Shown in pieces: positions 1 to 64,000 of a stretch of DNA of 64,000 nt. A program made the translations under genes and the position numbers. The stretch is taken from contig JAEUKI010000056.1 of the NCBI GenBank assembly GCA_016793325.1, forward strand, positions 4,221 through 68,220, read 5' to 3'. The notes below the pieces were generated by a model. It was not told the origin of the DNA, ran no database searches, and was given only the letters and a program-made list of their open reading frames with translations. The stretch's first letter is position 1; each line of letters begins with the position of its first letter. This DNA comes from Myxococcales bacterium. Its GTDB lineage: Bacteria; Myxococcota_A; Polyangia; Polyangiales; Ga0077539.

Positions 1-485
1 GCCCCGCAGTGCGCGGGGTCCGTCTGCGTGTCGACGCACGTGCCGCTGCAGTTCGACTGAGCGCCTGGGCAGCCGGTCCCGCACATGCGGGTTGCAGGGT
101 CGCACGCTGGCGTCGAGCCTTCGCAGCGGCTCCCACACGCACCACAATTCATCGCGGTGTCGAGGCGCGTCTCGCAGCCGTTGCTCGCGTTGCCGTCGCA
201 GTCGCCGAACCCTTGCTCGCAACGGTCGATCCCGCACGCGCCCGCCTCGCAGCGCGCGACGGCGTTGCTCGGAGCGCACGGCCGATCACACGCCCCGCAG
301 TGCGAGAGGCTCGTCGACGTCGATACGCACGCGGCGCCGCAGCGGACCTCTCCGTCGCCACAAACGCGGCTCGCGTCGGCGTCGAACGACGTCGCGCCGT
401 CGCCGCGAAGCGATGCGTGCGGCAACGAGCACCCCACTGCGCTCGCGACGAGCAACGGGAGAGCGAAAAGCGAAGACCAGCGCAC
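1..485 (-). CDS. Cys-rich secreted lipoprotein, 5' part only (runs off window start). Signal MRWSSLFALPLLVASAVGCS followed by repeated CGACG..C / C..C modules.
   Basis: Manual translation of minus strand from GTG at 485. Lipobox LVASAVGC. Periodic Cys motifs (CGACDRPC, NCGACGSRC, CSGTC) typical of myxobacterial Cys-rich repeat proteins. Not in ORF table because it has no in-window stop. Confidence 0.5.
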   Translation of the reverse strand, partial: MRWSSLFALPLLVASAVGCSLPHASLRGDGATSFDADASRVCGDGEVRCGAACVSTSTSLSHCGACDRPCAPSNAVARCEAGACGIDRCEQGFGDCDGNASNGCETRLDTAMNCGACGSRCEGSTPACDPATRMCGTGCPGAQSNCSGTCVDTQTDPAHCG

Positions 486-712
486 CCGAACAGCATACCG
501 GGCTCGATTCGCGCGCTCAATCCGCGACGCCACGCGATTCGATCGGGCGAGCGCCGGGCCAGGCCGCGCGTTCGAGCGCGCGATCGAGGAGAGCGAACGG
601 ACGATCTGTCAGAAAAATTCCAGCGCGTTCGAGTCCACTCGCGCGCCGTACGCGCCGGTCACGGTTGGTAGACGAGCTGGGCCACGGCGTGTGCTTCAAT
701 GCCGACGCCGTG

Positions 713-1546
713 ATGAATCGATGGATGACGATCGTGCTGGCGATCGCGACGAGCGGTTGCGAACGCCCCTCACCCAGCGCGAGCGCCGCGCGGAGGGACG
801 AGCCTCGCGCTCGCGGTCGAGACGAGACGACGCGCGCGAACGTGGCCGATGCGGCGCCGAGCGAGCCGCGACGGGCGCCGCCGATGCCGACAGACGAAGA
901 CGTCGTCGTGACGACCGTAGGGCCCGATCCGACGAGCGCGGGTCGCGTGACGATCGTCGCGCTGCACGGCCTCGGTGACTCGCCGGAGAACTTCAGCCTC
1001 TGGCTTCGGGCGGCGCCGATTTCGGCGCGGGTCCTCGCGATCCGCGCGCCCGAACGCTTCGGCTCGGGAAGCGCGTGGTGGCAGCCCGGCGGGAGCGACG
1101 CGTTCATCACGTCGACGATGGAGCGCTCGGCGCGGCACGTGCGCGACAAATACGAGGCTGCGACGCGAGGGCAAGCGCAGTGCGGGCAGCCCATTCTGCT
1201 TGGATTTTCACAGGGAGCGATGGTGGCGTTCGCGATGGCGGGGCGGCGCGATGTTCCCTTTCGGTTGATCGTTCCGATCAGCGGGCGGCTGACCGCGGGC
1301 TCGCTCGACGCGAGGCCCTTCGAGCGGAGCGACGTCGAGGTGCGCGCGATGCACGGCGCGCTCGACACACGAATTCCGATCGGCGGCGCTCAGTTCGCAG
1401 TGGGATTGCTTCGACAGCGCGGGCTCGACGCGACGCTGCAGACCTTCGCGAACGTCGAGCACTCGATCCCCGACGAGATGCGCGCGGCGGTGTTCGACGA
1501 GATCGCGCGCGTGGCTCGCGCGATGCGGTGCACAACGACGTCGTAG
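713..1546 (+). CDS. Phospholipase/carboxylesterase-family alpha/beta hydrolase (lipoprotein)
   Basis: Internal start M208 of ORF 92..1546 gives MNRWMTIVLAIATSGC signal/lipobox. Motifs ALHGLGDSPENF and GFSQGAMVA (nucleophile elbow GxSxG) plus downstream His fit the esterase/phospholipase family. Confidence 0.8.
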   Translation: MNRWMTIVLAIATSGCERPSPSASAARRDEPRARGRDETTRANVADAAPSEPRRAPPMPTDEDVVVTTVGPDPTSAGRVTIVALHGLGDSPENFSLWLRAAPISARVLAIRAPERFGSGSAWWQPGGSDAFITSTMERSARHVRDKYEAATRGQAQCGQPILLGFSQGAMVAFAMAGRRDVPFRLIVPISGRLTAGSLDARPFERSDVEVRAMHGALDTRIPIGGAQFAVGLLRQRGLDATLQTFANVEHSIPDEMRAAVFDEIARVARAMRCTTTS

Positions 1547-1668
1547 CTTGCGCTTCGCGCGCGGGGATTGCGCGAGACCCCACGATGATCTCGTCGCTAC
1601 GATCGAGCTTCGAAGGTCGCGCGCGGTCGACGTTTTGCAGACCCGCATCGCGACGAAAGGACGCTCGA

Positions 1669-2973
1669 ATGGGATCGATCGATACAAGCTGGCGCGCGCG
1701 CGCAGCGTCCGCGGCGGACGTCGTCGCGCTGATTCGTTCGCAGAACAACGTGTTCGTGCACGCCGCGGCGGCGACGCCGACCCCGCTCATCGAAGCGCTG
1801 TGCGCGCGCGCAGACCTCGCGCGCGTGCGGCTCTATCACTTGCATACGGCGGGAGCCGCGCCGTTCGCGGACCCCGCGGTGTGCGAGCGCATTCGATCGG
1901 TCTCGTTGTTTACGGGACCGGCGATGCGCAAGGCGGTCAACGCGGGGCTCGCGGACTTCGTTCCGGTGTTTCTGTCGGATATTCCTGGGCTGTTTCGCGA
2001 CGCGACGATTCCGCTCGACGTCGCGATGGTGCAGCTCTCGCCGCCGGACAAACACGGGCTCTGCACGCTCGGAACGTCCTGTGACGCGGCGCGCGCCGCG
2101 GTCGACTCGGCCAAGATCGTGATCGCCGAGATCAACGAGCGCATGCCGCGGACCCACGGAAACACGAGCGTTCCGCTGTCGCGCCTCGCCGCGTTCACCG
2201 TGACGAATCGGCCGCTGTACGAGTCGGAGCCCAACGCGATCGGGCCCGTCGAAGCGCGCATCGGCGAGATCATCGCGGGCCTCGTCGACGACGGGAGCAC
2301 GCTGCAGATGGGCATCGGCGCGATTCCCGACGCGGTGCTCGCCAACCTCGGAAACAAGCACGAGCTCGGCGTTCACACAGAGATGTTCTCGGATGGGCTG
2401 CTGCCGCTCATCGAGGGCGGCGTCGTCACCAACCGACGCAAAGAAGTGCACGCGGGTCGCACCACGACCGCGTTCGTGTGGGGCTCGAAGCGCCTCTACG
2501 ACTTCGTGGACGACAACTCGCTCGTCGAGTTTCACGGCTGCGATCGCACTAACGACTCGGCGCACATCCGTCGCAATCCTTCGGTCGTCGCGATCAACAG
2601 CGCGCTCCAGGTCGATCTCTCTGGGCAGGTGTGCGCGGATTCGCTCGGCTATCAGATCTATTCGGGCATCGGCGGACAGATGGATTTCATCCACGGCGCG
2701 GCGCTCTCGAAGGGAGGCAAGCCCATCATCGCGCTGCCCTCGACCGCCAAGGGAGGACAGGCGTCGAGGATCTCCGTGGCGTTGAGCGAAGGCGCGGGCG
2801 TCGTCACAACGCGCGGGCACGTGCACTGGGTCGTCACGGAGTTCGGCGCGGTGAACCTCCACGGCGCGACGCTGCGCGAGCGCGGCGAGAAGCTCGTCTC
2901 CATCGCGCACCCTGACTTTCGCGCAGAGCTCGCGAAGGCCCTGGCGAACGTCCGGCATTTCACGATGTCGTAA
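1669..2973 (+). CDS. Acetyl-CoA hydrolase/transferase family protein (4-hydroxybutyrate CoA-transferase-like)
   Basis: Internal start MGSIDTSW of ORF 1075..2973. Full-length similarity pattern to the Cat1/Cat2/ACH1 family (GIGAIPDAV, EMFSDGLL, INSALQVDLSGQV, GQMDF). Confidence 0.85.
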   Translation: MGSIDTSWRARAASAADVVALIRSQNNVFVHAAAATPTPLIEALCARADLARVRLYHLHTAGAAPFADPAVCERIRSVSLFTGPAMRKAVNAGLADFVPVFLSDIPGLFRDATIPLDVAMVQLSPPDKHGLCTLGTSCDAARAAVDSAKIVIAEINERMPRTHGNTSVPLSRLAAFTVTNRPLYESEPNAIGPVEARIGEIIAGLVDDGSTLQMGIGAIPDAVLANLGNKHELGVHTEMFSDGLLPLIEGGVVTNRRKEVHAGRTTTAFVWGSKRLYDFVDDNSLVEFHGCDRTNDSAHIRRNPSVVAINSALQVDLSGQVCADSLGYQIYSGIGGQMDFIHGAALSKGGKPIIALPSTAKGGQASRISVALSEGAGVVTTRGHVHWVVTEFGAVNLHGATLRERGEKLVSIAHPDFRAELAKALANVRHFTMS

Positions 2974-2993
2974 GTGTCGTACCGTCGGCCGCG

Positions 2994-4730
2994 ATGCTCC
3001 CTGCGCGTCCGAGAGTCTCGGTCAATCTTCGGCCCGGCGTGATCACGCCCGGAAGCGCGTTCGACGCGCTCGTTCGTCTCGATTCGCGCCGCGTGATCCC
3101 GGTGAAGCGCGTCGACTGTCGGCTCCGCGGCGAGGTGCTCGTCATGCAGGCCAACGGGATGTTCGCGACCCAGCGCATCGTCGAGCTCGCGGCGTCAGCG
3201 ACGCCGAAGACGCTGCCGGCTGGACCCTCGGAGCTGCGCGTGCGCTTCGCGATCCCGCCCAGCGCGCCGCCTTCGTATCGAGGAACGACGATTCGCGCCG
3301 CGTATACGCTCACGGTCTACGTGGATATTCCCTGGTGGATCGACCGCGAGAGCACGTTCGTGATCCCCGTCAGCGCGCCGCCAGCGTCGGTGACGGACCG
3401 GGGCGCGAAGTCGTTCGCGCGCGTTCAGGACTCGGGCCTTCGAGTCGAGTGCGCGCTCGATCGAACGGTCGTCGCGCCCGGCGGAGTCCTCGCGGGACGA
3501 CTCGCGTTCTTCGGCGTCGAAGCGGCAGGCCTCCGCGCCGTTCGGGTTCGACTTCGCTGCCTCGAGCGCTGGGGCGCCGGCACAATCGACGGTCCCAACT
3601 ACCTCGTCGAGATCCCGATCGAGCGCCAGGTCGACGGCGATGCGCACACGTTTCGCATGCGGATCCCCGAGGACGCGGTGCCCGCGTTCGATACGCCGAC
3701 GGGGTGCATGTGGTGGCAGCTCGACGTCGAGGGCGACACGAAGGGCCGAGCCACCGCGACGCTGCTCGATGTCCCGATCCAGGTCGTCGCGCCCGAGACG
3801 AGCGGGCTCGATTTTTTCTCGGAGCTCCCGCTCATCGGCGACCAGCGTCGCGCCGAGATGCTCGCGCGGATCGCGCGCCGAACGGGGCTGCGTCACGAGG
3901 TCGAGACCGATCGACTCGTTGGGCAATTCGGCGGCGTTTCGCTCTCGATCGAGCGCGTCGCCGCGACCGGTCACAACCGCGTCGAGCTGCGATGGCGCCC
4001 GCTCGGGATCGCTCTCTCCGTCGGCCCCGCGCGGTGGAACGACGCGATCTCGCGCTACGAGATCACCGTGGGGTTGCCGATGTTCGACGAGGCGTACCAG
4101 GTTCGCGGGCGAGAAGCGCGGCAGGTCCTCGCGGTCGTGACGCCGTTTGCGCACGCCGACGGGCTTCTTCACAGCCTTCGAAACTGCGCGATCCGCGACG
4201 ACGGAGCGTCATTGGTCGCTCCATCGCAGCCCGACGAAGAGTCGTTGATGCGGCTCGCGTACAGCGCAGCGAGCCTCGCGGAGCGAGTGCGCATCGGCAT
4301 CGAAGGGATGCCGCCGCCGCAGCACTTCGCGGAGCACGCGGATGCGTGGCGCTCGCTCGCGGGGCGGTTTCGTGGGCAATTTCGCCAGGGAGACTGCGCG
4401 ATGCACCGCCTCGAGCTCTTCAACGAACGGCTCGACGTCGAGCACGTGTGGGACGACGCGAGGGTGCGCGAGACCATCGTGCGAGCGCACTTCGACCCGC
4501 CGCTCGAAGCGCCGCCGGACCGATCGCGCCCCGAGTCCGTCCGCGCGGATTGGCGCGAGGCGCTCGACGCCCTCGACGCGCAGGGAGGTCGCTGGAGCGT
4601 GACGAAGACCGCGCTCGAAGTGCGAGTCGCGGCCGTGCGCGACGCGGTCGACGCCGAGCGCTGGATCGACGTCGTCGCGTCGACGGCCCGCACGCTTCAG
4701 GGCCGCCGCAACACAGGTCCATTTCGCTGA
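2994..4730 (+). CDS. Hypothetical protein (578 aa), two-domain, possibly arrestin-like/Spo0M-like
   Basis: Long ORF with a coherent, non-Arg-biased composition and no competing frame. No recognisable catalytic motif. Confidence 0.55.
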   Translation: MLPARPRVSVNLRPGVITPGSAFDALVRLDSRRVIPVKRVDCRLRGEVLVMQANGMFATQRIVELAASATPKTLPAGPSELRVRFAIPPSAPPSYRGTTIRAAYTLTVYVDIPWWIDRESTFVIPVSAPPASVTDRGAKSFARVQDSGLRVECALDRTVVAPGGVLAGRLAFFGVEAAGLRAVRVRLRCLERWGAGTIDGPNYLVEIPIERQVDGDAHTFRMRIPEDAVPAFDTPTGCMWWQLDVEGDTKGRATATLLDVPIQVVAPETSGLDFFSELPLIGDQRRAEMLARIARRTGLRHEVETDRLVGQFGGVSLSIERVAATGHNRVELRWRPLGIALSVGPARWNDAISRYEITVGLPMFDEAYQVRGREARQVLAVVTPFAHADGLLHSLRNCAIRDDGASLVAPSQPDEESLMRLAYSAASLAERVRIGIEGMPPPQHFAEHADAWRSLAGRFRGQFRQGDCAMHRLELFNERLDVEHVWDDARVRETIVRAHFDPPLEAPPDRSRPESVRADWREALDALDAQGGRWSVTKTALEVRVAAVRDAVDAERWIDVVASTARTLQGRRNTGPFR

Positions 4731-4764
4731 GCCTGCTCCGCGTGGCACACTCCGGTCTCTCGTC

Positions 4765-5346
4765 GTGAACGCTGCGGAGTACTCGATCGTTGTTGCGTCG
4801 GCGACGGATGTGCGCTCGCTCGCCGAACACTGGCAACGCGAGGTCGTGGACAACGGTCGCGACGGGCTGTGGTTTTCGCCGTACGACCCGGACGAAGACG
4901 CAAAGCCCATCACCGACGAGCGAATCGCGCAGATCTCTGCGGCGATCGAGCGCCCGTTGACCGAGCCGATGTGGCAGCGCGTGTGGACGCTGCGCCATCG
5001 AGACGCGCCCGAGCGCGTGCTCGGATCGTTGTCGCTGCACGGGGGGCGCATCGTCTCCGAGCTTCACCGATGCAGCTTGGGGATGGGCATCGAGCCCGAA
5101 CATCGAGGCCGTCGCAACGGGACCGCGCTCGTCGAGGCGGCGCTCGCGTGGGCGCGCGCGACGGCGCAGCTCTCGTGGGTCGACCTCGGTGTTTTCGCTG
5201 GAAATCACCGCGCAAAAGCGCTCTACGCGCGCGCCGGATTCGTGGTCGTGGGCGAGCGTCGAGACGCGTTTCGGGTGCGCGGCGTGAAGATCACGGACGT
5301 CACGATGACGCTCTGCCTCGACGAGGCGCGCGGGGCGACTACGTAG
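4765..5346 (+). CDS. GNAT family N-acetyltransferase
   Basis: GTG start. Motifs RRNGTALVEAALAWAR..KALYARAGF (acetyl-CoA binding motifs A/B). Confidence 0.75.
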   Translation: MNAAEYSIVVASATDVRSLAEHWQREVVDNGRDGLWFSPYDPDEDAKPITDERIAQISAAIERPLTEPMWQRVWTLRHRDAPERVLGSLSLHGGRIVSELHRCSLGMGIEPEHRGRRNGTALVEAALAWARATAQLSWVDLGVFAGNHRAKALYARAGFVVVGERRDAFRVRGVKITDVTMTLCLDEARGATT

Positions 5347-6133
5347 CGCCGTCGAGGAGCGCGCGCTCGGGCGTTCGCGCGAGCACGTGGCCGACGAAGA
5401 ACGGCCCCATCTGCGCGATGAACTCCGCTGTTTGCCGGGTCTTTCGCATCGCTTGAACGCAGTGCGAAAGAGGGTGGAGCTCGCGACCGAAGAGCCCGAC
5501 GATGAACTCGTTGTCGTTGCGGTCCATGCCGTGACACGCGAGCCGCACGTCGTGGGCGAGGTCCTTCTGACCGTAGGCCATGCCGATGGAGGCGTGCTCT
5601 CGAAGGATCGTTCCCTGTTCGAGCGACTCGAGCTTGGCGAACGCGCCCGTGCGGCGAAGCGGGTACCAGACCGCCCAATTCGCATGCGGGTCGTTCATCA
5701 CGCGCCGCGGCCGGTGCAGGAGCGAGTCCTCGAGCTGCGGCTCGTGTCCGAGCGAGTAGCTACGACCGAGCATCGAGAGCTCGTGCCGCTGAACGAGCGG
5801 CCGAAGTCGCTCATCGTGAAACAACGGACGAACACGTCGCACGAAGTGCGAAGGGTCCTCCGACCACGTCACGAGCGCGAGGCCGCGCGGGTCGTTGACG
5901 TCTTCGTACACGACGGCGCCGACGCCCGCGGTCGACAGGCGCTCGACGAGCGCGTCGGCGACAGGGCCGACCGAGCCGTCTCGGTCCACCGAAAACGCAA
6001 GGAGTTGCACAAAGAGACGACGATCGAGGGTTTGTTGGACGCCGTCGCGCTTTCCGCCGCGCTCGGCGACGTCGACGTCAGGGAGTCCGGGCGCGCGGGG
6101 CGCCGGTGCACTTGGAGGGGCTTGTTCGCTCAT
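5339..6133 (-). CDS. Chlorite dismutase family haem protein (Cld/HemQ-like)
   Basis: Internal start MSEQAPP of ORF 5339..6292. C-terminal motifs REHASIGMAYGQ (proximal His), NEFIVGLFGRE, GPFFVGHVL align with Cld/HemQ family signatures (e.g. Thermus HemQ-like GPFFVG). Confidence 0.75.
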   Translation of the reverse strand: MSEQAPPSAPAPRAPGLPDVDVAERGGKRDGVQQTLDRRLFVQLLAFSVDRDGSVGPVADALVERLSTAGVGAVVYEDVNDPRGLALVTWSEDPSHFVRRVRPLFHDERLRPLVQRHELSMLGRSYSLGHEPQLEDSLLHRPRRVMNDPHANWAVWYPLRRTGAFAKLESLEQGTILREHASIGMAYGQKDLAHDVRLACHGMDRNDNEFIVGLFGRELHPLSHCVQAMRKTRQTAEFIAQMGPFFVGHVLARTPERALLDGAT

Positions 6134-6314
6134 TCGTGGTTCGCCTCGCGATTGCTGTGGGCGCTTAGGGGTATAGGCCCAGGCTGGCCGTCGGCGGTAG
6201 CCCCGACCGTCGATCGAAGGTCGCGATCGCGCGCGTTCGCTGAAATCGTCCTTGACGACGACCGCGCCGCCGTTGCCCCATTCACACGCCATGATTCAGG
6301 GAGCCCGGGGCACG

Positions 6315-7940
6315 ATGATGATGCGAACAGCAGGCAGATTTCTCGCGTGTGCTGCGGCACTGACGGTGCTCGCCCGCGCGAACGGCGCGAGCGCGAGCGG
6401 GCTCGAGATCCCCGAAGGAGGCGCGGTCGGACTCGCCCGCGGAGGCGCGGTGGTCGCGCGTCCGTCGGACCCGATGGCGCTGTCGTACAACCCCGCGGGC
6501 ATCCTCGGCCTCGCGGGCGCGCAGCTGACGCTCGGGTCGAACCTCGGCTCGTTCGGGCAGTGTTTTCAGCGGTACGGCAACTACGCCAACGAGGACACGA
6601 CGTTCATCTCGCTCGCGGGCACGCGCTTCGAGAACAGCATGTACGCCGCGAGCGGAATGCGGACGCCGTACCCGCGCACGTGCTCGAATCCGTCGCTCGC
6701 GATCGCGCCGAACATCGGGTTCACCTATCGCATTCTGCCGAACCTCGCGTTCGGCATCAGCGCGGTTCCGCCGCACACCGTGGGTCGCGAAGGCGTTTTT
6801 CCCGACACGGTGATGACCGCGAACGGGCTCGCGCCCTCGCCCGCGCGGCACTTGTTGTTCGAGAAGCGACTGCTGTTGTTCTACCCGGCGGCCACCGTCG
6901 CGTTCGCGCCGCTCCCGTGGCTGCGACTCGGCGCGACGTTGCAAGTGGGTATCGCGAGCTTCGAGTACGCGACGATGCTCAACCCCAACGACCAGTCGAA
7001 CGGCGCGCAGTCGCCCGACGGTGACATCAAGCTCACGCTCCGCGCCGGCGGGACCTTCGTCGCGGGAAACTTCGGCGCACAAGTGCTCCTGCCCCGGTAT
7101 TTCACCATCGGAATCAAGGGCCAGTACGTCCCCGAGCTCAACCTCTCGGGGCTCGGCGCGGGCACCGCGGTCGACCAGTACTACGCGGCGGATCAGTCGC
7201 CGATGGCGGTCGCTGCGCGCACGCGCACGTTCGACATCACGGCGCTGCGCGCGCAGCCCGCGTCGCACATTCGCGCGGGCGTTCGCTTCGCGATGCCGCG
7301 CGCCGGCCGCCCCGACGCGTGGACGTCTGCTCACCAACTGGCGCGAAACAACACGCTCGCGAACGGACGAAACATCGCCGAAACCTACGACCCGATGAGG
7401 GACGACGTCTTCGACATCGAGGTGGATTTCAACTACGAGTTCACGAGCACGCTGAGCGTCACGTCGGTGGCGCTCGCCGGGTCGATCGTCGCGGCGGGCG
7501 GCATCATGGTCCCCTTCAACCCCGAGCGGCCCATCGTGATTCGCTCGGATTTCAACAACACCTACGGCGTCCGCGTCGGCAGCGATTGGAACGTGATCGC
7601 CGACCGCCTCGCGCTCCGCATGGGCTTCAGCGCTGAGAAGGGCGCGACCAGCCCGGGCCTCTCGCAGATTCACTTGCCGACGTTCGACAGCTTCTCGGCG
7701 AGCATCGGCGCCGCGCTTCGCTTCGGATGGTTCACCGCGAACATCGCGTACGCGCACATGTTCTTCGTTCCGCTCGAAGACCCGACGGGATCGCGCACGA
7801 TCATCACGACGCGCGCGCTGAATCCCGCGGTTGATCCATGCCCGGCGTCGTCCGGTCGCGACGGAGCGTGCAACGTCAACGCGGCCCGCTACGAGGCCAC
7901 GATGGACTTGTTCGGCATCAACCTGTCGGCTCGCTGGTAG
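6315..7940 (+). CDS. FadL/OMPP1/TodX-family outer-membrane transport protein
   Basis: Signal peptide MMMRTAGRFLACAAALTVLARANGASASG. N-terminal LEIPEGGAVGLARGGAVVARPSDPMALSYNPAG (FadL hatch-domain signature). C-terminal aromatic end ...LSARW typical of beta-barrel OMPs. Confidence 0.7.
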   Translation: MMMRTAGRFLACAAALTVLARANGASASGLEIPEGGAVGLARGGAVVARPSDPMALSYNPAGILGLAGAQLTLGSNLGSFGQCFQRYGNYANEDTTFISLAGTRFENSMYAASGMRTPYPRTCSNPSLAIAPNIGFTYRILPNLAFGISAVPPHTVGREGVFPDTVMTANGLAPSPARHLLFEKRLLLFYPAATVAFAPLPWLRLGATLQVGIASFEYATMLNPNDQSNGAQSPDGDIKLTLRAGGTFVAGNFGAQVLLPRYFTIGIKGQYVPELNLSGLGAGTAVDQYYAADQSPMAVAARTRTFDITALRAQPASHIRAGVRFAMPRAGRPDAWTSAHQLARNNTLANGRNIAETYDPMRDDVFDIEVDFNYEFTSTLSVTSVALAGSIVAAGGIMVPFNPERPIVIRSDFNNTYGVRVGSDWNVIADRLALRMGFSAEKGATSPGLSQIHLPTFDSFSASIGAALRFGWFTANIAYAHMFFVPLEDPTGSRTIITTRALNPAVDPCPASSGRDGACNVNAARYEATMDLFGINLSARW

Positions 7941-8799
7941 GAGTCGCTTCGGGGGCGCGCTCCTTCGCGGCTTCGCGCTGCGCGAGGATCTCCGCGAGTC
8001 GCTTCTTCGCGAAGCGCGTCATGGCTCCCACGCCGACGACGCTCGCGATCACGATTACGACCGAGCCCACCTTCGCGGCGACCGAAGGCGTCTGCTCTCC
8101 GCGCACGACGGCCGCGGCGCTCTGGATGATGCTCCCGAGGTACGCATGAAAACATGTGATCGGAAGCAAGCCGAGCCACGTCCCGAGCGCGAAGTGCCGA
8201 TAGCGCACCGGCGTCGTCGCCGCGGCGAACGAGAAGATGTTCTGCGGGATGACCGGTGTCATGCGCGCGAGCCAGACGGCGCGGAGGCCGTCGTCACGAA
8301 GCAGCTCGCCGAGGGCGTCCCACGTGGGATTTCCCTCGACGCGACGGCGAACGACGTTTTGCAGCACCGTGCGGCCGAGGCCGAACGCGACCGACGCCGC
8401 GAGCGTCCCCGCAGGCGACGCGACGAGCGCGCCGACGATGGGTCCGTACACGAAGCCCGCGAGCACATGAAACGGCGCCTTGGGCGCAGCCACCGCGCCG
8501 CCGAGGCCGTACACGAGGAGGTAGAGCGCGACGCCGCGCGCGCCGCTCGATCGCATATACTCGATCAACGCGAGCAGCGCCGCTTGCACCGCGGGCTGAC
8601 GGAGCGCGATGAACGGCGCGAGGAGAAACAGTGCGAGGCCGAGCGTCGCGAGCGGCCTTCGCGTGAGCGCGATCCACACGGGCGCGAGGGTTCGTCGGAT
8701 CCAACCGGAGTTCAAAGGTCGGCGCGAGTGTACTCGAAGCGTCTCGAGAACCGACGTACGCTCTCGTTGTCGTAGCGCCCACCGAGCGGCGAGATGCAC
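7918..8799 (-). CDS. TVP38/TMEM64 (DedA-related) family membrane protein; start codon uncertain
   Basis: Multi-TM profile with family-typical GFVYGPIVGALVASPAGTLAASVAFGLGR and ARMTPVIPQNIFSFAAATT segments. Confidence 0.65.
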   Translation of the reverse strand: MHLAARWALRQRERTSVLETLRVHSRRPLNSGWIRRTLAPVWIALTRRPLATLGLALFLLAPFIALRQPAVQAALLALIEYMRSSGARGVALYLLVYGLGGAVAAPKAPFHVLAGFVYGPIVGALVASPAGTLAASVAFGLGRTVLQNVVRRRVEGNPTWDALGELLRDDGLRAVWLARMTPVIPQNIFSFAAATTPVRYRHFALGTWLGLLPITCFHAYLGSIIQSAAAVVRGEQTPSVAAKVGSVVIVIASVVGVGAMTRFAKKRLAEILAQREAAKERAPEATPTSEPTG

Positions 8800-9777
8800 A
8801 CGATGTCCGACCTACGCAGCCGACGACGAACGCGACGCGCGATGGAGATCGCCGCGGTGATCGCAGCGTCCCTCGCGCTGCACTCGATGGGGCTCGTCGC
8901 GATCGGCGTGCGTGAGCTCCCGTCGCGAGAGCTCATGTTTCGCGGCGAAGACGGCGAAAACGGCCGACGCGGCGCGGGGAGCATCGCGGAGTTCGCCGTC
9001 GAGTCACCGCCGTTGCCCACGGTCGCGTCGCGTCCTTCGGCGCCCGCTGCGCCCGTCGTCGAGCAACAACCCGAGGCGCCCATCGTCGTGCAGCAACCGA
9101 GACCCGCTCCGCGGCGCGCTCCGCCCACGGTGGCATCGACGCCGACGCAAGCGCCGACGCCCGTCGCGACGCCCGCACCACCGCAAGAAACAACGCCCGA
9201 GCCCGCGCCAACGGCGGGGGGCCAACGAACCGGGAGCGTCGGTGAACAGCGCGGGATGCTCCCCTCGGCCGCGCGTTGTCGCGACGCCGTCGCAGGAACG
9301 TGGCGAGCGCACAAGTACAACCCCGGCAACCGCGACTGGGTGATCTTCACGCTGCGGATCAACCGCCTGCCAGACAACCGCCTTCAGGGCACGATTCGCG
9401 CGCGCAGTTGGACTGGCGACGGCACCCGCGCCCAGCCTCCCGGACGCTGTGGAAACGCCCCCGAAGATCTCGACTTTGCGGTGGTCATGCCCGGTCAAGG
9501 ATCGATCGTCGGCCGGGCGGTTTCGTTCTCCGCGATCGAGTATCGAATCGAACGCGTCTACTGCCGTCGTGCGAACATGTCGTACAGCCCCGACGCGTTC
9601 TCGGGACAGATCGACGAGGCTCGACAGGAGTTTCAATCGGTGAACGATGACGGTCATCGAGACCGTAACGCGCCGTACGTGTTTCGACGCATCGGTTGCC
9701 TCGCGGGCGACGCCCTGCCCGCGGCCAGCGCGAGCGCTGTGACGCCGGCCGCGGACGGCGGTAGCGTCGCGCGATGA
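8794..9777 (+). CDS. Hypothetical membrane-anchored protein with Pro-rich linker
   Basis: N-terminal TM (MEIAAVIAASLALHSMGLVAIG), Pro/Ala-rich spacer, conserved-looking C-terminal globular region. ATGA overlap with the next gene. Confidence 0.55.
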   Translation: MHTMSDLRSRRRTRRAMEIAAVIAASLALHSMGLVAIGVRELPSRELMFRGEDGENGRRGAGSIAEFAVESPPLPTVASRPSAPAAPVVEQQPEAPIVVQQPRPAPRRAPPTVASTPTQAPTPVATPAPPQETTPEPAPTAGGQRTGSVGEQRGMLPSAARCRDAVAGTWRAHKYNPGNRDWVIFTLRINRLPDNRLQGTIRARSWTGDGTRAQPPGRCGNAPEDLDFAVVMPGQGSIVGRAVSFSAIEYRIERVYCRRANMSYSPDAFSGQIDEARQEFQSVNDDGHRDRNAPYVFRRIGCLAGDALPAASASAVTPAADGGSVAR

Positions 9778-10658
9778 GCTCGCGCGCGACTCGCTCGCTG
9801 ACCGCGTTGGTGTTGGCCCTGACCGTCGTTTCTTCGGCGCCCGACGCGAGCGCCGGCGCGTGGCTGCCTGCGCCGGGGAACGGCTACTTGAAATTGTGGG
9901 TCAAGTATCTCCCGGGCTTCTGGTTCACCGCGGGCGACGGGCAGCGCTACGACTACGGCGCGTATCACGAGCTCTTCGTCAACGCGTACTTCGAGGTCGG
10001 GCTCGTCGACGCGCTCGCGCTGTGGGTGCACGCGCCGATGGTGCAAGCTTTCGGGCTCGAGGACACGCGCGCGAGAGCGATGCGGTGGCACGTGACGCCC
10101 GGCGATCCGACGGTGGGGCTCAGGCTGAAGGTCGCGCAGGTGGGGCGTGCGTCGTTCGCGCTCGACGCGAGCCTGCGCGGACCTGTCGCGCCGTCGCAAG
10201 AAGTGCAGCCTGTGTACTCGTCGATGGGGCCCGACTTTCGCCAGGTGGGCGCGCTGCGGATCGGCAACGGATCGACGGACGCGGCGCTCACGTTCTCGAT
10301 GGGCTACGCGGCCGAGCGCTTCTACGTGAGCGGGTCGTTCGGCGCGATGTTTCGCTCGAACGGCTATGATCCCGCGGGCACGATGACGGTCGAAGGCGGC
10401 GGGCGCATCGCGCGAGGACGCGTCGGGCTGCGCAGTCGCGTGACGGCGTTTCTCTCGCTCCCCGTGGGAACCGCCCCGCGCCACGAGAGCCCGAGCGGGA
10501 TGGGCAACGGAACGCGCTACTGGGGCTTCGCGCTCGAAGCCGACGTTCGCGTCGCTGCGCGCTGGGACGTCGGCGCCTCGTTCGAGGGCGGGATCGGACC
10601 GCTGCTTCGACAGACGGGCGGCCCGGTGATCAACGTGTTCGCCGCGACGTCGTTCTGA
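9774..10658 (+). CDS. Secreted hypothetical protein (possible beta-barrel)
   Basis: Signal peptide SLTALVLALTVVSSAPDASAGA. Alternating hydrophobic pattern. C-terminal ...FAATSF. Start overlaps the upstream stop (operon). Confidence 0.6.
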   Translation: MSSRATRSLTALVLALTVVSSAPDASAGAWLPAPGNGYLKLWVKYLPGFWFTAGDGQRYDYGAYHELFVNAYFEVGLVDALALWVHAPMVQAFGLEDTRARAMRWHVTPGDPTVGLRLKVAQVGRASFALDASLRGPVAPSQEVQPVYSSMGPDFRQVGALRIGNGSTDAALTFSMGYAAERFYVSGSFGAMFRSNGYDPAGTMTVEGGGRIARGRVGLRSRVTAFLSLPVGTAPRHESPSGMGNGTRYWGFALEADVRVAARWDVGASFEGGIGPLLRQTGGPVINVFAATSF

Positions 10659-11425
10659 TGGCTCGCTTCACCGAGACGCTCGAAGCCCCGCGGAGCATCG
10701 CGCCAATCCACGAGCCCCCGCCGTCTGCGGTCGAGCTCTCGTCGTCGCTGCTCGAGCGCGCCAAGCGCTGCGACGGAACGCGCGCGTCTCTCGACGCGGT
10801 CGCGCACGAGGCATCATTTCTGCGGTCGATCGAGATTCCTCGCGGAGATCGCGCGCGGCTCGCGTTTTGGCTCAACGTCTACAACGCCCTCACCCGGCAC
10901 GCGGTCTACGCGTACGAAGCGCGCGGGAGCCTGTTGTCGCATCGGGCGATCTTCGAGCGCGCGGCGTACACCGTCGCGGGTCACCGCTGCTCGCTCGACG
11001 ACATCGAGCACGGAATTCTCCGAAAAAACGCGCGCAAACCGCTCGCCATCGCGCGTCCGTTTTCGTCGGACGACCCGAGGATCGCGTGGGGCCCGTCGAG
11101 CCTCGACCCGAAGGTTCACTTCGCGTTGAATTGTGGTGCCAAGAGTTGCCCCCCGGTCCGCGCGTACCGCGAAGAGACCGTCGAGCGTGAGCTGCGACTC
11201 GCGTCGACGGACTACTTCGCGAGCGAGTGCGTCGTCGATCGGCGCAAGCTCCGCGTCGAGCTGCCGTTCTTGATGCTCTTGTACTGGGGCGACTTCGGCG
11301 GGCGCGACGGCCGACTTTCGCACGCGCTGGCGCACCTCGAGCGCAGCGACGCGCTGTGGCTCGCCGAACACGCAGCGCGCGTGAAGCTTCGCTACCGCGG
11401 CTACGACTGGACGATCGTGCGCTGA
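10658..11425 (+). CDS. DUF547 domain protein
   Basis: Motif LAFWLNVYNALT and FALNCGAKSCP characteristic of DUF547. TGATG overlap with the upstream gene. Confidence 0.7.
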   Translation: MARFTETLEAPRSIAPIHEPPPSAVELSSSLLERAKRCDGTRASLDAVAHEASFLRSIEIPRGDRARLAFWLNVYNALTRHAVYAYEARGSLLSHRAIFERAAYTVAGHRCSLDDIEHGILRKNARKPLAIARPFSSDDPRIAWGPSSLDPKVHFALNCGAKSCPPVRAYREETVERELRLASTDYFASECVVDRRKLRVELPFLMLLYWGDFGGRDGRLSHALAHLERSDALWLAEHAARVKLRYRGYDWTIVR

Positions 11426-12486
11426 GCGCCGGGCCTGATGAGGGCCATCGTCGTTCGGATCATCGTTGGGAGCTCTTCGGTGGCGACCGTTCGAAACCCG
11501 AGTCGCTCGTAGAAGCGCATCGCGTCCCGAGTCGCGAGCTCGACGCGCTTGGCGCCTCGGACCGCGGGGTGATCGAGCAGCGCGTTCACGAGCGCAGCGC
11601 CGACGCCGCGCGATCGAAGGTCCGCGCGCACCGCGACGTCGCCGAGGTACGCGTACTTCACGCCGTCGCTCACAGCACGGGCGGTCGCGACCACCGCGCC
11701 CGACGCGTCGCGCGCGAGCATCCACGCGCTCGAACGACGGTGCGCGTCGCGGATGGCGTCGTCGTCGAAGCGCGACTTGTTCCAATATTCGTCGCGCAAG
11801 AGCGGGAGCGCCTCGTCGAGCTCGCTCGGCTCTGCGTAGACGTGGAGCGTGACGCCGTCCGGCCCGCGAAGAAACGAAGGACGATCCACCGCTGGATTCG
11901 CACGCAACACGAGCTCGAGCGCGCGCGCGTCCCCGGGCGCTCCCCGCTCCCAGAGCTTCGCGACGATGGTCTCGATGTACTGCGCGGTGCGGTTCTGCCC
12001 GAGCTTCCACTTGCCGTCGAGCACCGCGAGCGGAAGGGCCCAGATCGCGATGCTTGCGACCGGCTTTCGATAGCGCTCGTCTGTGTGCGTGATCGGCGCG
12101 TGACCACCCTCGGGCTGAAACTTCTCCATCAACCCTTGCAGCGCGCGCGCCTTGCGCGCCGGATCCTCGACGAGCTCGAGCGTCCCGTGCGCTTGAACGC
12201 TCACGAAGAGCGACGTCGCAGGGCACGCCATCGTCGCGTCCGTCCAGTAGCTCGGGATGTCCGCGAGCAGCTGCTCGTACACGACCACGGCTTCGCGCCC
12301 GACGAGCGTCGTCTTCTCGCCCACCGGTGATCCGTGAAAACACAGCGCGTCGTCCACGACCACGCCGTGGACCGCGCGCACCACGGGAGCGCCGTCCGGC
12401 GTCGTGCTCGCGAGGTGAACGTACGGCGCGCTCATCAACAATCGCAGCGCGTCCTCGCGCGACGAACGAAGCATCTCTCTACGCAT
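11401..12486 (-). CDS. Fusion: PNPOx-like FMN-binding split-barrel domain (NimA/pyridoxamine-5'-phosphate-oxidase family) + C-terminal GNAT acetyltransferase
   Basis: Start MRREMLRSS (internal M92 of ORF 11401..12759). N-terminal half has a PNPOx-like pattern (APYVHLASTTPDGAPVVRAVHGVVVDD...CFHGS). C-terminal RSRGVGAALVNALLDH...RFYERLGF is a GNAT motif. Confidence 0.7.
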   Translation of the reverse strand: MRREMLRSSREDALRLLMSAPYVHLASTTPDGAPVVRAVHGVVVDDALCFHGSPVGEKTTLVGREAVVVYEQLLADIPSYWTDATMACPATSLFVSVQAHGTLELVEDPARKARALQGLMEKFQPEGGHAPITHTDERYRKPVASIAIWALPLAVLDGKWKLGQNRTAQYIETIVAKLWERGAPGDARALELVLRANPAVDRPSFLRGPDGVTLHVYAEPSELDEALPLLRDEYWNKSRFDDDAIRDAHRRSSAWMLARDASGAVVATARAVSDGVKYAYLGDVAVRADLRSRGVGAALVNALLDHPAVRGAKRVELATRDAMRFYERLGFRTVATEELPTMIRTTMALIRPGAQRTIVQS

Positions 12487-12546
12487 GGGTTGCTCTTCGA
12501 CCTCCAGCGCTATGGAACATGCGTCGAGACCTGGTCCATCGTCTCG

Positions 12547-12580
12547 TACCAGTTTCGCGATTTCTGATAGACCAGTACCA
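12547..12580. promoter_or_regulatory. Candidate MocR-family operator: direct repeats TACCA(G/T) spaced 29 bp, in the divergent promoter between the PNPOx-GNAT gene and the MocR gene
   Basis: cgTACCAGtttcgcgatttctgatagaccagTACCATcg. GabR/MocR regulators are known to bind ATACCA-type direct repeats with ~3 helical-turn spacing. Confidence 0.35.
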
Positions 12581-12592
12581 TCGTCGGATTCG

Positions 12593-14074
12593 ATGGCTCG
12601 ATGGACGCTCCAGGTCGCGCTCGACGACGATCCCCAGCCGCTCACCACGCGGATCGCGCAGGCGATCGTGCAGGACGTGCGGCGTGGAAGGCTTCGGCCC
12701 GGCGATGTCCTTCCCGGTTCACGAACGCTCGCGGCGTCGCTCGGGGTGCATCGCAACACGGTGCTCGCGGCGTTCGACGCGCTCCGGGCCGAGGGCTGGA
12801 TCGAAGCGGACTCCGCGCGCGAGACGCGCGTCGCGACGTCGCTGCCCGAGACCCGCGCGAAGCGGTTCAGCGGGCGAGCGTCGCCGCGCGCGTCGTTGCC
12901 CGAGCAGCCAGGGTTCGCGCTCGGACCCCAGCCCCCGTCGCGCGATCGTGAAGACTACCCAGGCACGATCGCGCTGTTCGGCGGACAGCCAGATCTCGGG
13001 CTATTTCCAGTCGAAGCGTACGCGAGGGCGCACCGCCGAGCGCTTCGTACGCAGCGAAAGACGCTGCTCGACTACGGCTCGCCCCGCGGTCACGCAGCGC
13101 TGCGCCGCGCCGTCGCGGAGATGCTCTCGTCCCTCCGCGCCGTCGCCGCGCGCGAAGAGAACGTGCTCGTCACGCGCGGCAGTCAACAAGCGCTCGACCT
13201 GATCTCTCGCGCGCTGATCGCGCCGGGCGACGTCGTCGCGGTCGAGGCGATGGGCTACAGCCCCTCGTGGCAAGCGCTTCGCGCAGCGGGCGCGAAGCTC
13301 GAGCCGATCGCGGTCGACGCGTCGGGGCTCGACGTCGACGCGCTCGCGGCGGTGTGCGAGCGCGCCCGCGTTCGCGCGGTGTACGTCACGCCGCACCATC
13401 AGTACCCGACGACGGTCACGCTGTCCGCGGGGCGACGGATGGCGCTCCTCGCGCTGGCCAAGCGCCACTCGTTCGCGATCATCGAGGACGACTACGACCA
13501 CGAGTTTCACTACGAAGGACGCCCGGTGTTGCCGCTCGCGAGCGCGGACCCGGACGGGCACGTCGTGTACATCGCGACGCTCTCGAAGATGCTCGCGCCG
13601 GGGCTTCGCGTGGGCTTCGTGGTGGCCTCGCGCGCGGTGATCGAAGCGCTCGCGCGGTGGCGAGTGTACGCGGATCGACAAGGCGACATGGTGATGGAGG
13701 CCGCGCTCGCAGAGCTCATCGAGGACGGTGAGCTCGCGCGACACGCGCGACGCGCGCGGCTCGCGTACCTCGAGCGGCGTGACGTGTTCGTCGAAGCGCT
13801 GCGGCGGGAGCTGGGAGGGGCGCTCGCGTTCGAGGTTCCCCGGGGAGGACTCGCGTTGTGGGCGCGGCTCGAAGCGCGAGGCGCGGACGGGTTCTGCGAG
13901 CGCGCGTTGTCGAACGGCGTGCTCGTGCAGAGGACCCGCACGATGGTGTTCGACGGCGGCGATCGACCGTGGGTCCGCCTCGGTTTTGCGGGCAACGACG
14001 GCGCTCGGCTCGAGGAAGCCGCGAAGCGACTGCGCGGCGCGATGCGAGACGCAAAGCCGTCGAAGGCGCGGTAG
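12593..14074 (+). CDS. MocR/GabR-family transcriptional regulator (GntR HTH + aminotransferase-like PLP domain)
   Basis: Start MARWTLQ. N-terminal wHTH (LPGSRTLAASLGVHRNTVLAAFDALRAEGW). C-terminal fold-type I aminotransferase domain with PLP-lysine region TLSKMLAPGLRVGFVV. Confidence 0.85.
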   Translation: MARWTLQVALDDDPQPLTTRIAQAIVQDVRRGRLRPGDVLPGSRTLAASLGVHRNTVLAAFDALRAEGWIEADSARETRVATSLPETRAKRFSGRASPRASLPEQPGFALGPQPPSRDREDYPGTIALFGGQPDLGLFPVEAYARAHRRALRTQRKTLLDYGSPRGHAALRRAVAEMLSSLRAVAAREENVLVTRGSQQALDLISRALIAPGDVVAVEAMGYSPSWQALRAAGAKLEPIAVDASGLDVDALAAVCERARVRAVYVTPHHQYPTTVTLSAGRRMALLALAKRHSFAIIEDDYDHEFHYEGRPVLPLASADPDGHVVYIATLSKMLAPGLRVGFVVASRAVIEALARWRVYADRQGDMVMEAALAELIEDGELARHARRARLAYLERRDVFVEALRRELGGALAFEVPRGGLALWARLEARGADGFCERALSNGVLVQRTRTMVFDGGDRPWVRLGFAGNDGARLEEAAKRLRGAMRDAKPSKAR

Positions 14075-14077
14075 CGG

Positions 14078-16387
14078 TCAGCTCTCGGCGGGCTTGGTCG
14101 CGGGCTCTTCGGGCGGGTCGCTGTCGGGCGCGCGGTCTCCCTCGTCGGAGACCTCTGCGTGCCCGAGGTCGAGCGCGTGATAGAGCTTCGCGAGCGGAGC
14201 TGGCGCCCACCAATTCAAGTCGCCGAACAGCCGCATGGTCGCGGGCACGATGAGCACGCGAACGATGGTGGCGTCGAGCGCGACCGCGAGGGCCATTCCG
14301 ACTCCGACCGCCTTGAGGATCACGACGTCTGCGAGCGCGAACGCAGAGAAGACAGCCACCATGATGGCGGCGGCGCTCGTGACGAGGCGCGCGGAGCGCT
14401 CGAGCCCCTCGGCGACGGCCTTCGTGTTGTCCTTGCTGCGCAGATACTCCTCTTGCATCCGCGTGAGCATCAGCACCTCGTAGTCCATCGAGAGGCCGAA
14501 CACCGCGCAGAACAAGATCACAGGGAGCACCGGCTCGACGGGCTGCGGCTCGAATCGAAGGATCGTTCGGAGGTGCCCGTCCTCGAAGATCCACACGAGC
14601 GCGCCGAAGCTCGCGGTGAGGCTCAAGAGGTTCATGAGGACGGCCTTGATCGGGAGGATCACGGAGCCGAGCAACACGAAGAGCACGAGGGCCGTCATGA
14701 TCATGACGAAGCCGATCGCCATCGGGCTCTTGGACAGGACGTACGCGGTTGTGTCGATGTCGAGCGCGGTGGGTCCTGCGACCCACGACTCGCCGGGCCC
14801 GGACGGGCGCATCGCGCGCGCGGCGCGAACGACGGATCGAGCCGTCTCCGAGTGTGAATCGCCGCGGGTGATCAAGCTGAAGATGATCACGCGCTCGGTC
14901 GAGACGTACTTGCGAGCCTCTTCGAGGAGCGTCGGTCGAAACATGTCGGGCAAGCCGTACACGTTGACGTAGCCGTCTGCGTCGAGCGTCGGGTCGAGGT
15001 CGACGTAGCTCTCGACCCGCGCGACGCCGGGGATCGCCGCGAGGCGCCGCGAGTACGCGAAGCTCGCGCGAACGCGGGCCTCGTCCGTGGTGCTCGCGCC
15101 CTCGGGGAGCCGCTGGACCACGGTGACGCGATTGGCGCCGATGTCTGGAAAATCACGGACGAGCGTGTCGTACCCGCGCCGCGCTTCGACGTGCGGCGGC
15201 AGGACCGTGACGCTCGCGGCCGCCATTTGCATGCGCAGAAACGGGACGCCCGCGGCGAGCGTGAGCGCGAGCGTCGGCGCGAGCACGAGCAGCGGGCGAC
15301 GCATGACCCATCGCGCGATACGGCGCCAGAAGCCTCCCGCGTCGCTCGAGTTTTCGCGGGTCTTCACGATGCGAAGCGCGTTGACCCTCGGGCCGAGCAG
15401 CGACAAGAGCGCGGGCAGCAGCGTGAGCGCGAACAGCACGGCGAGCGCGACGACGAGCGCTCCTGCGACGCCCATCGATGCGAGGAAGGTCCCTTTGTAA
15501 AACAGCAGCCCCGACATCCCGATCGCGACCGCGACGCCCGAGAACGCGACGGCGCGGCCTGCGGTGGCGAGCGTTCGACTGAGCGCTTGATCTGTTGGAT
15601 GGCCGAGCGCGAGCTCGTCTCGAAAGCGATTGACGATGAAGAGCGCGTAGTCGATCGCGACGCCGAGGCCGACGAGCGACGTCACGTTGAGGCTGTACTG
15701 CGTGACGTCCATCGAGCGGGACGTGAGAAAGACGCCTGCCATTCCTGCGACGACCGCGAGGCCGCCGACGCCCACAGGGAGCGACGCGGCGGCGATCGAG
15801 CCGAACACGAGCAAGAGCACGAGCAGCGCGAGCGGCGCAGAGACGAGCTCTCCCTTGAAGAGGTCTTTCTCGAGCGTTCGATCGAGGTCTTCTTTGTACG
15901 CGAGGTTGCCGGTCAGCGTGAGCTCGACCGCGGGATCGGGCCGCAAACGCGCGCGCATTTCGCGAAACGCGGTCTGGGCCGAGCGCATGTCTCCGCGCAC
16001 CGACGCTTGCAAGACGACCGCGCGACTGTCCCGCGAACGCAGGATCGCCGCGACCGTCGGCGCCAAGTCGAACGGGACGACGAGCTGCGCGACGCGAGGG
16101 TCGTTCTTGATGGGCGCGATCGATCGGTCGAGCGCCGAGCGAAATCCCTCGTCGTCGACGGTCCCTCGTCGGGCGCGCGCGATGACGAGAAACGACGTCG
16201 AGCCCGGCCGCCCGAGCTCGCGCTCGAGCACCGCTTGCCCACGGTCCGCTTCGGTCATCGGAAAATTCGCCGGCGCGAGCACCCCGCCCCGCGCGAGCAC
16301 GCCGATCGACAACGCCAACACCACCGCGCTCAGCGCGAAGATCAGCGTTCGATAGCGATGAATGATCAAACCCCAGCGGGCCAGCAT
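14078..16387 (-). CDS. MMPL-family (RND superfamily) membrane transporter
   Basis: 769 aa, two 6-TM bundles each followed by a periplasmic domain. Typical MMPL motifs (GVAIDYALFIVNRFRDE, GLSMDYEVLMLTRMQEE). Confidence 0.85.
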   Translation of the reverse strand: MLARWGLIIHRYRTLIFALSAVVLALSIGVLARGGVLAPANFPMTEADRGQAVLERELGRPGSTSFLVIARARRGTVDDEGFRSALDRSIAPIKNDPRVAQLVVPFDLAPTVAAILRSRDSRAVVLQASVRGDMRSAQTAFREMRARLRPDPAVELTLTGNLAYKEDLDRTLEKDLFKGELVSAPLALLVLLLVFGSIAAASLPVGVGGLAVVAGMAGVFLTSRSMDVTQYSLNVTSLVGLGVAIDYALFIVNRFRDELALGHPTDQALSRTLATAGRAVAFSGVAVAIGMSGLLFYKGTFLASMGVAGALVVALAVLFALTLLPALLSLLGPRVNALRIVKTRENSSDAGGFWRRIARWVMRRPLLVLAPTLALTLAAGVPFLRMQMAAASVTVLPPHVEARRGYDTLVRDFPDIGANRVTVVQRLPEGASTTDEARVRASFAYSRRLAAIPGVARVESYVDLDPTLDADGYVNVYGLPDMFRPTLLEEARKYVSTERVIIFSLITRGDSHSETARSVVRAARAMRPSGPGESWVAGPTALDIDTTAYVLSKSPMAIGFVMIMTALVLFVLLGSVILPIKAVLMNLLSLTASFGALVWIFEDGHLRTILRFEPQPVEPVLPVILFCAVFGLSMDYEVLMLTRMQEEYLRSKDNTKAVAEGLERSARLVTSAAAIMVAVFSAFALADVVILKAVGVGMALAVALDATIVRVLIVPATMRLFGDLNWWAPAPLAKLYHALDLGHAEVSDEGDRAPDSDPPEEPATKPAES

Positions 16388-16400
16388 CGGACTCTATTGC

Positions 16401-16898
16401 TCAGAGGGTGAACTCGGCGGCGCTGTCCCCCTCAGAAACCTTCAGCCACATCGCTGCCTGGTCTCCCTCGTACACGAGCTTGCCACCCTGCGTGAAGCGA
16501 AGTTGGTAGCGAGCGAACGTTCGCAGCGTTCCTTTTCGAAGCTGCGTGGTCCACCCCTCGAGCTCGAGGGCCTCGCCCATCCGCGCGAGGTGGTGAAATT
16601 TCGCGCCGTGGATCTTCGCGCCGTAGCCGATCCACCCGTCCGCGTGCCGCAGCCCGAGCACGTAGTACGCGTGCACGAACCCCACCATCCCCGTCATGTG
16701 CACCATGAGCCCTCCCGAGACGTGCCTCGGGTGTCGCACGGGGTGCACGCGCTGATCGCGCGTGAGCGGGAGCCCCTCGTGAGCGGGCATTCTGCAGCGG
16801 ACGTAGCTGCGATCCACGTCGACCTCGAGGACGTCGTCGATCAAGAGCGCGCCGGGGGCGTAGGGGCAGTCATCAATGAAGGCTTGTTCGAGCGCCAT
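16401..16898 (-). CDS. Hot-dog fold (FabA/FabZ-like) dehydratase, co-transcribed with the MMPL transporter
   Basis: Start MALEQAF (internal M20). Catalytic-region pattern HFxxxPVMPG-like: HEGLPLTRDQRVHPVRHPRHVSGGLMVHMTGMVG. 14-bp spacing to the MMPL start. Confidence 0.6.
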   Translation of the reverse strand: MALEQAFIDDCPYAPGALLIDDVLEVDVDRSYVRCRMPAHEGLPLTRDQRVHPVRHPRHVSGGLMVHMTGMVGFVHAYYVLGLRHADGWIGYGAKIHGAKFHHLARMGEALELEGWTTQLRKGTLRTFARYQLRFTQGGKLVYEGDQAAMWLKVSEGDSAAEFTL

Positions 16899-17046
16899 GC
16901 GATCGGCGCGGAGGGTACACGGATGGCGCACCGTCGCGAACGGGCTACAGCGCACAACGACCCAAACAATTCGCGACGGGCGCGCGTCGGTTGCTACGCT
17001 GTGCTACCTCCCGTTCGCACCACTCGCCCGGCGAGCGCATCTCGAA

Positions 17047-18132
17047 ATGAACAAGACAGACAGAGGTCCAGACACAGACGCCGCCCTCTTGCGGGCGCTC
17101 GACGAGGCGGGCGTCGGGTTTGCGCTGTTCGATCGGGACGGAGTCAGCCTCGAGTCGAGCCGTTCGTTCGACGCGCTCGCGAAGCTCCCGACCGAGGCGC
17201 AGCGCGACTTCCTCCACGATCGTGTGCTCGCGGCGGTCTCGCGCGCGCTCGCGGGCGAACGCGTGGACGATCACTGCGATCTCGGCGAGAGCGACGCGTC
17301 CGACGCGCACTGCCGTCGCGTCACGGCCGTGCCGATGGACAGCGGTGCGTCCGCGAGGGTCGTCGTGTGGCTCTCGGACGCGAGCGACGCAGCCCGTGCA
17401 AATGCTCACGCGAAAGCGCACGCCGCGCGCGCGGCGCGCGCAGAGGCGGCCAAGGATCAGTTCTTGGCGACGCTGTCGCACGAGCTTCGAACGCCGCTCG
17501 CGACGATCCTGGGATGGACGCAGCTGTTGAAGAGCCGCAGCCCCGACTCAGCGACGATCGACGGCGCGATGGCCACGATCGACCGCGCCGCGCGCGCGCA
17601 GCTTCGGCTCATCGACGACATCCTCGTGGCTGCGCGGGTGGTCGCGGGAGCGCTGCGCCTCGAGCGTCGGCGCGTGGACGTCGCGCTCGCGGTTTCGCGC
17701 GCGGCCGATGCGGTCAAAGCCACCGCCGACAGCAAAGATGTTCGGCTCGAGCTCGCGCTGGCGAACGACTGCTTCGTCGACGGCGACTCGGGCAAGCTCG
17801 AGCACGTCGCGTTTCACTTGCTGGGCAACGCGATCAAGTTCAGCGCGCGAGGCGGGGCGGTGCGCGTGCGCGTCGGGCGCGATCGGACCAGTGAGTTCGC
17901 AACGATTTCGGTGAGCGATGACGGCGTCGGGATCGTTCCAGAGCTTTTGCCGAGAGTCTTCGACCGGTTTACGCAGGGAGAGACGGGGCTCACGCGCGCG
18001 CACGGAGGACTCGGGCTCGGGCTCTCGCTCGCGCGCCACCTCGTCGAAGCGCACGGAGGAACGATCGACGTGGCTTCCGACGGGCCTGGCCGAGGAACAA
18101 CCGTCCTCGTCCGCATGCCGCTCGCGTCATGA
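17047..18132 (+). CDS. Sensor histidine kinase (soluble; HisKA + HATPase_c)
   Basis: Start MNKTDRG. H-box LATLSHELRTPLATILGW. N, G1 and G2 boxes (LLGNAIKFS, DDGVGI, GGLGLGLS). Confidence 0.8.
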   Translation: MNKTDRGPDTDAALLRALDEAGVGFALFDRDGVSLESSRSFDALAKLPTEAQRDFLHDRVLAAVSRALAGERVDDHCDLGESDASDAHCRRVTAVPMDSGASARVVVWLSDASDAARANAHAKAHAARAARAEAAKDQFLATLSHELRTPLATILGWTQLLKSRSPDSATIDGAMATIDRAARAQLRLIDDILVAARVVAGALRLERRRVDVALAVSRAADAVKATADSKDVRLELALANDCFVDGDSGKLEHVAFHLLGNAIKFSARGGAVRVRVGRDRTSEFATISVSDDGVGIVPELLPRVFDRFTQGETGLTRAHGGLGLGLSLARHLVEAHGGTIDVASDGPGRGTTVLVRMPLAS

Positions 18133-18305
18133 TTCTGCGCGGCGCGACCGACGCTCGCCGATTGCACACGACGCGCACGAAATCGCGAAAGTCCCTGGAA
18201 TCTCGCTGAGCAAGCGGTCATCGCTCATTCCGTTCTGAAAGCTCCACCGCAAGCGTGGTACGAAATCTTCGCGACGGGTACTGTCTACCCGAAGCGATCG
18301 CCGCG

Positions 18306-19850
18306 ATGCCCATCCTCACCGACGAAGAGCGACTCGGCTCGACCCTCGCGGGCAAGTACGTGATCGACGCCCTCGTCGGTCGGGGCGGGATGGGCACGGT
18401 GTTCGCCGGACACCACGCGTTGTCCGGTCGAAGCGTCGCGGTGAAGCTGCTCCACCCGCAGCACGTTCGCGACCCCGTGGCGGTGCGGCGCTTCCTCAAC
18501 GAAGCGAAGACGGCCGCGGCATTTCGGCATCCGAACGTGGTCGACGTGCTCGACGTCGACGTCATCGACGACGGCACGGTGTTCTTGGTGCTCGAGCTGC
18601 TCGAGGGAGAGACGCTCGGCGAGCGGCTCGATCGCGACAAGAAGCTCGCGCTCGAACAAACGCTCTCGATCACGATTCCTGTGCTCCGCGCGCTCGCGCA
18701 CGGGCACAAGATGCACATCGTCCACCGCGACCTGAAGCCGGACAACATCTTCCTCACCGACAGCAAGAACGGGATCGTCCCCGTGGTGCTCGACTTCGGG
18801 ATCGCGAAGATGATCGACGCTGGTGAGCAGAGCGTCGAAACGGTGACCGGCGCGATCTTGGGGACGCCGCAGTACATGGCGCCCGAACAAGCGCTCGGCT
18901 CCAACGAGAGCGCTGCGACGCTCGACGTCTACGCGATGGGCGTCGTCCTATTCGAGTGCCTCTCGGGCCAACGACCGATCGATGGACCCAACCCCGCGGC
19001 GGTGCTCGCGCGCCTCGTGACCGGACAAATTCCATCGCTGGCGACAGTCGCGCCGTCGGTGCCCCCGACGATCTCGGCGATCGTGGACAAGGCGATCAGC
19101 GTGCGACGCGAAGATCGCTACCAGACGTGCGACGCGTTCGCAGACGCGTTGATGGCCGAAGCTGAAGCGCTCGGAGTCTCTGTCGTGATCGCGGACTCGA
19201 GCGCGCGGCTCTCGACGCCCGACGGCGCGCGAAGCCAGCGCTTGAAGACGCCCACGGCCGCGGACCTCACGGCGCGGCGCGCAGCGCTGAAGGTCACGTC
19301 GAATCCGCCGATCAACGTCCCAGAGACGTTGGCCGACACGGCGAGGCCAACGACGGGCGAAGCAGGCACGAGCGCTTCTCGAAAAGCCCACACGACGTTT
19401 GCGCCGACGACGTCCGCGCGTTCGAGCTCGAGCTCGAGCGCGTCGCTCATCGGAGCGGTGCTCGCGTTCGCGATCGTCGGTGGCGCCGGAGCTCTCACCC
19501 TTCGTCGCGGTGAGCGCGTTCCGACGCCAGCGACCGCCGCTCGAAGCGCCCCGACCGTTTCGAACACGTTGGCTGGAGCACCAAGAATCAACGAAGCTCC
19601 GCCGACCGTCCGAGTCGAGCCGTCCTCCCCGCCAGCGGTCGCCGACGCCGGAGCGCAGACGGCGCAAGCCGGAACACGCCGCATCGGCCGCGGAAATCGC
19701 ACCGTGGGCGCAAGTTCGGAGGCCACCGCGCCGACCAGCGCGCCCGTCGCGGGACCCGAGCAATCGACCGGTCCACAGCCGAATCGGGCGAACACGAGCA
19801 CGCGACGACCGGGACAGCCGAGGCCTCCCGAAGTCGCCGTCGAGTGGTAG
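18306..19850 (+). CDS. Ser/Thr protein kinase (Hanks-type) with C-terminal TM segment and Pro/Ala/Thr-rich tail
   Basis: Start MPILTDEE. GRGGMGTVF (P-loop), VAVK, HRDLKPDN, DFG, APE motifs. Confidence 0.85.
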   Translation: MPILTDEERLGSTLAGKYVIDALVGRGGMGTVFAGHHALSGRSVAVKLLHPQHVRDPVAVRRFLNEAKTAAAFRHPNVVDVLDVDVIDDGTVFLVLELLEGETLGERLDRDKKLALEQTLSITIPVLRALAHGHKMHIVHRDLKPDNIFLTDSKNGIVPVVLDFGIAKMIDAGEQSVETVTGAILGTPQYMAPEQALGSNESAATLDVYAMGVVLFECLSGQRPIDGPNPAAVLARLVTGQIPSLATVAPSVPPTISAIVDKAISVRREDRYQTCDAFADALMAEAEALGVSVVIADSSARLSTPDGARSQRLKTPTAADLTARRAALKVTSNPPINVPETLADTARPTTGEAGTSASRKAHTTFAPTTSARSSSSSSASLIGAVLAFAIVGGAGALTLRRGERVPTPATAARSAPTVSNTLAGAPRINEAPPTVRVEPSSPPAVADAGAQTAQAGTRRIGRGNRTVGASSEATAPTSAPVAGPEQSTGPQPNRANTSTRRPGQPRPPEVAVEW

Positions 19851-20911
19851 AAGCGTCGCTCGTGTTCGATCGTCGGAGCCGACATCAAGACCTCGCGGCG
19901 TCTCGCGCGCTGAGCATCGTCGTTGTCTCGATCGCCGTCGTGCTCGCGGCGCGAACGACGTTTGCGCAAGCCGACGCGGGCACGCGCGGTGACGCGGCCA
20001 TTCGCGGCGATGCGGGACCTTCCGCCGACGCGAGCGCGAGCGCAGTTGCCGTCGACCCGCGCGCCGCCGAGGCTCGCGGCGCGTTCGAACGAGGCGTCGC
20101 GTTGTCGCAAGAAGAGCGGTGGGGCGAGGCGCTCGAAGAGTTCCGACGCTCGATGGAGCTCGTCGAGCGGCCGAGCACGGCGTTCAACATGGCGACGACG
20201 CTCGTTCGGTTGGGGCGTCACGTCGAAGCGATCCGCGCGTTCGAGCGGTACGTGCAGCTCGCCGACCCCGTCGCCGACGCCGCGCGCTTCGCGAGCGTGC
20301 AAGAGCAACTCGTCGCCGAGCGAGCCATCGTCGCCACGGTGCAGCTCACGGTCGAACCTGCGACTGCGGAGCTCCGGGTCGACGGTCGCTCGACGAGCGA
20401 GACGGGCGTGAGTCGAACGCTGACGCTCGACCCTGGGTCGCACACGATCGAGCTCAGCGCGCCGCGGCATCGGGCGTTTTCGACTGCGTTTCGGCTCACC
20501 AACGGCGAGCGGCGCGCGATCGACGCGAGGCTCGAAGCGGTCACCCTCGCGACGCTCGAGGTCAGCCCGAGCGACCCGTCTGCGATCGTCACGGTCGACG
20601 GCGCGCCGTTCGGGCGCGGGCCTCGGCAGGTCGCCGCAGGAGCACACGAAATCAACGTCACGGCGGTCGGCTACGACCGCTATCGTCGTCGCGTCACGCT
20701 CGAGCCCGAGAGCACGCTGCGCGTGGACGCGGCGCTGCAACGGACGGTCGTCGTGAGGCCCCTTCACGCGAACCCAGTGTTCTGGGCGGTGGTCGGCGGC
20801 GGCGTGGCCGTCGTCGCGACCGCGGTGATCCTCGGCGTCGCGCTCACGACGCAGGCGCCCGAGCTAGGCACGTCCACTGGGATCGTGATTCAGGGCTTGT
20901 CCGACCGCTGA
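19844..20911 (+). CDS. Secreted TPR-like + PEGA-domain protein with C-terminal TM anchor
   Basis: Overlaps kinase stop (operon). Signal peptide IVVVSIAVVLAARTTFAQA. PEGA-like beta-sandwich repeats (LTLDPGSHTIELSAPRHRAF; GAHEINVTAVGYDRYRRRVTLEPES). Terminal TM VFWAVVGGGVAVVATAVILGVAL. Confidence 0.6.
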   Translation: MVEASLVFDRRSRHQDLAASRALSIVVVSIAVVLAARTTFAQADAGTRGDAAIRGDAGPSADASASAVAVDPRAAEARGAFERGVALSQEERWGEALEEFRRSMELVERPSTAFNMATTLVRLGRHVEAIRAFERYVQLADPVADAARFASVQEQLVAERAIVATVQLTVEPATAELRVDGRSTSETGVSRTLTLDPGSHTIELSAPRHRAFSTAFRLTNGERRAIDARLEAVTLATLEVSPSDPSAIVTVDGAPFGRGPRQVAAGAHEINVTAVGYDRYRRRVTLEPESTLRVDAALQRTVVVRPLHANPVFWAVVGGGVAVVATAVILGVALTTQAPELGTSTGIVIQGLSDR

Positions 20912-22665
20912 GCGAGGTTGGCGCGAACGCGCGCGACTTCGCGCGTGAAGATCCGCCGCAGGATCGCCGAAGCGCAGCCGTACGTGCTCTCGACGCCGAA
21001 GTAGCTGAGCGACTTCGACAAGAGCTCTTGTCGCCGCGAGTACGGCGTATCCGACGCGTAGTGAACGACGCCGAGCTCGAACGGAACGGCGTTGGACAGG
21101 TGCACGATCGTTCCGCTCGGATGGCGATCAGGAAACGCGAGCTCGAACACCGCGCTCAGGTACGGGCCCGCCTCCATCTCGAGCACGGTGTATCCGTCGC
21201 GGTAGTAGTCCGCCATGTACGCGCGGTTCTGCAAGAACGCCGAGCGCACCGTGAGCGCCTTTTGTCCGTCGAGCACCGTGCCTCGACGCATGAACGGCTC
21301 GAGGTCCCCCGCGCTGAACGCGTTGCGAAACAAGTACCGATTGCGCGAGTGCTCGTCGAACACCGTGTCCGAGAGCATTACGTCGCCGACGCGACCGTTG
21401 AGCGTCGCAGCCTTGCCCATGACGTACACGCCAAGCATGTCGCCCGCGCCCTGAACGAGCCGCGTGAGCAAATGGTACGCGGCCATCCCGAGGGGATAGT
21501 CGATGTTGAGAACGACCGCGTCGCTCTGAGCGAGCAGCTCGATCCCGTCGACCTTCACGCGTGGATCGAGGCGGTCAGGCCGGAGCCTCGCGAGGTCGAC
21601 GAACTGCGCGCTGACGTCGACCTTTCCGGGGCTCGGAACGGTGCGAACGCCCGACTGCGCGTCGTAGTCCTGCACTTGCTGCAACAGCGCGTGCGTGTCC
21701 ACGTCGGACTCGTGGAGCCACGCGCGCAACAGGTAGTACGACAGGTTCGAGAGCGTGTCTTCGTCGTTGCTCTCGCGGGCGTTCTCGACGACCTCGGCGA
21801 GCCGCTCGGGGTTCTTTCGGCGCACGAAATCAACGATCGCGTCGCGGTGGGCGCGCGCGTAGCCACCACACAAATTCAAGAGCGAGTGCGTGTTCGACGA
21901 AACGAAGTAGAGCGGCGGTCGCTTCGGCGCCGCCTCCCGCACGTACGCGGGCTCGATCCCGCTCCACCAACGATGCGCGGCGCGCTGGTAGCCCGTGTAC
22001 GTGGTCGAGAGCACCCGCAGGCGTAGGTCGCTCTCTCGCGAGACGATGGCGCGAAGGGCGCGGTCGATTCCGTCTCCGAGGGCAGCGCGGAGGGTCGCCA
22101 CGCCCGAGGCGTCGAGGCCCAAGAGCCCCGACAGCTCCGCGTCGTCGACAAAGACCTCTTCGCCGTCCGTCGTGCGCGCGATGGCGCGGCCCAACGACGT
22201 GTTGGCGAGTCGGTCGTGGAGCTTGTTCCATTCGATCTGATACGCCGTCACGATGGGGACGAGGTCGTCGAGGTCGCTGGTGCTCGTGAGAAACACAGCG
22301 AGCGTCTTGTCTCCGTCGTAGCGGAGAGGCCGTCGTCGACCCCGCGTTCGTTCTTCGCGCCAGTCGCGCACCTCGAGGCCGATCGCCTCGAACTGTTCGT
22401 GCGATTGTCCGAGGACGATCCGCTCGATCGACGCCATGCACGCGGGCAAGCGCGCGGCGGCGTACGCAAACGCCGCGACGTCGGGGACGACGTCTTGTGC
22501 GCCGAGGTGCAGCGTCGAGTCGCTGAACGCGTGCGCCTCTTCGAACGCCCGCACGCGCACCTCGCCCGTCGAGCGCAAGAGCGAATAGTACGTTCGGATA
22601 TACAGGTCGACGCCGTCGCTCGCGCCGTCGAGCGTGGTGTGGGGGAGTCTCTTGCCGTCGGTCAT
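20890..22665 (-). CDS. Conserved hypothetical protein (591 aa). C-terminal region weakly resembles the phosphorylase (PNP/UDP) superfamily
   Basis: Long ORF with balanced composition. ...YVMGKAATLNGRVGDVMLSDTVFDEH resembles the nucleoside-phosphorylase GSxG..GDVVxS pattern. Unverified. Confidence 0.55.
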   Translation of the reverse strand: MTDGKRLPHTTLDGASDGVDLYIRTYYSLLRSTGEVRVRAFEEAHAFSDSTLHLGAQDVVPDVAAFAYAAARLPACMASIERIVLGQSHEQFEAIGLEVRDWREERTRGRRRPLRYDGDKTLAVFLTSTSDLDDLVPIVTAYQIEWNKLHDRLANTSLGRAIARTTDGEEVFVDDAELSGLLGLDASGVATLRAALGDGIDRALRAIVSRESDLRLRVLSTTYTGYQRAAHRWWSGIEPAYVREAAPKRPPLYFVSSNTHSLLNLCGGYARAHRDAIVDFVRRKNPERLAEVVENARESNDEDTLSNLSYYLLRAWLHESDVDTHALLQQVQDYDAQSGVRTVPSPGKVDVSAQFVDLARLRPDRLDPRVKVDGIELLAQSDAVVLNIDYPLGMAAYHLLTRLVQGAGDMLGVYVMGKAATLNGRVGDVMLSDTVFDEHSRNRYLFRNAFSAGDLEPFMRRGTVLDGQKALTVRSAFLQNRAYMADYYRDGYTVLEMEAGPYLSAVFELAFPDRHPSGTIVHLSNAVPFELGVVHYASDTPYSRRQELLSKSLSYFGVESTYGCASAILRRIFTREVARVRANLAQRSDKP

Positions 22666-22742
22666 CGTGGGAGTAGGTCGGCGTAGGCTCGCAGAAATAC
22701 CGCAAGAAACACAACGACTCGAAAACCGTGCGGTCCCGGTCG

Positions 22743-22758
22743 TGACAGAGAACTGTCA
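22743..22758. promoter_or_regulatory. Perfect palindrome TGACAGagaaCTGTCA (third TGACAG half-site at 22814-22819) upstream of the TM2 gene
   Basis: Seen directly in the 195-bp intergenic region. SD aaggaagaaggaag precedes ATG 22860. Confidence 0.35.
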
Positions 22759-22859
22759 GCAAGTCGGAAACTTCGGCATCGTTGTGGTAGGTGAAGGGCA
22801 AGCACGGCGGCTGTGACAGTTACAGCAGCGCACGGGCGCTCTAAGGAAGAAGGAAGACG

Positions 22860-23303
22860 ATGGGATTCGATCCAAACGGCGGGCAAGGCGGACAAGGCGG
22901 ACAAGGCGGATGGCCGGGAGCTCCCCAGCAAGGCGGAGCGTGGGGCGGCCAGCCGCAACAGCCCGGCGCGCCATTTCAACCGCAACAACCGCAAGCAGGG
23001 TTCGGCGCGCCGCAGCCGGGCTTCGGCGCTCCGCCGCAAGCCGGCATGGCGCCGTACGGCGGCGCTCCGATGATGGGCGGCGCCGCGGGCGGCGCGAAGC
23101 CGAAGCAGACGATGCTGCTCCTCGCGATCCTGCCGTTTCTCTTCGGCTTCAGCGGGATCCACAGCTTCTACGCAGGCCACACGGTCAAGGGAATCATCCA
23201 GTTCTTGACCTTCGGCGGCTGCGGAATCTGGCAGCTCATCGACATCATCGGGATCTTCAACGGCTCGTACCGCGACGCCAACGGCCAGCCGCTCGCGCCG
23301 TAA
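22860..23303 (+). CDS. TM2-domain membrane protein with Gly/Gln/Pro-rich low-complexity N-terminus
   Basis: N-terminal GGQGGQGGQGGWPGAPQQGGAWGGQPQQPG.. C-terminal TM2 domain (LLLAILPFLFGFSGIHSFYAGHTVKGIIQFLTFGGCGIWQLIDIIGIF). Confidence 0.8.
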   Translation: MGFDPNGGQGGQGGQGGWPGAPQQGGAWGGQPQQPGAPFQPQQPQAGFGAPQPGFGAPPQAGMAPYGGAPMMGGAAGGAKPKQTMLLLAILPFLFGFSGIHSFYAGHTVKGIIQFLTFGGCGIWQLIDIIGIFNGSYRDANGQPLAP

Positions 23304-23398
23304 TTCTCGCGATGCGCTCGTAGGGGCTGTGGAGTCCAGTGGTGGGGGCTGGACGAACGCGCTCGCGCGGTGTGTTCTCACGCAGTGAGCGCGGTGCG

Positions 23399-23932
23399 AT
23401 GAGCGACGACGAGCGAGACACTCGAAGCGGTCCGCGCTCGCCTCGGTGGTTCGCCGCGGGCGCGCTCGGGCTCGGGCTGCTCGTCGGCGTCGCGCTCTAC
23501 TCGGGCGTCGCCACGAGCGGCGGCGCGACGTGCCCATCGCGCTGGCTCTTCGACGCCCCCTGCGCCGGCTGTGGGATGACTCGCGCGTTCGAAGGGCTGC
23601 TTCACGGCGACCTCGGCTACGCGCTTCGCGCGAACGTCGTTTCGCCGGTGCTGTTCACGCTCGCCGCGATCGTCGCGCTCGTGTTCGGCGCGCAGCTCGC
23701 GACCGGACGCGACCTCTACCGCGCGCTCGCTGCGCGGAGGCTCGTGCGCGGCGGCGTATCAGCGCTGCTCCTCGCGCTCGTATTGATTGCGTGGGTTAGT
23801 AATCAAATGCGCCACAAGCGCGGCGAAGGTCCACTTCACCTCCGCACGTGGCATCACGAGCACGGGCGAGCCCCGCTCGTCGATCTGCCGGGGGGCGAGC
23901 GGCAGGGTCAATCGCGGCCGGTCGCGCACTGA
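23399..23932 (+). CDS. DUF2752-domain membrane protein
   Basis: Start MSDDERD. Signature CPSRWLFDAPCAGCGMTRAF (CPxxxxxxxPCPGCGxTRA of DUF2752) followed by TM helices. Confidence 0.75.
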   Translation: MSDDERDTRSGPRSPRWFAAGALGLGLLVGVALYSGVATSGGATCPSRWLFDAPCAGCGMTRAFEGLLHGDLGYALRANVVSPVLFTLAAIVALVFGAQLATGRDLYRALAARRLVRGGVSALLLALVLIAWVSNQMRHKRGEGPLHLRTWHHEHGRAPLVDLPGGERQGQSRPVAH

Positions 23933-25803
23933 CAGAGCGAGCGTCGCGCGAGCATCGCGCACTGGCCTGCGCGGAGCCGCGCGACGTCGTCCGCGGCGGG
24001 TCCGGGGCCGAGGCGAGCGACCTGTCCGACGACGGTCTGCAGCTCGTCACATCGATCGCTCGTTCGAAGGAGCACCCTCGCCCGCTGCGTGGCGTCGAGC
24101 AGCGCGATCCGCTCGCGCGCGAGGCGTCCAGCGCGGCGACGAGCGTCGCTCGTCGGGCCGAACACCGTCTCTTCAGCGAGCACGCGCGCCGCGGTGCGCG
24201 AGCCCGCGAAGGACGCAGCGTGCAACAACGTCTCTGCGGCGCTCGCGGCGCTGTCGTCGGCGAGCGCCTTCGTGAGCGCGCGCACGAGCGGCTCGTCTTC
24301 GACGAGGCTCGGGTCTCGCGAGACGGCGTCGGCGAACGTGGCGACCGCTTCGCTGTTCTTTCGATCGGCGCTGAGCAGCAGCGCGAGCTGATACGCGACG
24401 AGCCCGTCGTCGTCCGCGTGGGGTCGACGCGCGCGCCGGCCGCGGAGCATTTCGATCGCCGCCGTGGTGTCGCCACGAGCGGCGACCCTGAGGGCGCGGG
24501 CGACCTCGCTCTCGCCACGGAGCGCGCTCATTCGGCGCGCCATCGGGAGCGCGCGGCCCTTGGGCGCGTTGCTGTGCGTGAGCGAGTACACGACGCTGTA
24601 GACGCCCGAGAGCAGGACGCCGACCGTCACGAGCAGCACCGGGAGCAGCACGACGAGCGGCACGTAGCCGAAGCGCCCCAACCAATACACAGGGAGGCCA
24701 GCGATCTTCGACGGCGGAACGAACCCGGTTTGCGTCGCGCTCCGCGGTTCAGCTCGGTCTTGGACGGTCGGCGCCGTGTTGGACACCGTGGGCGGCGCGG
24801 TGAGGTCGCTCGCGGACGCGAGCACCGTGTTGTGGTGCTGCATCGCTGACGCAGGCTCGGTCGACGCGTATGCGTACGCCGATCGTGCGACGGCGTCGGC
24901 GAGCGCGACGTCGATCGCTTCCATCGCGTCGGCGACGGAGGCGTACCGCTCGATGGGGCTCTTCGCGAGGACGCGATCGAAGACGCCGTCGATCGCTGGC
25001 GGGAGCTCGGGCGCGAACGACGTCGCGCGAGGAATCGCGCCATTGACCTGCAAATCGAGCAGGTCGATGAGGTTCTTGTGGTCGAACGGCTTTCGCCCTG
25101 CGAGCAGCTCGAACGCGAGGATGCCGAACGCGTACTGATCCGCTGCGGCGTCGACGCGGCGGCCGAGCGCTTGTTCGGGGGACATGTAGTGCGGCGTTCC
25201 GAAGATCACGCCGGTCTGCGTGAGCGGCTTCTCGCTGTCGGTCGCGCTCGTCATGCGCGCGATGCCGAAGTCGATGATCTTCACGAGCTCGTCGGCGCCA
25301 GGTCGATCGACGACGAGGATGTTCTCGGGCTTGAGGTCGCGGTGAACGATCCCGAGGTTGTGCGCGCGCGTGAGGGCCGACGCGATTTGTCGCAGCAATT
25401 TCAGGGCGCGAAGCAGCGAGACTCGCTCGTCGCTCGCGGTCACTTCGCGGAGCGAGCGCCCCTCGATGTACTCCATCGCGAGGAAGAACGTCCCGTCTTG
25501 GAGCTGACCGAAGTCCGTCGCTGCGACGACGTTTTCGTGGTCGAGCTGGGCCATGGCGCGCGCTTCGCGCTCGAACCGCGCCCGCACCTCGGGGTTGGCG
25601 TGCATGTCCGCGTGCAGCGTCTTGATCGCGACCTTCTTGTGCAGCGCGACGTGCTCCGCGACGTAGACGGCGCCCATCCCGCCTTCGCCGATGCGCTCGA
25701 GCACGCGAAAGCGCCCGGCGACGACGGCGCCGACGAGCGGGTCGGGCGCGGGCGCAGCGAGCGCGTTCGAGGGACCAACGGTCTGTGCGTCGCGATCAGT
25801 CAT
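23908..25803 (-). CDS. Ser/Thr protein kinase with TM helix and C-terminal TPR-like helical domain
   Basis: Start MTDRDAQ. GEGGMGAVY, VAIK, HRDLKPEN, DFG, SPE motifs. TM LVVLLPVLLVTVGVLLSGVY. Confidence 0.85.
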   Translation of the reverse strand: MTDRDAQTVGPSNALAAPAPDPLVGAVVAGRFRVLERIGEGGMGAVYVAEHVALHKKVAIKTLHADMHANPEVRARFEREARAMAQLDHENVVAATDFGQLQDGTFFLAMEYIEGRSLREVTASDERVSLLRALKLLRQIASALTRAHNLGIVHRDLKPENILVVDRPGADELVKIIDFGIARMTSATDSEKPLTQTGVIFGTPHYMSPEQALGRRVDAAADQYAFGILAFELLAGRKPFDHKNLIDLLDLQVNGAIPRATSFAPELPPAIDGVFDRVLAKSPIERYASVADAMEAIDVALADAVARSAYAYASTEPASAMQHHNTVLASASDLTAPPTVSNTAPTVQDRAEPRSATQTGFVPPSKIAGLPVYWLGRFGYVPLVVLLPVLLVTVGVLLSGVYSVVYSLTHSNAPKGRALPMARRMSALRGESEVARALRVAARGDTTAAIEMLRGRRARRPHADDDGLVAYQLALLLSADRKNSEAVATFADAVSRDPSLVEDEPLVRALTKALADDSAASAAETLLHAASFAGSRTAARVLAEETVFGPTSDARRRAGRLARERIALLDATQRARVLLRTSDRCDELQTVVGQVARLGPGPAADDVARLRAGQCAMLARRSLCQCATGRD

Positions 25804-25861
25804 ACGGAGGCTTTGCAAGCGGGACTCGGTACCAAGGAAACGCCTGTCGGCGCTCGTTCAT

Positions 25862-26839
25862 TCAGCGAAACCAGCCCCAGCCTCGGCGGTGTCCACGACC
25901 GCGACCGCGCCGGTGGTGGTGATGATCGTCATCGTCATCGTGACCGCCGACGATGACCACGCCGGGAATCGCAGGCGCGATCACCACCGACGGCGCGACG
26001 ATCTGAGCGTGTACGCCAACGCCAACCACCGGCGTCCCGACCACCGCGCCCCGACCGCGAGCGACGACAACGGCGGACGGCAACACTGGGACGACTGCGA
26101 CGTGCGACACGACGACGCCGCGATGCCGATGCCCGCGAATTTCGACATCGGGCACGGCCACCACGACGTCTGGCGGAAGCGCGACGCCCGCGTGCGCGAC
26201 CCACACTTCGCCTTCGAGCCGCGGCTGCACGGGAACCGCGCGCCCCTCGATCTGGACGTTCACCGAAGGAACACGCACCTCCGCGGGCGGCACGGGTCGG
26301 CCATCGTGATCGTAGAAGTAGAACGCGACGTCACCGCCGCGCGCTGCGACGGTTTCGACTGCGTATTCGCCGACGACTTGCACGCGCCCGCCGTGCTGCG
26401 GCGCCGGGAGCGCCGTGGTCGCCGTCACCGCGATGGGCGGCGCGACGACCTCGACGGCCGGCGCGCTCTCGGTCGCCTTCACGCTCACTTCGACCGGATA
26501 CGTCCCCGCGGAAATTCCCGCGACGCGTCCGACGTACCGGTGTTCGCGCTCGTCGTAGGTCATCGCGACGGGCACGGGATCTTCATCGGGCCGACGAATC
26601 GACACCGTCACCGAGTGCGCTTGCAGCGGTTGGCCCTGCGCGTCGCGGACGTACGCGACGATGCGACCGTCCGCTTGAGGCGCGACCTCCGCAGAGATCG
26701 CTGCGCCCGCAGCTATGGTCCCGCCGTGTTCACCGACGGCCTCGGTGCGCGGCTCCGAGCTGACGGTCGGCTGCCGCGGTGATTCACCGCACACGCGGAG
26801 CGCGGCGGCGGCGAGCAGTGCGAGCGAGATCGTCTTCAT
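25862..26839 (-). CDS. Hypothetical secreted lipoprotein with His/Asp-rich C-terminal tail (possible metal-binding)
   Basis: Signal/lipobox MKTISLALLAAAALRVCG. C-terminus HDDDDDHHHHRRGRGRGHRRGWGWFR. Confidence 0.5.
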   Translation of the reverse strand: MKTISLALLAAAALRVCGESPRQPTVSSEPRTEAVGEHGGTIAAGAAISAEVAPQADGRIVAYVRDAQGQPLQAHSVTVSIRRPDEDPVPVAMTYDEREHRYVGRVAGISAGTYPVEVSVKATESAPAVEVVAPPIAVTATTALPAPQHGGRVQVVGEYAVETVAARGGDVAFYFYDHDGRPVPPAEVRVPSVNVQIEGRAVPVQPRLEGEVWVAHAGVALPPDVVVAVPDVEIRGHRHRGVVVSHVAVVPVLPSAVVVARGRGAVVGTPVVGVGVHAQIVAPSVVIAPAIPGVVIVGGHDDDDDHHHHRRGRGRGHRRGWGWFR

Positions 26840-26928
26840 AGGCTTCTCCGTGGCTTCGATGCGGCGGCGAACCGATCGCCGCTCACGCGCAGTCTACGCG
26901 ACTCGCTGTGACGACGCCGACGCGATCA

Positions 26929-28491
26929 CTATTCGCCAGCGCACCACGCGGCGAGTGTGAGCGCGGGTGCGCTCGTCGGTCTTCCAAATTGCCAATCGAG
27001 CGGAAGAAACGCAGCACCGCCGATGTCCAGGTGGACGTACGCGAGCCCGCTGTTCTTCAGTCCGCTCGCGACGTCGAGAAACGCGAACGGACCTTGATGT
27101 CCGCGCGCTGTGTCGACGCTCGCCAGTCGATTGCTGCTCACGAGGTCCTCGGCGTTGGAGCGCGGCGCGCAAAACGCATAGTCCTCGCGGCGAACGCGCG
27201 TCCACTCCATCGGCTCGCCCCAGCGCTCGCCGCACTCGACGAGCGTCGCGATCACGCCGCGATCGCGCGCGACTTTGTTCTCGATCGCGCCGACGTACGG
27301 GCCGAACGCGCGGATCACATGGCCCGTCAGTGTAGCGACCGATGCGATCACCGTTGTTCCGCTGTCGGACTTCGCGCGCTCGCGAAGCTCGGAGAGGAGA
27401 TCCGCGAGGACGAGCCTGCCTTCGGCGTCGGTATTTCCGATGCGAACCCTCACACCCGCATGCGACGCGATCACCTCGTCGCTCACGAACGACTCTTCGC
27501 CGATGGAGTTGCGCACCATCCCGAGCAGCGCCACCACGCGCACGCCCTTCACCTTCGCCGCTGCGCACGCGCGCACGAACGCGGCGACGGCGCCTGCCCC
27601 GCCCTTGTCGCGGGACATCCCCGCCATCGAGCCACCTGTTTTCAAGTCCGCGCCGCCCGTGTCGTACGTGAGGCCCTTTCCAGCGAGGTAGAGCGTGCGC
27701 TCGTAGCGTCCGCCCTCGGGCGTATACTCGAGCTCGATCACGCACGGCCGGTGTCGCTCGACGACGTTGGACGCGCGCGCGACCGCGGTGAGCAGCGGCC
27801 ATCGGCTCGTGTCGCGGTGGATCGCGACGCGCACGCCCGTCTCGGCAAACGCCTTCTCGCAGAGCTCTGCTGCGCGCAACGGAGCCATCCGCTCGGGCTC
27901 GGTCCCCGTGATGTCCCGCCCGAGCGCGCGTCCGACTTCGAGCCCGCGGAGGTAGTCAGCCCGCGCCTCGGTCAACCCGACGACGCCCATCGCGACGGCG
28001 CCCTCGCCCGCGCGTCCAGCTTCGCGCGCCTCGAGCGCGTGCCACTGCGTCGCGAGCGCCGCGAGCGCGGCGACGTCGACGGCTCGCGCGAACTTGGCGT
28101 CATGGGGCACCGCGATCGCGAGGAGCGGCTTCTTGGCGCCGGACGCGCACGCGCGGTTGATCGCGGCGGTGACCGTCTCGGCGACCGCGCGCACGTCGTC
28201 GATGTCGTCGGTGAGCGCGCCGCACGTGGCGAGGACGACCCGCTTTCCAGCAGCGGATTCGCAGGGAAGAACGACAGGGCCCTGCGGGCCGCGCGCCATC
28301 GCGCGGTCGCTCTCGAGGACCGATCGAACGAGCGCCGCGACGGGCGCTGGCAGCGCGAGCTCGTCGAGGTAGTTCGCGATCGGCGAGGCGCTCACGAGCA
28401 CGAGGGCGTCGAACGACGAGGGCGACGCGGACGATGCTTCGAGCGCGATGGCGTCCTTCGCGACGCCGAGCAGCAACGGGGTGACGTACAT
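26929..28491 (-). CDS. pepA: Leucyl aminopeptidase, M17 family
   Basis: M17 signature NTDAEGRLVLAD plus metal-ligand region (KGLTYDTGG, DKGGAG). Confidence 0.85.
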   Translation of the reverse strand: MYVTPLLLGVAKDAIALEASSASPSSFDALVLVSASPIANYLDELALPAPVAALVRSVLESDRAMARGPQGPVVLPCESAAGKRVVLATCGALTDDIDDVRAVAETVTAAINRACASGAKKPLLAIAVPHDAKFARAVDVAALAALATQWHALEAREAGRAGEGAVAMGVVGLTEARADYLRGLEVGRALGRDITGTEPERMAPLRAAELCEKAFAETGVRVAIHRDTSRWPLLTAVARASNVVERHRPCVIELEYTPEGGRYERTLYLAGKGLTYDTGGADLKTGGSMAGMSRDKGGAGAVAAFVRACAAAKVKGVRVVALLGMVRNSIGEESFVSDEVIASHAGVRVRIGNTDAEGRLVLADLLSELRERAKSDSGTTVIASVATLTGHVIRAFGPYVGAIENKVARDRGVIATLVECGERWGEPMEWTRVRREDYAFCAPRSNAEDLVSSNRLASVDTARGHQGPFAFLDVASGLKNSGLAYVHLDIGGAAFLPLDWQFGRPTSAPALTLAAWCAGE

Positions 28492-28506
28492 GGGGCGCGG
28501 AGACTA

Positions 28507-28619
28507 AACCGCCGCTCGTTCGATCGCCGTACTTTTCTCGATGGATTCGTGGCGGTTCGACTTGATTTCAAGCACGCCAACGCTCGTCTCATTTCGAAGA
28601 CGTTCAACGCTGGCGTGGT
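28507..28619. ncRNA. Copy A of a ~113-nt conserved intergenic element (candidate sRNA or MITE). ~83% identical to copy B at 40276..40388
   Basis: Direct alignment of the two intergenic copies. Two predicted hairpins conserved, with wobble/compensatory changes (GAUCGCCGU/GUGGCGGUUC and GCACGCC/GGCGUG). The implied peptides are not conserved, so the conservation is at nucleotide level. Confidence 0.4.
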
Positions 28620-28651
28620 TCGTCGGCGCCCGGCTCCGTCGGGGACGCGCG

Positions 28652-30568
28652 CTACTCGAGCAGGTGAGCCACGCTCATGAGCGCGATGATGACGCCGAGC
28701 AGCGACTCGCCGGCGATGATGCCGGACGCGACGGGGATCGTGTACGTCTCGGCCTTCTTCTCGTTGTAGCGAGAGAACGCGTACGCGAGCAGCGCGCCGA
28801 TGAACATGCTCACGGAGTTCCACGCGGGGATCACGAGGGCGAGGCCGACGCCCATCGCGCTCGGGAGGTACTTCTTGTGCTTGGGAAACGCGAGCTCGAG
28901 CAGCGGCAGGACGATGCCGATGATCCCGCCGATCAACATGCCCCAGCGCGCCGTGGGATGCAGCGAGTGGACGCCGTGCGAGAGCGCCTCGGCGACGCCC
29001 TTCCACACCTGCGCGGCGGGCGCTGGAAAGCGATCACCGCCGAGCGCCGCCGGCGTCGGCACGAGCACATAGAACAGCGGAACGATCACGAGCGTCCCGA
29101 CGAACGTCCCCGAGAACTGCGCGAGAAACTGCCGACGCGGGTTGGCGCCGAGCAGGTAGCCGCTCTTCAAATCCGTGAGCAAATCTGCAGCGCTTCCCGC
29201 GGCGCCCGCGGTGATGCTCGCCGTGAGCAGGTTGGTCGTGACGTTGGCCGGCGCGAGCACTCCGTACGTGAGCTGCGTGATCTTGCCCATCGCGCCGACG
29301 GGCGTCGTGTCGGTCTCTCCCGTCGCGCGGCACGCGACGATCGCGAGGACGAACGAGAGAAGCACCGCGATGATCGAGAGCCACGGCGCGATTCCGAACC
29401 CGAGCCAGCCGACGATCACGAGGCCGATCGTCGCGAAGAGCATGCCCGCGCCGAACCACGAGTTGGGCACTTCGATCGCCGCCATTTGATCCTTCTCGGT
29501 GATCTCGCTTCCTTCGCGGTACGGGGCACCCTCGCCCGCCTTCGTCTTTCGTCCGCCGAAGCCGCTGAAGGCTCGGAGGATCGTGCGCCACTGCAGCGCG
29601 AAGGTGAGCAAGCCCGAGGTGACCATCAACGCGGCGCCGGGCCACAGCGACCACGAGACGATTCCGCGGTACGAAATGCGGGTGATTCCGCCCATCGCGT
29701 GGATCTTCGGCGCGAGGTAGCCGTAGTTGAGCAGCGCCGCGGCCAGCATCGACGCGGTCGTGCGAAGGCCCATCATCGCGCCCGCCGCGACCATGATGAG
29801 CGACCCTTCGAAGCCGATCGTCCACGTGAGCGCGGGTTGTCCCGCGATCGTGAGCTTCGGAATCCCGAAGGTCGCCGGGATCTTCGAGAGCTTCGTCAAG
29901 ATCCCGAGGACGCCGGCCTTGTTGACCGCGTGCGCGTCGCGGAGCCACGCGACGACAGCGCCCACGCCCATCGCAGCGAAGAGCGCGCGAGCCTTCTTCG
30001 CGGACTCTTCACCGGCAGAATACAGAGATCGAAGCGTCTCGGCTGCGGCCGTTCCGCTCGGAAACTGAAGCTGCTCGACGTTGATCATCTGGCGCTTCAT
30101 CGGGATGGCCATCACGGTCCCGAGCACCGCGAGCAAGAACGTCCACGCTACGAGCAGCGGCCACGGCATGTGCGATCCCTTCACGAGCAGGTACGCGCAC
30201 ATGGCGGAGACCATCGTTCCACCGGTGGAATAGCCCGCAGAAGACGCGGTCGACGCCATCGCGTTGTTCTCGAGGATCGACAGGTTGCTCTTGAACAACC
30301 CGATCGCTTGCAGTCCTCGCCCGAGCGCAAACGACAAGATGCACGCGGTGATCGCGACGCCCAAGCCCCAGCCGGTCTTAAGACCAACGTACAGGTTGGA
30401 CGCCGCCATCACGACGCCGATCACCGAGCCCATCACGAAGGACCGCAGCGTGAACTGCGGCATCGTGTCGCCCTGGTAGACGGTCTTGAACCAGTGCGCC
30501 TCTGGGTCGACGCCGTCGGGAACAGTCTGTTTGCCAGCCGCAGCAGTCTCTGCGCTCTCGATGTGCAT
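28652..30568 (-). CDS. OPT-family oligopeptide transporter
   Basis: 638 aa polytopic protein with OPT signatures (NLYVGLKTGW, GYSTGG, ANPRRQFLAQ). Confidence 0.85.
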   Translation of the reverse strand: MHIESAETAAAGKQTVPDGVDPEAHWFKTVYQGDTMPQFTLRSFVMGSVIGVVMAASNLYVGLKTGWGLGVAITACILSFALGRGLQAIGLFKSNLSILENNAMASTASSAGYSTGGTMVSAMCAYLLVKGSHMPWPLLVAWTFLLAVLGTVMAIPMKRQMINVEQLQFPSGTAAAETLRSLYSAGEESAKKARALFAAMGVGAVVAWLRDAHAVNKAGVLGILTKLSKIPATFGIPKLTIAGQPALTWTIGFEGSLIMVAAGAMMGLRTTASMLAAALLNYGYLAPKIHAMGGITRISYRGIVSWSLWPGAALMVTSGLLTFALQWRTILRAFSGFGGRKTKAGEGAPYREGSEITEKDQMAAIEVPNSWFGAGMLFATIGLVIVGWLGFGIAPWLSIIAVLLSFVLAIVACRATGETDTTPVGAMGKITQLTYGVLAPANVTTNLLTASITAGAAGSAADLLTDLKSGYLLGANPRRQFLAQFSGTFVGTLVIVPLFYVLVPTPAALGGDRFPAPAAQVWKGVAEALSHGVHSLHPTARWGMLIGGIIGIVLPLLELAFPKHKKYLPSAMGVGLALVIPAWNSVSMFIGALLAYAFSRYNEKKAETYTIPVASGIIAGESLLGVIIALMSVAHLLE

Positions 30569-30736
30569 GAGGTGCGCGAGCGTACCAGAGCGCGAATCCG
30601 CCCACGCCTACGGACATCGCCGAAGAAGCGCGCTCGGAGCGGTCACGAGGGTTGACTTAGTAACATACTGCAACTAAGTCCCCGGGCGTCGCTGGGACTA
30701 TGCTCCCGCGGCCATCGAAGGAGGCGCCGAGCAGCC

Positions 30737-33265
30737 ATGAACGAGAGGGATATCAGCCGAGAGCGCGTACGAGAGAGGGATCTCGTGCTCGCCCCCAACG
30801 AGTTCGCGTTCATCTCCGACGAGACGAAGGGAAACATCAACGTCTACGTCGGCCCCCACAAAACAAGCCTCGCGAACACCGATCAGCCCGTGGTGTTCGA
30901 CTACGAGACCAAGCGCTTCAAGCGCGTCACGCTCGAGCAAGCGATCGGCGTGCTCGCGGTCGCGCCCGAGGGCTGGTATCTCGTGCTCAAGAACCCCGCG
31001 CGAGACAGCTCGCACCCGAGGACGGGCGCGCTCAACAACCTCCCCGAGCTCGACGTCGGTCGAAAAGTGAACACGCCCGGCCCGGTGTCGTACGCGCTCT
31101 GGCCGGGGCAGATGGTGAAGGTCGTTCCGGGGCACAGCCTGCGGTCCAACCAGTACTTGCTCGTGCGCGTGTACGACGAGGAGGCCGCGAAGACGAACTG
31201 GGCGAAGGCGGTGATCAAGCGCCAGACCGCGCCAGGGACGGACCCCGTCGCAGAGGGCTCCGAGCAGGGCGTCTTCGATCCGAGCAAGAACGTGCCCGAG
31301 CTCACGATGGGCAAGCACCTCGTGATCCGCGGGACGGACGTGTCGTTCTACATTCCTCCGACGGGCGTCGAGGTCGTCGCGGACGAGCAGGGCAAGTACG
31401 TCCGCGACGCGGCGACGCTCGAGCGGCTCGAGTACACGATCCTGCTCGATGAGGACGGAAACAAGCGGTTCATTCAGGGTCCCGCGGTCGTGTTTCCGAG
31501 GCCGACCGAGACGTTCATCGAGCGCAACGGGAGCCGAAAGTTTCGTGCGATCGAGCTGACCGAGATCGCCGGCGTCTACGTGAAGGTCATCGCGCCCTAC
31601 GAAGAGAACGGCCGCGCGTACAAGGTCGGCGACGAGCTGTTCATCACGGGCCGCGAGCAGATGATCTACTTCCCTCGCCCCGAGCACGCGCTCATTCGCT
31701 ACGGCGGACGCGAGATCCACTATGGCATCGCGATCCCTGCCGGCGAAGCGCGGTACGTCCTCGACCGCACCCAGGGAAACATTCGCCTCGAGCGCGGACC
31801 GACGGTGTTTCTCCCGGACCCGCGCCGCGAGGTGATCGTCCGCAAGGTGCTCGATCCCAAGACGGTCGACCTGTTGTTTCCCGGCAACAAGGACGCGCTC
31901 GAGTACAACGCGAGGCTGTCGGCGCTCAAGCGCTCGGAGGCCGGCAACGAGTTCGTGATCGACGACGAAGCGCGGCAGGTCGCGCAGCGCTCGCGCGACA
32001 TGGCCGCGCCCGAGAAGAGCAAGGCAGAGGCCGCGTTCGTCGGCGACGCCGTCACACGAAATCAAACGTTCACCCCGCCGCGGACGATCGTCCTCGACAA
32101 TCGCTTCGAGGGAGCCGTCTCGATCGACCTGTGGACGGGCTACGCGGTCCTCGTGAAATCCCGCTCGGGAAAGCGACGCGTCGAGGTCGGCCCCACGGTG
32201 TTTCTGCTCGAGTACGACGAGAACCTCCAGGCGATGGAGCTCTCGACGGGCACGCCCAAGTCCGACGACAAGGTCATGCGCACCGCGTACCTGCGCGTGA
32301 AGAACAACAAAGTGAGCGACCTCGTCGAGGCCGAGACGTCGGACCTCGTCCGAGTCCACATGCGCCTCTCGTATCGGGTCGACTTCGAGGGCGACGCGTC
32401 GCAGTGGTTCGGCGTCGAAAACTACGTCAAATTCCTCACCGATCACCTGCGGTCGCTCTTGCGTCACGCGGTCAAGCAGCACGGCGTCGAGCCGTTCTAC
32501 GGCAACGCGGTGAGCATCATCCGCGACGTGATCCTCGGCCCGCAGGGCGAAGACGGAAAGCGACCCGGCCGGCGCTTCACCGAGAACGGGATGCGCGTCT
32601 ACGACGTCGAGGTGCTCGGCGTCTCGATCGGCGACGAGGCCATCGCGAAGCTCCTCGTCGAAGCGCAGCACGCGTCCGTGCAGCAAGCGCTCGCGGTCGC
32701 GAGCGAGCGACGGCGCCTCGAGCTCACGCGAGCCCGTGAGTCCGCGCGGCAAGAGTCTGCGGCGCTCGAGTCGCAGACCAAAGTGCAGCTCCTCGAGATC
32801 GAAGGGCGCGAGGTCGAGCGCAAGCACGCCGTCGAGCTCGCGCGGATCAAGGCCGAGTCCGACACGCGCGAAAACCGCCACAAAGCCGAGGTTGCGCTTC
32901 AGTCGTTGCTCGACGCGGTGTCCGCGGCGCAGCTCGCGCGCGAGCGAGCGCGGGCGCAGTTCGACGACGAGGTCGCGCGGGCCGAGCTCGATCGAACGGT
33001 GCGCGAGCTCGACGCGCAAGTGCGCGCGACGGCGGAGAAAGCCAAGGCGTTTACGCCCGATCTCGTGGCGGCGCTGCAGGCGTTCGGCGATCGCGCGCTC
33101 GCGGCGAAGATGGCCGAGAGCATGGCCCCGCTCGCGATCCTCGGCGGAGAGAGCGTGGCGGACGTCCTGCGTCGGCTGCTCGAAGGGACGTCGGTCGCCG
33201 ATGTCCTCGCGAAGGTCACCGCGAAATCCGAGGCTCGCGCGTTGCCCGAGGGCTCGAACTCGTAG
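30737..33265 (+). CDS. Major vault protein (MVP)-like protein: N-terminal MVP repeats + shoulder (SPFH-like) + long C-terminal coiled coil
   Basis: Strong SD aaggagg before ATG. At least 5 tandem ~55-aa repeats with the MVP-repeat GP core (VYVGPHKTSL; NTPGPVSYALWPGQMV cf. MVP GPxSFxLxPGE; IQGPAVVFPRP; ERGPTVFLPDP; EVGPTVFLLEY). ~150-aa heptad-rich cap-helix-like C-terminus. Size 842 aa (MVP ~850-900 aa). Confidence 0.75.
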   Translation: MNERDISRERVRERDLVLAPNEFAFISDETKGNINVYVGPHKTSLANTDQPVVFDYETKRFKRVTLEQAIGVLAVAPEGWYLVLKNPARDSSHPRTGALNNLPELDVGRKVNTPGPVSYALWPGQMVKVVPGHSLRSNQYLLVRVYDEEAAKTNWAKAVIKRQTAPGTDPVAEGSEQGVFDPSKNVPELTMGKHLVIRGTDVSFYIPPTGVEVVADEQGKYVRDAATLERLEYTILLDEDGNKRFIQGPAVVFPRPTETFIERNGSRKFRAIELTEIAGVYVKVIAPYEENGRAYKVGDELFITGREQMIYFPRPEHALIRYGGREIHYGIAIPAGEARYVLDRTQGNIRLERGPTVFLPDPRREVIVRKVLDPKTVDLLFPGNKDALEYNARLSALKRSEAGNEFVIDDEARQVAQRSRDMAAPEKSKAEAAFVGDAVTRNQTFTPPRTIVLDNRFEGAVSIDLWTGYAVLVKSRSGKRRVEVGPTVFLLEYDENLQAMELSTGTPKSDDKVMRTAYLRVKNNKVSDLVEAETSDLVRVHMRLSYRVDFEGDASQWFGVENYVKFLTDHLRSLLRHAVKQHGVEPFYGNAVSIIRDVILGPQGEDGKRPGRRFTENGMRVYDVEVLGVSIGDEAIAKLLVEAQHASVQQALAVASERRRLELTRARESARQESAALESQTKVQLLEIEGREVERKHAVELARIKAESDTRENRHKAEVALQSLLDAVSAAQLARERARAQFDDEVARAELDRTVRELDAQVRATAEKAKAFTPDLVAALQAFGDRALAAKMAESMAPLAILGGESVADVLRRLLEGTSVADVLAKVTAKSEARALPEGSNS

Positions 33266-33361
33266 CCGCCAACCGCGGCCGACGCGCGAGAAAGGCGCGT
33301 GAATCGGGCACCGCCGCGGGCGCGACGAGGTGGGTGGCGCGCGTGCGGTGATTCTGCGACG

Positions 33362-35053
33362 ATGAACCGCGTGAGACGATGGCGTTCGCGCGCGGACAAC
33401 GCGTGGTTGGCTGCATGGGCCTTCGCGGTGGGACTCGCGACGGTGAGCGTCAACGCTCCGCGGGACGCGCTCGCGCAAGAGTGCCGACGCATGTGTCTCG
33501 TCGGCGAGGTGCGCGACGCAAACGGCTGTTGCGGACCGGCCGCGACCGCTCCGCCGACGGTGCGCTGCCCCGCGGGCACATCGTGGAACGAGTCGCAGCG
33601 CGCGTGCGTCGGCCGCCGCGTGTGTCCGTCGGGCTCGCATCCCGAGGGCAGCCGTTGCGTCGCGGACGCGGTCGCTTGCCCGCCGGGCACCGATCGACGC
33701 GATGGGCAGTGTGTCCTGCAAATTTCCTGTCCAACCGGCAGTCGACTCGAGGGCTCGCGCTGCGTGAGCGACGTCACGTGCCCCGCGGGGACGACGTTGA
33801 CCAACGGAGCGTGCGTCTCGCAAGACGTCACCTGCCCGTCGGGCACAACGCGACGCCCCGAAGGCGGCTGCGTCGCCACGCCCACGTGCCCCACCGGAAC
33901 GAACTTCGTCGAAGGCCGCGGCTGCGTCGCGCCGCTCGTCTGCCCGCCGCTCACCCACGTCGACGGCGATCACTGCGCGCCCGATCACGTGTGCGTCGAG
34001 GGCGAGCAGTGGATCGACGGCGCGTGCCGCTCGGTGTGCGCTTCGATTACGCATTCGCGTTGGGACGGCGAGCGGCGCTCGTGCGTATGCAACGAGGGCT
34101 TTCGCGCCGAGGGAGGCCAGTGCACCGCGGTCAGCGCGCGATGCCCAGAGGGATCGCACACCGAGGGCTCGCAGTGCGTCGCCGACGTCGTGTGCCCCGA
34201 TGGCTACCGCTATCAAGCGGGGCGCGGGTGCATCGATCCGCTCGCCGAGGCGCGCGCGGCTGCCGAGCGCATCGCTGGCCAGCGTGAGGATGCCGCGCGA
34301 CGCGAGCAGCTCCGCCGCGAAGAAGAAGAGCGACGCGTGACGCGATGGGGACGCGGACCGGGCGTGCAGCTGTCAGCGGGCGGCGGGTTTCAATTCGTCT
34401 ACATGCCCAACGCGTACGCGGCCGGTCAACCGACGAGCCCCACGGCTGTCGAAGCGAGATCCACAGCGCAAGCCGCGTGGTTGAACGGCGTCGTGACTGG
34501 GACCGCGTCGGTGATCGTCAACGACTTCTCGCTCTCCGTCGTATACACGTGGGGACCTGGGAGCACGTGGCAAACGCCGTCGCCGTCGGGCTTCGGAGTC
34601 GGCGACTCGAGGCCGTGCCCCAATCCGTCGCAGCCGACTTCATCTGCGCAGCGTTCGGACGGTGGTTGGTGCGTACAGACCGTTCCGATGCACGTCCTGA
34701 TGCTCGACGTCGGGCAGCAAGGCGTCGGTCCGAGGCACGCGTGGCGCATCGGGCTCGGCGCGGGGTGGGAGTTCGGAAGCGGCGCCCTCGCGTCGCAGCT
34801 CAGCTATCGCTCGACCATCAAGCTCGTGGCTGGGCTCTTTCTCGCCGTGGATGTCCGCGCGTTGTTCTTCGTCCGGCTGCTCGAGAACAACGTCACGCAG
34901 ATGAACTCGGTGATCAGCCGCGAAGTGCTTCAGACGCCCGCTGGATTCGATCGCGACGTCGAGCTCCCTGGCCTCGCGCGCGTCCAAGCGGGAACGCCTC
35001 CCGTCGGCGTCGGCGGCGCGCTGACGCTCTCGCTCGGCTACTCGATTCACTGA
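33362..35053 (+). CDS. Secreted Cys-rich repeat protein (~10 tandem CPxGT...C modules) with distinct C-terminal domain
   Basis: Signal peptide MNRVRRWRSRADNAWLAAWAFAVGLATVSVNA. Repeats RCPAGTSW..C, VCPSGSHPEGSRC, ACPPGTDRRDGQC, SCPTGSRLEGSRC, TCPAGTTLTNGAC, TCPSGTTRRPEGGC, TCPTGTNFVEGRGC. Confidence 0.6.
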   Translation: MNRVRRWRSRADNAWLAAWAFAVGLATVSVNAPRDALAQECRRMCLVGEVRDANGCCGPAATAPPTVRCPAGTSWNESQRACVGRRVCPSGSHPEGSRCVADAVACPPGTDRRDGQCVLQISCPTGSRLEGSRCVSDVTCPAGTTLTNGACVSQDVTCPSGTTRRPEGGCVATPTCPTGTNFVEGRGCVAPLVCPPLTHVDGDHCAPDHVCVEGEQWIDGACRSVCASITHSRWDGERRSCVCNEGFRAEGGQCTAVSARCPEGSHTEGSQCVADVVCPDGYRYQAGRGCIDPLAEARAAAERIAGQREDAARREQLRREEEERRVTRWGRGPGVQLSAGGGFQFVYMPNAYAAGQPTSPTAVEARSTAQAAWLNGVVTGTASVIVNDFSLSVVYTWGPGSTWQTPSPSGFGVGDSRPCPNPSQPTSSAQRSDGGWCVQTVPMHVLMLDVGQQGVGPRHAWRIGLGAGWEFGSGALASQLSYRSTIKLVAGLFLAVDVRALFFVRLLENNVTQMNSVISREVLQTPAGFDRDVELPGLARVQAGTPPVGVGGALTLSLGYSIH

Positions 35054-35056
35054 CCG

Positions 35057-37057
35057 TCAGCTGACGGTCTTGACGCAGCGGAAGCCCACGTTTTCAAGAA
35101 GCAGTCGCTCGGCCGGCGAGCACGCGGCGCTCGCGCAACCAGCGTTGCGATACAGCAGACCCGCGGGCGCCGCGGTTCCTGCTGGGAGCGTCTCGCGCAA
35201 CGGCAGGCCACGGACCGTTCGATAGGGCTGCTGCCAGTTGGGCGTGCGCCCGTCGTCGTCGCGAAAGCTCGACGAGGTCCACTCTTGTCCGTTCGTCGCG
35301 AGCCCGGCGATCTCGTCTTGAACGGTGTCTGCCGCGAACGACCCCGCCGGCAACAGTCGCCCTGCGCCGCCCGCGAACGCAGGGAGCCCCGCGGGCGCTG
35401 GGCCATCCCACGGCTCGACGCGAGGTTGCCCGCGGCGACCCGCAAATTCCCACTGTTCTTCGGTGGGAAGCGAGCCCCCGATCGCCGCGCAATACGCCGT
35501 CGCGCTCGACCACGCGACGTTCACCGCGGGAAGCGCCGCGCGCGCCTCGGGCAGCGACGGAACCCACGGTGGGATCATCAGCCTGTGCTCGTGGTTCGAC
35601 TCGCTCCACGCCTCGTACTCGCCGAACGTGACCTCGCGCTTCATGATCCGAAACGCGGGACCCGAGAACTGCACGTGCGCGCTCGGAAGAAAGCCTCCGC
35701 GCGTGTCCGTCTCTGCCGCGCGACCGAGCGTCACGGGCGCAGCGGGCGCGGCGACGAGCGCCCAGCGCGTCGGGTCTTCGGGCGGCGGAGTCCACACCGC
35801 GCGCGGGCTCGAGGCGTCCGAGCCGGCAGCGACCACGGCGCCAGCGTCGGCCGCAGCGTCGAGCGCGGCGTTGCGGCGCTTCACCCAGAGGGCGCCGACG
35901 ACGGAGCCGCCGACGGCGACGACGAGAAACACGCCCACAAAAACAAGCCACGATCGCGATCCGCCCTCTTGATCGTGGTCGTGATCATCGTCGGATTCTT
36001 CGGGCGCGTCGGACCTGCGCGCCGTCGATTTGCGAAGCTCCTCGACGGGCGTCTCGACCGTCTCGGTGTCGTTCGCCTCCGAGCCGCTTGATTGTTTGTG
36101 TCCCCACGGCCCCGCGAGGTCGGGCACGGCGACGATGGGCCTCGAGACGCCCGTCGTTCGACGCGGTCGAATGTGCTCTTCGAGCGCTTGTTCGACCGCC
36201 TCGAGCAACGCGGCGACGGTGTCGTACCGTTGGTCGCGGTGCATCGCGAAGGCCTTCTCGAACACGGGGTCGAGCGACGGCCCGAGGTCGGCGCGGAGCG
36301 CAGCGAGCTTGGGGCGCGTCGGGTCCAAGATCTTTCCGATGACCTCTTGATAGGTCGAGCCGTCGAACGCCGCGCGCTGCGCGAGCATCTCGAAGAGCAC
36401 CGCGGCCATCGCGAAGATGTCCGTGCGTCGGTCGATGCTGCGGACGTCGCCGAGCACCTGCTCGGGGGACATGTACTGAATCGAGCCGATGATCTTTCCG
36501 ACCTCGGTGCGGCCGAGCGAGTGCGAGCTGTCCTTGCCCAAGATCCTGGCGACGCCGAAGTCGAGGACCTTGACCATCACGGCGGGCGATCCGATGCCCT
36601 GCACCATGATGTTCTCGGGCTTCAAATCGCGGTGGACGATGTTCTTCTGGTGCGCCGCGAGCACGCCCGCGCACGCCTGACGAAACACCGAGAGCGCTTC
36701 GTCCGCGGACAGAAGCCTTCGCTCCTCGGAAGCACGATCGAGGACCTTGCGCAGCGGCTCGCCCTCGACGAACTCGCTGACGAGGTACGGAACGCCGTGG
36801 TCCTCGCCGAATTCTAGGAGCGCCACGACGTTGGGGTGCGAGAGAGCGGCAGTGGCCTGGCCTTCTTGCCAGAAGCGACGCACGACCTCTTCGTTCGCGA
36901 GGTGCTGCTGGAGGAGAAATTTGACGGCGACGTGCCGCCCGAACGCCTTCGCGTCGGACGCGATCCACACCTCGCCGAACGCTCCCTCGCCGAGCTGCCG
37001 CTCGAGCGTGTAGCGCGTGGCGATGACGGCGCCTGTCTTTCGGTCAGCGTCAGCCAT
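35057..37057 (-). CDS. Ser/Thr protein kinase fused via a TM helix to a C-terminal FGE-sulfatase (formylglycine-generating-enzyme-like) domain
   Basis: Start MADADRK (M81 of ORF). Kinase motifs GEGAFGEV, VAVK, HRDLKPEN, DFG. TM WLVFVGVFLVVAVGGSVVGALWV. C-terminal FGE-like motifs (REVTFGEYEAWS, NVAWSSATAYCAAIGGSLPTEEQWEFAGRRG, GFRCV). Confidence 0.85.
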   Translation of the reverse strand: MADADRKTGAVIATRYTLERQLGEGAFGEVWIASDAKAFGRHVAVKFLLQQHLANEEVVRRFWQEGQATAALSHPNVVALLEFGEDHGVPYLVSEFVEGEPLRKVLDRASEERRLLSADEALSVFRQACAGVLAAHQKNIVHRDLKPENIMVQGIGSPAVMVKVLDFGVARILGKDSSHSLGRTEVGKIIGSIQYMSPEQVLGDVRSIDRRTDIFAMAAVLFEMLAQRAAFDGSTYQEVIGKILDPTRPKLAALRADLGPSLDPVFEKAFAMHRDQRYDTVAALLEAVEQALEEHIRPRRTTGVSRPIVAVPDLAGPWGHKQSSGSEANDTETVETPVEELRKSTARRSDAPEESDDDHDHDQEGGSRSWLVFVGVFLVVAVGGSVVGALWVKRRNAALDAAADAGAVVAAGSDASSPRAVWTPPPEDPTRWALVAAPAAPVTLGRAAETDTRGGFLPSAHVQFSGPAFRIMKREVTFGEYEAWSESNHEHRLMIPPWVPSLPEARAALPAVNVAWSSATAYCAAIGGSLPTEEQWEFAGRRGQPRVEPWDGPAPAGLPAFAGGAGRLLPAGSFAADTVQDEIAGLATNGQEWTSSSFRDDDGRTPNWQQPYRTVRGLPLRETLPAGTAAPAGLLYRNAGCASAACSPAERLLLENVGFRCVKTVS

Positions 37058-38895
37058 CACTCGATGAATACACGCACACGAATATCGTTGCTCGCCCCGT
37101 CGCGCCACGCGACGGCGAAGCGCCCGGTTCCGCCGAAGGCCGCCGACGGCGTCTCGCGGTTGCCGCCCGCGGGCCCGCCCTCGTCCGCGCTCGCGTTGAG
37201 CTCGAAGTCCGCGGTGCTCGCGTTGAAGCGATTGACGGCCTGAGAGCCATCGACGCGCGCGAGTCGACCGCGGATCGTTCCGCCGGCGTTTTGCCAAGCG
37301 ACGAGGACGGTGCCGCCGGGGCTCATCGCGACGGTCGGCGCGGACTGGTCACCCTCGACCGTGGTTGGAGCGAGTCGATCGGCGCCCATCGGCGCGAGCG
37401 CTCCCGAAAACGCGCGCCAGCGCACGGCGGAGCCGCTGTTGTCCATCGGGTCCGACATGCTCGTGTCGCGCCACGCGACGGCGACGTTGGTTCCGTTGGT
37501 CGCGATCGCGACTTGATCTTGATCACCTGTGGTCTGTGTCGACGCGACGGCAGGTGCGCCCATGAGCGTTCCTGCGCTCGAGATCTTCGCGACGTACACG
37601 TCCTTCGCGCCGACGCCGCCGCTCACCCACGCGGCGGCGAAAGAACCGTCGCTCAGGCCCACGACGACGGGCGAAGACGCGGTCGTCGATCCCGGCATTC
37701 CCGCTGGGACGAGCGGCGCGTCGGCCATCGGCGCCGCGGGCATCGCCGCGAGCGTCGTGCTCGACGTTCGAAGCACACCCGCAGTCGCGTCCTCCCACAC
37801 GAACAAGACGCGCGTGCCGCCGATGGCGACCGATGGATTGATCATCCCGAGCATTCCGCTGCCGGCGGTAGTCGCATTGACCAGCATCTGTTGCGGCGTC
37901 GGCGCGTCGAAGCCCGTCTGCGCGAAGCCGTTGATGTCGAAAACCGTGTTGGTGCGCTCGACCGTCTGCCACACCGCCGCGAATCCCGCGGCCGAAGCAG
38001 CGACGCGAACGGTCTTCTGCTCCCCGCGAGCCATCGAGTCGAGCGGGAGGTCCCTCGCTAGAATAGCGGGGCTTGTAATCAAGCGCCCGTTGGGGTCGAG
38101 CATGCGCACTTGCGGGTCGTCTGTCGCTCCTGCGGGGCTGAACCCGATGACCATGTTCTGCGACGCGGCCCACGCGACGCTCGGCTGGTCCTTGCGGCCC
38201 ATGATGGAGGTCGCGACGCTGAGCTCGGGGATGCGGCAGCGCGCGTTGCAGTACTCGTTGGGCATGCCCTCGTCGCAGATTTCGTTGCTCGAGATCATCG
38301 TGTCGCCGCAGCGGCCGATGTCCGCGACCTCTTGCATCTCGACCGGAACGCTGACGGTCTGACCCGCGTTGGCCATGATCGTCGCGCAGCCCGAGCCGAG
38401 CAGGCGGCGCACGGTGCTGCCGCCGGGCCCCGGTGCGCTGCCCGAGCCTTCGATGAGCACGATGTACGTCTTGCCACCGGGGACGCGCTGCATCTGCATC
38501 GTCCCAGTTTTGGGAAAGCACGTGTCGACGGGGGTCGCTTCACCGTTCTCCATGCGGAGCTGCGCCCAACGCGTGGTGTCGCATCGCTCGTGCGGCGGAA
38601 CGCTTCGTCCCGCGACCGTCGCGTACGGATCGGTCCCCGTCAGTCGCCCCGTCATGGTGTCGCACGCGATGTCACCCGTGCGCTCGAACACGCGGAGGTG
38701 AAGCTGCTCGTCCAAGCGATCGAGCGTGATCTGCGGAACACGCACGCGCATCGCGAGCGGCGCAGGCGCGTCCGTTGCGGCAGGGGCACATCCCGCGGCG
38801 AGCGCGCTGGCGCTGGCGAGCAACGACAAGAGCGAGCGCGTTGACGCGGCGCGATGCGCCCCCGCGATCCGCGCCTCGGGGCGCGAGCGTTCCAT
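37057..38895 (-). CDS. Hypothetical secreted lipoprotein (613 aa), translationally coupled (TGATG overlap) to the STK-FGE gene
   Basis: Lipobox LLSLLASASALAAGC. Beta-rich repetitive body (A/G/T-rich with VAWRD/VAWQN repeats). Confidence 0.6.
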   Translation of the reverse strand: MERSRPEARIAGAHRAASTRSLLSLLASASALAAGCAPAATDAPAPLAMRVRVPQITLDRLDEQLHLRVFERTGDIACDTMTGRLTGTDPYATVAGRSVPPHERCDTTRWAQLRMENGEATPVDTCFPKTGTMQMQRVPGGKTYIVLIEGSGSAPGPGGSTVRRLLGSGCATIMANAGQTVSVPVEMQEVADIGRCGDTMISSNEICDEGMPNEYCNARCRIPELSVATSIMGRKDQPSVAWAASQNMVIGFSPAGATDDPQVRMLDPNGRLITSPAILARDLPLDSMARGEQKTVRVAASAAGFAAVWQTVERTNTVFDINGFAQTGFDAPTPQQMLVNATTAGSGMLGMINPSVAIGGTRVLFVWEDATAGVLRTSSTTLAAMPAAPMADAPLVPAGMPGSTTASSPVVVGLSDGSFAAAWVSGGVGAKDVYVAKISSAGTLMGAPAVASTQTTGDQDQVAIATNGTNVAVAWRDTSMSDPMDNSGSAVRWRAFSGALAPMGADRLAPTTVEGDQSAPTVAMSPGGTVLVAWQNAGGTIRGRLARVDGSQAVNRFNASTADFELNASADEGGPAGGNRETPSAAFGGTGRFAVAWRDGASNDIRVRVFIE

Positions 38896-38958
38896 GACCA
38901 TGCGCGGAGTGTACCAGCGACTCTGCGCGATACGGGAGCAACTACGTGCGCGATCAAA

Positions 38959-39657
38959 TCATCGCGCCAGGCTCGGGTCCGACGGCAGCGGAACCCAGGC
39001 AAATCGCTGCGCGGACCGGCATCGCGGCGCGTCGACCACCACCGTTCGAACGCTCTGCGGCAGCCATCGGGCCGCCGAGAGCCGCTGCCACTCGGCCGCG
39101 CTCGGCACGAACAAGTCGATGTGGTGGCCGATGATCGCACCTCCGCCGTCGACCGCGACGAAGCATCCGTCGTGCAGCGTTCCGTCGGGCAGGGGCATGC
39201 CCGCGAGCTCGGCCATCTCCACGGTGTGACCGATCGGGATGTACCTGCGATCGACCGCCAGCGAGCGATACGGAACGAGCGAGTAGCCCTGCACGCCGAT
39301 TCCGTAGGGATAACTCCCGCGATCGACCTCGACGAAGCACGCGCGAGCGCCTTCGCGACCGTCCCAGTTGAGCAAGCGATCGTCCCAGGTGAGGCCCGTT
39401 CCTTCCATCGACAAGTCCGCGACAAAGTTGGGACACGCGTAGGTGATCGGGTGCCCGCCCCGCGCGAACAGCGGCGCGGCGCGGCGGTCGCGCTCGCCTG
39501 CGCGCTCGCGCGCGATCCAGTACTCGGTGAGCTGCCAGCGGCCCGGATAGCGAATGGGGCCGTCCGCGCGCGACGCGGGATTCGCGACGAGCAGGGAGAG
39601 AAATAGAGCGAGCACGACGGAGGTGTGCTGCGCTGTGTCGTTTCGTGCGTGACGCAT
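38959..39657 (-). CDS. 3D-domain (MltA-like) lipoprotein/cell-wall binding protein
   Basis: Start MRHARND. Signal VVLALFLSLLVANPASRA. 3D-domain conserved acidic-residue pattern (RYIPIGHTVEM...LHDGCFVAVDGGGAIIGHHIDLF). Confidence 0.7.
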   Translation of the reverse strand: MRHARNDTAQHTSVVLALFLSLLVANPASRADGPIRYPGRWQLTEYWIARERAGERDRRAAPLFARGGHPITYACPNFVADLSMEGTGLTWDDRLLNWDGREGARACFVEVDRGSYPYGIGVQGYSLVPYRSLAVDRRYIPIGHTVEMAELAGMPLPDGTLHDGCFVAVDGGGAIIGHHIDLFVPSAAEWQRLSAARWLPQSVRTVVVDAPRCRSAQRFAWVPLPSDPSLAR

Positions 39658-39700
39658 CGCGCGGTGGATTCTCGCAGAAAAGTCGTTCACAACCAGTGTC

Positions 39701-40276
39701 ATGGAAGCCCGGAGGAGCGAGGCGCACGACCGTGCGCTGGTCATTGCGGCGACGCCCGTGATCGAGACCGAGCGACTCGCGCTCGTCCCGATGACGTTGT
39801 CGATCGTCGAGGCGGTCATGCTCGATCGACGCGAGGACGCGCGGCGGCTCATCGCGGCGGACATGCCGAAGCGATGGCCCGGACGAGCGCTCGTCGAGCG
39901 CGCGTTCTCCGCCTCGCTCGACCGCATTCGCGCGGCGCCCGAGCGCAGATTGTGGGGCGATCGGCTGATGATCGTGAAGGGCGAGCGCCCGAGGGTCGTC
40001 GGCAGCGTCGTGTTTCACGGGTTTCCCGAGGACGGGATCGCCGAGGTGGGCTACGGCGTGGACGAAGACGTTCAACGCATGGGGTACGCGACCGAAGCGA
40101 CGCGCGCCGCGGTCGACTGGGCGCTCGAGCAAGCTCCCATCCGCGCGGTGCGCGCGACGACGTTTCCGTGGCACCGCGCGTCGGTGCGAGTTCTCGAAAA
40201 AGTGGGGATGCGCAAGGTCGCCGTCGACGAGCACGACGTGCTCGGCGAGCAGTGGATCTTCGAGCGCGTTCGCTGA
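39701..40276 (+). CDS. GNAT family N-acetyltransferase (RimJ/RimL-like, Acetyltransf_3)
   Basis: TERLALVPMT...GYGVDEDVQRMGYATEATRAAVDWA...RASVRVLEKVGM pattern. Confidence 0.75.
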   Translation: MEARRSEAHDRALVIAATPVIETERLALVPMTLSIVEAVMLDRREDARRLIAADMPKRWPGRALVERAFSASLDRIRAAPERRLWGDRLMIVKGERPRVVGSVVFHGFPEDGIAEVGYGVDEDVQRMGYATEATRAAVDWALEQAPIRAVRATTFPWHRASVRVLEKVGMRKVAVDEHDVLGEQWIFERVR

Positions 40277-40388
40277 ACCGCCACTCATTCGATCGCCACA
40301 CTTTCGTCGATCGATTCGTGGCGGTTCGACTTGATTTCAACCACGCCGATACTCGGCTCAGTTCTACGACGTTCAATTGGGGCGTGGT
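40276..40388. ncRNA. Copy B of the ~113-nt conserved intergenic element (see 28507..28619)
   Basis: ~83% nucleotide identity to copy A in the same orientation. Lies between the GNAT gene and lipB. Confidence 0.4.
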
Positions 40389-40450
40389 GCAGCGCGCATC
40401 GCCCGTGGCGCGAGGGCGCAAAGTGCGCCATGGTCGCCCCGCGCAACGAG

Positions 40451-41164
40451 ATGACCACGCAACGAACCTTCGCGGCCCGATGGCTCGGTCGCGTCCCGTA
40501 CGAGCGCGCGACGGCGCTGCAGCTCGAGCACTTCGAGCGCCGAAAGCGCGGCGAAGGCACGGACACGCTCCTCTTGCTCGAGCACGACCCGGTCCTCACG
40601 CTCGGTCGCAGCGCAGACGGGTCGAACGTCGTGATCAGCGACGAAGAGCGCCTCGCGCGCGGCGTAGACCTCGTCTCGACGACGCGCGGCGGGGACGTGA
40701 CCTACCACGGCCCGGGGCAGCTCGTGGCGTATCCGATCTTCGATCTACGGCCGGATCGATGCGACGTTCGAAAATATGTGCGCGACCTCGTCGAGGTGAT
40801 GTCTCGGCTGTGCGCGGACTTCGGCGTCGGCGCAGGGCCGCACTCGAACATGATCGGCGCGTGGGTCGACCTCGACGCGCCCCGCGACAAGTGGCCCGGC
40901 GACGCGGCCGCGAAGCACCCTGCGAAGATCGGCGCGATCGGCGTGAAGATCTCGCGCTGGATCACGATGCACGGCTTCGCGCTCAACGTCCGGACGAAGC
41001 TCGATGACTTCGCCATGATCGTCCCGTGCGGAATCGCCGAGCACCCAGTGTGCTCGCTCGAGTCCATCGGCGTGAGTGACGCGCCGGGACTCGCCTGGTT
41101 CGCTCGGCGCGCGGTGGGACACTTCGAAGACGTCTTCTCGGCGCGCTGCGTCGATGGTCCATGA
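40451..41164 (+). CDS. lipB: Lipoyl(octanoyl) transferase
   Basis: Start MTTQRTF. LipB motifs (RWLGRVPYERA, HDPVLTLGR, GGDVTYHGPGQLVAYPI, KIGAIGVKISRWITMHGFALNV with catalytic Cys region PCGI). Confidence 0.85.
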   Translation: MTTQRTFAARWLGRVPYERATALQLEHFERRKRGEGTDTLLLLEHDPVLTLGRSADGSNVVISDEERLARGVDLVSTTRGGDVTYHGPGQLVAYPIFDLRPDRCDVRKYVRDLVEVMSRLCADFGVGAGPHSNMIGAWVDLDAPRDKWPGDAAAKHPAKIGAIGVKISRWITMHGFALNVRTKLDDFAMIVPCGIAEHPVCSLESIGVSDAPGLAWFARRAVGHFEDVFSARCVDGP

Positions 41165-42660
41165 CCGCGATCGATCGCGACGATCCTCGGGACGATCTCG
41201 ACGCGCTCGAACGACGCGCGCTCGACGACCGCGACGCGCTCGAAGCGCTGCTCGTTCGGTGCGCCGCGATCGCCCGTGAATCGCACCTGTTTTCGCCGGA
41301 CCCCGACGCCTTCGCGCGGTGCGGTCGCGCGATCGAGCTCTTCGACCTCGCCTCGCTCGACGGCGCCCCGCTCGGTGAGCGCTCGCGCGAAGCGGTCGCG
41401 CAACTCTCGAGCGCACTCGGTCGTCGCGCCCTCGCTGATGGTGCCCCCGAGCTCGCGGTGACGCAGCTCGAACGCGCTCGGAGCGCAGCGCTGCGAGCGC
41501 CGAGCGAACGCGCGGTCGTGCTCCACGATCTCGCGCAGTGCTACGAAGTCCTCAGCGACGCGGCGACCGCGGAGGCTCGTTGGCGCGAGTGCCTCGATGC
41601 GTGCGCCGAGAGCGCGCCGTCGGTCGAGCGCGATTTCTACGAGCGGACGTCCGCCGAGCGGCTCGCGTCGAGCGCTCGATCGCGAAACGATCGCCTCGAG
41701 GCGCAGCGATTCGAGCGCATCGCGGACGCGTGCGACGACCGCGAGATCGAGCGCGAGGTCGCGCAAAACGCGGAAGCCGAGCGTTTTTTCAGCGCGGCGT
41801 GGGACGGGACAACGCCGCCACAGATCGCCCACGAGGCGCGGTGGATCGAGCGCTCGCAGGGCGTGGTTCACGCGACACGACCAAGCGAAGTCACGCGCGC
41901 CGAGGACCTCGTCGCGACCGTCGAGTGTCCGATCATCTTCGGTCCCGCGCGAGACGATCGCTGCCTATGCGGCGCGGTCGAGGGACGATCGCAGCGCGGC
42001 GTTGTGTGCGATCGGTGCGGCGTCGAAGTGCAGCGCGCGGCGCGGAGGCGAGCGCGGTTCGGGCACATCGAGCTCGCCGAGCGGCGCTTCCACCCGTGCG
42101 CGCTCGTCGACGGCGCGTTCGGCTCGCTCGTGTCGCTCGCGCTCGACCTCGACCCTGCGCGGCTGGCGTTGGTGCGCTCGCGCGCTCGGTGCATTCGCTA
42201 CCTCGCGCGCTCGCCGCGCGGGGTCGACACGTTGGCGCCGGACTCCGAAGAGCTCGCGGCGTTCGACGCGGGCCGAGGAGACCCAGCGTTCAACGTCGCG
42301 ACCGGCGACGAGGCGATCATGGACGCGCTCGCGTCGCTCGATGCCCGGGGCGCGCGTGACGAGGTGCAGCTCGAGCTTCGCGCGCTTCGCGCACACAAGA
42401 CCGCCCATCGAGCGGACGTTCGTTCGCGCGTCGATTGGCTCGCGGCGCGGGGCGAAGCGCTCGCGCTGCTCGAAGCGGGCGCGTCGCTGTTGATCGAGCG
42501 CGTTCCCGTGCTGTCGCAGCCGCGGCTCGCCGAGATGGGGCGCAGCGACGCGGTGACGCCATTGTACGAGGCGCTGCTCGGGGCCCAGAGCGGCCACGAA
42601 ATCGACGTCGCGCTCGCGGCGCTGGTGCGTGCGTTTGCAGCGACGCCAACACACGCGTGA
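41161..42660 (+). CDS. Hypothetical protein containing an RNA-polymerase beta-prime N-terminal zinc-ribbon (ZBD)-like segment; start overlaps lipB stop (ATGA)
   Basis: Residues ~250-310: AEDLVATVECPIIFGPARDDRCLCGAVEGRSQRGVVCDRCGVEVQRAARRRARFGHIELA. E. coli RpoC 58-105: [57 protein letters not shown]. Identical CxC-12-CxxC spacing. The rest of the protein is helical with no RNAP similarity. Confidence 0.65.
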   Translation: MTAIDRDDPRDDLDALERRALDDRDALEALLVRCAAIARESHLFSPDPDAFARCGRAIELFDLASLDGAPLGERSREAVAQLSSALGRRALADGAPELAVTQLERARSAALRAPSERAVVLHDLAQCYEVLSDAATAEARWRECLDACAESAPSVERDFYERTSAERLASSARSRNDRLEAQRFERIADACDDREIEREVAQNAEAERFFSAAWDGTTPPQIAHEARWIERSQGVVHATRPSEVTRAEDLVATVECPIIFGPARDDRCLCGAVEGRSQRGVVCDRCGVEVQRAARRRARFGHIELAERRFHPCALVDGAFGSLVSLALDLDPARLALVRSRARCIRYLARSPRGVDTLAPDSEELAAFDAGRGDPAFNVATGDEAIMDALASLDARGARDEVQLELRALRAHKTAHRADVRSRVDWLAARGEALALLEAGASLLIERVPVLSQPRLAEMGRSDAVTPLYEALLGAQSGHEIDVALAALVRAFAATPTHA

Positions 42661-43711
42661 CGGTGGGTGTCGCCGCACCGTTGTAGTGAAGGTCCATCGC
42701 GGCCCAGCCGTTAGCGCGGTCGGGTACGGCGATGTCGTCCGCGCCGTTCGATGGACATTGGCTGGCGTCGGCGTGAAGTCGTGACCTTGCGCGACGCGAC
42801 GCGATGACTAGTCTCCGAACCCATCGGTTCTGGTCACTCATCGAGGCGGTATCGCCGACGACGGAGCAGCCAAGAAGAGGCGCGGATCGGTGATCGAAGC
42901 CACCGATTCACGCGTCCCCGAAGCACGACAACCGCCGTCGACCACGGCCACTTTGAAGAGAGCGACCATGATCAATCGAAGCACCCTGGGTCGGACGAGC
43001 GCTGCTCGCCGACCCTCGGCGGAACACATTCGCGCTCCGCCCCGTTGAAGCAAACGCTAACTCGACGCTTCGGCGACGAGTCGTTCGTCACTGAATCGAA
43101 CCAACGACGACAGAGTTGCCCGCGACGAGCGGGCGCAGAAGGATTCGAGAGTACGGAGTCTGCACGAGCTACATGGGCCACACGATCGCTGCCGAGACGA
43201 CAGAGGGACTTCGCGCCCGACGTCGCGCGACGCAGAGAGCGTAAATGGTCAAAGGAGCAGTGGTTCATCTGGCGCAGAGCCAGCCACGCTCCGTCGGGCC
43301 GCGCGAGTTCGGCGACGTCTCCGGTGGGAGCAGTCGCGCGCGGGATTCGATGCCCTCCTTCAACCACCTTTTGGGCATCTTTGAATCACAAAAGCCCTAC
43401 CCCGACGCGCCGAACAATCGATGGACCTCCAACGCGCTCATTCTTCTGAACACACAACACGAAGATCGAACTCGCGCACGGCGCCCGCCAACTCCGACAT
43501 ATGGCTCTGATCGGAGAGCGGCGCCCGCGAGGGACGACTTCGACACGACGCGCAAGCGACTCGAGACACGACGACCGAGCCTCCCCCGCTCGGACGGCGG
43601 TTCGACGCGCTTCATCCCGTCGTCTGCCCTCCGAAACCGCGCGGATGTGCGTCCCCCACGGCGCGCGGCGTCGCGCAGGACCCACGAAGGCTGCGGTATA
43701 CAGACACGCCC

Positions 43712-46700
43712 GTGCAACGCTCGACTCTCGCTCCTGTGCTCAATGACGTCGGCCTCTGGCGTGCGCTCACAGAGCGCGATCGCGTGGAGTGCACGGACGA
43801 GCAGATCGCTGCGGCGTTCGACGCTGTCGCATCGCGGTCGGTGCGGCGACGCATCGCGCTGCTCGGGCTCGCTGCGACGGCGGCGATGACCCACCCGAGC
43901 GCGCTCGTTCGCGCCTCTGCCCATCGCGCGCTCATCGGCGCTCGTGGAACGCGCGCGCACGCCGCCATCGCCCGAGGCCTCGACGACGACGACGGCGCCG
44001 TCCGCCGCGCCGCGGTCGAATCGCTGCGCGCGCTCGCGAGCGCCGAACCCGAGCGGTGGATCCACGCCGTCGTGCACAGCCGAGCGGACGTTCGTGAGAT
44101 CGCCGTCGAGCTCGGGCCACCGCCGCGCGCCGAGGTGTTCGAACTCCCGTTGCTCGCGGACGAGGCGGCGCGCCCGAAGGTCCTGCCGCGCATCGAGCGC
44201 TGGGCCAAGGCGTCGACGTCGGTTCCCGCGTTCGCGGTCCCCGCGTTGCTCGACTCGACCGTGCGCGGATGGCTGCCGTTGTCGACGGCGCGAGCGATCA
44301 TCGACCGCGTTCCGACGGATCGATTGGGCCAGTGGCTGTTCGACCAAGCCGGACGAGGGCACCTCACCGATCCCGCCGAAGTCGCAGCGACCAACGCCGA
44401 CTCGACAGACCCGCTCGACGCGCTGCTCGAGCTCGAGTGGTCCCGTGAAGCGCCCACGAAGATTCCGTCCGACGCCCTGTGGTGGAAGTTGATCGGCCCC
44501 GTCGCCGATCAGTTCGACCAACTTCGACTGCGCTTCGCCGCGTCTGCGTGGGCGCTCGCGAAGCGCAAGGGCTACTGGTCCGCCTCGGGCCTCGCGGCGT
44601 GCGTGCTCTTTGCGCCGCAGTCGCTGCGCGGCGTCGAGATCCCTCCCGATTTCGTCGAGACCATCGTCGCCGCGAGCGTTCACGCGCAGCAGGCCTCGAT
44701 TCTGCTCGCGACGCGGCCTTCGATCGAGCGCATCGACGCGATTCGCGCCAAGCGCTCGACGCTCGATCGAGACGAAGTGCTCGCGGTCGCGATCGCGGCG
44801 ACGATGCAGCCGGGCTCTCGCTTCGAGGTGGCCTTGCACGCGCTCGGTCGAGATCGCCTCGTCGACGCGGTCGTTGCGTTTCCACGAGCGGCTGCGCTGC
44901 TGTTCGTCGATCCGGCGAGCTCGCTGGGAGCGTGCATCGATGTGCTCGATCTCGCGCGAGCGCGCTCGCCCGAGGCGGTCACCGAGCTCGCAGACCGCCT
45001 GTTGACCCTCGGCGGCGTCGAGCCCTTCTCAGTCTTCGACCTCGTCGGTCCGAGCGCTTCGCACGCGGCGCTGAAAGCCCACTGCGAGCGGCTCGCGCCG
45101 ACCCATCGGTCCATCGACCCACGAATTCAACTATGCCGTTCGATCGCAGGCGAAGCGCTCCCGACGCTGCTCGACGCGATCTTGTCTCGGCCCGACGTCG
45201 ACCCGCTGTTGCTTCGCTGGCTGCTCGCGGCGCTCGAGACCGAGCCGTGCGACGCGCTCGCGGCGTACATCACGCGCCGCGCCGCGCCCAACACACGCGC
45301 GATGCGCGCGCTCCTCGCGGCGATCGAGTCCTCGCATGCGCCCGCGGTCGCGCTCGCGCGCGTCGCGCAGAGCGCGGTCGAAGAGCGCGTCGCCCGAGCC
45401 GATCCAGCCCGAGAGCGCGCCGACGAGGCGATCGAACCGCCCGCAGCGACGGTCCCGGCTGTTGTCTCGGCGCCCGATGTCGCGCCGCCGGACGGGCAAG
45501 CGCTCGACGACTTGACCTACGTCTCGGATGAAGAGCTCGAAGATTTGGTCAAGCCATTCTTGCGCTGGCCGGTCACGGGCGTCGCCGCTGCGCTCGAGCT
45601 CCGAGAGTCACCTTCGCCCAACCCGTGGCTGTGCGCTGCGCTTCTGCGCGCGCACGACGCCGCTGAGCACGTCGCTCGCGTGCTCGCGACGTTTTGGCCG
45701 ACGGACCCCGAGACGCTCGCGACGCTCGACGAGCTCGTGGCCTCCAAGCTCGGGGCCTTCGATGACCTCGGGATGCTCGCGTCCGCGTGGCTCTTTCGCT
45801 GGGAGAAACACGCGCGGCGCTTCGTCGAGCTCGCCACGCAGTCCGGGTCGCTCGCGCAGGTGCTCGCCACGGTCGATCGATGGCCCGAGCCCCTCGCGGC
45901 TCGCGCGTGGAGCGCCGCCGCGCGCGTGCTCGAGACCACGGCGGCCCGCGGCGGGTCCGACGCCGTGAGCCCCGAGCTGTGGACGCCGATCGCGCGACTT
46001 GCGATCGACGAGATGTCCGGAGACGACGTTCCGCTCGTGCGAGACGAAGCGGCGCGATTTCTCGCGGCCGCGTCTCGAGCGCCGGCGTCGCGCGCGATCA
46101 TCGAGCCGCTCCGCGCCGACGCCACCGCGCTCCGTCCGTCGCTGAGCGCAGAGCGATCCGCGCTGCTCGGCGCCTGGCTCGATCGCGTCGCGACCGAGCG
46201 CCGTCCGCTCGCGACCGAGATCCTCGCGCGTCGACAACAACTCGAGAAGCTCCGACACGGACCGAAAGAAGCTGCGGCCGAGCTCGTCGCCGAGCTCGCG
46301 ACGTCCGCCGACGGTCGAGCGCTGATCTTGTACGCGCTCGAGCAAGAGCCGCGACCGCGCGCGTTCGACGAGCTCAACGCGGAGGTCGCGCGATGGCGGG
46401 GCGCGCTCGCGGCGAAGGTCGACGAGGTCCTCGCCACGAGGCCCGTGGCGCTCGCGGTCGACGTCGAGCTCGCCCGCGCGAAAGCGGGAGATCCCGACGC
46501 GTGGGCGCGCGCCGCGAAGCGCCTCTTCGAGTGCGACGAGCTCGTCGACGCGCGAACGATTCACGCGGTAGCGAGCGACGAAGCGCAGCGCAGCGAGCTC
46601 GCGTTCGCGTGGCTCGACGCGCGCTCTGCGTCCGTGCGGCACTGGGCGATCGAGCAGGCGCTCGTGTACGGGGACGTCGCGGGCAGCGCGCTCTCGACGC

Positions 46701-48793
46701 CCGAGCGCGCGCCGCTCGTGATCGCGAAGGTCGAGGCGCTCTTGTTCGATCTCGGGCCGAGCAAGGACGAGCTGCGACGGCGCGCCGCGCGCTGGCTGTG
46801 GCTGCGAGGGATCACGACGGGCTTCGTCCTGCTCGCGCAACACCAGATCAACGCGCCTCCCGGCGCGCCCGACTGGATCGCGACGGCGACGGACACGCAG
46901 CTCGAATCGCTCGTCGACGCGGCGATGACCGCGGGAAACTCCGTGCTGCCAGAGACGTGGATCGTCGATCTCTTGCGCGCTCCATCGATCGGGTTGCTCG
47001 TCGCGGTCGACGCCTGGTCAGCGCTGTTGCAGTGGGCGAGCACCGCGCCTTCGCGGCAGGCGGCGATCAACGAGCTCAATCGCGTGCGTCTCTTTCGCGG
47101 AGCGCGCGCGGCGAAGCTCCGCGCGGTCGCGCGGGTGTTCGCGTGGGGCGTCGAGGTGGGCCTGGTGCTCACGGGCCGCGCGATGAGCGTGCAGCTCGCG
47201 CGCGATCAAGCGCTCGGGTATACGCGGCTCGACGAGGACCGAGTGTTCGTGAGCGCGCTGCCGCTGTTGCGCGGCGAGCGCTTCGGCCGCGCCGTGGTCG
47301 AAGGGCTCTTGCTCCACGAGTTTGGACACCATCGATATCACCGCGGCGACGAGCAGCGCGCCGCGTGGGATCAGGGCTTTCGCGAGGGAATCGGCCCGTT
47401 GCTCAACCTCGTCGCCGACGAGCACCTCGAGCGCAACTTGCGCGCGCTCGACACCGAGTACGGCGATCGACTGAAGCGGCTCGACTCCTATGCGTTTCAG
47501 CACATGAGTCGGCCGCTCGCCGTGGCGACGCTGTTCGAGGTGTTGCGAGGCGATTTGCTGTCAGTGCTCACGTCGACCGAGCTCCTCTTCGCGCAGGATC
47601 CCGCGAGCGTGGTGCTCGAGCACGGGCGACTCTTGCAAGCGCTCGAGCGCTCGGGATCGAGCTTCGCTCGGTGGGTGCGCGCGCTGCGGATGGGGCTCGG
47701 CGACCGGCACGGCGACGAGAAGGTGTCTCGCGCGCTGGCGCTGTTTTCGGGGACGAAGTTTCGCAAGAGCACCATGGGCGAGTTGCTCGAGATCGCGCGA
47801 AAGGTCCGGGCGATCTTCGGCGACGAGTGCCGCCTTCTCAACGTCGTCGCGTCGCACGAGGACGTCGGTCACGGCGAAGAGGGCGAGCTCGATCGCTTGG
47901 GCGAAGGGATCTCGGACGAAGAGATTCGCCGTGAAGTCGACCGCATCACCAACCCGCGCAAGAGCGACGACGACGGGCTGAGCACCATGCGGCCCGGCGG
48001 AAAGCGCTGGCTCAACGTCACCGAGGGAACGGACTTCGACCTGATCACCCAGGTCGTTCGCGTGAAGTACGAGCCGTCCAAGCACCGCGCGCTCTCCGAG
48101 CGCGTTCGACGCTCCGCAGGGACGCTTCGCTCGTACCTCGAGCGGCTGGGGCTGCACCTTCAGCCGCAGCGATTGCGACTGCGCGGCCGACGCGTGGACG
48201 CGCCGCGGACGCGCGCGCTCGTCACGCGGGGAGACCCTCGCGTGCTCATCGCGCGCGAGATCCAGATCAAGACGGACCTCTTCATCGGCGTGGTGATCGA
48301 CTGCTCGGGCTCGATGGCTGGCGGCGAGAACATGCCGCGCGCCAGGCTCTTCGGCGCGCTGATCGCCGAGGCTGCGCGCGCGATGCCCGGCGTCGACGTT
48401 CGGATCTTCGGCTTCACCGATCGCGTGATCTACGACGCAGGAGACTCGACGCACCCCGCGGTGCACGCGCTCGAAGCGGGCGGAGGCAACAACGACTCGG
48501 GCGCGCTCTGGCACGCGGCGAACGTCGCGCGTGCGTCGAATCGGCGAGCAAAATTGCTGGTGATGATCTCCGATGGGCTCCCCACCGAGTGCTCCGCAGC
48601 GTCGCTCAAGCACCTCGCCGTCGAGCTCACGCGCCGACACAAGATGTGCTGCGCGCAGATCGCAGTGCAGCCCCTGCCCGAGGTGCTCTTTCCGAACTAT
48701 GTCGAGTGCGACGGGCCGGACACGGACGTGGTGGTCAAGCGCTTCGGGCGCATCATCGAGGGGCTGGTGAAGCGGGCGATGGGCGTTCCATAG
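43712..48793 (+). CDS. Giant (1693 aa) HEAT/PBS-lyase-repeat protein with C-terminal zincin-like HExxH module and von Willebrand factor A (vWA, MIDAS-complete) domain
   Basis: GTG start. N-terminal HEAT-like repeats (DDDGAVRRAAVESLRALAS; SRADVREIAVELG). Helical solenoid body. HEFGHH motif at ~aa 1200 with downstream ADEHLE. C-terminal vWA with DCSGSMAG...ISDGLPTE (DxSxS..T..D MIDAS). Confidence 0.75.
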   Translation: MQRSTLAPVLNDVGLWRALTERDRVECTDEQIAAAFDAVASRSVRRRIALLGLAATAAMTHPSALVRASAHRALIGARGTRAHAAIARGLDDDDGAVRRAAVESLRALASAEPERWIHAVVHSRADVREIAVELGPPPRAEVFELPLLADEAARPKVLPRIERWAKASTSVPAFAVPALLDSTVRGWLPLSTARAIIDRVPTDRLGQWLFDQAGRGHLTDPAEVAATNADSTDPLDALLELEWSREAPTKIPSDALWWKLIGPVADQFDQLRLRFAASAWALAKRKGYWSASGLAACVLFAPQSLRGVEIPPDFVETIVAASVHAQQASILLATRPSIERIDAIRAKRSTLDRDEVLAVAIAATMQPGSRFEVALHALGRDRLVDAVVAFPRAAALLFVDPASSLGACIDVLDLARARSPEAVTELADRLLTLGGVEPFSVFDLVGPSASHAALKAHCERLAPTHRSIDPRIQLCRSIAGEALPTLLDAILSRPDVDPLLLRWLLAALETEPCDALAAYITRRAAPNTRAMRALLAAIESSHAPAVALARVAQSAVEERVARADPARERADEAIEPPAATVPAVVSAPDVAPPDGQALDDLTYVSDEELEDLVKPFLRWPVTGVAAALELRESPSPNPWLCAALLRAHDAAEHVARVLATFWPTDPETLATLDELVASKLGAFDDLGMLASAWLFRWEKHARRFVELATQSGSLAQVLATVDRWPEPLAARAWSAAARVLETTAARGGSDAVSPELWTPIARLAIDEMSGDDVPLVRDEAARFLAAASRAPASRAIIEPLRADATALRPSLSAERSALLGAWLDRVATERRPLATEILARRQQLEKLRHGPKEAAAELVAELATSADGRALILYALEQEPRPRAFDELNAEVARWRGALAAKVDEVLATRPVALAVDVELARAKAGDPDAWARAAKRLFECDELVDARTIHAVASDEAQRSELAFAWLDARSASVRHWAIEQALVYGDVAGSALSTPERAPLVIAKVEALLFDLGPSKDELRRRAARWLWLRGITTGFVLLAQHQINAPPGAPDWIATATDTQLESLVDAAMTAGNSVLPETWIVDLLRAPSIGLLVAVDAWSALLQWASTAPSRQAAINELNRVRLFRGARAAKLRAVARVFAWGVEVGLVLTGRAMSVQLARDQALGYTRLDEDRVFVSALPLLRGERFGRAVVEGLLLHEFGHHRYHRGDEQRAAWDQGFREGIGPLLNLVADEHLERNLRALDTEYGDRLKRLDSYAFQHMSRPLAVATLFEVLRGDLLSVLTSTELLFAQDPASVVLEHGRLLQALERSGSSFARWVRALRMGLGDRHGDEKVSRALALFSGTKFRKSTMGELLEIARKVRAIFGDECRLLNVVASHEDVGHGEEGELDRLGEGISDEEIRREVDRITNPRKSDDDGLSTMRPGGKRWLNVTEGTDFDLITQVVRVKYEPSKHRALSERVRRSAGTLRSYLERLGLHLQPQRLRLRGRRVDAPRTRALVTRGDPRVLIAREIQIKTDLFIGVVIDCSGSMAGGENMPRARLFGALIAEAARAMPGVDVRIFGFTDRVIYDAGDSTHPAVHALEAGGGNNDSGALWHAANVARASNRRAKLLVMISDGLPTECSAASLKHLAVELTRRHKMCCAQIAVQPLPEVLFPNYVECDGPDTDVVVKRFGRIIEGLVKRAMGVP

Positions 48794-48996
48794 GGGGAGG
48801 AAGCCCCATCGTGGCCGGGCGCGGACGAGGCGCGGGTTGACCGCGAAAACAGTCCGAGATACACACCCGCCCCCTCCCACGGCCGCGAAGCAGAGCGAAC
48901 GGAGAGGTCCCTGCCGAACGACAAACCGCGATGCGCGCGGAATCGGCACACGAAATCAAGGGACCCGCTGCGCGAACGGATGGGGGAGAGGTCCAC

Positions 48997-49695
48997 ATGC
49001 AGACCACGATCAAGATCGAAGGCCAGAAGCGTCCCTCCAGCGGAAAGAGCCCCGCGCGCCGCCTGCGCGCCGCCGGAAAGCTCCCCGCGGTCGTCTACGG
49101 ACCGGGCAAGACCGCCGCGTCGGTGGCGATCAACCCGAAGGACGTCAAGACGGTCCTGTCGCAGCCGCTCGGCCGCAACACGGTGTTCACGCTGTCGATC
49201 GACGGCGCCGAGCAGCTCGCGATGGTCAAGAGCTTCGACTACCACCCGGTCTCGCGCGAGCTCCTCAGCGCGGATCTCTACACGGTCAGCCTCGACCGCG
49301 CGGTGGAGATCGAAGTTCCGCTCGTGCTCACGGGCAAGAGCAAGGGCGTCGCGCTCGGCGGCATTCTTCAGCAGATCTTCCGCAAGCTTCCGGTGCGCTG
49401 CACGCCCGACAAGATCCCCGCGAAGCTCGAGCTCGACATCACCAACGTCGAAGTGAACCAGTCGGTTGCGACCAAGGCGCTCCCGCTTCCCGAGGGCGTG
49501 AAGGTCATGCTCGACGCCAACCAGACGATCGTCTCCGTCGTGACGCCCGAGAAGGAGAAGGCGGACGCCGCCGCTGCTCCCGCCGCTGGCGCCGCCGCCG
49601 CTGCTGCTCCCGCTGGCAAGGACGCCAAGGCCGCTGCTCCCGCCAAGGACGCCAAGGCCGCTGCTCCCGCCGCCGCTGCGGCCAAGAAGAAGTGA
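48997..49695 (+). CDS. rplY: 50S ribosomal protein L25 / general stress protein Ctc, with Ala/Lys-rich C-terminal tail
   Basis: Start MQTTIKIEG. L25/Ctc family pattern (RRLRAAGKLPAVVYG, beta-barrel domain). Adjacent to pth as in many bacteria. Confidence 0.9.
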   Translation: MQTTIKIEGQKRPSSGKSPARRLRAAGKLPAVVYGPGKTAASVAINPKDVKTVLSQPLGRNTVFTLSIDGAEQLAMVKSFDYHPVSRELLSADLYTVSLDRAVEIEVPLVLTGKSKGVALGGILQQIFRKLPVRCTPDKIPAKLELDITNVEVNQSVATKALPLPEGVKVMLDANQTIVSVVTPEKEKADAAAAPAAGAAAAAAPAGKDAKAAAPAKDAKAAAPAAAAAKKK

Positions 49696-49762
49696 TCGTC
49701 GCGCGCTGATCGCGGCGCGCTTCGAGGGGGACTCATCGAGCACACAACGCGGGACCATCACG

Positions 49763-49790
49763 GTGACCCGCGTTTTCGCACGCGGATCAC
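49763..49790 (+). terminator. Imperfect GC-rich hairpin in the rplY-pth spacer (possible terminator/attenuator)
   Basis: GTGACCCGCGTtttcgcACGCGGaTCAC seen in sequence. No U-tract, so the function is uncertain. Confidence 0.25.
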
Positions 49791-49905
49791 GCGAGCTTCG
49801 GCCGCGCGTGACGATCGCGTCCGCGAACTCGCCGAACGAGCGCGCGTTCTCTATTCTGGCGCGGCTCACTCCAACCTTTGGCTCGCGCGCGAGCCCGCGA
49901 ACTCG

Positions 49906-50496
49906 GTGCTCCTGAACATGCTCATCGTCGGCCTCGGAAATCCCGGTCCCTCCTACCGCTCGCACCGCCACAACGTGGGCTTCATGGTCCTCGAGCGGCT
50001 GCACTCGCTCTCGGGCGCGTCCGAGTGGCGCGAGAAGTACAGCAGCCTTCACGCGAAGGGCGTCGTCGCGGGGCAGCCCGTCACGCTCCTGCAGCCGCAA
50101 GGGTTCATGAACCTGTCGGGCACGTCGGTGCAGAAGGCGGCGACGGATCTTCGATTTCCACCTGCGAAAATCCTGGTCGTTCACGATGAGCTCGAGCTCC
50201 CGTTCGGCGAGATGCGCGCGAAGTTCGGCGGCGGGCACGCGGGGCACAACGGGCTTCGCGACATTACGGCGAAGCTCGGCGCGGACTTCGGTCGCGTTCG
50301 CGTGGGCATCGGCCGACCGACGACGGGCCCTGTCGACGCGTACGTGCTCTCGGGCTTCTCGAAGACCGAGCTGCCGGAGCTCCCCGCGGTGATCGATCGC
50401 GCGGTCGAGCTCGTCGAGCTCGCGCTTCGCGAAGGGATCGACGTCGCGGTCGAGCGCAGCAACCCCGCCGTCCGCGGCGGAAAAAAGAAGAGCTGA
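49906..50496 (+). CDS. pth: Peptidyl-tRNA hydrolase
   Basis: LIVGLGNPG, HNVGF, catalytic His region and GGHAGHNGLRD motif. Start GTG 49906 or ATG 49918. Confidence 0.9.
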   Translation: MLLNMLIVGLGNPGPSYRSHRHNVGFMVLERLHSLSGASEWREKYSSLHAKGVVAGQPVTLLQPQGFMNLSGTSVQKAATDLRFPPAKILVVHDELELPFGEMRAKFGGGHAGHNGLRDITAKLGADFGRVRVGIGRPTTGPVDAYVLSGFSKTELPELPAVIDRAVELVELALREGIDVAVERSNPAVRGGKKKS

Positions 50497-50514
50497 CCTC
50501 GCGCGACGCGTTTC

Positions 50515-52590
50515 TCAGTGCGTCGCCCGAGGCGGGGGCAAGCTCGCGCGAAGGCCCTCGCGAGGCGGCTCTGCGGCCGGGAGCGCGACGACGAACGTTG
50601 TTCCGCGGCCGCTCTGCGTGCGCAGCTCGATGCGACCTCCTGCGCCCGCGACGAGCCGCTGCGAGATCGCGAGGCCGAGTCCTGTTCCCTGCGCCTTCGT
50701 CGTGACGAACGGCGTGAACAGTTTCGGGACGAGCTTCGCGTCGATGCCGGGCCCCGAGTCGCGAACGACGATCTCCGCCATCGGAGCGCTCGCTTTCTTC
50801 TGCACGACGACGGACACGCGGCCTCGCCCGTCCATCGCCTCGACGGCGTTGCGCACGAGGTTCATCACGACCTGCCTCAGCTGCGCGGGGTCGATCCTCA
50901 CGAGCGGAACTTCTTTCTCCGCGATGAACTGAATCTCCACCGACGGAGGCAAGTCCTTCTTCACGATCTGCAGCGTCCGTTCGACGGCTTCGCGCGGGTC
51001 GACCGTCTCGAGCGTCCCCTGCCCCGGCCGCGCGTAGTCGAGGAAGTTTCGAACGACGCGATCGAGGCGATCGACCTCTTCGCCGATGATCTGGAGGTAC
51101 TCGTCTTCGGCCGTCCCCTTCGACGCTTGGGGCTGCATGAGCTGCACCGCGGCCTTGATGCTGCCGAGTGGATTTCTGATTTCGTGTGCGAGTCCTGCGG
51201 CCATCTCGCCCATGGCCGCGAGGCGATCGCGCTCCTTGATTCGCTGATGCCCGCGCGTGTTTTCGAGCACGACCGCGATCTGCGCGCCGAGCTCGCGGAG
51301 GATCTGCACCTCTTCGAAGCTGAAAGGCTCGGCGATGCGATCGTCGCCCAAGAAGAGCACCCCCGTGAGCTGCGTCTGCTCGTCGAGCACGGGGATCGCC
51401 ACGGACGCGTGCTGCCTTCGGAGCGTCGTGGTGACCTCCATGGGCTCGACCGCGTCGCGAATTTCGCCGCGGGCGCGGGCGTCGCTCGCGTCGCGCTCGA
51501 GCGGCTCGGCGACGATCGAGCCCTCTTTGTTCAAGCGCTCGATCATCGCGCGGCTCGCGGCGTACTCGAGTCGCTCGGGCGGCGCCGCGCCGAGGTGGAC
51601 GAAGAGGTCGAGGCCCTTGCGCTCGGGGTCGACGAAGTAGAGCGACGCGTTGGTGATGCGACGCGAAGCCGCGAGCCCGTCGATGAGCTCTCGCCCGAGC
51701 TCGTCGAGCTCGAGCACGTGGGCGAGCTTCGCGCGGAGCGCCGTGATCGAGGTCTCGAGGTCGAAGCGCTCGCGAAAGAAGAACCGCGCCACTTGGGTCT
51801 CGGTCTTCGCCCGCAAAGGATCGAGCGGAATCAAGATCACGAGCGACGCGACGATGGCGTTGAGCACGTACGGCGCTTGTCCGCGGGCCCAGTCGACGAG
51901 CAGGTAGTAGACGCCCGCCAGGACGAACGCGAGCGCGCTGAGCACCACAAGTCGCGCCGTGAGCTCGTAGAGGTCGACGAGGCGCGAGCGCTCCATCACC
52001 TGCGAGAGCATGAAGAGCACGATGAGGACGAGGGTCGTTCCGACCGGGCCCACGTCGACGCCGGAGAACGGCAGGAGGTCCGTGAAGAAGACGACGGTGG
52101 TCGCGAGCGAAACGCCTGCAAAATACGCGGCGCGGGCGCGCTCGACGCGCGAGTTCGCAGCGCGGGCTTTCGCGACGAACTCCCACGAGAGCGCCGCGAG
52201 CAGACCGACGACGTAGATCGACAGGACGGCGCGTGCGGCGGTGTGGGCGTGCCACGGGCTGATCGACAGGACGAGCAGGGGGATGCCCAGACCAGTGGCC
52301 CACGCGAGCAGACGGCTCGGCTTCAACGACGATTCGCTGAAGAACGCGCGAAGCGAGCGCACGCCGAACTGCGGGAGCACAACCAGCGAAATCGACGCGA
52401 GGTGCGAGAACACCGCCACGGAGGGGAAGCGATTTCGCAGAAAGAGCGCCGCGAACCAGAGGCCCACGGTGCCGCCAAACGCAGCGAACAACCAGTGCAA
52501 GCGGCGTTTTCGCTCGCGCAGGAGCACGCCCGCCACGATCGAAAAGGCAATGAAGGCGGAGATGAGCTCCGTTTGGGCGCGAAGGTTCAT
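50515..52590 (-). CDS. Membrane sensor histidine kinase (multi-TM N-terminal domain + GAF-like + HisKA + HATPase_c)
   Basis: Start MNLRAQT (verified in DNA). ~8 predicted TM helices. H-box AAGLAHEIRNPLGSIKA. N/G boxes (MNLVRNAVEAM, DSGPGI, GTGLGLAIS). Confidence 0.8.
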   Translation of the reverse strand: MNLRAQTELISAFIAFSIVAGVLLRERKRRLHWLFAAFGGTVGLWFAALFLRNRFPSVAVFSHLASISLVVLPQFGVRSLRAFFSESSLKPSRLLAWATGLGIPLLVLSISPWHAHTAARAVLSIYVVGLLAALSWEFVAKARAANSRVERARAAYFAGVSLATTVVFFTDLLPFSGVDVGPVGTTLVLIVLFMLSQVMERSRLVDLYELTARLVVLSALAFVLAGVYYLLVDWARGQAPYVLNAIVASLVILIPLDPLRAKTETQVARFFFRERFDLETSITALRAKLAHVLELDELGRELIDGLAASRRITNASLYFVDPERKGLDLFVHLGAAPPERLEYAASRAMIERLNKEGSIVAEPLERDASDARARGEIRDAVEPMEVTTTLRRQHASVAIPVLDEQTQLTGVLFLGDDRIAEPFSFEEVQILRELGAQIAVVLENTRGHQRIKERDRLAAMGEMAAGLAHEIRNPLGSIKAAVQLMQPQASKGTAEDEYLQIIGEEVDRLDRVVRNFLDYARPGQGTLETVDPREAVERTLQIVKKDLPPSVEIQFIAEKEVPLVRIDPAQLRQVVMNLVRNAVEAMDGRGRVSVVVQKKASAPMAEIVVRDSGPGIDAKLVPKLFTPFVTTKAQGTGLGLAISQRLVAGAGGRIELRTQSGRGTTFVVALPAAEPPREGLRASLPPPRATH

Positions 52591-52644
52591 GGGTGGCTCT
52601 CGAGCGGCACCGAGTCTAGAATCGATTCCGAGGCTCGATCGCGA

Positions 52645-53607
52645 ATGACGTATTGGGGTCCGGGAACTGTCCCGCCCGGCTACATGCTCGCCCCCGACGG
52701 AACGCTCGTTCCCGTCGTTCCAGGCGCACCGGTTCAGCACCATCCCGTGCCGCCCGCCGCGCCGTATGGCGCCGTGGTCGCCGTGCCCTCGCCTGTGCCG
52801 TACGGCGCGGTGCCCTACGGGTATGTGCCGCAGCCGGCGCCTGTCCCCGTGATGGTGCCGCAGCCGATGCCGCAGATGGTGGCGGTGCAGCCCGTGGTCG
52901 TCGCGACCCACGTCGTGGGCAACGTGGCCGTCGCGCAAGGGCACGCATACGCGGGCTACGTGCAGCAAACCGCGTACGTTCAAGCGCCGATCGCGCAGCC
53001 CATGCAACCGGTCCCGACGCACGCGACCGCGCCCGGAGCGCCGCAGGCGTACGCCCCAGGGTGGACGCACCCGCAGCCCGCTCAACACGGCGGATCCCAG
53101 GACAACGCCCTCGCGATCGCGCGCGAAGACAGCCTTTCGGCGCGCGATCGATACCAGGGCGAAGCTGGCTCCGTGGGAGCGCTCTCGCTCGCCACGAGCG
53201 GATTGATCCTCGCGACGGCGCTCGCGACGGTGACGTTCTTCGTCGTTCCCGTGGGCGCCGTGCTCGCGTCCGCGGCGGTCGCGAGCGGCGTGACGGGGGG
53301 GCTCGGATTGTGGCTTCTTCGTCAGCGAAAGAAGCTCCGCGGCAAGGTCGACCTCGACCCAGAGATTCAAGTGCGGCTCCTCGACCTCGCGACGAAGAAG
53401 CGCGGACGATTGACGGTCACCACGACGGCACAAGGTCTCGGGCTCACCCTCGATGAAGCAGAACGCGCCCTCCAGGCGATGGCGGCATCGCACTACGTCG
53501 ACGTCGAGCTCGACCCAGACGTGGGCGTGGTGACGTACGTGTTTCGTGAGCTCGTCCCCACCCCGCCGCAGCTGCCCGCATCTACCACCGAGGCTCCCAC
53601 TCGATGA
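52645..53607 (+). CDS. Pro-rich membrane protein (N-terminal PxP/Y-rich region, TM, C-terminal globular domain)
   Basis: Start MTYWGPG. Low-complexity VP/PY-rich N-terminus. TM LILATALATVTFFVVPVGAVLASAAVASGV. ATGA-coupled to the downstream TM2 gene. Confidence 0.55.
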   Translation: MTYWGPGTVPPGYMLAPDGTLVPVVPGAPVQHHPVPPAAPYGAVVAVPSPVPYGAVPYGYVPQPAPVPVMVPQPMPQMVAVQPVVVATHVVGNVAVAQGHAYAGYVQQTAYVQAPIAQPMQPVPTHATAPGAPQAYAPGWTHPQPAQHGGSQDNALAIAREDSLSARDRYQGEAGSVGALSLATSGLILATALATVTFFVVPVGAVLASAAVASGVTGGLGLWLLRQRKKLRGKVDLDPEIQVRLLDLATKKRGRLTVTTTAQGLGLTLDEAERALQAMAASHYVDVELDPDVGVVTYVFRELVPTPPQLPASTTEAPTR

Positions 53608-54554
53608 ACAACGACGACCACAGCACCGGGACGTCGAACACCATGACTGCTGAAGCGAGCGATCCGCTGGCGGACGCGCTTCGCAACGACAAGCCGCCGC
53701 CCGCTGCCGCGCACTCGACCCCGCCGCCGAGCGAGCGCTCTTCGCCGCCCGCGCCGCTCGCGCCCGTGGGCGCGTGGCCGCCGCCGAACCCGACCGCCGC
53801 CAACGCGCCAGTGTATGCGCAGCCGAACGCGCACGACGCGCCCCGCGCGCCGCAGCCGACGCCCGTGTACGCACACCCCGCGTACGGCGCTCCGGCCGCT
53901 GCGTTTCCGCAAGCGCCGGCGCCCGATCCCTACAAACCACCGCAGTACCAGCAGCCGTATCCACCGCCGCCCGCGCAGCACGCGCCGAGCCCGTACGGCC
54001 ACTACCAACAGCCTCAGTACCAGCACCCACAATATCAACAGCCGCAGTACCCACCGCAGCCGCAGTATCCGCAGCCTCAGTACGCACCGCAGCCTCCGTA
54101 CGCGCAGCCATACGCGCAGCCATACGCGCAGCCGCAACCAGCGCCGGTCGCGCCGCAGTTGCTGCCGTACGCGCCCGCGCCGATGCCTGCGGCGTACACA
54201 GCGCCCGCGCAGACGTACGCGATCGTTCCGGCGCCGCAGATGATGCCAATGGTCGTGCAGCAGCCGATGATGATGGTCGCGCCGGCGCCGCAGATGGTTC
54301 AGTACGGGCAGGTCGCGCAGACGGGCATCGTCCGCGTCGGAAACGCCAACCGCCTCGTGTTCGCGGTGCTCGCGTTTCTTCTGGGATTCATCGGCTTGCA
54401 CAAGTTTTATCAGGGCAAGCCTGTGTGGGGATTGATCTACCTGCTCACGTCGTGGACGGGCGTTCCTGCGATCGTGTCGGTGATCGAAGGGCTCGTGGCG
54501 CTGTTCCAGACGGACGCTGCGTTCGACGCGGACAACAACTTGCGCGCGATCTGA
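53604..54554 (+). CDS. TM2-domain membrane protein with long Pro/Gln/Tyr-rich (PQY repeat) N-terminus
   Basis: ~200 aa of QPQYQ/PYAQPYAQ repeats, then TM2 domain (RLVFAVLAFLLGFIGLHKFYQGKPVWGLIYLLTSWTGVPAIVSVIEGLVALF). Confidence 0.75.
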   Translation: MNNDDHSTGTSNTMTAEASDPLADALRNDKPPPAAAHSTPPPSERSSPPAPLAPVGAWPPPNPTAANAPVYAQPNAHDAPRAPQPTPVYAHPAYGAPAAAFPQAPAPDPYKPPQYQQPYPPPPAQHAPSPYGHYQQPQYQHPQYQQPQYPPQPQYPQPQYAPQPPYAQPYAQPYAQPQPAPVAPQLLPYAPAPMPAAYTAPAQTYAIVPAPQMMPMVVQQPMMMVAPAPQMVQYGQVAQTGIVRVGNANRLVFAVLAFLLGFIGLHKFYQGKPVWGLIYLLTSWTGVPAIVSVIEGLVALFQTDAAFDADNNLRAI

Positions 54555-54627
54555 TCCGCGGATTTCACGCGCGCATCGCGGCAGGAATTCGTCCCGCTCG
54601 CTCGGCCGCGCTACGATCGCGATCGCT

Positions 54628-55479
54628 ATGCGACCCGCTTCGTTACTGCGTTGCGCGCGAACGATCGCGCCGCTCGTCTTCGTTCACTGCGGACCCATGG
54701 GCGAGCCTCCGCCTCCGCCGTGTCCGATGGAGCCGTGCAGCAACGGAACGCCACGGTTCAACCCCAATCCCAGCCCTACGACGGGCGATGGCTCCGTGCC
54801 GACCGACAGCGCCGTTGGCGAAGCAGGCGTGTCCGACGCGTCGCGCTCCGATGGTGGTCCGACGGTGAGCGTTCGAGGCACGGTCGGAGAAGCGATCGCG
54901 ATGCCGCGCACGCGCATGATGGACACGCGCGTCGCGTCGGGTTGGACCGTGCAATCGCTGCTCGATCCCGCGCGCACCACCACGAGCTCGGCGACGGGCA
55001 CGTTCGCGCTCGACGTCGTCTACGACAGCGCTGGCGTCGCGCCCATTCGCGCAGAGACGCTCACGCCGCCGCGGCAGTGCGCGATCGGCCACGGGCGTTC
55101 GGGCAGCGCCGACGTGGCTGTGGTCGCGTTCGAGCAATCGCGGCTCCAGGAGCTCCTCGCGCCGTCCGGCGTCGGGATCGACATCGGAAAAGCGCAGCTC
55201 ATCGTCGAAGTCGAAGACAGCCTCCGCGCGCGCGTGAGCAACGTGAGCGTCACGATCACGCCCGCGACGGTCGAGGGCGTCGCCTACGACATCGAGAACA
55301 CGCGATTCGCGCTCGGAATGGCGACGAGCACGCAAGGGACAGCGCTGGTCACCAACATTGATTTCGTGGGTCCCTCCGCGAAGGTGGACCTCGTGCTCCG
55401 GCGCGACGGTCGGACGCGCGCGATCCCGATCTACTTCGCCCGCGGCTGCACGACGTTCGTCACGGCGCTCGCGCCGTAG
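54628..55479 (+). CDS. Hypothetical secreted protein
   Basis: Signal-like N-terminus ARTIAPLVFVHCG, Pro-rich linker, beta-rich body. Convergent 3' overlap with the phnC-like gene, so one of the two ends may be mis-set. Confidence 0.45.
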   Translation: MRPASLLRCARTIAPLVFVHCGPMGEPPPPPCPMEPCSNGTPRFNPNPSPTTGDGSVPTDSAVGEAGVSDASRSDGGPTVSVRGTVGEAIAMPRTRMMDTRVASGWTVQSLLDPARTTTSSATGTFALDVVYDSAGVAPIRAETLTPPRQCAIGHGRSGSADVAVVAFEQSRLQELLAPSGVGIDIGKAQLIVEVEDSLRARVSNVSVTITPATVEGVAYDIENTRFALGMATSTQGTALVTNIDFVGPSAKVDLVLRRDGRTRAIPIYFARGCTTFVTALAP

Positions 55480-56228
55480 ATCTTCTCGAGCACCGCCTCG
55501 GCGTCGCCCGCGAGCGACGAGCTCGGCCCGTCGAACACGAGCTTTCCCTCGCGCAATCCGAGGATCCTCGTCGCGAACCGCCGCGCGTGATCGACGGTGT
55601 GCACGTTGACGAGCACGGGCACGCGGTGTTCGCGTCCGTACGCGCGCAGAAGGTCGAGCACGACGTCCGCGAGGCGCGGGTCGAGCGACGCGGTGGGCTC
55701 GTCCGCGAGGAGCAACCTCGGCTCTTGCGCGAACGCGCGCGCGACGGCCACGCGTTGCTGCTGACCGCCCGACAGCTCTCGCGCCGGCGCGTCGAGCTTG
55801 TCCGCGAGGCCCACCTGCTCGAGAGAGCGCGCGGCGATCGCTCGGTCTTCATCGGAGAATCGCCCGAGAATTCCCTGCCAATATGTGCGTCGCGGCACGC
55901 GCGCGAGCAGCACGTTCTCGAGCGCGGTGTACCTCGGGACCAAGTTGAACTGCTGGAACACGAAGCCCACGCGCGCGCGCGCTTCGCTGAGCGCGCGGCC
56001 CGTCGCGGCGCTCATGTCCGTCCCGTCGAGCAACACTTGTCCGCTCGTCGGCTCGACGAGGCGCGCGATGCAGCGCAAGAGCGTGCTCTTTCCCGCGCCG
56101 GAGCCGCCGAGGATCGCGACGAACTCGGGGTCGTCACCGCCCGCGACGTCGAGGCTCACCGGTTCGAGCGCGCGCGTTCCGTTGGGCCAGACCTTGGTGA
56201 GCGCGCGGAGAGAGAGCGACGGTGCCAT
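55431..56228 (-). CDS. phnC: Phosphonate-type ABC transporter ATP-binding protein (PhnC-like)
   Basis: Walker A GGSGAGKST, Q-loop, signature LSGGQQQRVAVARA, Walker B LLLADEPT, H-loop. No adjacent permease or binding-protein genes seen. Confidence 0.75.
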   Translation of the reverse strand: MAPSLSLRALTKVWPNGTRALEPVSLDVAGGDDPEFVAILGGSGAGKSTLLRCIARLVEPTSGQVLLDGTDMSAATGRALSEARARVGFVFQQFNLVPRYTALENVLLARVPRRTYWQGILGRFSDEDRAIAARSLEQVGLADKLDAPARELSGGQQQRVAVARAFAQEPRLLLADEPTASLDPRLADVVLDLLRAYGREHRVPVLVNVHTVDHARRFATRILGLREGKLVFDGPSSSLAGDAEAVLEKIYGASAVTNVVQPRAK

Positions 56229-56270
56229 GCGTTGCCCCATCCGTTCGAAGCGTGAAGACCGGGGACGCGC

Positions 56271-56978
56271 TCAGTGCACGAAGTGGGGAACGACGTGGCA
56301 ACCCGCGTCGAGCGGCGGCGCTCCGGGGGCCTTCTGCGTGTCGAGCAGGACCGTAAACGCCTCGGGCCAGCGACGACGAAAGAGATTGCAGTTGCCCGGC
56401 TCGTTGTCGAACGACGCGACGACCTTGCCGAGCTCGTCGAACTCCGCGAGCAAGCGCTGCTTGAAATCGAGGTCGGGCTCTTCGAACGTGGGCTTCATCA
56501 CGAGCTCGACCCTGGGAACGCCCATCGGAAACCCGTCGTCGCGCAGCGTGCGCGCGGTTCCGAGCAGCATCCCAGGCGTGTCGCGCCCGGTGAGGTACAC
56601 GAGCGTCGCGCCCGCGTCCCAGCACTCGCGCGCGAACGTCACGGAGCCAGGGACAGGCACATCGTCCGCGCACGCGGCGTCCGTGAAGAACCGAACGCGC
56701 CACGCTTCGCGAGCCAACGCGATCATCGCGTCGCTGACTCCGATCGGCGCGAGCGTCTCTTCGAGCCGATAGCGAACGTCGTTGGCCGAGAGCGCGCGGA
56801 TCTTTCGTGCGATCTCCGCGTGCTCGCGCGGGAGCTGCGCCGCGAACGCGTGCAGGATCCTGAGCGTGCGGGGGCGGTTGTCGTAGAGCGTCCCGTCGAG
56901 GTCGAAGATCACGACGGGGCGGCCGCCGCGCAGCGCGTGGACGCTCTGGAGGATGGTGGCGAGTACGGATTGACCCAT
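56271..56978 (-). CDS. HAD-superfamily hydrolase
   Basis: Motif I FDLDGTLYD, motif II-like LVYLTGRD, downstream Asp-containing motif (FDNEPGN). Confidence 0.75.
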   Translation of the reverse strand: MGQSVLATILQSVHALRGGRPVVIFDLDGTLYDNRPRTLRILHAFAAQLPREHAEIARKIRALSANDVRYRLEETLAPIGVSDAMIALAREAWRVRFFTDAACADDVPVPGSVTFARECWDAGATLVYLTGRDTPGMLLGTARTLRDDGFPMGVPRVELVMKPTFEEPDLDFKQRLLAEFDELGKVVASFDNEPGNCNLFRRRWPEAFTVLLDTQKAPGAPPLDAGCHVVPHFVH

Positions 56979-57045
56979 GGGCGTATGCGAGTGAAGCGAT
57001 CGACGGGCGTCGAACGGGCGCGGAAGCTAACATACGAACCCCGCG

Positions 57046-57222
57046 ATGACTGCAACCGACTCGCTCACGGACGGATCGCTCCAGACGCTGGAAGAGCTCG
57101 TAATGCGCTGCGTCGCGAGCGGCGGCAAGACGTCGCTCGTTCGCGTCGTCGTGCAGGACGAGTACACGCACGACGTCGTCGTTCGCGACGGCGATCGATG
57201 GCTCGTCTACGACTCGACCTGA
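57046..57222 (+). CDS. Small hypothetical ORF (58 aa)
   Basis: Manual translation MTATDSLTDGSLQTLEELVMRCVASGGKTSLVRVVVQDEYTHDVVVRDGDRWLVYDST in an otherwise empty 510-bp gap. A second ~54-codon frame follows immediately (possible frameshift or second small gene). Confidence 0.25.
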   Translation: MTATDSLTDGSLQTLEELVMRCVASGGKTSLVRVVVQDEYTHDVVVRDGDRWLVYDST

Positions 57223-57488
57223 CTGGGCGGACTGACGGCGGTCGCCGTCTGGAACGAAGAACCCACTGAACAATCGCTGCTCGCGGCGCGCGTAGCGCGA
57301 GGCTGGGCGCCGACGCCTACCTGGATGGTGGACGGCCCGAAAGTGCTCGGCTACGCCGCGTGCCTCAACAACGCCGCACGATGAACGACGTCGAAACCAG
57401 ACGTGCGTCGGCGTGGTAGAGCTCGAGTCGAACCGCCACGAACCCAGCGATCGACGGGCGTCGAACGAACGAGCGGCGGTGTAGCGCG

Positions 57489-58073
57489 ATGACAGAGCTC
57501 TTTTTGGTGCGGCACGGCGAGGTTCACAACCCGAGTCGACTTCGGTACGGACGGCTCGCGGGCTACGCGCTGTCCGAGCAGGGACGACGCGACGTCGAAT
57601 CGTGCGCGCGCTGGATTTCTTCACGAGGAGCACGCGTTCGCGCCATCGTCTCGAGCCCGCTCGAGCGCGCGGTCGAGACGGCGGACATCCTGCGCGCCGA
57701 GCTCTCGTTGCAGTGCGAAGTGCGAGCCGACCCGCGCTTGATCGAGGCCGAATCGCGCTTCGACGGCCTTCGGTACCGCGCGGATTTCTGGGGTCACGCG
57801 AAGCGCTGGCTCGAGCGCGGACACGCGGACGAAGCGCCGGCGCTCGTCGCTTCGCGCATGCGAGAGGCGCTGCGGTCGATCGCGGACGGGACCCGCGACG
57901 CGGCGATCGTCGTGTCGCACCAGCTGCCGATTCAGTATCTGCAGGTGTCGCTGCGTGGGGTCGCGACGGTTCGATCGTGGCACCGTCGTCCGCGCTGCGA
58001 GACGGCGTCGGTCACGGTGCTCGCTGCGGACGGAGCGACGCTGCGCGTGCGCGAGTACTGGCAACGAGCGTAG
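57489..58073 (+). CDS. Histidine phosphatase family protein (phosphoglycerate-mutase-like)
   Basis: LFLVRHGE catalytic RHG motif. Second His motif IVVSHQLP. Confidence 0.8.
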   Translation: MTELFLVRHGEVHNPSRLRYGRLAGYALSEQGRRDVESCARWISSRGARVRAIVSSPLERAVETADILRAELSLQCEVRADPRLIEAESRFDGLRYRADFWGHAKRWLERGHADEAPALVASRMREALRSIADGTRDAAIVVSHQLPIQYLQVSLRGVATVRSWHRRPRCETASVTVLAADGATLRVREYWQRA

Positions 58074-58079
58074 GCGCCG

Positions 58080-59453
58080 TCACAGCGCGCGACGACGGCG
58101 CGTGACGAGGGCGGTGGCGACCGCGGCGAGCGCGGCGAGCGCGGTCGTGTTCGTGGGGCTCGAGCCGGGTGTCGTGCAGCCGCACGAGCTCTTGTTGTTT
58201 TGCGGCGTGCTCGCGCGCGGGCGCTCGGCGGGGATGTTCCAGTTGGGGATCGGGGCGTTTGGATCGATGCGCGGGCGTTGCGGCTCGTTGGCGGGCTCTT
58301 CGCCCGGCGAGCTCGATGGTCCACCGTCGCCGGGCGCTCCGCCGTCGCCGCGGGCCGTGGCCGCGCCGGGCGGTGCAGTGCTGCCTGTGACTTGCGAGCC
58401 GTCGAGCTTCACGTTTGCGATCACGGCGTCGAGCAACGAGCGGACGGCGGCGGGCGACGATGCGTTGGCGACGGTGACGACGAGCTCCGCGTGTCCGCCG
58501 TTGTCGAGCGGGACGACGGCCACCATGCGATCGATCCGCATCGATTGAGCGGGACCTTCGGGCGACTCGGGGATCGACACTTGCGCGTGGACGGCGCCCA
58601 CGAATCCAGCGGCGCCCTGCACGGTGATGGGGCTCGGCTCGTCCATCGTGACGCGCCCGCCGAGCCGCGAGAACTGCCGGTCCATCGCTTGTCGATAGAA
58701 GTCCACCGCGGCGCGCGCTTCGACCACGGTTCGCGCGGGCAAGCGCGACTCGAGGACCTCCGCGGACTTTCCTTCGCTCTCGACGAGGCACGTTCCGGCG
58801 AGGCGCAGTCCGTTGGGCGTCGAGCCTTGGACGTCGCCTCGCGTGAGCGGTCGAGGGCACGCGGTGATGCCGACGCGCCACTGCGGCGCGGCGCCGTCGA
58901 TCCCAACGATCGCGGGGACGATCAGTCGTAGCGCCGCGAGCGCGGTGCTTCGCGCGTTGGTCGACACGGCGCGCAGCACCACGGTGCTGTTGCCGACTGG
59001 GATGATCGCGACTGCCCCGGTGACACGCGTGGTCGTGCCGCCCGGACCTTCGCCTTGCGCTTCGCGCTCGAGGACGCGGCCGCGGACCGTTCCAAACGTC
59101 TCGTCGCGGAGCGACGGCATCGCGTCGGGCGGGGGAAACTGCGCTTGCATCAAGAGCTGAATCGCGAGCCGCGCTTCGTCCGAGCCCGGTCCGATCGGCA
59201 CTTCGATTTGCAGCCCGCCGACGGTCATCGGGTCCTTGCGGCACGTCACGAGCGGCCGCTGCCCCTGCGCGCCCGGAACGATCGGCGGCGCGGTGCTCCA
59301 TCCTTGCGGACAACGGAGCTCCACCTGCGCGTGCGCATCGGAGGCCGCGAGCGAGAGACCCGCAGCGGCCGCGAGCGCGAGGGAGATTGCGACGCCTCGC
59401 GCCCGCGAAGGACGCGCGAGGCGAGCGAACGGAACTGCACGAACGGGCACCAT
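58080..59453 (-). CDS. Secreted hypothetical protein with MYXO-CTERM sorting signal
   Basis: Start MVPVRAV. Signal GVAISLALAAAAGLSLAASDAHA. C-terminus SCGCTTPGSSPTNTTALAALAAVATALVTRRRRAL = Cys motif + hydrophobic helix + Arg cluster (MYXO-CTERM pattern). Confidence 0.65.
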   Translation of the reverse strand: MVPVRAVPFARLARPSRARGVAISLALAAAAGLSLAASDAHAQVELRCPQGWSTAPPIVPGAQGQRPLVTCRKDPMTVGGLQIEVPIGPGSDEARLAIQLLMQAQFPPPDAMPSLRDETFGTVRGRVLEREAQGEGPGGTTTRVTGAVAIIPVGNSTVVLRAVSTNARSTALAALRLIVPAIVGIDGAAPQWRVGITACPRPLTRGDVQGSTPNGLRLAGTCLVESEGKSAEVLESRLPARTVVEARAAVDFYRQAMDRQFSRLGGRVTMDEPSPITVQGAAGFVGAVHAQVSIPESPEGPAQSMRIDRMVAVVPLDNGGHAELVVTVANASSPAAVRSLLDAVIANVKLDGSQVTGSTAPPGAATARGDGGAPGDGGPSSSPGEEPANEPQRPRIDPNAPIPNWNIPAERPRASTPQNNKSSCGCTTPGSSPTNTTALAALAAVATALVTRRRRAL

Positions 59454-59564
59454 CGTTTTCGCGCGCGAACGTAGCAGAACTCGCCGCGCATGCGACAAGC
59501 GCACGCACAAGCGACTCCCCCGTAGCTTTCCCCAATCGAGCGAGCGCGAACGCCCGCGGAGCGC

Positions 59565-60026
59565 TCAGCCTTCGGTCGAGGCGGTGACCGTGACCTTGAA
59601 GGTCGCGTTCACGTCGGGCGCGATGTGCGCGACGACTTCGTACGTACCGACGGCGCGGATGTTGTCGACCTTGAGCTTCTTCTTCTCGATGTCGAAGCCC
59701 TTGGCCTTGAGCGCGGTCTCGATGTCCTTCGAGGTGATCGAGCCGTAGAGCTTGCCTTCGCTGCCAGCGCGAGCCGTGAGCGCGATCTCGACGGACGAGA
59801 CCTTCTCGGCGACCGTCTTGGCCTCGGCGCGAGCCTTGGCGGCGCGCTCCGCTGCGACGCGCTTGATGTGCTCGAAGCGCGCGACGTTTCCGTCCGAAGC
59901 CGGCAGCGCCAGCCCCTTGGGAACGAGGTAGTTGCGGGCAAATCCCGGCGAAACCTTCACGACGTCGCCGCCCTTGCCGAGCTTCTCGACGTCCTTTTGC
60001 AGAACCACGTTAACCGAACGAGCCAT
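59565..60026 (-). CDS. rplI: 50S ribosomal protein L9
   Basis: Typical L9 N-terminus MARSVNVVLQKDVEKLGKGGDVVKVSPGFARNYLVPKGLA. Confidence 0.9.
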   Translation of the reverse strand: MARSVNVVLQKDVEKLGKGGDVVKVSPGFARNYLVPKGLALPASDGNVARFEHIKRVAAERAAKARAEAKTVAEKVSSVEIALTARAGSEGKLYGSITSKDIETALKAKGFDIEKKKLKVDNIRAVGTYEVVAHIAPDVNATFKVTVTASTEG

Positions 60027-60046
60027 GATTCATCTCCTCCGGGGTG

Positions 60047-60352
60047 TCACTGCGCGACAGTGAACGGCAAGAGCGCGATCATGCGACCGCGCTTGATCGC
60101 CTCGTTCACCATGCGCTGGTGGAACGCGCAGTTGCCCGAGATACGGCGCGGGACAACCTTGCCGCGCTCGGTGAGAAACGAGCGCAGCAAGAGCGAGTCT
60201 TTGTAGTCCACAGACGTCGCCTTGTCCGCGCAGAACTTGCAAACCTTCTTGCGTCCACCGCGGCGGCGGTCAGCGATATTGAGTCCTGCGACTTCCGCTT
60301 CGCCCGCCTCGGTGAAGTCATCACGATCCAGGTTTCGATCACGCATCGTCAT
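60047..60352 (-). CDS. rpsR: 30S ribosomal protein S18 (with ~25-aa N-terminal extension; start uncertain)
   Basis: Core [59 protein letters not shown] matches S18. Confidence 0.85.
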
Positions 60353-60367
60353 GAGAGCCTCCGTTGA

Positions 60368-60928
60368 TCACTGCGCGGGCTTGTCGCCGTCGGACTTGGT
60401 TTCGGCCTTGGGCTCGATCTCGGCCGCGGTGGGCTCGGGAGCGGGCACGTCTGCGTAGCGATCACCACGCGGAGCTTGGTTGATCCGGTCGTCCGAGAGA
60501 CCCAACGAAGACTCGATGTTCTCTTCCTTGTCCTCGTCGCCCTCGACGATCTCGATGCGGCGCACCTTCACGTCCTCGGGGTCGACGGTGAGGGCCTTGG
60601 GGTCGACGTTCTTGCGGAGCGCGACGGTGAGGTGACGGAGCACCGTGTCGAGCATGCGCAGGTTGCGCTCGACCTCCGCGACGACGCCGCGGTAGCCGAG
60701 GTAGCGAACGTAGACGTAGAAGCCCTTGCGCTGCTTGCCGATCGCGTACGCGAGGCGGCGCTTGCCCCAGCTCTCGACCTTCAAGAGCTTGCCTTGTCCT
60801 GCTTCGATCGCCGCGAGAACGCGGGCGATCGCCTTCTCCGACGCGTCCGAGTCGATGTCGGCGCGGAGGATGAAGATGGTCTCGTAGTCTGTGGCTCGAG
60901 ACCGGTCGATCGTTGCTTCGATGGTCAT
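60368..60928 (-). CDS. rpsF: 30S ribosomal protein S6 with acidic C-terminal extension
   Basis: YETIFILRADIDSDASEKAIARV...WGKRRLAYAI matches S6. rpsF-rpsR-rplI gene order conserved. Confidence 0.9.
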   Translation of the reverse strand: MTIEATIDRSRATDYETIFILRADIDSDASEKAIARVLAAIEAGQGKLLKVESWGKRRLAYAIGKQRKGFYVYVRYLGYRGVVAEVERNLRMLDTVLRHLTVALRKNVDPKALTVDPEDVKVRRIEIVEGDEDKEENIESSLGLSDDRINQAPRGDRYADVPAPEPTAAEIEPKAETKSDGDKPAQ

Positions 60929-61101
60929 TGCGGCACGTGCCTCCTGGACTGAACGGGCCCGCGGTGTGCCAGTGCGTCCGCGAGCGAGGGTGGTTTGTGA
61001 AACCGATGATTCCCCGTAAAAGGGGCGCGCTCTCTAGCACGGTGCGTTTCGGCTGTCACCAGGGGGCGCGGAAGCGGGGCGCACTTTTTCGTCGCGCGCG
61101 C

Positions 61102-62079
61102 TCACGCTCGCCGGGGAGCCACGCCGGTTCGCCGGCGAAATGCCCGCGCAAACGCGCTCGAATCCGCGAAACCTACGCTGCGCGCGACCTCGCCCACCGA
61201 GCGCGCGCGATCACCGAGCAGCTCGCTGGCCCGCTCGGCGCGAAGCTCGTCGCGCAGCGCGCGGAGGGACGTGCGCTCGGCCTCGAGTCGGCGTCGGAGC
61301 GTTCGCTCGCTCATGTGCAGCCTCGACGCGACGTCGTTCGTGCTCCAACGTTGGTCGAGAGACGAGCCGATCACCTCGCGAACGCGCTGCGCGAAGGATC
61401 GAACCGCGCCGAGCGTGGCGAGCTCTGCGTCGAGGTGCGCCGCGAGCAACCGCGTCATCGCGGCGTTTTCGAGCGGCGGCCGCGCGGCGAGGCCGTCTCG
61501 ATCGAGCACGAGCTCTGTGCGGCGAGCGTCCCATTCGAGCGCGCAGTCGAGCCGCGCCGCGAGGTCGTTCGCGTATCTCGGGCGCGCGTGCGCGAATCGA
61601 ACGCGCGTGGGTCCGACGCCGACCACGCGTCGCAAGCCGACGCACACGTGCGCGAGCATCGCTTCGATCGACGCGCACTCGCCGAACGTCGAGGGGTCGG
61701 GGCCCGAGTACCGAACGATCGCGTGCTCCCGCTCGTGCGCGAGCGACCACCGCGCGGCCTCGTTGATGATGGGGTACGCGCGGATTGCAGAGGCGAGCGA
61801 GTGCGCGCCGGTGGGCGCGGTGAGCACGGCGAAGCCGTAGGGACCCAGCGACTCGAGCGCGAGCGCTTCGGCGACGGCGACGGGCCACGCGGAGGCTTGC
61901 CGCGCAGCGAGCGACCACACGCGGTGAAGCACAGGAACCGGGACGCGCTCGAGACGCGCGAGCTCGTTCCACTCGACGCGGGCGCGACGTGCGAAGCGCG
62001 CGGGCGCTTCACCGACACGCGTGGCGCACGTCGTGACGATGTGTCGAATGGCGTCGGTTCGAGCGGTGGGAGCGTTCAT
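61102..62079 (-). CDS. AraC-family transcriptional regulator
   Basis: Start MNAPTART (verified). C-terminal AraC HTH (WSTNDVASRLHMSERTLRRRL...VGEVARSVGFADSSAFARAFRRRTGVAPR). Confidence 0.75.
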   Translation of the reverse strand: MNAPTARTDAIRHIVTTCATRVGEAPARFARRARVEWNELARLERVPVPVLHRVWSLAARQASAWPVAVAEALALESLGPYGFAVLTAPTGAHSLASAIRAYPIINEAARWSLAHEREHAIVRYSGPDPSTFGECASIEAMLAHVCVGLRRVVGVGPTRVRFAHARPRYANDLAARLDCALEWDARRTELVLDRDGLAARPPLENAAMTRLLAAHLDAELATLGAVRSFAQRVREVIGSSLDQRWSTNDVASRLHMSERTLRRRLEAERTSLRALRDELRAERASELLGDRARSVGEVARSVGFADSSAFARAFRRRTGVAPRRA

Positions 62080-62220
62080 CGCGGCGGCTGCACTTCGAGC
62101 GTCGGGGCGGACGCGAGCGTGGTCGTAGCACGTGGCCGTTCGCGCACGAAACGTTGGCCGGTCGAGCACGGTCGCCGAACGGCGCCGGGCGTACGCATCG
62201 CACCGGAGGTTCATTCATCC

Positions 62221-62820
62221 ATGCGATTCGCTCTCTTTCTTGGGCTCGTTCTCGTTTCGTCCCCGTGCTTCGCGCAGTCGACACCGCCGCCGCCGCCAGC
62301 GTCGACCGAGCCGCGCGCGGGCTCGTGGAACGACTATCGCCGCGCGGTCGCCCTCGAGTTCAACGTGATGTGGCCCATCTTTCCCGGCGGAATCTACGAC
62401 CTGCGCGTGCAGATCCCGGTCGTTCGCGCGGACCGCGGGCACTTTCGCGGAGAGCTCGTGCTCGGCGTTCACACGGACTTCGCGTGGCGAAGCGTGCGTG
62501 ATCCGAACGCCGGGCGCGTGGCCTTTCTCGGAGGAAAAGTCGGTTGGCGACAGTTCTTCGGCTACGGGATCCACCTCGAGGTCGTCCTGCACGCGGGCTG
62601 GCGTCACGAAGAGCAAAACCCATGGGACGGGATGCCGATCCACTCGTTTCAGGGGCGGCTGTGGTCGTGGCTCGGTTACCAGCACGAGTTTACGACGCGG
62701 TTCTACGCAAACGTCCGCGGCGGCTTGGGGGTTCACACGTTTCGCACGGATCGCTTCGCCGATCGCGAGCGGCTGATCGCAGGTGGAGGCGACATCAACC
62801 TCGGGTTTCGCTTTCAATAG
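62221..62820 (+). CDS. Secreted hypothetical protein (possible small OM beta-barrel), divergent from the AraC regulator
   Basis: Signal MRFALFLGLVLVSSPCFAQS. Aromatic-rich beta pattern. C-terminal ...INLGFRFQ. Confidence 0.55.
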   Translation: MRFALFLGLVLVSSPCFAQSTPPPPPASTEPRAGSWNDYRRAVALEFNVMWPIFPGGIYDLRVQIPVVRADRGHFRGELVLGVHTDFAWRSVRDPNAGRVAFLGGKVGWRQFFGYGIHLEVVLHAGWRHEEQNPWDGMPIHSFQGRLWSWLGYQHEFTTRFYANVRGGLGVHTFRTDRFADRERLIAGGGDINLGFRFQ

Positions 62821-62887
62821 CCGCGGGTCGGGGAAACACACGGGTTGGCGCGGCGGGCGAATGCGCGGACACTGCCCTGCATCAAGC

Positions 62888-64000
62888 ATGGTCCGCACGG
62901 TTCGCGGGAAGCTCCTGTTGTTGCTCGGCGCAACGATGTTGTCGGCGCTCGTGTCGTTGGCGCTCGTCGCGTGGCTCTTGCAGAAGCAAGTCACCGACGT
63001 CGTGGCCGACCGTGTTCCTGTCGCGGTTTCGGGGCTCGAGGTCGAGCTCGAAGACGAGGTTCGCAACGTCTCGCTCGTCTCGGGCGTGCTCGAGCAGTCC
63101 CCGCACCTCGCGCGGCTCGTCCGCGAAAACACGCCCGATCGCGCGCTTCGCCCGTTGCAGCGAATGCGCACGGCGTTTCCAAACGCAGACCTCGCGCTCT
63201 ACCGCGCGGACGGGACGCTCTTCGCGCAGATCGGCATCGCGCGTCCGTCGACCAACCTCGCGACGAGCGCCCCCGAAGCGATCGCCGCGGCGCGCGGACG
63301 GTCGCGCTGGCAAGGAGTCGTGTCCGGCGGATGCGAGCTCGATCGCCGCGCGGACGTGTTCGCGTTCGTGCAGGTCGCGCCGCTCGAAGACGCCGGGTTT
63401 GTTTTCGTGTGTCTGCCCATCGACCGAACGCTCGTGCTGCACGCGGCGAAGAACGTCGGCGTCGAGGTCGCGGTCGCCGTCGATCGAACGCGCGCCGTCG
63501 TCGCCGCGACCGATCGATTTCCGAGGGCGCTCGGGGCGCACGCGGCGCGCGCGCGGCAGATCGAGACGGACTCGGACGGGCGACGCTGGGCGTTTGCGCT
63601 CGCAGAACACAGCAGGCTCTTCGGGCAGGGCACGCGAGACTCGCCGCTCGACTTCGTCGTGGCGCTCGACGTGAGCGCGGTGTCTTCGCGCGTACGCCAA
63701 GACCTCCTCGGCGCGGCGGCGGCCCTCGTCGCGATCACGCTGCTCGCGCTCTGGGCTGGTTCGAAGATCGCCAGCCAAATGAGCGACGGAATCACGCGGC
63801 TCGGCGACGCGATGAAGAAGCTCGAGTCCTCGCAGTACGGCCACGTCGACGGCGTGAAGACCGGCGACGAGATCGAGGACCTCGCCGTGGGCTTCAATCA
63901 CATGGTCGACGGGCTCAAGGACCGAGACCACCTGCGAGCGACGTTCGGCAAGTACATGACCCAGTCCGTCATGGAGCACCTGCTGTCGGGAAAGGTTCAG
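62888..64000 (+). CDS. Membrane sensor with periplasmic domain + HAMP, followed by the start of a class III adenylate/guanylate cyclase domain (3' truncated by window end)
   Basis: Manual ORF with no in-window stop. TM1 LLLLLGATMLSALVSLALVAWLL. TM2 AAAALVAITLLALWAGS. HAMP (IASQMSDGITRLGDAMKKL...DEIEDLAVGFNHMVDGL). Then RATFGKYMTQSVMEHLLSGKV, the typical lead-in to a cyclase domain. Confidence 0.6.
   Translation, partial: MVRTVRGKLLLLLGATMLSALVSLALVAWLLQKQVTDVVADRVPVAVSGLEVELEDEVRNVSLVSGVLEQSPHLARLVRENTPDRALRPLQRMRTAFPNADLALYRADGTLFAQIGIARPSTNLATSAPEAIAAARGRSRWQGVVSGGCELDRRADVFAFVQVAPLEDAGFVFVCLPIDRTLVLHAAKNVGVEVAVAVDRTRAVVAATDRFPRALGAHAARARQIETDSDGRRWAFALAEHSRLFGQGTRDSPLDFVVALDVSAVSSRVRQDLLGAAAALVAITLLALWAGSKIASQMSDGITRLGDAMKKLESSQYGHVDGVKTGDEIEDLAVGFNHMVDGLKDRDHLRATFGKYMTQSVMEHLLSGKVQ

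Follow-up and report, generated by a model that had tools for sequence, protein, structure and literature searches.

A full-length homologue of the major vault protein encoded by a standalone gene in an uncultured Polyangiales bacterium

Background

The major vault protein (hereafter MVP) is best known from eukaryotes, where the vault is a D39 (78-mer) cage with TEP1, PARP4 and vault RNA, and the rat cap helix packs into an experimentally solved 39-helix bundle. Cages of SPFH or Band 7 proteins (HflK/C, QmcA, stomatin, prohibitin, flotillin and erlin) are membrane-anchored, and those of HflK/C, flotillin, prohibitin and stomatin enclose a membrane patch.

In bacteria, MVP homologues were listed for Myxococcota in 2013 (Daly et al. 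2013, PMC3762200), and a 2019 preprint analysed A0A0C2D5V5 from Enhygromyxa salina and noted a correlation of the family with gliding and filamentous lineages (Sokolskyi 2019, bioRxiv 10.1101/872010); both descriptions are in silico only. Asgard archaea are another prokaryotic group with predicted homologues that contain repeats, shoulder and cap helix (Nat Microbiol 2026, PMC12962969). Five repeats are reported for the Asgard representative, whose model is a cup of ten subunits, and some Asgard sequences group with eukaryotic MVPs (PMC12962969).

Here, we analysed a 64-kb stretch of a Polyangiales metagenome-assembled genome (MAG), hereafter the window, in which an earlier note made from the sequence alone had proposed an MVP homologue. 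We compared it with 80 MVP loci, among them those of four related Polyangiales MAGs (L001-L004).

Results

The MVP gene is an ATG-started ORF at 30737-33265 (+) that encodes 842 residues; coordinates, strand and length agreed exactly with the earlier note on re-translation. The product is identical in sequence to NCBI MBL8681939.1, "hypothetical protein JNK05_22420 [Myxococcales bacterium]". The strong Shine-Dalgarno site announced for it was found as AAGGAGG at 30718-30724 (+), 12 nt upstream of the ATG. It is conserved in L001-L003, three close relatives, where it reads GAAGGAG or GGAGGA. GC3 is 0.88-0.89; other likely genes of the window span 0.77-0.89, and the codon usage is therefore native, as had been proposed.

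The protein is a full-length homologue of the protein that builds the eukaryotic vault shell and is colinear with it in domain order. In the HMM search that the earlier note had suggested for its MVP assignment, it passed the gathering thresholds of Pfam MVP_shoulder and Vault_3. A single-sequence PDB search with the protein found no MVP; at E <= 0.01, a family profile built on 67 relatives retrieved nothing but MVP chains, and no SPFH protein. The best profile match (E 2e-40) aligned profile positions 457-780 to rat residues 460-816, and the R1-R7 MVP fragment was matched at E 0.0014. At the structural level, a template-free AF2 monomer model (pLDDT 81.7) matched full-length rabbit, human and rat MVP, N-terminal repeat array included, with Foldseek E values of 1e-34 to 1e-27 over 855-933 alignment columns and 16-20% identity to mammalian MVP. 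SPFH cage proteins were matched at E >= 7e-7 and in the C-terminal part only (shoulder and helix). Thus, best matches were full-length MVPs, and not the SPFH/flotillin-only families with which the MVP assignment would have fallen.

The N-terminal part is a tandem array of small MVP beta-repeat domains. Modules B1-B6 lie at 30773-31852 (+; residues 13-65, 66-133, 134-215, 216-262, 263-322 and 323-372), with a variable loop inside B3 (residues 163-193), and the last repeat, B7, covers residues 456-522 (32102-32302, +). The count of seven is that of our own segmentation, for which secondary structure and motif were used. The GP core is present in five units (near residues 39, 115, 248, 354 and 485), which bears out the array of at least five proposed before, and G-T or G-R replaces it in two others (near residues 199 and 305). 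Repeat-versus-repeat profile comparisons linked B1 to B6 (E 2e-6), B3 to B5 (E 3.6e-5), B4 to B7 (E 3e-4), and B4 to B6 and B2 to B3 (E 8e-4 each), and the array of the predicted fold resembles the mouse MVP R1-R7 crystal structure (Foldseek E 1e-16). The GP motif had been called diagnostic, which did not hold: the classical Vault repeat model PF01505 had no match to the protein even at E <= 1, so the motif is a resemblance and not a model match. Among 30 close relatives, that model matched just 5, with a best E of 0.006. Within the bacterial family, conservation is highest in the repeats, consistent with a role in lateral contacts.

Between B6 and B7, at 31853-32101 (+), a helical insert (residues 373-423) is followed by a loop modelled with low confidence (424-442). 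Both were delimited by AF2 secondary structure and pLDDT, and their conservation is low. Their position is that of the mammalian flexible loop 429-449: the profile alignment takes bacterial residue 349 to rat 409 and 457 to rat 460. Such a flexible loop has been reported for human MVP (PMC13347060). From rat residue 460 onward, the same alignment makes B7 the counterpart of the mammalian repeat directly before the shoulder, and Pfam Vault_3 matches residues 477-513 (E 4e-8). The shoulder-like region of the earlier note proved to be an SPFH-type domain at residues 523-633 (32303-32635, +), matched by PF11978 (MVP_shoulder) over model positions 2-118 of 118 (E 4.9e-26; 91.5 bits, cutoff 25). All 30 close relatives examined have this match.

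The cap helix (residues 634-769; 32636-33043, +) directly follows the shoulder, is rich in Ala, Glu, Arg and Leu, and aligns to the rat cap helix inside the E 2e-40 match. A coiled coil of about 150 residues had been described here; a long helix is present, but it is one continuous predicted helix of 136 residues. Its dominant hydrophobic periodicity is 0.446 cycles/residue, a value matched by 1 of 2000 shuffles, and the family average (0.444; 1/2000) and the rat helix (0.452; 0/2000) behave alike. The 0.444-0.446 peak is the strongest in 48 of 67 relatives. As the second harmonic of a 3.6-residue helix, this frequency describes two apolar faces about 180 degrees apart. The ordinary one-stripe coiled-coil period (3.4-3.7 residues) shows no enrichment, as 923 of 2000 shuffles attain it. 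Across the 67 relatives, the segment measures 118-158 residues (median 136, gap fraction 0.02). Helix length and repeat number are preserved in relatives that are only 39-76% identical, and the helix sequence itself is poorly conserved. The two-faced periodicity, as in rat, fits side-by-side packing into a helical barrel. It shows a potential for lateral packing; a closed cage or a copy number is beyond its reach.

The C-terminal helical region (residues 770-832; 33044-33232, +) occupies the cap-ring position. It was modelled at low confidence (AF2 helices, pLDDT 50-65) and is conserved within the bacterial family, with the motif PxLxAALQxFGD...PLAILGGxSV...LLxGT. A profile of residues 755-842 from 32 relatives retrieved no MVP from the PDB, with E values up to 10 allowed.

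The protein is soluble and lacks a membrane anchor: neither transmembrane segment, hydrophobic hairpin, lipobox nor signal peptide was found, and the maximum 19-residue Kyte-Doolittle value is 1.19. It contains no cysteines.

Bacterial homologues had been described as rare and uncharacterised. The first term is wrong, because thousands exist across many phyla: at least 6,752 clusters at 90% identity pass E <= 1e-5, 655 clusters at 50% identity pass E <= 1e-30, and homologues occur in at least 219 species genomes, spread over many phyla. As for the second, our literature search found no experimental work on bacterial MVPs, but the in silico descriptions of 2013 and 2019 exist. The family is thus already known in silico and this gene is not new. 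Its clade is the "chemotrophic bacterial" one, noted earlier in Myxococcota, Bacteroidota and Chloroflexota, and sequence comparison makes it a full-length orthologue of a named member of the published MVP-like clade, A0A0C2D5V5 of E. salina (UniRef100_A0A0C2D5V5; 62% identity over 99% of the query). Identity to Plesiocystis pacifica SIR-1 (locus L051) is 61%.

Downstream of the MVP gene, a Cys-rich secreted-type protein of 563 residues is encoded at 33362-35053 (+; GC3 0.80). The longest ORF begins at GTG 33299; the ATG at 33362 agrees with the N-termini of orthologues and yields a signal-peptide-like start (roughly residues 1-39). The protein has 32 cysteines and ten matches to CPxG[TS]x5-6GxC two-cysteine units (residues 69-290), with two more Cys pairs between them. 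A charged linker (about 295-330) leads to a C-terminal domain some 230 residues long. Pfam, NCBIfam, PADLOC and PDB gave no match for it, C-terminal domain included, and 5.8 billion sequences contained 14 homologues, twelve of them at 52-98% identity. The downstream repeat protein of the earlier note is thus present, and the spacer measures 96 nt rather than 97.

No vault partner had been noticed before, and this holds within the 64-kb window: no Rfam family reached its gathering score, and about 30 scanned genes contained no TROVE, PARP, vWA or NfeD domain. Moreover, the 80 MVP loci have no conserved neighbour, since no gene family stands next to MVP in more than 13 of them. A dedicated cargo, RNA or enzyme partner is not encoded near the MVP gene.

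Discussion

The closest described proteins are the published bacterial MVP-like ones, A0A0C2D5V5 and two copies of P. pacifica SIR-1. They have the same length and architecture as the protein described here, with PF11978 and PF17795 in both, and nothing of substance sets them apart; ours is an orthologue from an uncultured Polyangiales MAG. Only its clade has an upstream palindrome of its own and a Cys-rich downstream neighbour, which other bacterial members lack.

Compared to eukaryotic MVP (rat, human and rabbit; PDB 4V60, 4HL8, 9BW5 and 9Z4W), repeats, SPFH shoulder, cap helix and tail are colinear in a protein of similar length (842 against 861-893 residues). The flexible loop ahead of the last repeat is common to both, and so is, with rat MVP, the two-faced periodicity of the cap helix. 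The bacterial protein differs in having seven repeats by our segmentation instead of nine, a longer helical insert before the last repeat, a C-terminus without detectable sequence relation to the eukaryotic cap ring, and none of TEP1, PARP4 or vault RNA in its window. Furthermore, the eukaryotic vault is a 78-mer cage, whereas the bacterial protein is known here from its sequence and a monomer model.

The MVP gene is a native resident, as indicated by its GC3, the 62% identical E. salina orthologue and the synteny in the four related Polyangiales MAGs. That the protein is known mainly from eukaryotes, together with a small drop in overall GC to 0.644 across 30001-32000, could raise the question whether eukaryotic DNA contaminated the assembly or the gene was acquired from a eukaryote very recently. 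GC3 as in the neighbouring genes, the bacterial Shine-Dalgarno site and flanking genes, the synteny, and the thousands of homologues in bacteria (57-92% identity, compared with 16-20% for mammalian MVP) refute this origin and leave it with practically no probability.

Taken together, we read the locus as a standalone gene for a soluble bacterial MVP homologue that probably forms a hollow homo-oligomeric cup by itself. By analogy with MVP and the related SPFH cage proteins, subunits most likely assemble next to one another. Their shoulder domains would make up a ring, and each cap helix would pack against its lateral neighbours through two opposite Ala/Leu faces, giving a parallel helical barrel as the closure of the dome; the repeat array would provide a thin wall beneath it. 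The product would be a hollow cup, and two of them might pair as a closed vault-like cytoplasmic particle. In the cell, it might serve sequestration, storage or scaffolding.

An alternative would be a dome of the SPFH type: a single cup ("half vault") set with its open N-terminal rim on the inner membrane, where it encloses a membrane patch, as the HflK/C, flotillin, prohibitin and stomatin cages do. We consider this unlikely, although it deserves attention. The protein offers no segment to anchor such a rim, and its SPFH domain starts at residue 523, after the repeats, whereas in Band 7 proteins it directly follows an N-terminal anchor. An N-terminal repeat wall, about 510 residues long and the best-conserved part here, is also missing from SPFH proteins. 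No NfeD- or protease-type gene was found near MVP, unlike the partners in the QmcA-YbbJ and FtsH-HflK/C complexes among the structure matches. If no cage were formed at all, the MVP fold might work in monomeric, dimeric or filamentous form, for instance as an adaptor or a part of the cytoskeleton in bacteria that glide or form filaments. Many carriers in our genome scan are indeed of this kind (Myxococcota, Desulfonema, Cytophagaceae, Caldilinea and Anaerolineae), in line with the correlation in the 2019 preprint, and the cap-ring region without detectable conservation and the reduced repeat number would suit such a scaffold. We nevertheless regard it as improbable: the cap helix has the same two-faced signature as rat MVP and no enriched one-stripe period, and all solved relatives with an SPFH domain and then a long helix, among the structure matches, are closed rings or cages.

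The Cys-rich protein could be thought to form a functional two-gene module with MVP, as cargo of a shell or as an envelope partner. Both genes are on the same strand, the 96-nt spacer contains no terminator-like hairpin, and in L001-L004 they likewise stay together with short spacers between them. Beyond these four, the Cys-rich gene is missing at the other 76 MVP loci, and no gene family recurs beside MVP in more than 13 of the 80; the Cys-rich product has just 14 homologues and diverges faster (51% identity in L004, against 76% for MVP). Besides, it is predicted to be exported and disulfide-rich, whereas the MVP homologue is cytoplasmic and cysteine-free. Such a module is thus very doubtful, and the Cys-rich gene is a local, lineage-specific syntenic companion of MVP rather than part of a conserved module.

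Finally, the MVP gene stands alone, with its own Shine-Dalgarno site and, in its clade, an operator-like palindrome. Its upstream neighbour is a divergent OPT oligopeptide transporter gene (28652-30568, -; PF03169, E 6e-93); the two genes share a 168-nt intergenic region, and among the 80 loci this synteny is limited to L001-L004. An inverted-repeat scan detected in this region a perfect palindrome, GACTTAGT-N11-ACTAAGTC, at 30654-30680, with a TTGACT hexamer (30652-30657) overlapping its left arm. It occurs once in the window, with 0 expected by chance, and forms a conserved island within a diverged intergenic region in the window and L001-L004; it was not found at the other 76 loci. Its distance to the MVP ATG is 39-83 nt in four of the five genomes, and that to the OPT gene ranges from 50 to 266 nt. 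We read the palindrome as a candidate operator for the MVP promoter. A plus-strand ORF that overlaps the OPT gene (28541-30655) was rejected as spurious, because GC3 on the minus strand is 0.88.

Identity as a major vault protein homologue

The 842-aa product of the gene at 30737-33265 (+) is a bacterial major vault protein (MVP) homologue, as the earlier note had claimed, and Pfam, a family profile compared with the PDB, and the predicted structure agree on this. Pfam matched MVP_shoulder at residues 523-633 (E 4.9e-26, 91.5 bits vs. a cutoff of 25) and Vault_3 at residues 477-513 (E 4e-8), and neither NCBIfam nor PADLOC gave a match for the protein. A phmmer search of the PDB with the single sequence retrieved nothing at E <= 0.01, and matches appeared only with a profile built from 67 relatives that share 39-76% identity with the query. 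At the same threshold, the profile retrieved seven distinct sequences, all of them MVP. The best match (E 2e-40) aligned profile positions 457-780 to rat 460-816, with weaker co-linear pieces covering the repeats, and the mouse MVP R1-R7 fragment alone reached E 0.0014.

At the structural level, an AlphaFold2 model built without templates from the 67-relative alignment presented a mean pLDDT of 81.7, mostly > 90 in the repeat region. It superseded an earlier run from 30 close relatives (pLDDT 50.8), which was confident in the shoulder and helix only. The top Foldseek matches were full-length rabbit, human, and rat MVP (E 1e-34 to 1e-27, 855-933 columns), and crystal structures of mouse R1-R7 came next (E 1e-16). 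Matches to flotillin, prohibitin, HflK/C, stomatin, and erlin started only at E 7e-7 and covered 180-430 columns. Neither a lack of shoulder and repeat matches nor a best match limited to SPFH proteins, the outcomes that had been set against the MVP reading, was obtained, because shoulder and repeat matches exist and MVPs are the best structural matches; Pfam, the profile, and Foldseek all pointed to MVP.

The whole model also aligned to a giant-virus BFVD entry, A0A3G5A4K1 of Harvfovirus sp. (802 aa, annotated as 'prohibitin domain-containing protein'; 915 columns, E 5.8e-13), which looks like a full-length MVP-like protein.

Domain organization

We mapped the domains from the secondary structure of the model, its pLDDT profile, and a recurring sequence motif; the count of seven repeats is our own segmentation. 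Six beta-repeats come first: B1 (residues 13-65), B2 (66-133), B3 (134-215, with a variable, low-confidence loop at 163-193), B4 (216-262), B5 (263-322), and B6 (323-372). A helical insert (373-455, disordered at 424-442) separates them from the last repeat, B7 (456-522). The SPFH-type shoulder (523-633) leads into the cap helix, predicted as a single continuous helix (634-769), and short, low-confidence helices close the C-terminus (774-832).

Every repeat carries, variably, the motif h-x4-hhhh-x-D/N-x2-G-x2-R-h-x2-G-[P/T/R]-x2-hhh-x-P-x-E. The GP core described earlier was found in five of the seven units, and the other two carry G-T or G-R. When the family profile was aligned to itself with hhalign, it displayed only long, weak off-diagonal chains, and a unit-by-unit comparison was used instead. 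The best pairs were B1-B6 (E 2e-6), B3-B5 (E 3.6e-5), B4-B7 (E 3e-4), and B4-B6 and B2-B3 (both E 8e-4), where E-values are per comparison over 28 comparisons. These profile comparisons support real homology among the repeats and suggest two sub-types, B1/B4/B6/B7 and B2/B3/B5.

Compared to mammalian MVP, the bacterial protein seems to lack two repeats in the N-terminal half, and its insert appears longer at the position of the flexible loop of human MVP (429-449; PMC13347060). We base both differences on the profile alignment to rat MVP, where B4-B6 correspond to residues 294-409 and B7 to residue 460 onward.

Some features of eukaryotic vaults were not found. The classical Vault repeat model of Pfam, one of the checks proposed in the earlier note, had no match in this protein. 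A profile of the C-terminal 88 residues retrieved no PDB entry for MVP, even with the threshold relaxed to E <= 10, and thus we do not claim homology to the eukaryotic cap-ring; the bacterial family carries its own conserved C-terminal motif. The absence of TEP1, PARP4, and vault-RNA partners held within the window: an Rfam scan of its whole length, including vault RNA and Y RNA, brought no family to threshold, and no TROVE, PARP, vWA, or NfeD domain was found in about 30 of its genes.

Cap helix and assembly

A coiled coil of about 150 residues had been proposed after the shoulder. The long helix was indeed predicted (136 residues). Ordinary coiled-coil periodicity (3.4-3.7 residues; heptad) was not enriched, the observed power being reached by 923 of 2000 shuffles. 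Its composition (28 Ala, 20 Glu, 18 Arg, and 15 Leu) is similar to that of the human MVP cap helix, which is Ala/Leu-packed and charge-decorated (PMC13347060).

The family-averaged hydrophobicity of the helix displayed instead a single dominant peak at 0.444 cycles per residue, with a power of 64; the maximum in shuffled sequences was 19 +/- 4.7, and 1/2000 shuffles reached the observed value. A peak near this value was the strongest in 48 of the 67 individual relatives, and the window protein peaked at 0.446 (1/2000 shuffles). A frequency of 0.444 is aliased from 0.556, the second harmonic for a helix of 3.6 residues per turn, which places apolar residues on two faces separated by about 180 degrees. 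This is the pattern that would be expected of a helix placed between left and right neighbours in a single-layer palisade. The positive control was rat MVP residues 647-802, reconstructed from the profile-PDB alignment, a helix that forms part of the 39-mer bundle in each half-vault (PMC13347060). The same peak dominated there, at 0.452 (power 115 vs. 28.6 +/- 11.9; 0/2000 shuffles).

Among the long regions of the 67 relatives, the cap helix shows the lowest conservation (mean top-residue frequency 0.34), yet its length is maintained (median 136, range 118-158, gap fraction 0.02). Conservation is high in the repeats and shoulder, with top-residue frequencies of 0.55-0.75. Helix periodicity, kept length, and conserved repeats and shoulder fit a self-assembling shell subunit; they prove neither a cage nor a copy number, nor that two halves pair.

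We lean towards a cytoplasmic subunit that would self-assemble laterally into a dome or vault-like shell. We consider the main rival, an SPFH-like cup seated on the membrane, unlikely. The protein contains zero cysteines and zero hydrophobic segments (maximum 19-residue hydropathy 1.19), and is predicted to be cytoplasmic and soluble. Going beyond lateral self-assembly, we propose only tentatively that Myxococcota and other bacteria build vault-like organelles, that is, closed, hollow, two-halved cages of seven-repeat MVP without TEP1, PARP4, or vault RNA. If they do, the minimal, ancestral role of the shell would be open to study in a bacterium, and the bacterial clade could bear on the origin of eukaryotic MVP.

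Distribution and previous knowledge

The protein is identical to MBL8681939.1 at NCBI, a 'hypothetical protein' of a Myxococcales MAG, and its closest genome matches were Polyangiales and Myxococcales MAGs (89-92% identity). Bacterial MVPs had been described as rare, and the searches contradict this. At least 6,752 of 8,000 scored candidates from a 90%-identity collection were retrieved at E <= 1e-5, and a 50%-identity library gave 1,365 clusters at E <= 1e-3 and 655 at E <= 1e-30. In species-representative genomes, a scan limited to two N-terminal peptide patterns led to confirmed relatives in 219 stretches. The record titles included Myxococcota (Polyangiales, Nannocystis, Enhygromyxa, Plesiocystis, and Labilithrix), Desulfonema and Desulfococcaceae, Chloroflexota (Caldilinea, Anaerolineae, and Thermoflexales), Riflebacteria, Ozemobacteraceae, Sericytochromatia, Cytophagaceae, Moduliflexus, and Vulcanimicrobiota. 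A few further MAG labels also occurred, and some of the MAG taxon labels may be binning errors. The hosts are often gliding or filamentous.

We compared 80 MVP-carrying loci from other genomes, four of which (L001-L004, the closest Polyangiales MAGs) are syntenic with the window. Among the other 76, from Myxococcota, Desulfobacterota, Chloroflexota, Riflebacteria, Sericytochromatia, and Bacteroidota, MVPs of different phyla presented 57-67% full-length identity, which is unusually high across phyla and suggests strong constraint, horizontal spread, or both.

The window MVP belongs to an already published, uncharacterised bacterial kind, and adds little beyond the 2013 and 2019 work. Daly et al. 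2013 (PMC3762200) reported putative bacterial homologues with about 25% identity to eukaryotic MVPs in Plesiocystis pacifica SIR-1 (two copies), Corallococcus, Microscilla, Saprospira, Flexibacter, and Herpetosiphon, and predicted that they fold and dock like MVP. Sokolskyi 2019 (bioRxiv 10.1101/872010) noted the link to gliding bacteria and included Enhygromyxa salina A0A0C2D5V5, which is 62% identical to the window protein over 99% of its length. MVP copies in phages were described in a 2023 preprint, and Asgard homologues with five repeats were modelled as a ten-subunit cup (2026 Nature Microbiology). Many proteins of the family are already annotated as 'major vault protein' at JGI, and searches of the literature yielded no experimental work on a bacterial MVP.

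What is new here is a confidently predicted monomer model, a domain map with seven repeats, a two-faced cap-helix signature common with rat, the lack of conserved MVP neighbours, and a clade-specific candidate operator. Whether bacteria build vaults is a real, testable question raised by this locus. A bacterial shell without the eukaryotic minor components would be a simple system for the role of the bare shell and for size setting (seven vs. nine repeats). The cultured genera Nannocystis, Enhygromyxa, and Plesiocystis, with 61-63%-identical orthologues, are a better experimental entry than the MAG of the window.

The MVP gene and its surroundings

The gene starts with ATG, 12 nt downstream of a Shine-Dalgarno-like AAGGAGG at 30718-30724 (+), as previously noted. 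The claim of native codon usage also stood, with a GC3 of 0.88-0.89 against 0.77 to 0.89 in other likely genes of the window (GC 68%). An overlapping antisense ORF (30698-34216) was discarded, its base composition being that of a non-coding frame. The true upstream neighbour is a divergent OPT oligopeptide transporter gene (28652-30568, -; GC3 0.88), beyond which come genes for an M17 aminopeptidase and a Ser/Thr kinase. Ordinary chromosomal genes are found elsewhere in the window (ribosomal protein L25, peptidyl-tRNA hydrolase, histidine kinases, an ABC ATPase, and an MMPL transporter). We found no second MVP copy in the window, and no tandem paralogue within 10 kb across the loci.

The order OPT transporter, MVP, Cys-rich protein, and kinase was kept only in L001-L004, whose MVPs are 76-92% identical. 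When flanking ORFs were clustered (6 kb, 80 loci), the leading groups consisted of generic signalling proteins or of low-complexity high-GC ORFs. Because no flanking family exceeded 13 of the 80 loci, the MVP gene is a stand-alone unit without a conserved partner.

An inverted-repeat scan of the 168-nt intergenic region between the OPT and MVP genes detected a perfect palindrome, GACTTAGT-N11-ACTAAGTC (30654-30680). It occurs once in the window, with zero expected by chance. In the alignment of the window with L001-L004, TTGACTTAG...CAACTAAGT is invariant and the surrounding intergenic sequence has freely diverged. The palindrome was present in exactly these four of the 80 loci and absent from the 76 more distant ones; a search of all loci detected no shared upstream motif or palindrome beyond this clade. 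We assign the palindrome to the MVP gene because 39-83 nt separate it from the MVP start in 4/5 genomes, and its distance to the OPT gene varies from 50 to 266 nt. It is a probable operator for a dimeric regulator, and it overlaps a TTGACT that resembles a -35 hexamer. Reading this TTGACT as part of a full sigma-70 promoter was rejected, since there was no acceptable -10 hexamer and the promoter scan returned no site.

The downstream Cys-rich protein

The next gene encodes a Cys-rich protein of 563 residues from an ATG at 33362 (+), where its orthologues begin; the longest ORF runs from a GTG at 33299. The earlier note described a secreted CPxGT-repeat protein, and the sequence fits this description. 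The N-terminus is signal-peptide-like (a positively charged n-region, a hydrophobic core, and an ALA-QE site), and 10 matches to CPxG[TS]x5-6GxC lie within residues 69-290, with two more Cys pairs in between. The protein contains 32 cysteines, a charged Glu/Arg linker, and a C-terminal domain of about 230 residues. Nothing significant was found in Pfam, NCBIfam, PADLOC, or the PDB, and a collection of 5.8 billion sequences held 14 homologues only, 12 of them orthologues (52-98% identity).

Co-transcription with the MVP gene is possible: the genes lie on the same strand, with no terminator-like hairpin in the 96 nt between them, and the corresponding spacers of L001-L004 are short. A functional tie between the two is another matter, and the evidence went against it. 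The pairing is confined to one small clade, the homologues are few, and the Cys-rich protein is predicted to be exported and disulfide-rich, whereas the MVP homologue is predicted to be cytoplasmic and is cysteine-free. Synteny by descent, not a functional module, is very likely the explanation.

Other genes in the window

Convergent to the Cys-rich gene and downstream of it lies a Ser/Thr kinase fused to an FGE-sulfatase domain (35057-37297, -), which resembles the PD-T4-6 kinase models of PADLOC. Together with those at 18255-19850 (+) and 23908-25818 (-), it makes three eukaryotic-type Ser/Thr kinases in 20 kb, a density that is probably ordinary for Myxococcota; we found no sign of a defence island.

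A 1,693-aa ORF (43712-48793, +) has a coding-type GC3 of 0.85 and no Pfam family at E <= 1e-5, and a 499-aa ORF (41161-42660) is likewise without a Pfam match. The same applies to a 614-aa ORF (37057-38901, -), which is syntenic with the MVP region in L002-L004 (62-66% identity); composition-based gene picking preferred the overlapping + strand ORFs 37529-38362 and 38369-38701. The 578-aa protein at 2994-4730 (+) matched Arrestin_N of Pfam above the gathering score (E 8.8e-7, 29.5 bits vs. a cutoff of 24.9), and may be a bacterial arrestin-fold protein. Finally, the 591-aa protein at 20890-22665 (-) matched DUF6909 very strongly and over its full length (678 bits).

Follow-up and report, generated by a model that had tools for sequence, protein, structure and literature searches.

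A covarying pseudoknotted RNA and a conserved RAPP uORF in the putative 5' leader of a HEAT/vWA gene of a Myxococcales bacterium

Introduction

Some riboswitch aptamers are organised by contacts between loops or by pseudoknots. The purine riboswitch is built on kissing P2/P3 loops, and the ZTP and fluoride riboswitches contain long-range pseudoknots. Other leaders act through the nascent peptide of a small upstream ORF (uORF). The RAPP motif stalls ribosomes by blocking peptide-bond formation (PMC10951233); it is under-represented in proteomes but over-represented close to the C-terminus of small uORFs that precede diverse genes (PMC12992588). In Bordetella pertussis, the RAPP-containing uORF CruR (DUF2946), an exported protein of 145 aa that senses copper via a CXXC motif, blocks Rho-dependent termination: ribosomes stalled at RAPP prevent Rho from acting in the spacer that follows (PMC9426467). 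ApdA, ApdP, ApcA and SecM carry N-terminal transmembrane (TM) or signal segments and monitor Sec/YidC upstream of secA, secDF and yidC (PMC7897499, PMC10951233, PMC10987492).

Here, we analyse a 1051-nt intergenic gap within a 64,000-nt stretch of a contig from a Myxococcales metagenome-assembled genome (the window), located immediately upstream of a gene encoding a 1693-aa protein with HEAT repeats and a von Willebrand factor A (vWA) domain. A preliminary description had singled it out as a lower-GC island with no credible ORF, which could hold a long structured 5' leader or regulatory RNA, an unannotated ncRNA or a decayed mobile-element remnant. The features identified are collected in Table 1.

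Results and Discussion

The gap lies between the stop codon of a 499-aa gene, ending at 42660, and the first possible start of the HEAT/vWA gene, a GTG at 43712, and it is the sole stretch of at least 1 kb in the window that lacks a coding-like ORF. Measurement bore out the lower GC content (64.5% against 68.5% for the window), which corresponds to the 2.6th percentile among the window's 1051-nt windows, with a fall to 0.56 at 43320–43500 in 150-nt windows. What did not hold is that this composition is notable. Coding DNA in the window has a GC3 of ~0.85 and a GC2 of ~0.5, so DNA free of codon pressure is expected at ~0.62–0.65 GC; the lower GC of the island is thus ordinary non-coding composition in this genome and requires no foreign or special origin. 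Stretches of equal or lower GC at ~29.3–31.8 kb and 59.3–61.2 kb are both coding (GC3 ~0.88), and the orthologous gaps in relatives lie 2.4–4.3 GC points under their own loci. The statement that every other spacer is shorter than 250 bp was inexact, given spacers of ~380–560 nt at 39.9, 54.2, 57.0 and 62.2 kb in a crude gene map. Dedicated searches for tRNA, tmRNA, repeats, tandem arrays and mobile-element ends found none in the island, as the reading by eye had for tRNAs and repeat arrays. Three-base periodicity is absent over most of its length, and no ORF of the island (up to 214 aa) matched Pfam. The absence of a credible ORF stands for long ORFs, but a conserved 26-codon uORF had been overlooked.

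Table 1. Features located in the putative leader of the HEAT/vWA gene (positions in the window)
Feature	Position	Strand	Basis or remarks
Whole intergenic region (putative leader)	42661..43711	+	ORF boundaries; 499-aa gene on the 5' side, 1693-aa HEAT/vWA gene on the 3' side
GGACAT (minus strand ATGTCC)	42753..42758	-	Aligns with the start codon of an IRK-type K+ channel gene
Promoter-/operator-like block	42785..42814	+	Two invariant hexamer-like parts and a variable 16-nt spacer
Shine-Dalgarno-like AAGAGAG	42956..42962	+	Purine-rich; 5 nt ahead of the uORF ATG
uORF1, 26 codons and TGA, MINRSTLGRTSAARRPSAEHIRAPPR	42968..43048	+	Conserved ATG and frame; synonymous-only variation
Hairpin ACUCGACGC-UUCG-GCGACGAGU	43060..43081	+	Begins 12 nt past the uORF stop; weak, three sequences
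Conserved block 3, hairpin GCCCGC/GCGGGC then GCGCAGAAGGAUUCGAGAG...GCAC	43118..43169	+	Five syntenic orthologues; hairpins predicted
Hairpin 1, stems P1 43299–305/43337–343, P1b 43313–316/43333–336, P1c 43319–321/43328–330	43299..43343	+	MAFFT and RNAalifold
Second pseudoknot, bulge GUUCGG 43307–312 with tail CCGAAC 43410–415	43307..43415	+	Covarying pairing
Kissing helix GGUGG 43323–327 with CCACC 43364–368	43323..43368	+	Paired in 9/9 sequences
Hairpin 2, stems P2a 43344–348/43383–387, P2b 43349–355/43373–379	43344..43387	+	Compensatory changes in 8–9 of 12 pairs
C-rich, G-poor tract, including conserved block E (43401–43451)	43390..43530	+	Directly 3' of the RNA motif
GGUAUACA, with TATACA 43697–702	43697..43714	+	TATACA 9 nt ahead of the GTG start 43712–714

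A comparison with relatives, along the lines proposed earlier, revealed marked conservation. Over 725 nt (42735–43451), the island shares 80% identity with its counterpart in locus L003, with synteny kept, whereas identity in the flanking coding sequence is 65% overall and falls to 52% at third codon positions. Close orthologues retain gaps of ~930–1050 nt, and a 97%-identical strain shows 33 differences, none inside 43293–43389. These comparisons indicate that the island is under strong purifying selection and more conserved than its flanking genes. Scanning genome contigs for protein patterns of the 499-aa protein found no relatives, and an exact look-up of the window's own protein returned no record.

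A highly conserved part corresponds to an RNA motif of ~120 nt (43299–43387 and 43410–43415), ~98% identical to L003, which consists of two hairpins, a loop–loop helix and a helix joining a bulge to a downstream tail. Hairpin 1 contains a 7-nt asymmetric bulge (43306–312) and an apical GGUGG, and its single-sequence minimum-energy fold matches the comparative structure (z = -2.5). Hairpin 2 has a UUU bulge (43380–382) between P2a and P2b and a 17-nt loop with ACCACC (43363–368). An alignment of seven sequences made with MAFFT, blind to structure, and folded with RNAalifold gave 27 pairs, of which 13 were compensatory, with 94.6% of cells paired; none of 500 shuffles reached these values, and slid controls gave 0–3 compensatory pairs. 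Helices 1 and 2 were 96–100% paired, with 5–6 compensatory pairs (pair counts of hairpin 1), and L011 and L013 build the same hairpin 2 helices from different sequences. When extended to nine distinct sequences from ~5 lineages (alignment A5, fitted to the covariance model), compensatory changes were present in 15 of the 27 stem pairs.

Both long-range helices are retained as well. In the kissing helix, L012 carries the compensatory variant GAUGG/CCAUC and L010 a single G.U pair; as four of the five pairs are invariant, the covariation support for this helix comes from a single position. The bulge–tail helix covaries: GUUCGG/CCGAAC in the window clade and L005, GUACGG/CCGUAC in L011, GCACGA/UCGUGC in L010 and L013, and GCACGG/CCGUGC in L012. 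All 54 cells are paired, with changes on both sides in three of six pairs and G.U pairs in two sequences. The partners in the four lineages with altered hexamers were picked by complementarity, and shuffles put the chance of an exact bulge complement within 150 nt downstream at 0.02–0.10 in these lineages; none occurs upstream. On the + strand, G.U pairs outnumber A.C pairs (~9 versus 2), which favours this strand as the RNA.

A closing stem P0 (GUCGGG 43293–98/CCCGAC 43401–06; CGGAUG/CAUCCG in L011) is plausible in some sequences, cannot be aligned across them and is not claimed. Hairpin 2 was also considered as an intrinsic terminator and rejected, as its UUU forms a bulge between covarying GAUUC/GAAUC pairs; on the + strand of 42000–44500, the prediction gave no intrinsic terminator. 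No start codon follows the GGGAG found within the motif.

Scanning the whole window against the covariance models of the 4227 families of Rfam 15 at gathering thresholds, as had been proposed, returned no known family. Relaxing the threshold to E values up to 10 for 42300–44100 gave only chance-level hits of 16–17 bits, none on the motif, and the L013 copy likewise had no match. Of the two RNA readings offered by the preliminary description, the structured leader or regulatory RNA is supported by a covarying pseudoknotted RNA on the strand of the gene that follows the gene family; the unannotated ncRNA is correct only in that no Rfam family matches. We found no described motif near vWA/MoxR genes or in Myxococcota in the literature. 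Like riboswitch aptamers, the motif has a compact fold that covaries, loop nucleotides that do not vary, a kissing helix, a loop-to-tail pseudoknot, and a sense orientation ahead of one gene family. It differs from them in having no Rfam match and in a distance to the start codon that is unusually long. No conserved or otherwise recognisable expression platform was found, and a rut-like tract is present in some lineages only.

The motif is located upstream of all nine distinct HEAT/vWA family loci examined, always on the strand of the gene and about 200–330 nt from its start codon. The covariance model R1 matched two loci left out of its building, L013/L014 (49.8 bits, E 1e-8) and L012 (44.6 bits, E 1e-7), in both cases upstream of family members and on their strand, and its best score elsewhere in 174 kb was ~18 bits. 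The motif travels with the gene family into other genomic contexts. In viral contigs, a motif pattern scan gave one chance match inside an ORF that the covariance model did not confirm.

In Pfam searches, the 1693-aa protein matched only HEAT and VWA, with no TROVE domain, and a Foldseek search with a predicted model (mean pLDDT 86) gave NorD and Rea1-MIDAS, MoxR-partner vWA proteins, as best structural matches, with Ro60 absent from the best 50; a TROVE/Ro60-like identity was supported on neither count. The HEAT/HExxH/vWA family is widespread: nearly 200 homologues were listed, and most of those with a name belong to Myxococcota, Planctomycetota and Acidobacteriota. In the syntenic clade, a homologue of the vault protein MVP is encoded 10 kb upstream.

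Upstream of the RNA, in the syntenic clade, lies the short uORF. Its ATG and frame are retained in 5/5 orthologues and in the 97%-identical strain, and E-x-I-R-A-P-P is present in all five. RAPP occupies residues 22–25 of 26 in the window; the distance from ATG to RAPP ranges from 12 to 24 codons among orthologues, and a single residue separates RAPP from the stop codon in the window clade, compared with 14–16 residues in L001 and L005. The frame remains open through four different ORF lengths (17–42 aa), and the indels, of 27 nt and of 6 nt, are all multiples of three. Among the codons for the conserved E, I, R, A, P and P, third positions vary in 6/6 cases, always synonymously, and first and second positions in 0/12, a pattern expected by chance with P ~5e-5 for a given frame. 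L001 and L005 have AAGGA at a similar distance before the ATG. The uORF lies on the same strand as the HEAT/vWA gene, which starts 663 nt after its end with no predicted terminator between them.

The uORF resembles the RAPP arrest peptides CruR and ApdA/P, minus the signal sequence, and a stall would be expected with Pro24 (43037–39) in the P site and Pro25 (43040–42) in the A site. As in CruR, RAPP sits close to the stop codon of a small ORF that lies upstream of, and in the same orientation as, the gene that it would regulate, here with a C-rich, G-poor tract downstream. However, the uORF and its orthologues are much shorter than CruR and have no signal peptide, Cys motif or Pfam match (nor an NCBIfam match for the peptide), and the gene here lies well downstream with a structured RNA in between. 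With ApdA, ApdP and ApcA it shares the R-A-P-P arrest core (R-A-G-P in SecM), with the preceding residues conserved too, but the downstream gene encodes a NorD/CobT-like vWA protein. A signal peptide or TM segment is found in the Sec/YidC monitors and in most RAPP uORFs surveyed; the uORF peptides here, short, Arg-rich and devoid of a hydrophobic stretch, have neither.

These absences, together with the weak Shine-Dalgarno-like sequence, would suit a uORF that is untranslated, or whose RAPP is incidental, in a leader working by RNA structure alone. RAPP is also common in GC-rich DNA, occurring 24 times in the six-frame translation of the window, and a sliding-window test for 3-nt substitution periodicity gave no signal, although that test is uninformative here. 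Moreover, the lineages of L010–L013 retain the RNA motif and have only unanchored RAPP/RGPP strings upstream of it, with no conserved ATG. Set against this are the restriction of variation to third positions in the six codons, the invariant ATG and the frame kept open across four lengths, and we regard an untranslated uORF or an incidental RAPP as rather unlikely. The uORF and the promoter-like block are restricted to the syntenic clade, which places them outside any universal mechanism.

The promoter-like block consists of CCTTGCG with a -35-like TTGCGC (42787–92), and a -10-like TAGTCT (42809–14) that sits within the palindrome GACTAGTC. Its hexamer-like parts are invariant across five syntenic orthologues, in which the spacer varies. 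Each syntenic locus has a single copy of the pattern, as does the window, where 0.01 copies are expected; L010–L014 have none. A scan with the Escherichia coli consensus did not call it. From this conservation, the block, ~480 nt upstream of the structured RNA, may serve as a promoter from which transcription of the leader would start.

RNAalifold on the window, L003 and L004 kept the hairpin that follows the uORF with changed stems (CGCCAC/GUGGUG in L003, CGCCGC/GCGGCG in L004), and block 3 was not found in L010–L014. In the tract 3' of the motif, the five syntenic orthologues show a C minus G of +0.17 to +0.33 in 60-nt windows, compared with +0.13 for the 95th percentile of the whole window; this composition suggests a possible Rho-loading (rut-like) region. 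The element GGUAUACA is conserved in the window, L003 and L004, with TATAGT and TATGAT before the start in L011 and L013, so that a TATA-like element 9–45 nt before the start codon is conserved in several lineages. This element may be a -10 box close to the gene, or else an initiation region rich in A/U.

If that TATA-like element were the gene's own promoter, the RNA would be placed on a separate upstream transcript and could be an independent small RNA gene, acting in trans or as a partner of the HEAT/vWA protein. Such an arrangement recalls Ro60/Rsr with Y RNA, which in bacteria is encoded beside Ro/Rsr, and TEP1 with vault RNA; in these pairs, a structured RNA accompanies a protein with helical repeats and a vWA/MIDAS domain. 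The RNA here always adjoins an alpha-solenoid and vWA protein, the MVP homologue lies nearby in the syntenic clade, and the fact that no expression platform was recognised would also suit an independent RNA. However, there is neither a promoter-like site directly upstream of the motif nor a terminator directly downstream, and in the window clade the motif is embedded in the 725 nt of continuous conservation that include the uORF. The protein, moreover, is not TROVE-like, its vWA domain being closest to NorD and Rea1-MIDAS, and the RNA is unlike Y RNA, with no match to an Rfam Y RNA. On balance, we consider a separate small RNA unlikely.

A hidden or frameshift-broken protein-coding gene (ORF 43245–43889 or 43045–43449) is very improbable. 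In its favour, 43230–43440 has a local GC3-like signal in the frame of ORF 43245, some third-position differences in the motif are synonymous in that frame, and in L003 and L005 a single frame, interrupted by one TGA, runs through uORF, block 3 and motif. Nonetheless, a T-to-C change at 43246 removes the ATG of position 43245 in the 97%-identical strain, which also has 1 nt deleted at 43251, L004 lacks a start codon in that frame, and L012 and L013 have frame-breaking indels within the motif. For the same reasons, we rejected a small protein with 'PREFGDxSGGSSRARD' in the frame of ORF 43245, even though two lineages have an in-frame ATG and some of the changes are synonymous. A single long ORF via TGA read-through or selenocysteine was discarded too, as the blocks do not share a frame in the window, in L004 or in L001. 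Homology searches with Pfam gave no conserved protein, and compensatory base-pair changes account for the variation; at ~98% nucleotide identity where synonymous sites are saturated, protein-level constraint alone is insufficient.

Least probable of all is the decayed mobile-element or lost-gene remnant without present function: although GC is below that of the surroundings and L001 and L005 carry at this position a minus-strand IRK-type K+ channel gene, missing in the window, of which a start-codon-aligned block survives, the island has no repeats, inverted ends or transposase-like ORFs, keeps its synteny under purifying selection, exceeds its flanking genes in conservation and covaries, and any trace of the lost gene spans at most ~100 nt at its left edge. 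The hexamer GGACAT, unchanged in 5/5 orthologues of the alignment, is a weak candidate for a vestige of that channel gene; tblastn with the channel protein against the island found no further remnant.

Conclusion

The island is probably a long conserved 5' cis-regulatory leader of the HEAT/vWA gene, transcribed from the + strand. Its core would be a cis-acting RNA of ~120 nt with a double-pseudoknot fold. As this RNA accompanies the gene family wherever examined, its most likely role is to control how the gene that follows is expressed, through the binding of a small ligand or of a protein. Within the window clade, the conserved promoter-like block and the 26-codon uORF ending in I-R-A-P-P would be added to this core, and the most likely output there would be the control of premature Rho-dependent termination in the C-rich tract, as for CruR. 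The 200–330 nt between the RNA and the start codon and the absence of the C-rich tract in L011 and L013 weigh against the leader reading.

More tentatively, the RNA may be a candidate riboswitch class, or another ligand-responsive or catalytic RNA, that senses a metal or cofactor to control NorD/CobT-like MIDAS proteins, which partner with MoxR AAA+ chaperones. One clade would combine it with a signal-less RAPP arrest uORF, ribosome stalling and RNA folding jointly deciding on transcription into the 5-kb gene.

The motif represents a candidate structured RNA absent from Rfam, with comparative support that is unusually good for so few sequences, since covariation is seen in each of its four stems and two tertiary helices, in a phylum poorly covered by ncRNA surveys. 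If the uORF stalls ribosomes, the range of RAPP regulation would widen to include very short peptides of the cytosol that carry no localisation signal. For the HEAT/HExxH/vWA family, a dedicated conserved RNA offers an experimental entry, in that the binding partner of the RNA is likely to reveal what the protein and its MoxR partner handle.

A conserved leader upstream of the giant HEAT/vWA gene

The lower-GC gap of about 1 kb at 42661–43711 is a real feature and a functional one, a conserved leader with a structured RNA and a short upstream ORF (uORF) ending in RAPP, a ribosome-arrest-type motif. The simplest account of it is a long regulatory leader. It runs from the TGA of a 499-aa gene, ending at 42660, to GTG 43712, the most upstream start available to a 1693-aa gene whose product combines HEAT repeats with an HExxH motif and, at its C-terminus, a vWA domain. 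As these flanking proteins are JNK05_22455 (a hypothetical protein of a Myxococcales MAG, 100% identical to the 499-aa product) and MBL8681947.1 (JNK05_22460), there is no GenBank annotation between them.

The lower GC reported in the preliminary description was confirmed (0.645 against 0.685 for the window, the 2.6th percentile among equal-length windows), with a local minimum of 0.56 around 43320–43500; orthologous gaps in relatives are likewise 2.4–4.3 points lower. This matches the ordinary composition of non-coding DNA in a genome with GC3 of ~0.85 and GC2 of ~0.5; the remaining low-GC stretches of the window are coding (GC3 ~0.88). The claim that all other spacers are below 250 bp is not exact: in a crude GC3-based gene map of the window, it is the only gap of at least 1 kb without a coding-like ORF, but other spacers reach ~380–560 nt. 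Likewise, no ORF of the island matches Pfam, but a short one, the uORF, is conserved. Scans of the island for tRNAs, repeats and tandem arrays were negative, in agreement with the preliminary description; the Rfam scan that it proposed matched no family, and no plus-strand terminator was found.

Syntenic loci were compared in a 97%-identical strain (L008, L009), L003, L004 (same sequence as L007), L005 and L001 (sharing a contig with L006; L002 has the same sequence there). The neighbouring protein is 59% identical in L003, 56% in L004/L007, 38–39% in L005 and 40% in L001. The gap is kept at every syntenic locus and measures 934–1051 nt in close relatives. L001 and L005 carry an additional minus-strand IRK-type K+ channel gene beside the 499-aa gene, and the leader remaining in L001 is 837 nt by its called gene start. 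This channel gene (IRK, Ion_trans_2; L001 9659–10573, minus strand; L005 equivalent from alignment) separates the 499-aa gene from the leader; the window's clade lacks it and, in the corresponding region (~42661–42760), keeps only the GGACAT block aligned with its start codon.

The comparison with related genomes suggested earlier showed the island to be 80% identical to L003 across 725 nt (42735–43451), including a nearly invariant block of ~150 nt, against 65% overall and 52% at third positions for the neighbouring CDS. An 85-nt core is 87% identical in L001, whose flanking proteins are 40% identical. The 97% strain differs at 33 island positions, none within 43293–43389, and differences at 43292 and 43390 exactly flank this unchanged segment. 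Judged from these alignments, the island is under strong constraint.

Fold of the structured RNA

Seven copies of the motif, five from syntenic orthologues (window, L003, L004, L005, L001) and two from family members in other genomic contexts (L010, L011), were aligned with MAFFT and folded with RNAalifold, giving two adjacent hairpins of 27 base pairs, 13 with compensatory double changes; by pair counting, 94.6% of the cells in this alignment are paired. None of 500 column shuffles reached the observed covariation, and sliding the partners by 1–3 columns reduced compensatory pairs to 0–3. The window copy alone gives the same fold (−41.5 kcal/mol, z = −2.5). On this covariation, the structure is very probably real. 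Its many G.U pairs on the plus strand would be A.C mismatches on the opposite strand, which fits plus-strand transcription. A terminator T-run at the UUU was rejected, this being a bulge within a longer covarying stem.

Features of the leader and its structured RNA
Feature	Position	Strand	Remarks
Promoter-like block	42785–42814	+	CCTTGCG, 16-nt spacer, CTAGTCT; both hexamer-like parts invariant, spacer varies
uORF, 26 codons	42968–43048	+	MINRSTLGRTSAARRPSAEHIRAPPR; invariant ATG, purine-rich stretch before ATG
Hairpin	starts 12 nt past uORF stop		stem sequence varies among three relatives
Conserved block 3	43118–43169	+	
P1	43299–305 / 43337–343	+	
P1b	43313–316 / 43333–336	+	
P1c	43319–321 / 43328–330	+	
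P2a	43344–348 / 43383–387	+	
P2b	43349–355 / 43373–379	+	
UUU bulge	43380–382	+	
Kissing loop	43323–327 / 43364–368		apical GGUGG with CCACC in hairpin 2 loop
Bulge-tail pseudoknot	43307–312 / 43410–415		asymmetric bulge with downstream tail
C-rich, G-poor tract	directly 3' of RNA		C minus G up to +0.33
GGUAUACA	9 nt before GTG start of giant gene		conserved

Sequence comparison further supports two tertiary helices, a kissing loop and a bulge-tail pseudoknot. The former is possible in all nine sequences, as GAUGG/CCAUC in L012 and with one G.U pair in L010. In the latter, all 54 cells are paired, and three of the six pairs show changes on both sides. Tail partners in the four divergent lineages (L010–L013) were picked by complementarity, and the exact complement occurred in the dinucleotide-shuffled 150 nt downstream at frequencies of 0.02, 0.10, 0.06 and 0.08 across these lineages; the bulge complement is absent from the 150 nt upstream in every sequence.

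Pairing of the asymmetric bulge with the downstream tail
Sequences	Bulge	Downstream partner
Window, L003, L005	GUUCGG	CCGAAC
L004	GUUCGG	CCGGAC (one G.U)
L001	GUUCGG	CCGAGC (one G.U)
L011	GUACGG	CCGUAC
L010, L013	GCACGA	UCGUGC
L012	GCACGG	CCGUGC

UCGAUGG or UCGAYNG stands two nucleotides past the pseudoknot partner in most copies (43420–43445 and equivalents), followed in the window clade by GGACCUCC, which contains an anti-Shine-Dalgarno-like CCUCC; the AUG of this element is not conserved in L001, L010 and L011.

A frame through the motif, PREFGD-x-SGGSSRARD, looked coding at first and was rejected. It has no start codon in L004, and the 97% strain has ACG for ATG 43245 and a 1-nt deletion at 43251; the conserved blocks lie in different frames between genomes, with frame-breaking indels within the motif in L012 and L013.

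Distribution across the gene family

A covariance model trained on the seven copies (R1) was searched across 174 kb of sequence, including loci chosen solely as encoding further family members. Outside the training set, it matched L013/L014 (3691–3793, 49.8 bits, E 1e-8), which encode an 893-aa version, and L012 (486–586, 44.6 bits, E 1e-7), which encodes a giant version split by gene callers (N-terminus at 1035–1958, plus strand, by tblastn); the next-highest score anywhere was ~18 bits. Two called genes of the L012 ENA contig (484–1745, minus strand) overlap this N-terminal part and are probably spurious, over a frameshifted or fragmented gene.

The RNA lies on the gene's strand, ~200–330 nt before the start codon, at all nine distinct family loci examined, which span at least five lineages and four different genomic contexts. 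This family-wide covarying RNA supports the earlier proposal of a structured 5' leader or regulatory RNA. The motif is present once in the window. Rfam has no family for the window or L013 copy, and our literature search found no motif of this kind described; the RNA is previously undescribed. A MoxR-type AAA+ gene directly follows the vWA gene in three of the four contexts (L010, L011, L013); in the window, the vWA gene is followed by rplY (L25) and pth.

A search with the last 543 aa of the giant protein (47162–48790), which comprise the HExxH-containing region and vWA module, gave nearly 200 homologues at E <= 1e-5; most are 600–900 aa long, the named ones being mainly from Myxococcota, Planctomycetota and Acidobacteriota. 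Searches for this module turned up no sequence relative in the PDB and no family in NCBIfam or PADLOC.

The RAPP uORF and other features in the window's clade

The uORF is kept in all five syntenic orthologues and the 97% strain, and is restricted to the syntenic clade. Its ATG-to-RAPP spacing is 12, 21, 22 or 24 codons, in frame throughout, and lengths differ only by multiples of three. Among the conserved codons (E, I, R, A, P, P), six of six third positions vary synonymously and none of the 12 first and second positions do (chance ~5e-5 for a given frame). RAPP occurs 24 times in the six-frame translation of the window and alone weighs little; it is this conservation pattern that argues for the uORF.

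Proteomes are depleted of RAPP, and the motif is enriched towards the C-terminal end of small uORFs that precede a variety of genes (PMC12992588); in CruR it blocks Rho-dependent termination before the downstream gene (PMC9426467). Unlike these peptides, the one predicted here lacks a signal or TM segment; it matched no family. We lean slightly towards the uORF being translated and stalling ribosomes.

The promoter-like pattern has a single occurrence in the window, where 0.01 would be expected. All five orthologues have the C-rich tract, whose C minus G compares with a 95th percentile of +0.13 for the window; L011 and L013 lack it.

Neighbouring genes

Residues ~253–419 of the 499-aa protein (41161–42660, plus strand) are homologous to the RNA polymerase beta' N-terminal zinc-binding/clamp region (TIGR02386 positions 40–200, E 7.5e-16). 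Full-length relatives came from no more than a handful of Myxococcales/Polyangiales MAGs, and the protein may act as a mimic or decoy of an RNA polymerase fragment. The eukaryotic major vault protein has an 842-aa homologue in the window (30737–33265, plus strand; MVP_shoulder E 4.9e-26, Vault_3 E 4e-8), which is syntenic in L001 and the P0003 contig; the 584-aa ORF after it has no family match. The sole tRNA of the window, tRNA-Thr (GGT), lies at 61580–61652 (minus strand); the long ORF that the crude GC3 map lays over it (61102–62214, minus strand) is doubtful for that reason.

Possible mode of action

We infer a transcription start near 42820, after which uORF translation would stall at RAPP and the RNA would adopt its double pseudoknot, possibly binding a ligand or protein; the result would determine whether RNA polymerase traverses the rut-like tract and enters the 5-kb gene. 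The RNA probably acts in cis on the vWA gene, and Rho-dependent attenuation is a tentative, rather unlikely choice of output.

The main rival to this cis-acting leader is that the RNA is a small RNA in its own right, or forms an RNP with the HEAT/vWA protein. Against a Ro/Y-RNA-like version, the structure predicted by AlphaFold for the 893-aa member (mean pLDDT 86) has no Ro60 among its top 50 matches; the best are NorD and the Rea1 MIDAS domain. NorD, a vWA protein, is the partner of the MoxR ATPase NorQ, and MoxR-partner MIDAS proteins act in metal-cofactor insertion or remodelling. The model places the family protein among them, which makes a metal or cofactor a reasonable, if speculative, first guess for an effector. 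Within the leader, the RNA is the ancestral part shared by the whole family, to which the window's clade has added the uORF and promoter block.

Follow-up and report, generated by a model that had tools for sequence, protein, structure and literature searches.

We consider it likely that the giant gene described here, in a window of 64 kb (the whole stretch of DNA that was analysed), encodes the vWA/MIDAS adaptor of a conserved two-component MoxR-class AAA+ remodelling machine, that its partner is encoded elsewhere in the genome, and that the machine possibly also processes proteins through a zincin site. MoxR-class is used here for AAA_5 ATPases that are CbbQ/NorQ/CobS/midasin-like. The giant protein is no lone oddity but one of a large family of bacterial proteins that has no name.

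The reading frame is open from a GTG at 43712 (43712..48793, forward strand; 1693 aa) and has a GC3 of 0.85, as in a real gene, in a window with a GC content of 68%. Translation probably begins at a later GTG, at 43736, which gives 1685 aa, because the two closest homologues of the protein (P0001 and P0002) begin with MLNDVGLW. The features of the gene and its surroundings are as follows.

35057-37297, minus strand: Ser/Thr kinase with an FGE-sulfatase domain, upstream of the giant gene
Other upstream genes: a 614-aa unknown protein, a 3D-domain protein, a GNAT acetyltransferase, a LipB-like lipoyl ligase and a 499-aa protein (β′-fragment)
43299..43385, no strand assigned: two-hairpin non-coding element, in the 1,075-nt intergenic region upstream of the giant gene
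43736..48793, plus strand: giant vWA adaptor gene, 1685 aa from the probable GTG start at 43736 (from the ORF list and translation)
43859..44137, plus strand: three HEAT-like repeats of the PBS-lyase type, at about aa 42-134 when numbered on the 1685-aa protein (matches to Pfam HEAT_2/HEAT and alphaRep)
44138..47068, plus strand: middle region of ~975 aa, Ala/Leu/Arg-rich and fast-evolving, presumed helical scaffold
47069..47863, plus strand: zincin-fold HExxH module, minigluzincin/M48/ImmA-IrrE-like, with HEFGH at 47315-47329 and DEHLE at 47417-47431
47864..48253, plus strand: linker, consisting of a low-confidence acidic loop and then an invariant basic segment (RLxGRRxD...RGDPRxLIAR) before the vWA core
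48254..48790, plus strand: C-terminal vWA/MIDAS domain, with DCSGS at 48299-48313 and GGNND and SDG motifs downstream
Downstream of the giant gene: ribosomal protein L25/Ctc, peptidyl-tRNA hydrolase (Pth) and a large GAF histidine kinase

The modules of the giant protein are clear only with family information, since single-sequence matches fell below threshold: the protein alone gave sub-threshold Pfam matches to HEAT_2 (aa 57-112) and VWA_2 (aa 1527-1622) and one insignificant match in NCBIfam, and a single-sequence search of the PDB with its C-terminus gave no match. We found neither a model in Pfam or NCBIfam that spans the whole protein nor a description of the family in the literature. 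Only four relatives were returned by a word-indexed search. When the C-terminal 563 aa were used in an exhaustive profile search, 1682 cluster representatives were returned, including 421 at E < 1e-30, nearly all of which are 1600-1800 aa long and match at their C-terminus. When one genome per species was scanned, relatives were found in 215 genomes, the best 80 of which belong to Myxococcota and Planctomycetota. Within Myxococcota the family occurs in Polyangiaceae, Sandaracinaceae, Nannocystaceae, Kofleriaceae and Minicystis rosea, and within Planctomycetota in Pirellulaceae, Gemmatales and Phycisphaeraceae.

The N-terminal HEAT repeats which had been proposed in the first-pass annotation are supported by the family profile, which matches alphaRep, a designed PBS-HEAT-derived protein, with an E value of 2.3e-27 at profile positions 42-134, and by Pfam HEAT_2, which matches 12 of 19 family members (best E 3.7e-10). 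When the HEAT unit was compared to the middle region using hhalign the matches were weak (E 0.002-0.07), and the composition of this region only favours helices. A transmembrane segment was sought in the middle region and none was found; from this absence the giant adaptor is predicted to be cytoplasmic. Within the clade which shares the gene order of the window (the syntenic clade, described below), dN/dS was 0.43-0.69 for the middle region and 0.08-0.26 for the C-terminal zincin and vWA modules, the latter indicating strong purifying selection.

HEFGH is found at aa 1202-1206 of the giant protein and DEHLE at aa 1236-1240. HExGH is conserved in 147 of 149 family representatives, and in 139 of the 149 the distance from the first His to the DEHLE that follows it is exactly 34 residues. 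The module has a zincin-like fold (minigluzincin/M48/ImmA-IrrE-like), in which a small β-sheet precedes the active-site helix that bears HExxH and a later helix supplies the third ligand, so that the earlier description of a zincin-like HExxH and DEHLE module agrees with both its fold and its motif conservation. Neither Pfam nor NCBIfam contains any sequence-level family match to it. In comparison to minigluzincins, M48 peptidases and ImmA/IrrE zincins the module is larger (~265 aa) and lies inside a giant protein, beside a vWA domain. The strictly conserved HExxH and downstream Glu/His helix suggest that the giant adaptor is also a putative metallopeptidase.

The vWA domain occupies the extreme C-terminus of the giant protein. 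It had been described as MIDAS-complete, and while a vWA domain with a MIDAS motif is present, we count four of the five canonical positions because, by motif pattern, an invariant Asn replaces the Thr (GGNND), which is also the case in CobT. In structure the domain best matches the MIDAS domains of MDN1/Rea1 and NorD, which dock on AAA rings, and its nearest sequence match is CobT (PDB profile E 3.4e-7). Pfam CobT_C, which covers the vWA part, matches 5 of 19 family members and PF06213 matches none, while VWA_CoxE matches 6 of 19 (best E 4.4e-9), the window protein not among them; DUF2201 (PF13203 metallopeptidase and PF09967 vWA-like) has no match in the giant protein at E ≤ 1. A resemblance to DUF2201, CoxE and CobT had been noted; by the models of these three families the protein belongs to none of them. 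Between model residues 264 and 397 there are stretches with a pLDDT below 50, for example residues 264-278 and 296-319. The invariant columns of the basic segment before the vWA core are R370, G373, D377, P390, R391 and R396; this segment (RLRG...D...PR) also aligns to CobT, and its residues are invariant in the clade without an adjacent ATPase too.

In the first two distant orthologues that we examined, the next gene encodes an AAA+ protein of ~370 aa. Of 82 loci compared by tblastn, 65 have this ATPase gene downstream in the same orientation, which is 65 of the 77 informative loci (84%): 12 loci lacked it although their sequence extends for 1.7 kb or more downstream, and 5 were cut and thus uninformative. 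The gap between the adaptor and ATPase alignments has a median of ~45 bp and is below 300 bp in 59 of 66 cases. This bears out the predicted link between the giant vWA protein and MoxR-type AAA+ ATPases, whereas the earlier idea of a single-gene system does not hold for a family in which a dedicated AAA_5/MoxR-class gene so often lies immediately downstream.

The partner ATPase is a separate single-module protein, and the adaptor contains no P-loop domain. The ATPase carries an extra conserved N-terminal domain of ~95 aa and is 65-77% identical across Myxococcota and Planctomycetota, making it far more conserved than the adaptor. Its Pfam matches are AAA_5, AAA and AAA_3, and it falls far under the cut-offs of the GvpN and MadB models. 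Against the PDB, the ATPase profile matches the AAA modules of midasin, CbbQ, NorQ and CobS at ~28-30 bits per domain. We rejected a specifically midasin-like assignment, as the midasin E value of 1e-20 is a sum over six modules and the best single module scores 27.8 bits, as do CbbQ, NorQ and CobS; the "NorQ" labels given to the ATPase by JGI are name transfers only. There was no third conserved gene around the adaptor-ATPase pair, the top clusters being antisense artefacts inside the giant gene, and a 1798-aa ORF after the ATPase in locus L084 is not a family member. As no other gene is conserved around the pair, we describe it as a two-gene MoxR-class AAA+/vWA system with a giant adaptor.

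The first-pass annotation had stated that no AAA+ gene is adjacent to the giant gene, and we found none anywhere in the 64-kb window: the best E value in a tblastn search with the family ATPase was 4.6, and the sole ORF with a Walker A motif encodes an ABC-type ATPase at ~56.1 kb. A common gene order, consisting of the LipB-like gene, the gene for the 499-aa protein, the giant gene, L25, Pth and the histidine kinase, is found in the window, the P0002 contig and loci L003, L004 and L005. The histidine kinase at the end of this order was undetected in L005. All of these loci include the downstream flank and none has an ATPase nearby; locus L006 of the same clade ends at a contig edge and is uninformative on the ATPase. 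In a neighbour-joining (NJ) tree of the C-terminal modules the syntenic loci form one small clade on a long stem branch, which could reflect altered constraints after partner loss. The other ATPase-less loci are scattered over the tree, and several independent unlinkings are therefore indicated. As far as a tendency in the locus labels can show, nothing in the tree obviously points to a mobile gene.

Of the two paralogues in a single Gemmatales MAG, L024 has the ATPase and L016 lacks it. The Byssovorax MAG GCA_046351295.1 was the one unlinked genome in which the presence of the ATPase elsewhere could be checked: its adaptor (L021) lies on contig JAXLYT010000073 with no ATPase within 6 kb, and the ATPase orthologue, P0215, is found among unrelated genes on contig JAXLYT010000020. 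The closest relative of this ATPase, P0232, is likewise unlinked, on a 270-kb contig. For ATPase P0209 there is no family adaptor on its 8.4-kb contig, where only ~840 bp of upstream sequence is available. An unlinking ancestral to the window clade and Byssovorax was ruled out, as the NJ tree places L021 with Minicystis. Nine candidate clusters did not yield the ATPase of the window lineage; P0209, P0196, P0232 and P0334 each belong to other organisms. Among the ~190 ATPase matches listed of 1108, none was an orthologue from a genome of the syntenic clade.

As the ATPase is normally next to the adaptor in the family, its absence here points to the gene order of this lineage, and not to a stand-alone system. 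Most likely, the ATPase gene has become separated from the adaptor in the lineage of the window, and the partner of the window adaptor is probably encoded elsewhere in its genome. The purifying selection on the zincin and vWA modules of the ATPase-less clade, together with the invariant segment before the vWA domain, points to an adaptor which is still functional and, by inference, to a motor which is still present.

The neighbourhood of the giant gene had also been described as dense in kinases. There are three Ser/Thr kinases in the 64-kb window, which is an ordinary number for Polyangia, and none of them is conserved next to the giant gene. In the intergenic region upstream of the giant gene, the element at 43299..43385 has 81-95% nucleotide identity in three syntenic MAG loci, and RNAalifold predicts two hairpins with 2 compensatory pairs. 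It has no match in Rfam and may serve the giant gene as a leader or regulatory element. The only Rfam match in 42500-49100, to HgcE, is spurious (25 bits against a gathering score of 50, antisense inside the ORF).

By analogy with NorQ-NorD, CbbQ-CbbO, CobS-CobT and Rea1/midasin, a hexamer of the ATPase would dock on the vWA domain via the conserved basic segment before it and/or the C-terminus. The MIDAS metal may then clamp an acidic residue of a client protein while the HEAT and variable scaffold holds the client, and ATP hydrolysis would pull or twist the adaptor so that the client is remodelled. The zincin site could cleave the engaged client, or the adaptor itself, which would make the pair an ATP-gated processing machine. 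There are mechanistic precedents in NorQD (PMC13036017), which drives metal insertion, and in MoxR-vWA coupling (PMC7159879, PMC3495828), and the processing idea echoes MoxR-vWA-peptidase degradation systems which were proposed earlier (PMC3495828).

The main alternative, which we judge to be unlikely, is that the pair is a chelatase-like chaperone for metal insertion modelled on CobS-CobT, NorQ-NorD and BchI-BchD. It would open a client metalloenzyme and deliver the metal, with HExxH and DEHLE forming a metal-holding site and not a protease. The similarities to CobT would fit such a role, as the vWA domain is closer in sequence to CobT than to its other relatives and shares with it the Thr-to-Asn MIDAS variant and the segment before the domain; so would NorD being a top structural match and the metal insertion by NorQD (PMC13036017). 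However, no CobN/ChlH-like or other metalloenzyme gene is conserved beside the pair, the fold of the HExxH module is that of peptidases and not of known metallochaperones, NCBIfam does not identify the protein as CobT (16 bits against a cut-off of 759), and the scaffold of ~1100 aa formed by the HEAT and variable regions has no counterpart in chelatases. It is distinctly unlikely that the adaptor has been orphaned, that is, that the ATPase was lost in the clade and the adaptor either took on a reduced, ATP-independent role as a MIDAS scaffold or constitutive protease or was captured by another MoxR ATPase. The lack of a nearby ATPase in all informative syntenic loci and the long stem branch would be expected under such a loss, as would the lack of an orthologue from the clade genomes among the matches listed, but these matches are a small part of the total. 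Moreover, the zincin module, the basic segment and the vWA motifs are intact and under strongly purifying selection, and an independently unlinked genome, the Byssovorax MAG, retains the ATPase.

The first-pass annotation had favoured a novel scaffold for sensing or defence, which would here be a stand-alone, ATPase-independent sensor or anti-phage effector with the fast-evolving middle region as its recognition surface. Such a scaffold would agree with the lack of an ATPase in the window, with the fast evolution of the middle region and with the MoxR-vWA conflict systems of multicellular bacteria, which have HEAT/TPR scaffolds and occasional metallopeptidase effectors (PMC7159879). We nevertheless regard it as very improbable and found no evidence for a role in defence. 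A search of PADLOC-DB v2 with the giant protein returned 0 families at E ≤ 1, the gene has housekeeping flanks in a conserved synteny between a lipoyl ligase and ribosomal L25/Pth, and no third component is conserved, while the C-terminal position of the vWA domain is the opposite of the domain order in ternary systems (PMC7159879). The family is an ATPase-linked operon in the large majority of informative loci and its motor evolves slowly across phyla, unlike diversifying defence genes. An ATPase-driven remodelling machine with an unlinked partner remains our preferred reading.

The giant-adaptor system would work in a similar way to NorQ-NorD, CbbQ-CbbO and CobS-CobT and has a layout like that of midasin, but it is a member of none of these. 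NorQ-NorD and CbbQ-CbbO belong to the CGN subfamily of MoxR AAA+ proteins and have adaptors of ~600-770 aa, in comparison to ~1700 aa here. HEAT repeats and a zincin-fold module are present on the adaptor of the new pair, its gene order is adaptor and then ATPase, its ATPase has the additional N-terminal domain, and there is no nitric-oxide reductase or Rubisco context. CobS-CobT is similar in that CobT is related in both the vWA domain and the preceding basic segment, including the Asn-for-Thr variant, and in that CobS is matched by the ATPase profile. The giant protein nevertheless scores 16.1 bits against the cut-off of 759 for TIGR01651, has no CobT N-terminal domain and no CobN nearby, and is unrelated in its size and N-terminal architecture. 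The ternary conflict systems (Kaur et al. 2020, PMC7159879) also combine a MoxR ATPase with a vWA domain fused to a HEAT/TPR-type scaffold, are enriched in multicellular or complex bacteria and occasionally have a fused metallopeptidase. In contrast, in our family the third component (VMAP, FtsH or β-propeller) is missing, the vWA domain is C-terminal and not N-terminal, effector and death-like domains are absent, and the flanking genes have housekeeping functions and differ from lineage to lineage.

Midasin (Rea1/MDN1) differs in having six fused AAA modules where the motor here is a separate single-AAA protein; the pair described here also has a zincin module, a bacterial host and no known UBL-domain clients. 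A further, quite improbable reading is that the family represents a "split midasin", in which a single-module AAA_5 ATPase and a giant scaffold with a midasin-like MIDAS end would form a bacterial mechanoenzyme near, in architecture and in evolution, to the prokaryotic precursor of eukaryotic midasin. It would have been kept in Myxococcota and Planctomycetota and, equipped with a zincin protease of its own, would pull proteins out of a large assembly or process them.

Pairs of a MoxR-class AAA+ ATPase and a vWA protein are widespread, but clients are known for only a handful: NorQD, CbbQO, CobST, RavA-ViaA and midasin. The lesson for annotation is that a vWA protein with no partner beside it should be called stand-alone only after its whole family has been checked for one. 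To these pairs the family adds a well-defined and strongly conserved one, with relatives in the genomes of at least 215 species and in phyla which are known for their complex cell biology. Some of the hosts are in culture, Minicystis rosea DSM 24000 and Sandaracinus amylolyticus among them. With its midasin-like MIDAS domain the family is useful as an outgroup for the origin of midasin, and its unusually large adaptor with a built-in protease-like module makes it a tractable system for determining how motors couple force to processing.

The following features were found upstream of the gene encoding the giant vWA adaptor:

41161-42660, + strand: 499-aa ORF, just upstream of the giant gene
43299-43385, intergenic, between this ORF and the giant gene: ~87-nt block defined by identity across syntenic loci

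In the window, the LipB-like gene's stop and the start of the 499-aa ORF overlap, and the ORF was kept in the syntenic clade only, at 37-56% identity. It had no match in Pfam; when compared to the PDB, the top match was to RNA polymerase β′ (E 2.9e-15), with aa 255-413 of the ORF being homologous to the β′ N-terminal zinc-binding/clamp region (~aa 47-202). A β′ N-terminal fragment existing as a free-standing protein is unusual. The ~87-nt block had 81-95% identity in three diverged syntenic MAG loci, in which the flanking intergenic DNA showed no conservation. Two hairpins are predicted within it, containing two compensatory pairs, and TTTG follows the second. No match was found in Rfam; the block may be a leader, an attenuator or a small RNA.

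Within the syntenic clade, we also compared dN/dS between regions of the giant gene (NG86; GC3 bias probably compresses dS): the middle region (44138-47068) gave values of 0.43-0.69, and the zincin and vWA modules gave 0.08-0.26. The high values of the middle region could mean that a scaffold is under relaxed constraint or that a binding surface is under diversifying selection.

The 64 kb window contains three catalytic loops of Hanks-type Ser/Thr kinases, each with HRDLKPxNI and then DFG:

~18723, + strand: Hanks-type Ser/Thr kinase catalytic loop
~25344, - strand: Hanks-type Ser/Thr kinase catalytic loop
~36634, - strand: Hanks-type Ser/Thr kinase catalytic loop

The kinase nearest to the giant gene carries an FGE-sulfatase domain at its C-terminal end.

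At loci in other genomes, the following features concern the AAA_5/MoxR-class ATPase partner of this family:

L001:15046-15330 and orthologues: conserved N-terminal extension (~95 aa) of the partner ATPase
L084:2277-7673 (GCA_035910455.1, contig JAMHXN010000737): 1798-aa ORF, downstream of an ATPase orthologue

The N-terminal extension is strongly conserved (…ETTFWxNPVExSxFRFRATHLDGxRAPKVVL…), had no match in Pfam and is a candidate domain for binding the adaptor or a client. The ATPase orthologue at L084, which is 87% identical to the Byssovorax ATPase, is followed by the 1798-aa ORF; this had no Pfam match and no similarity to the giant adaptor by tblastn, and may be an alternative giant partner of the ATPase. 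The Gemmatales MAG JBBRPS01 has two giant-adaptor paralogues (L016 and L024) in one genome, only one of which is adjoined by the ATPase, suggesting that a single motor is able to serve two adaptors.
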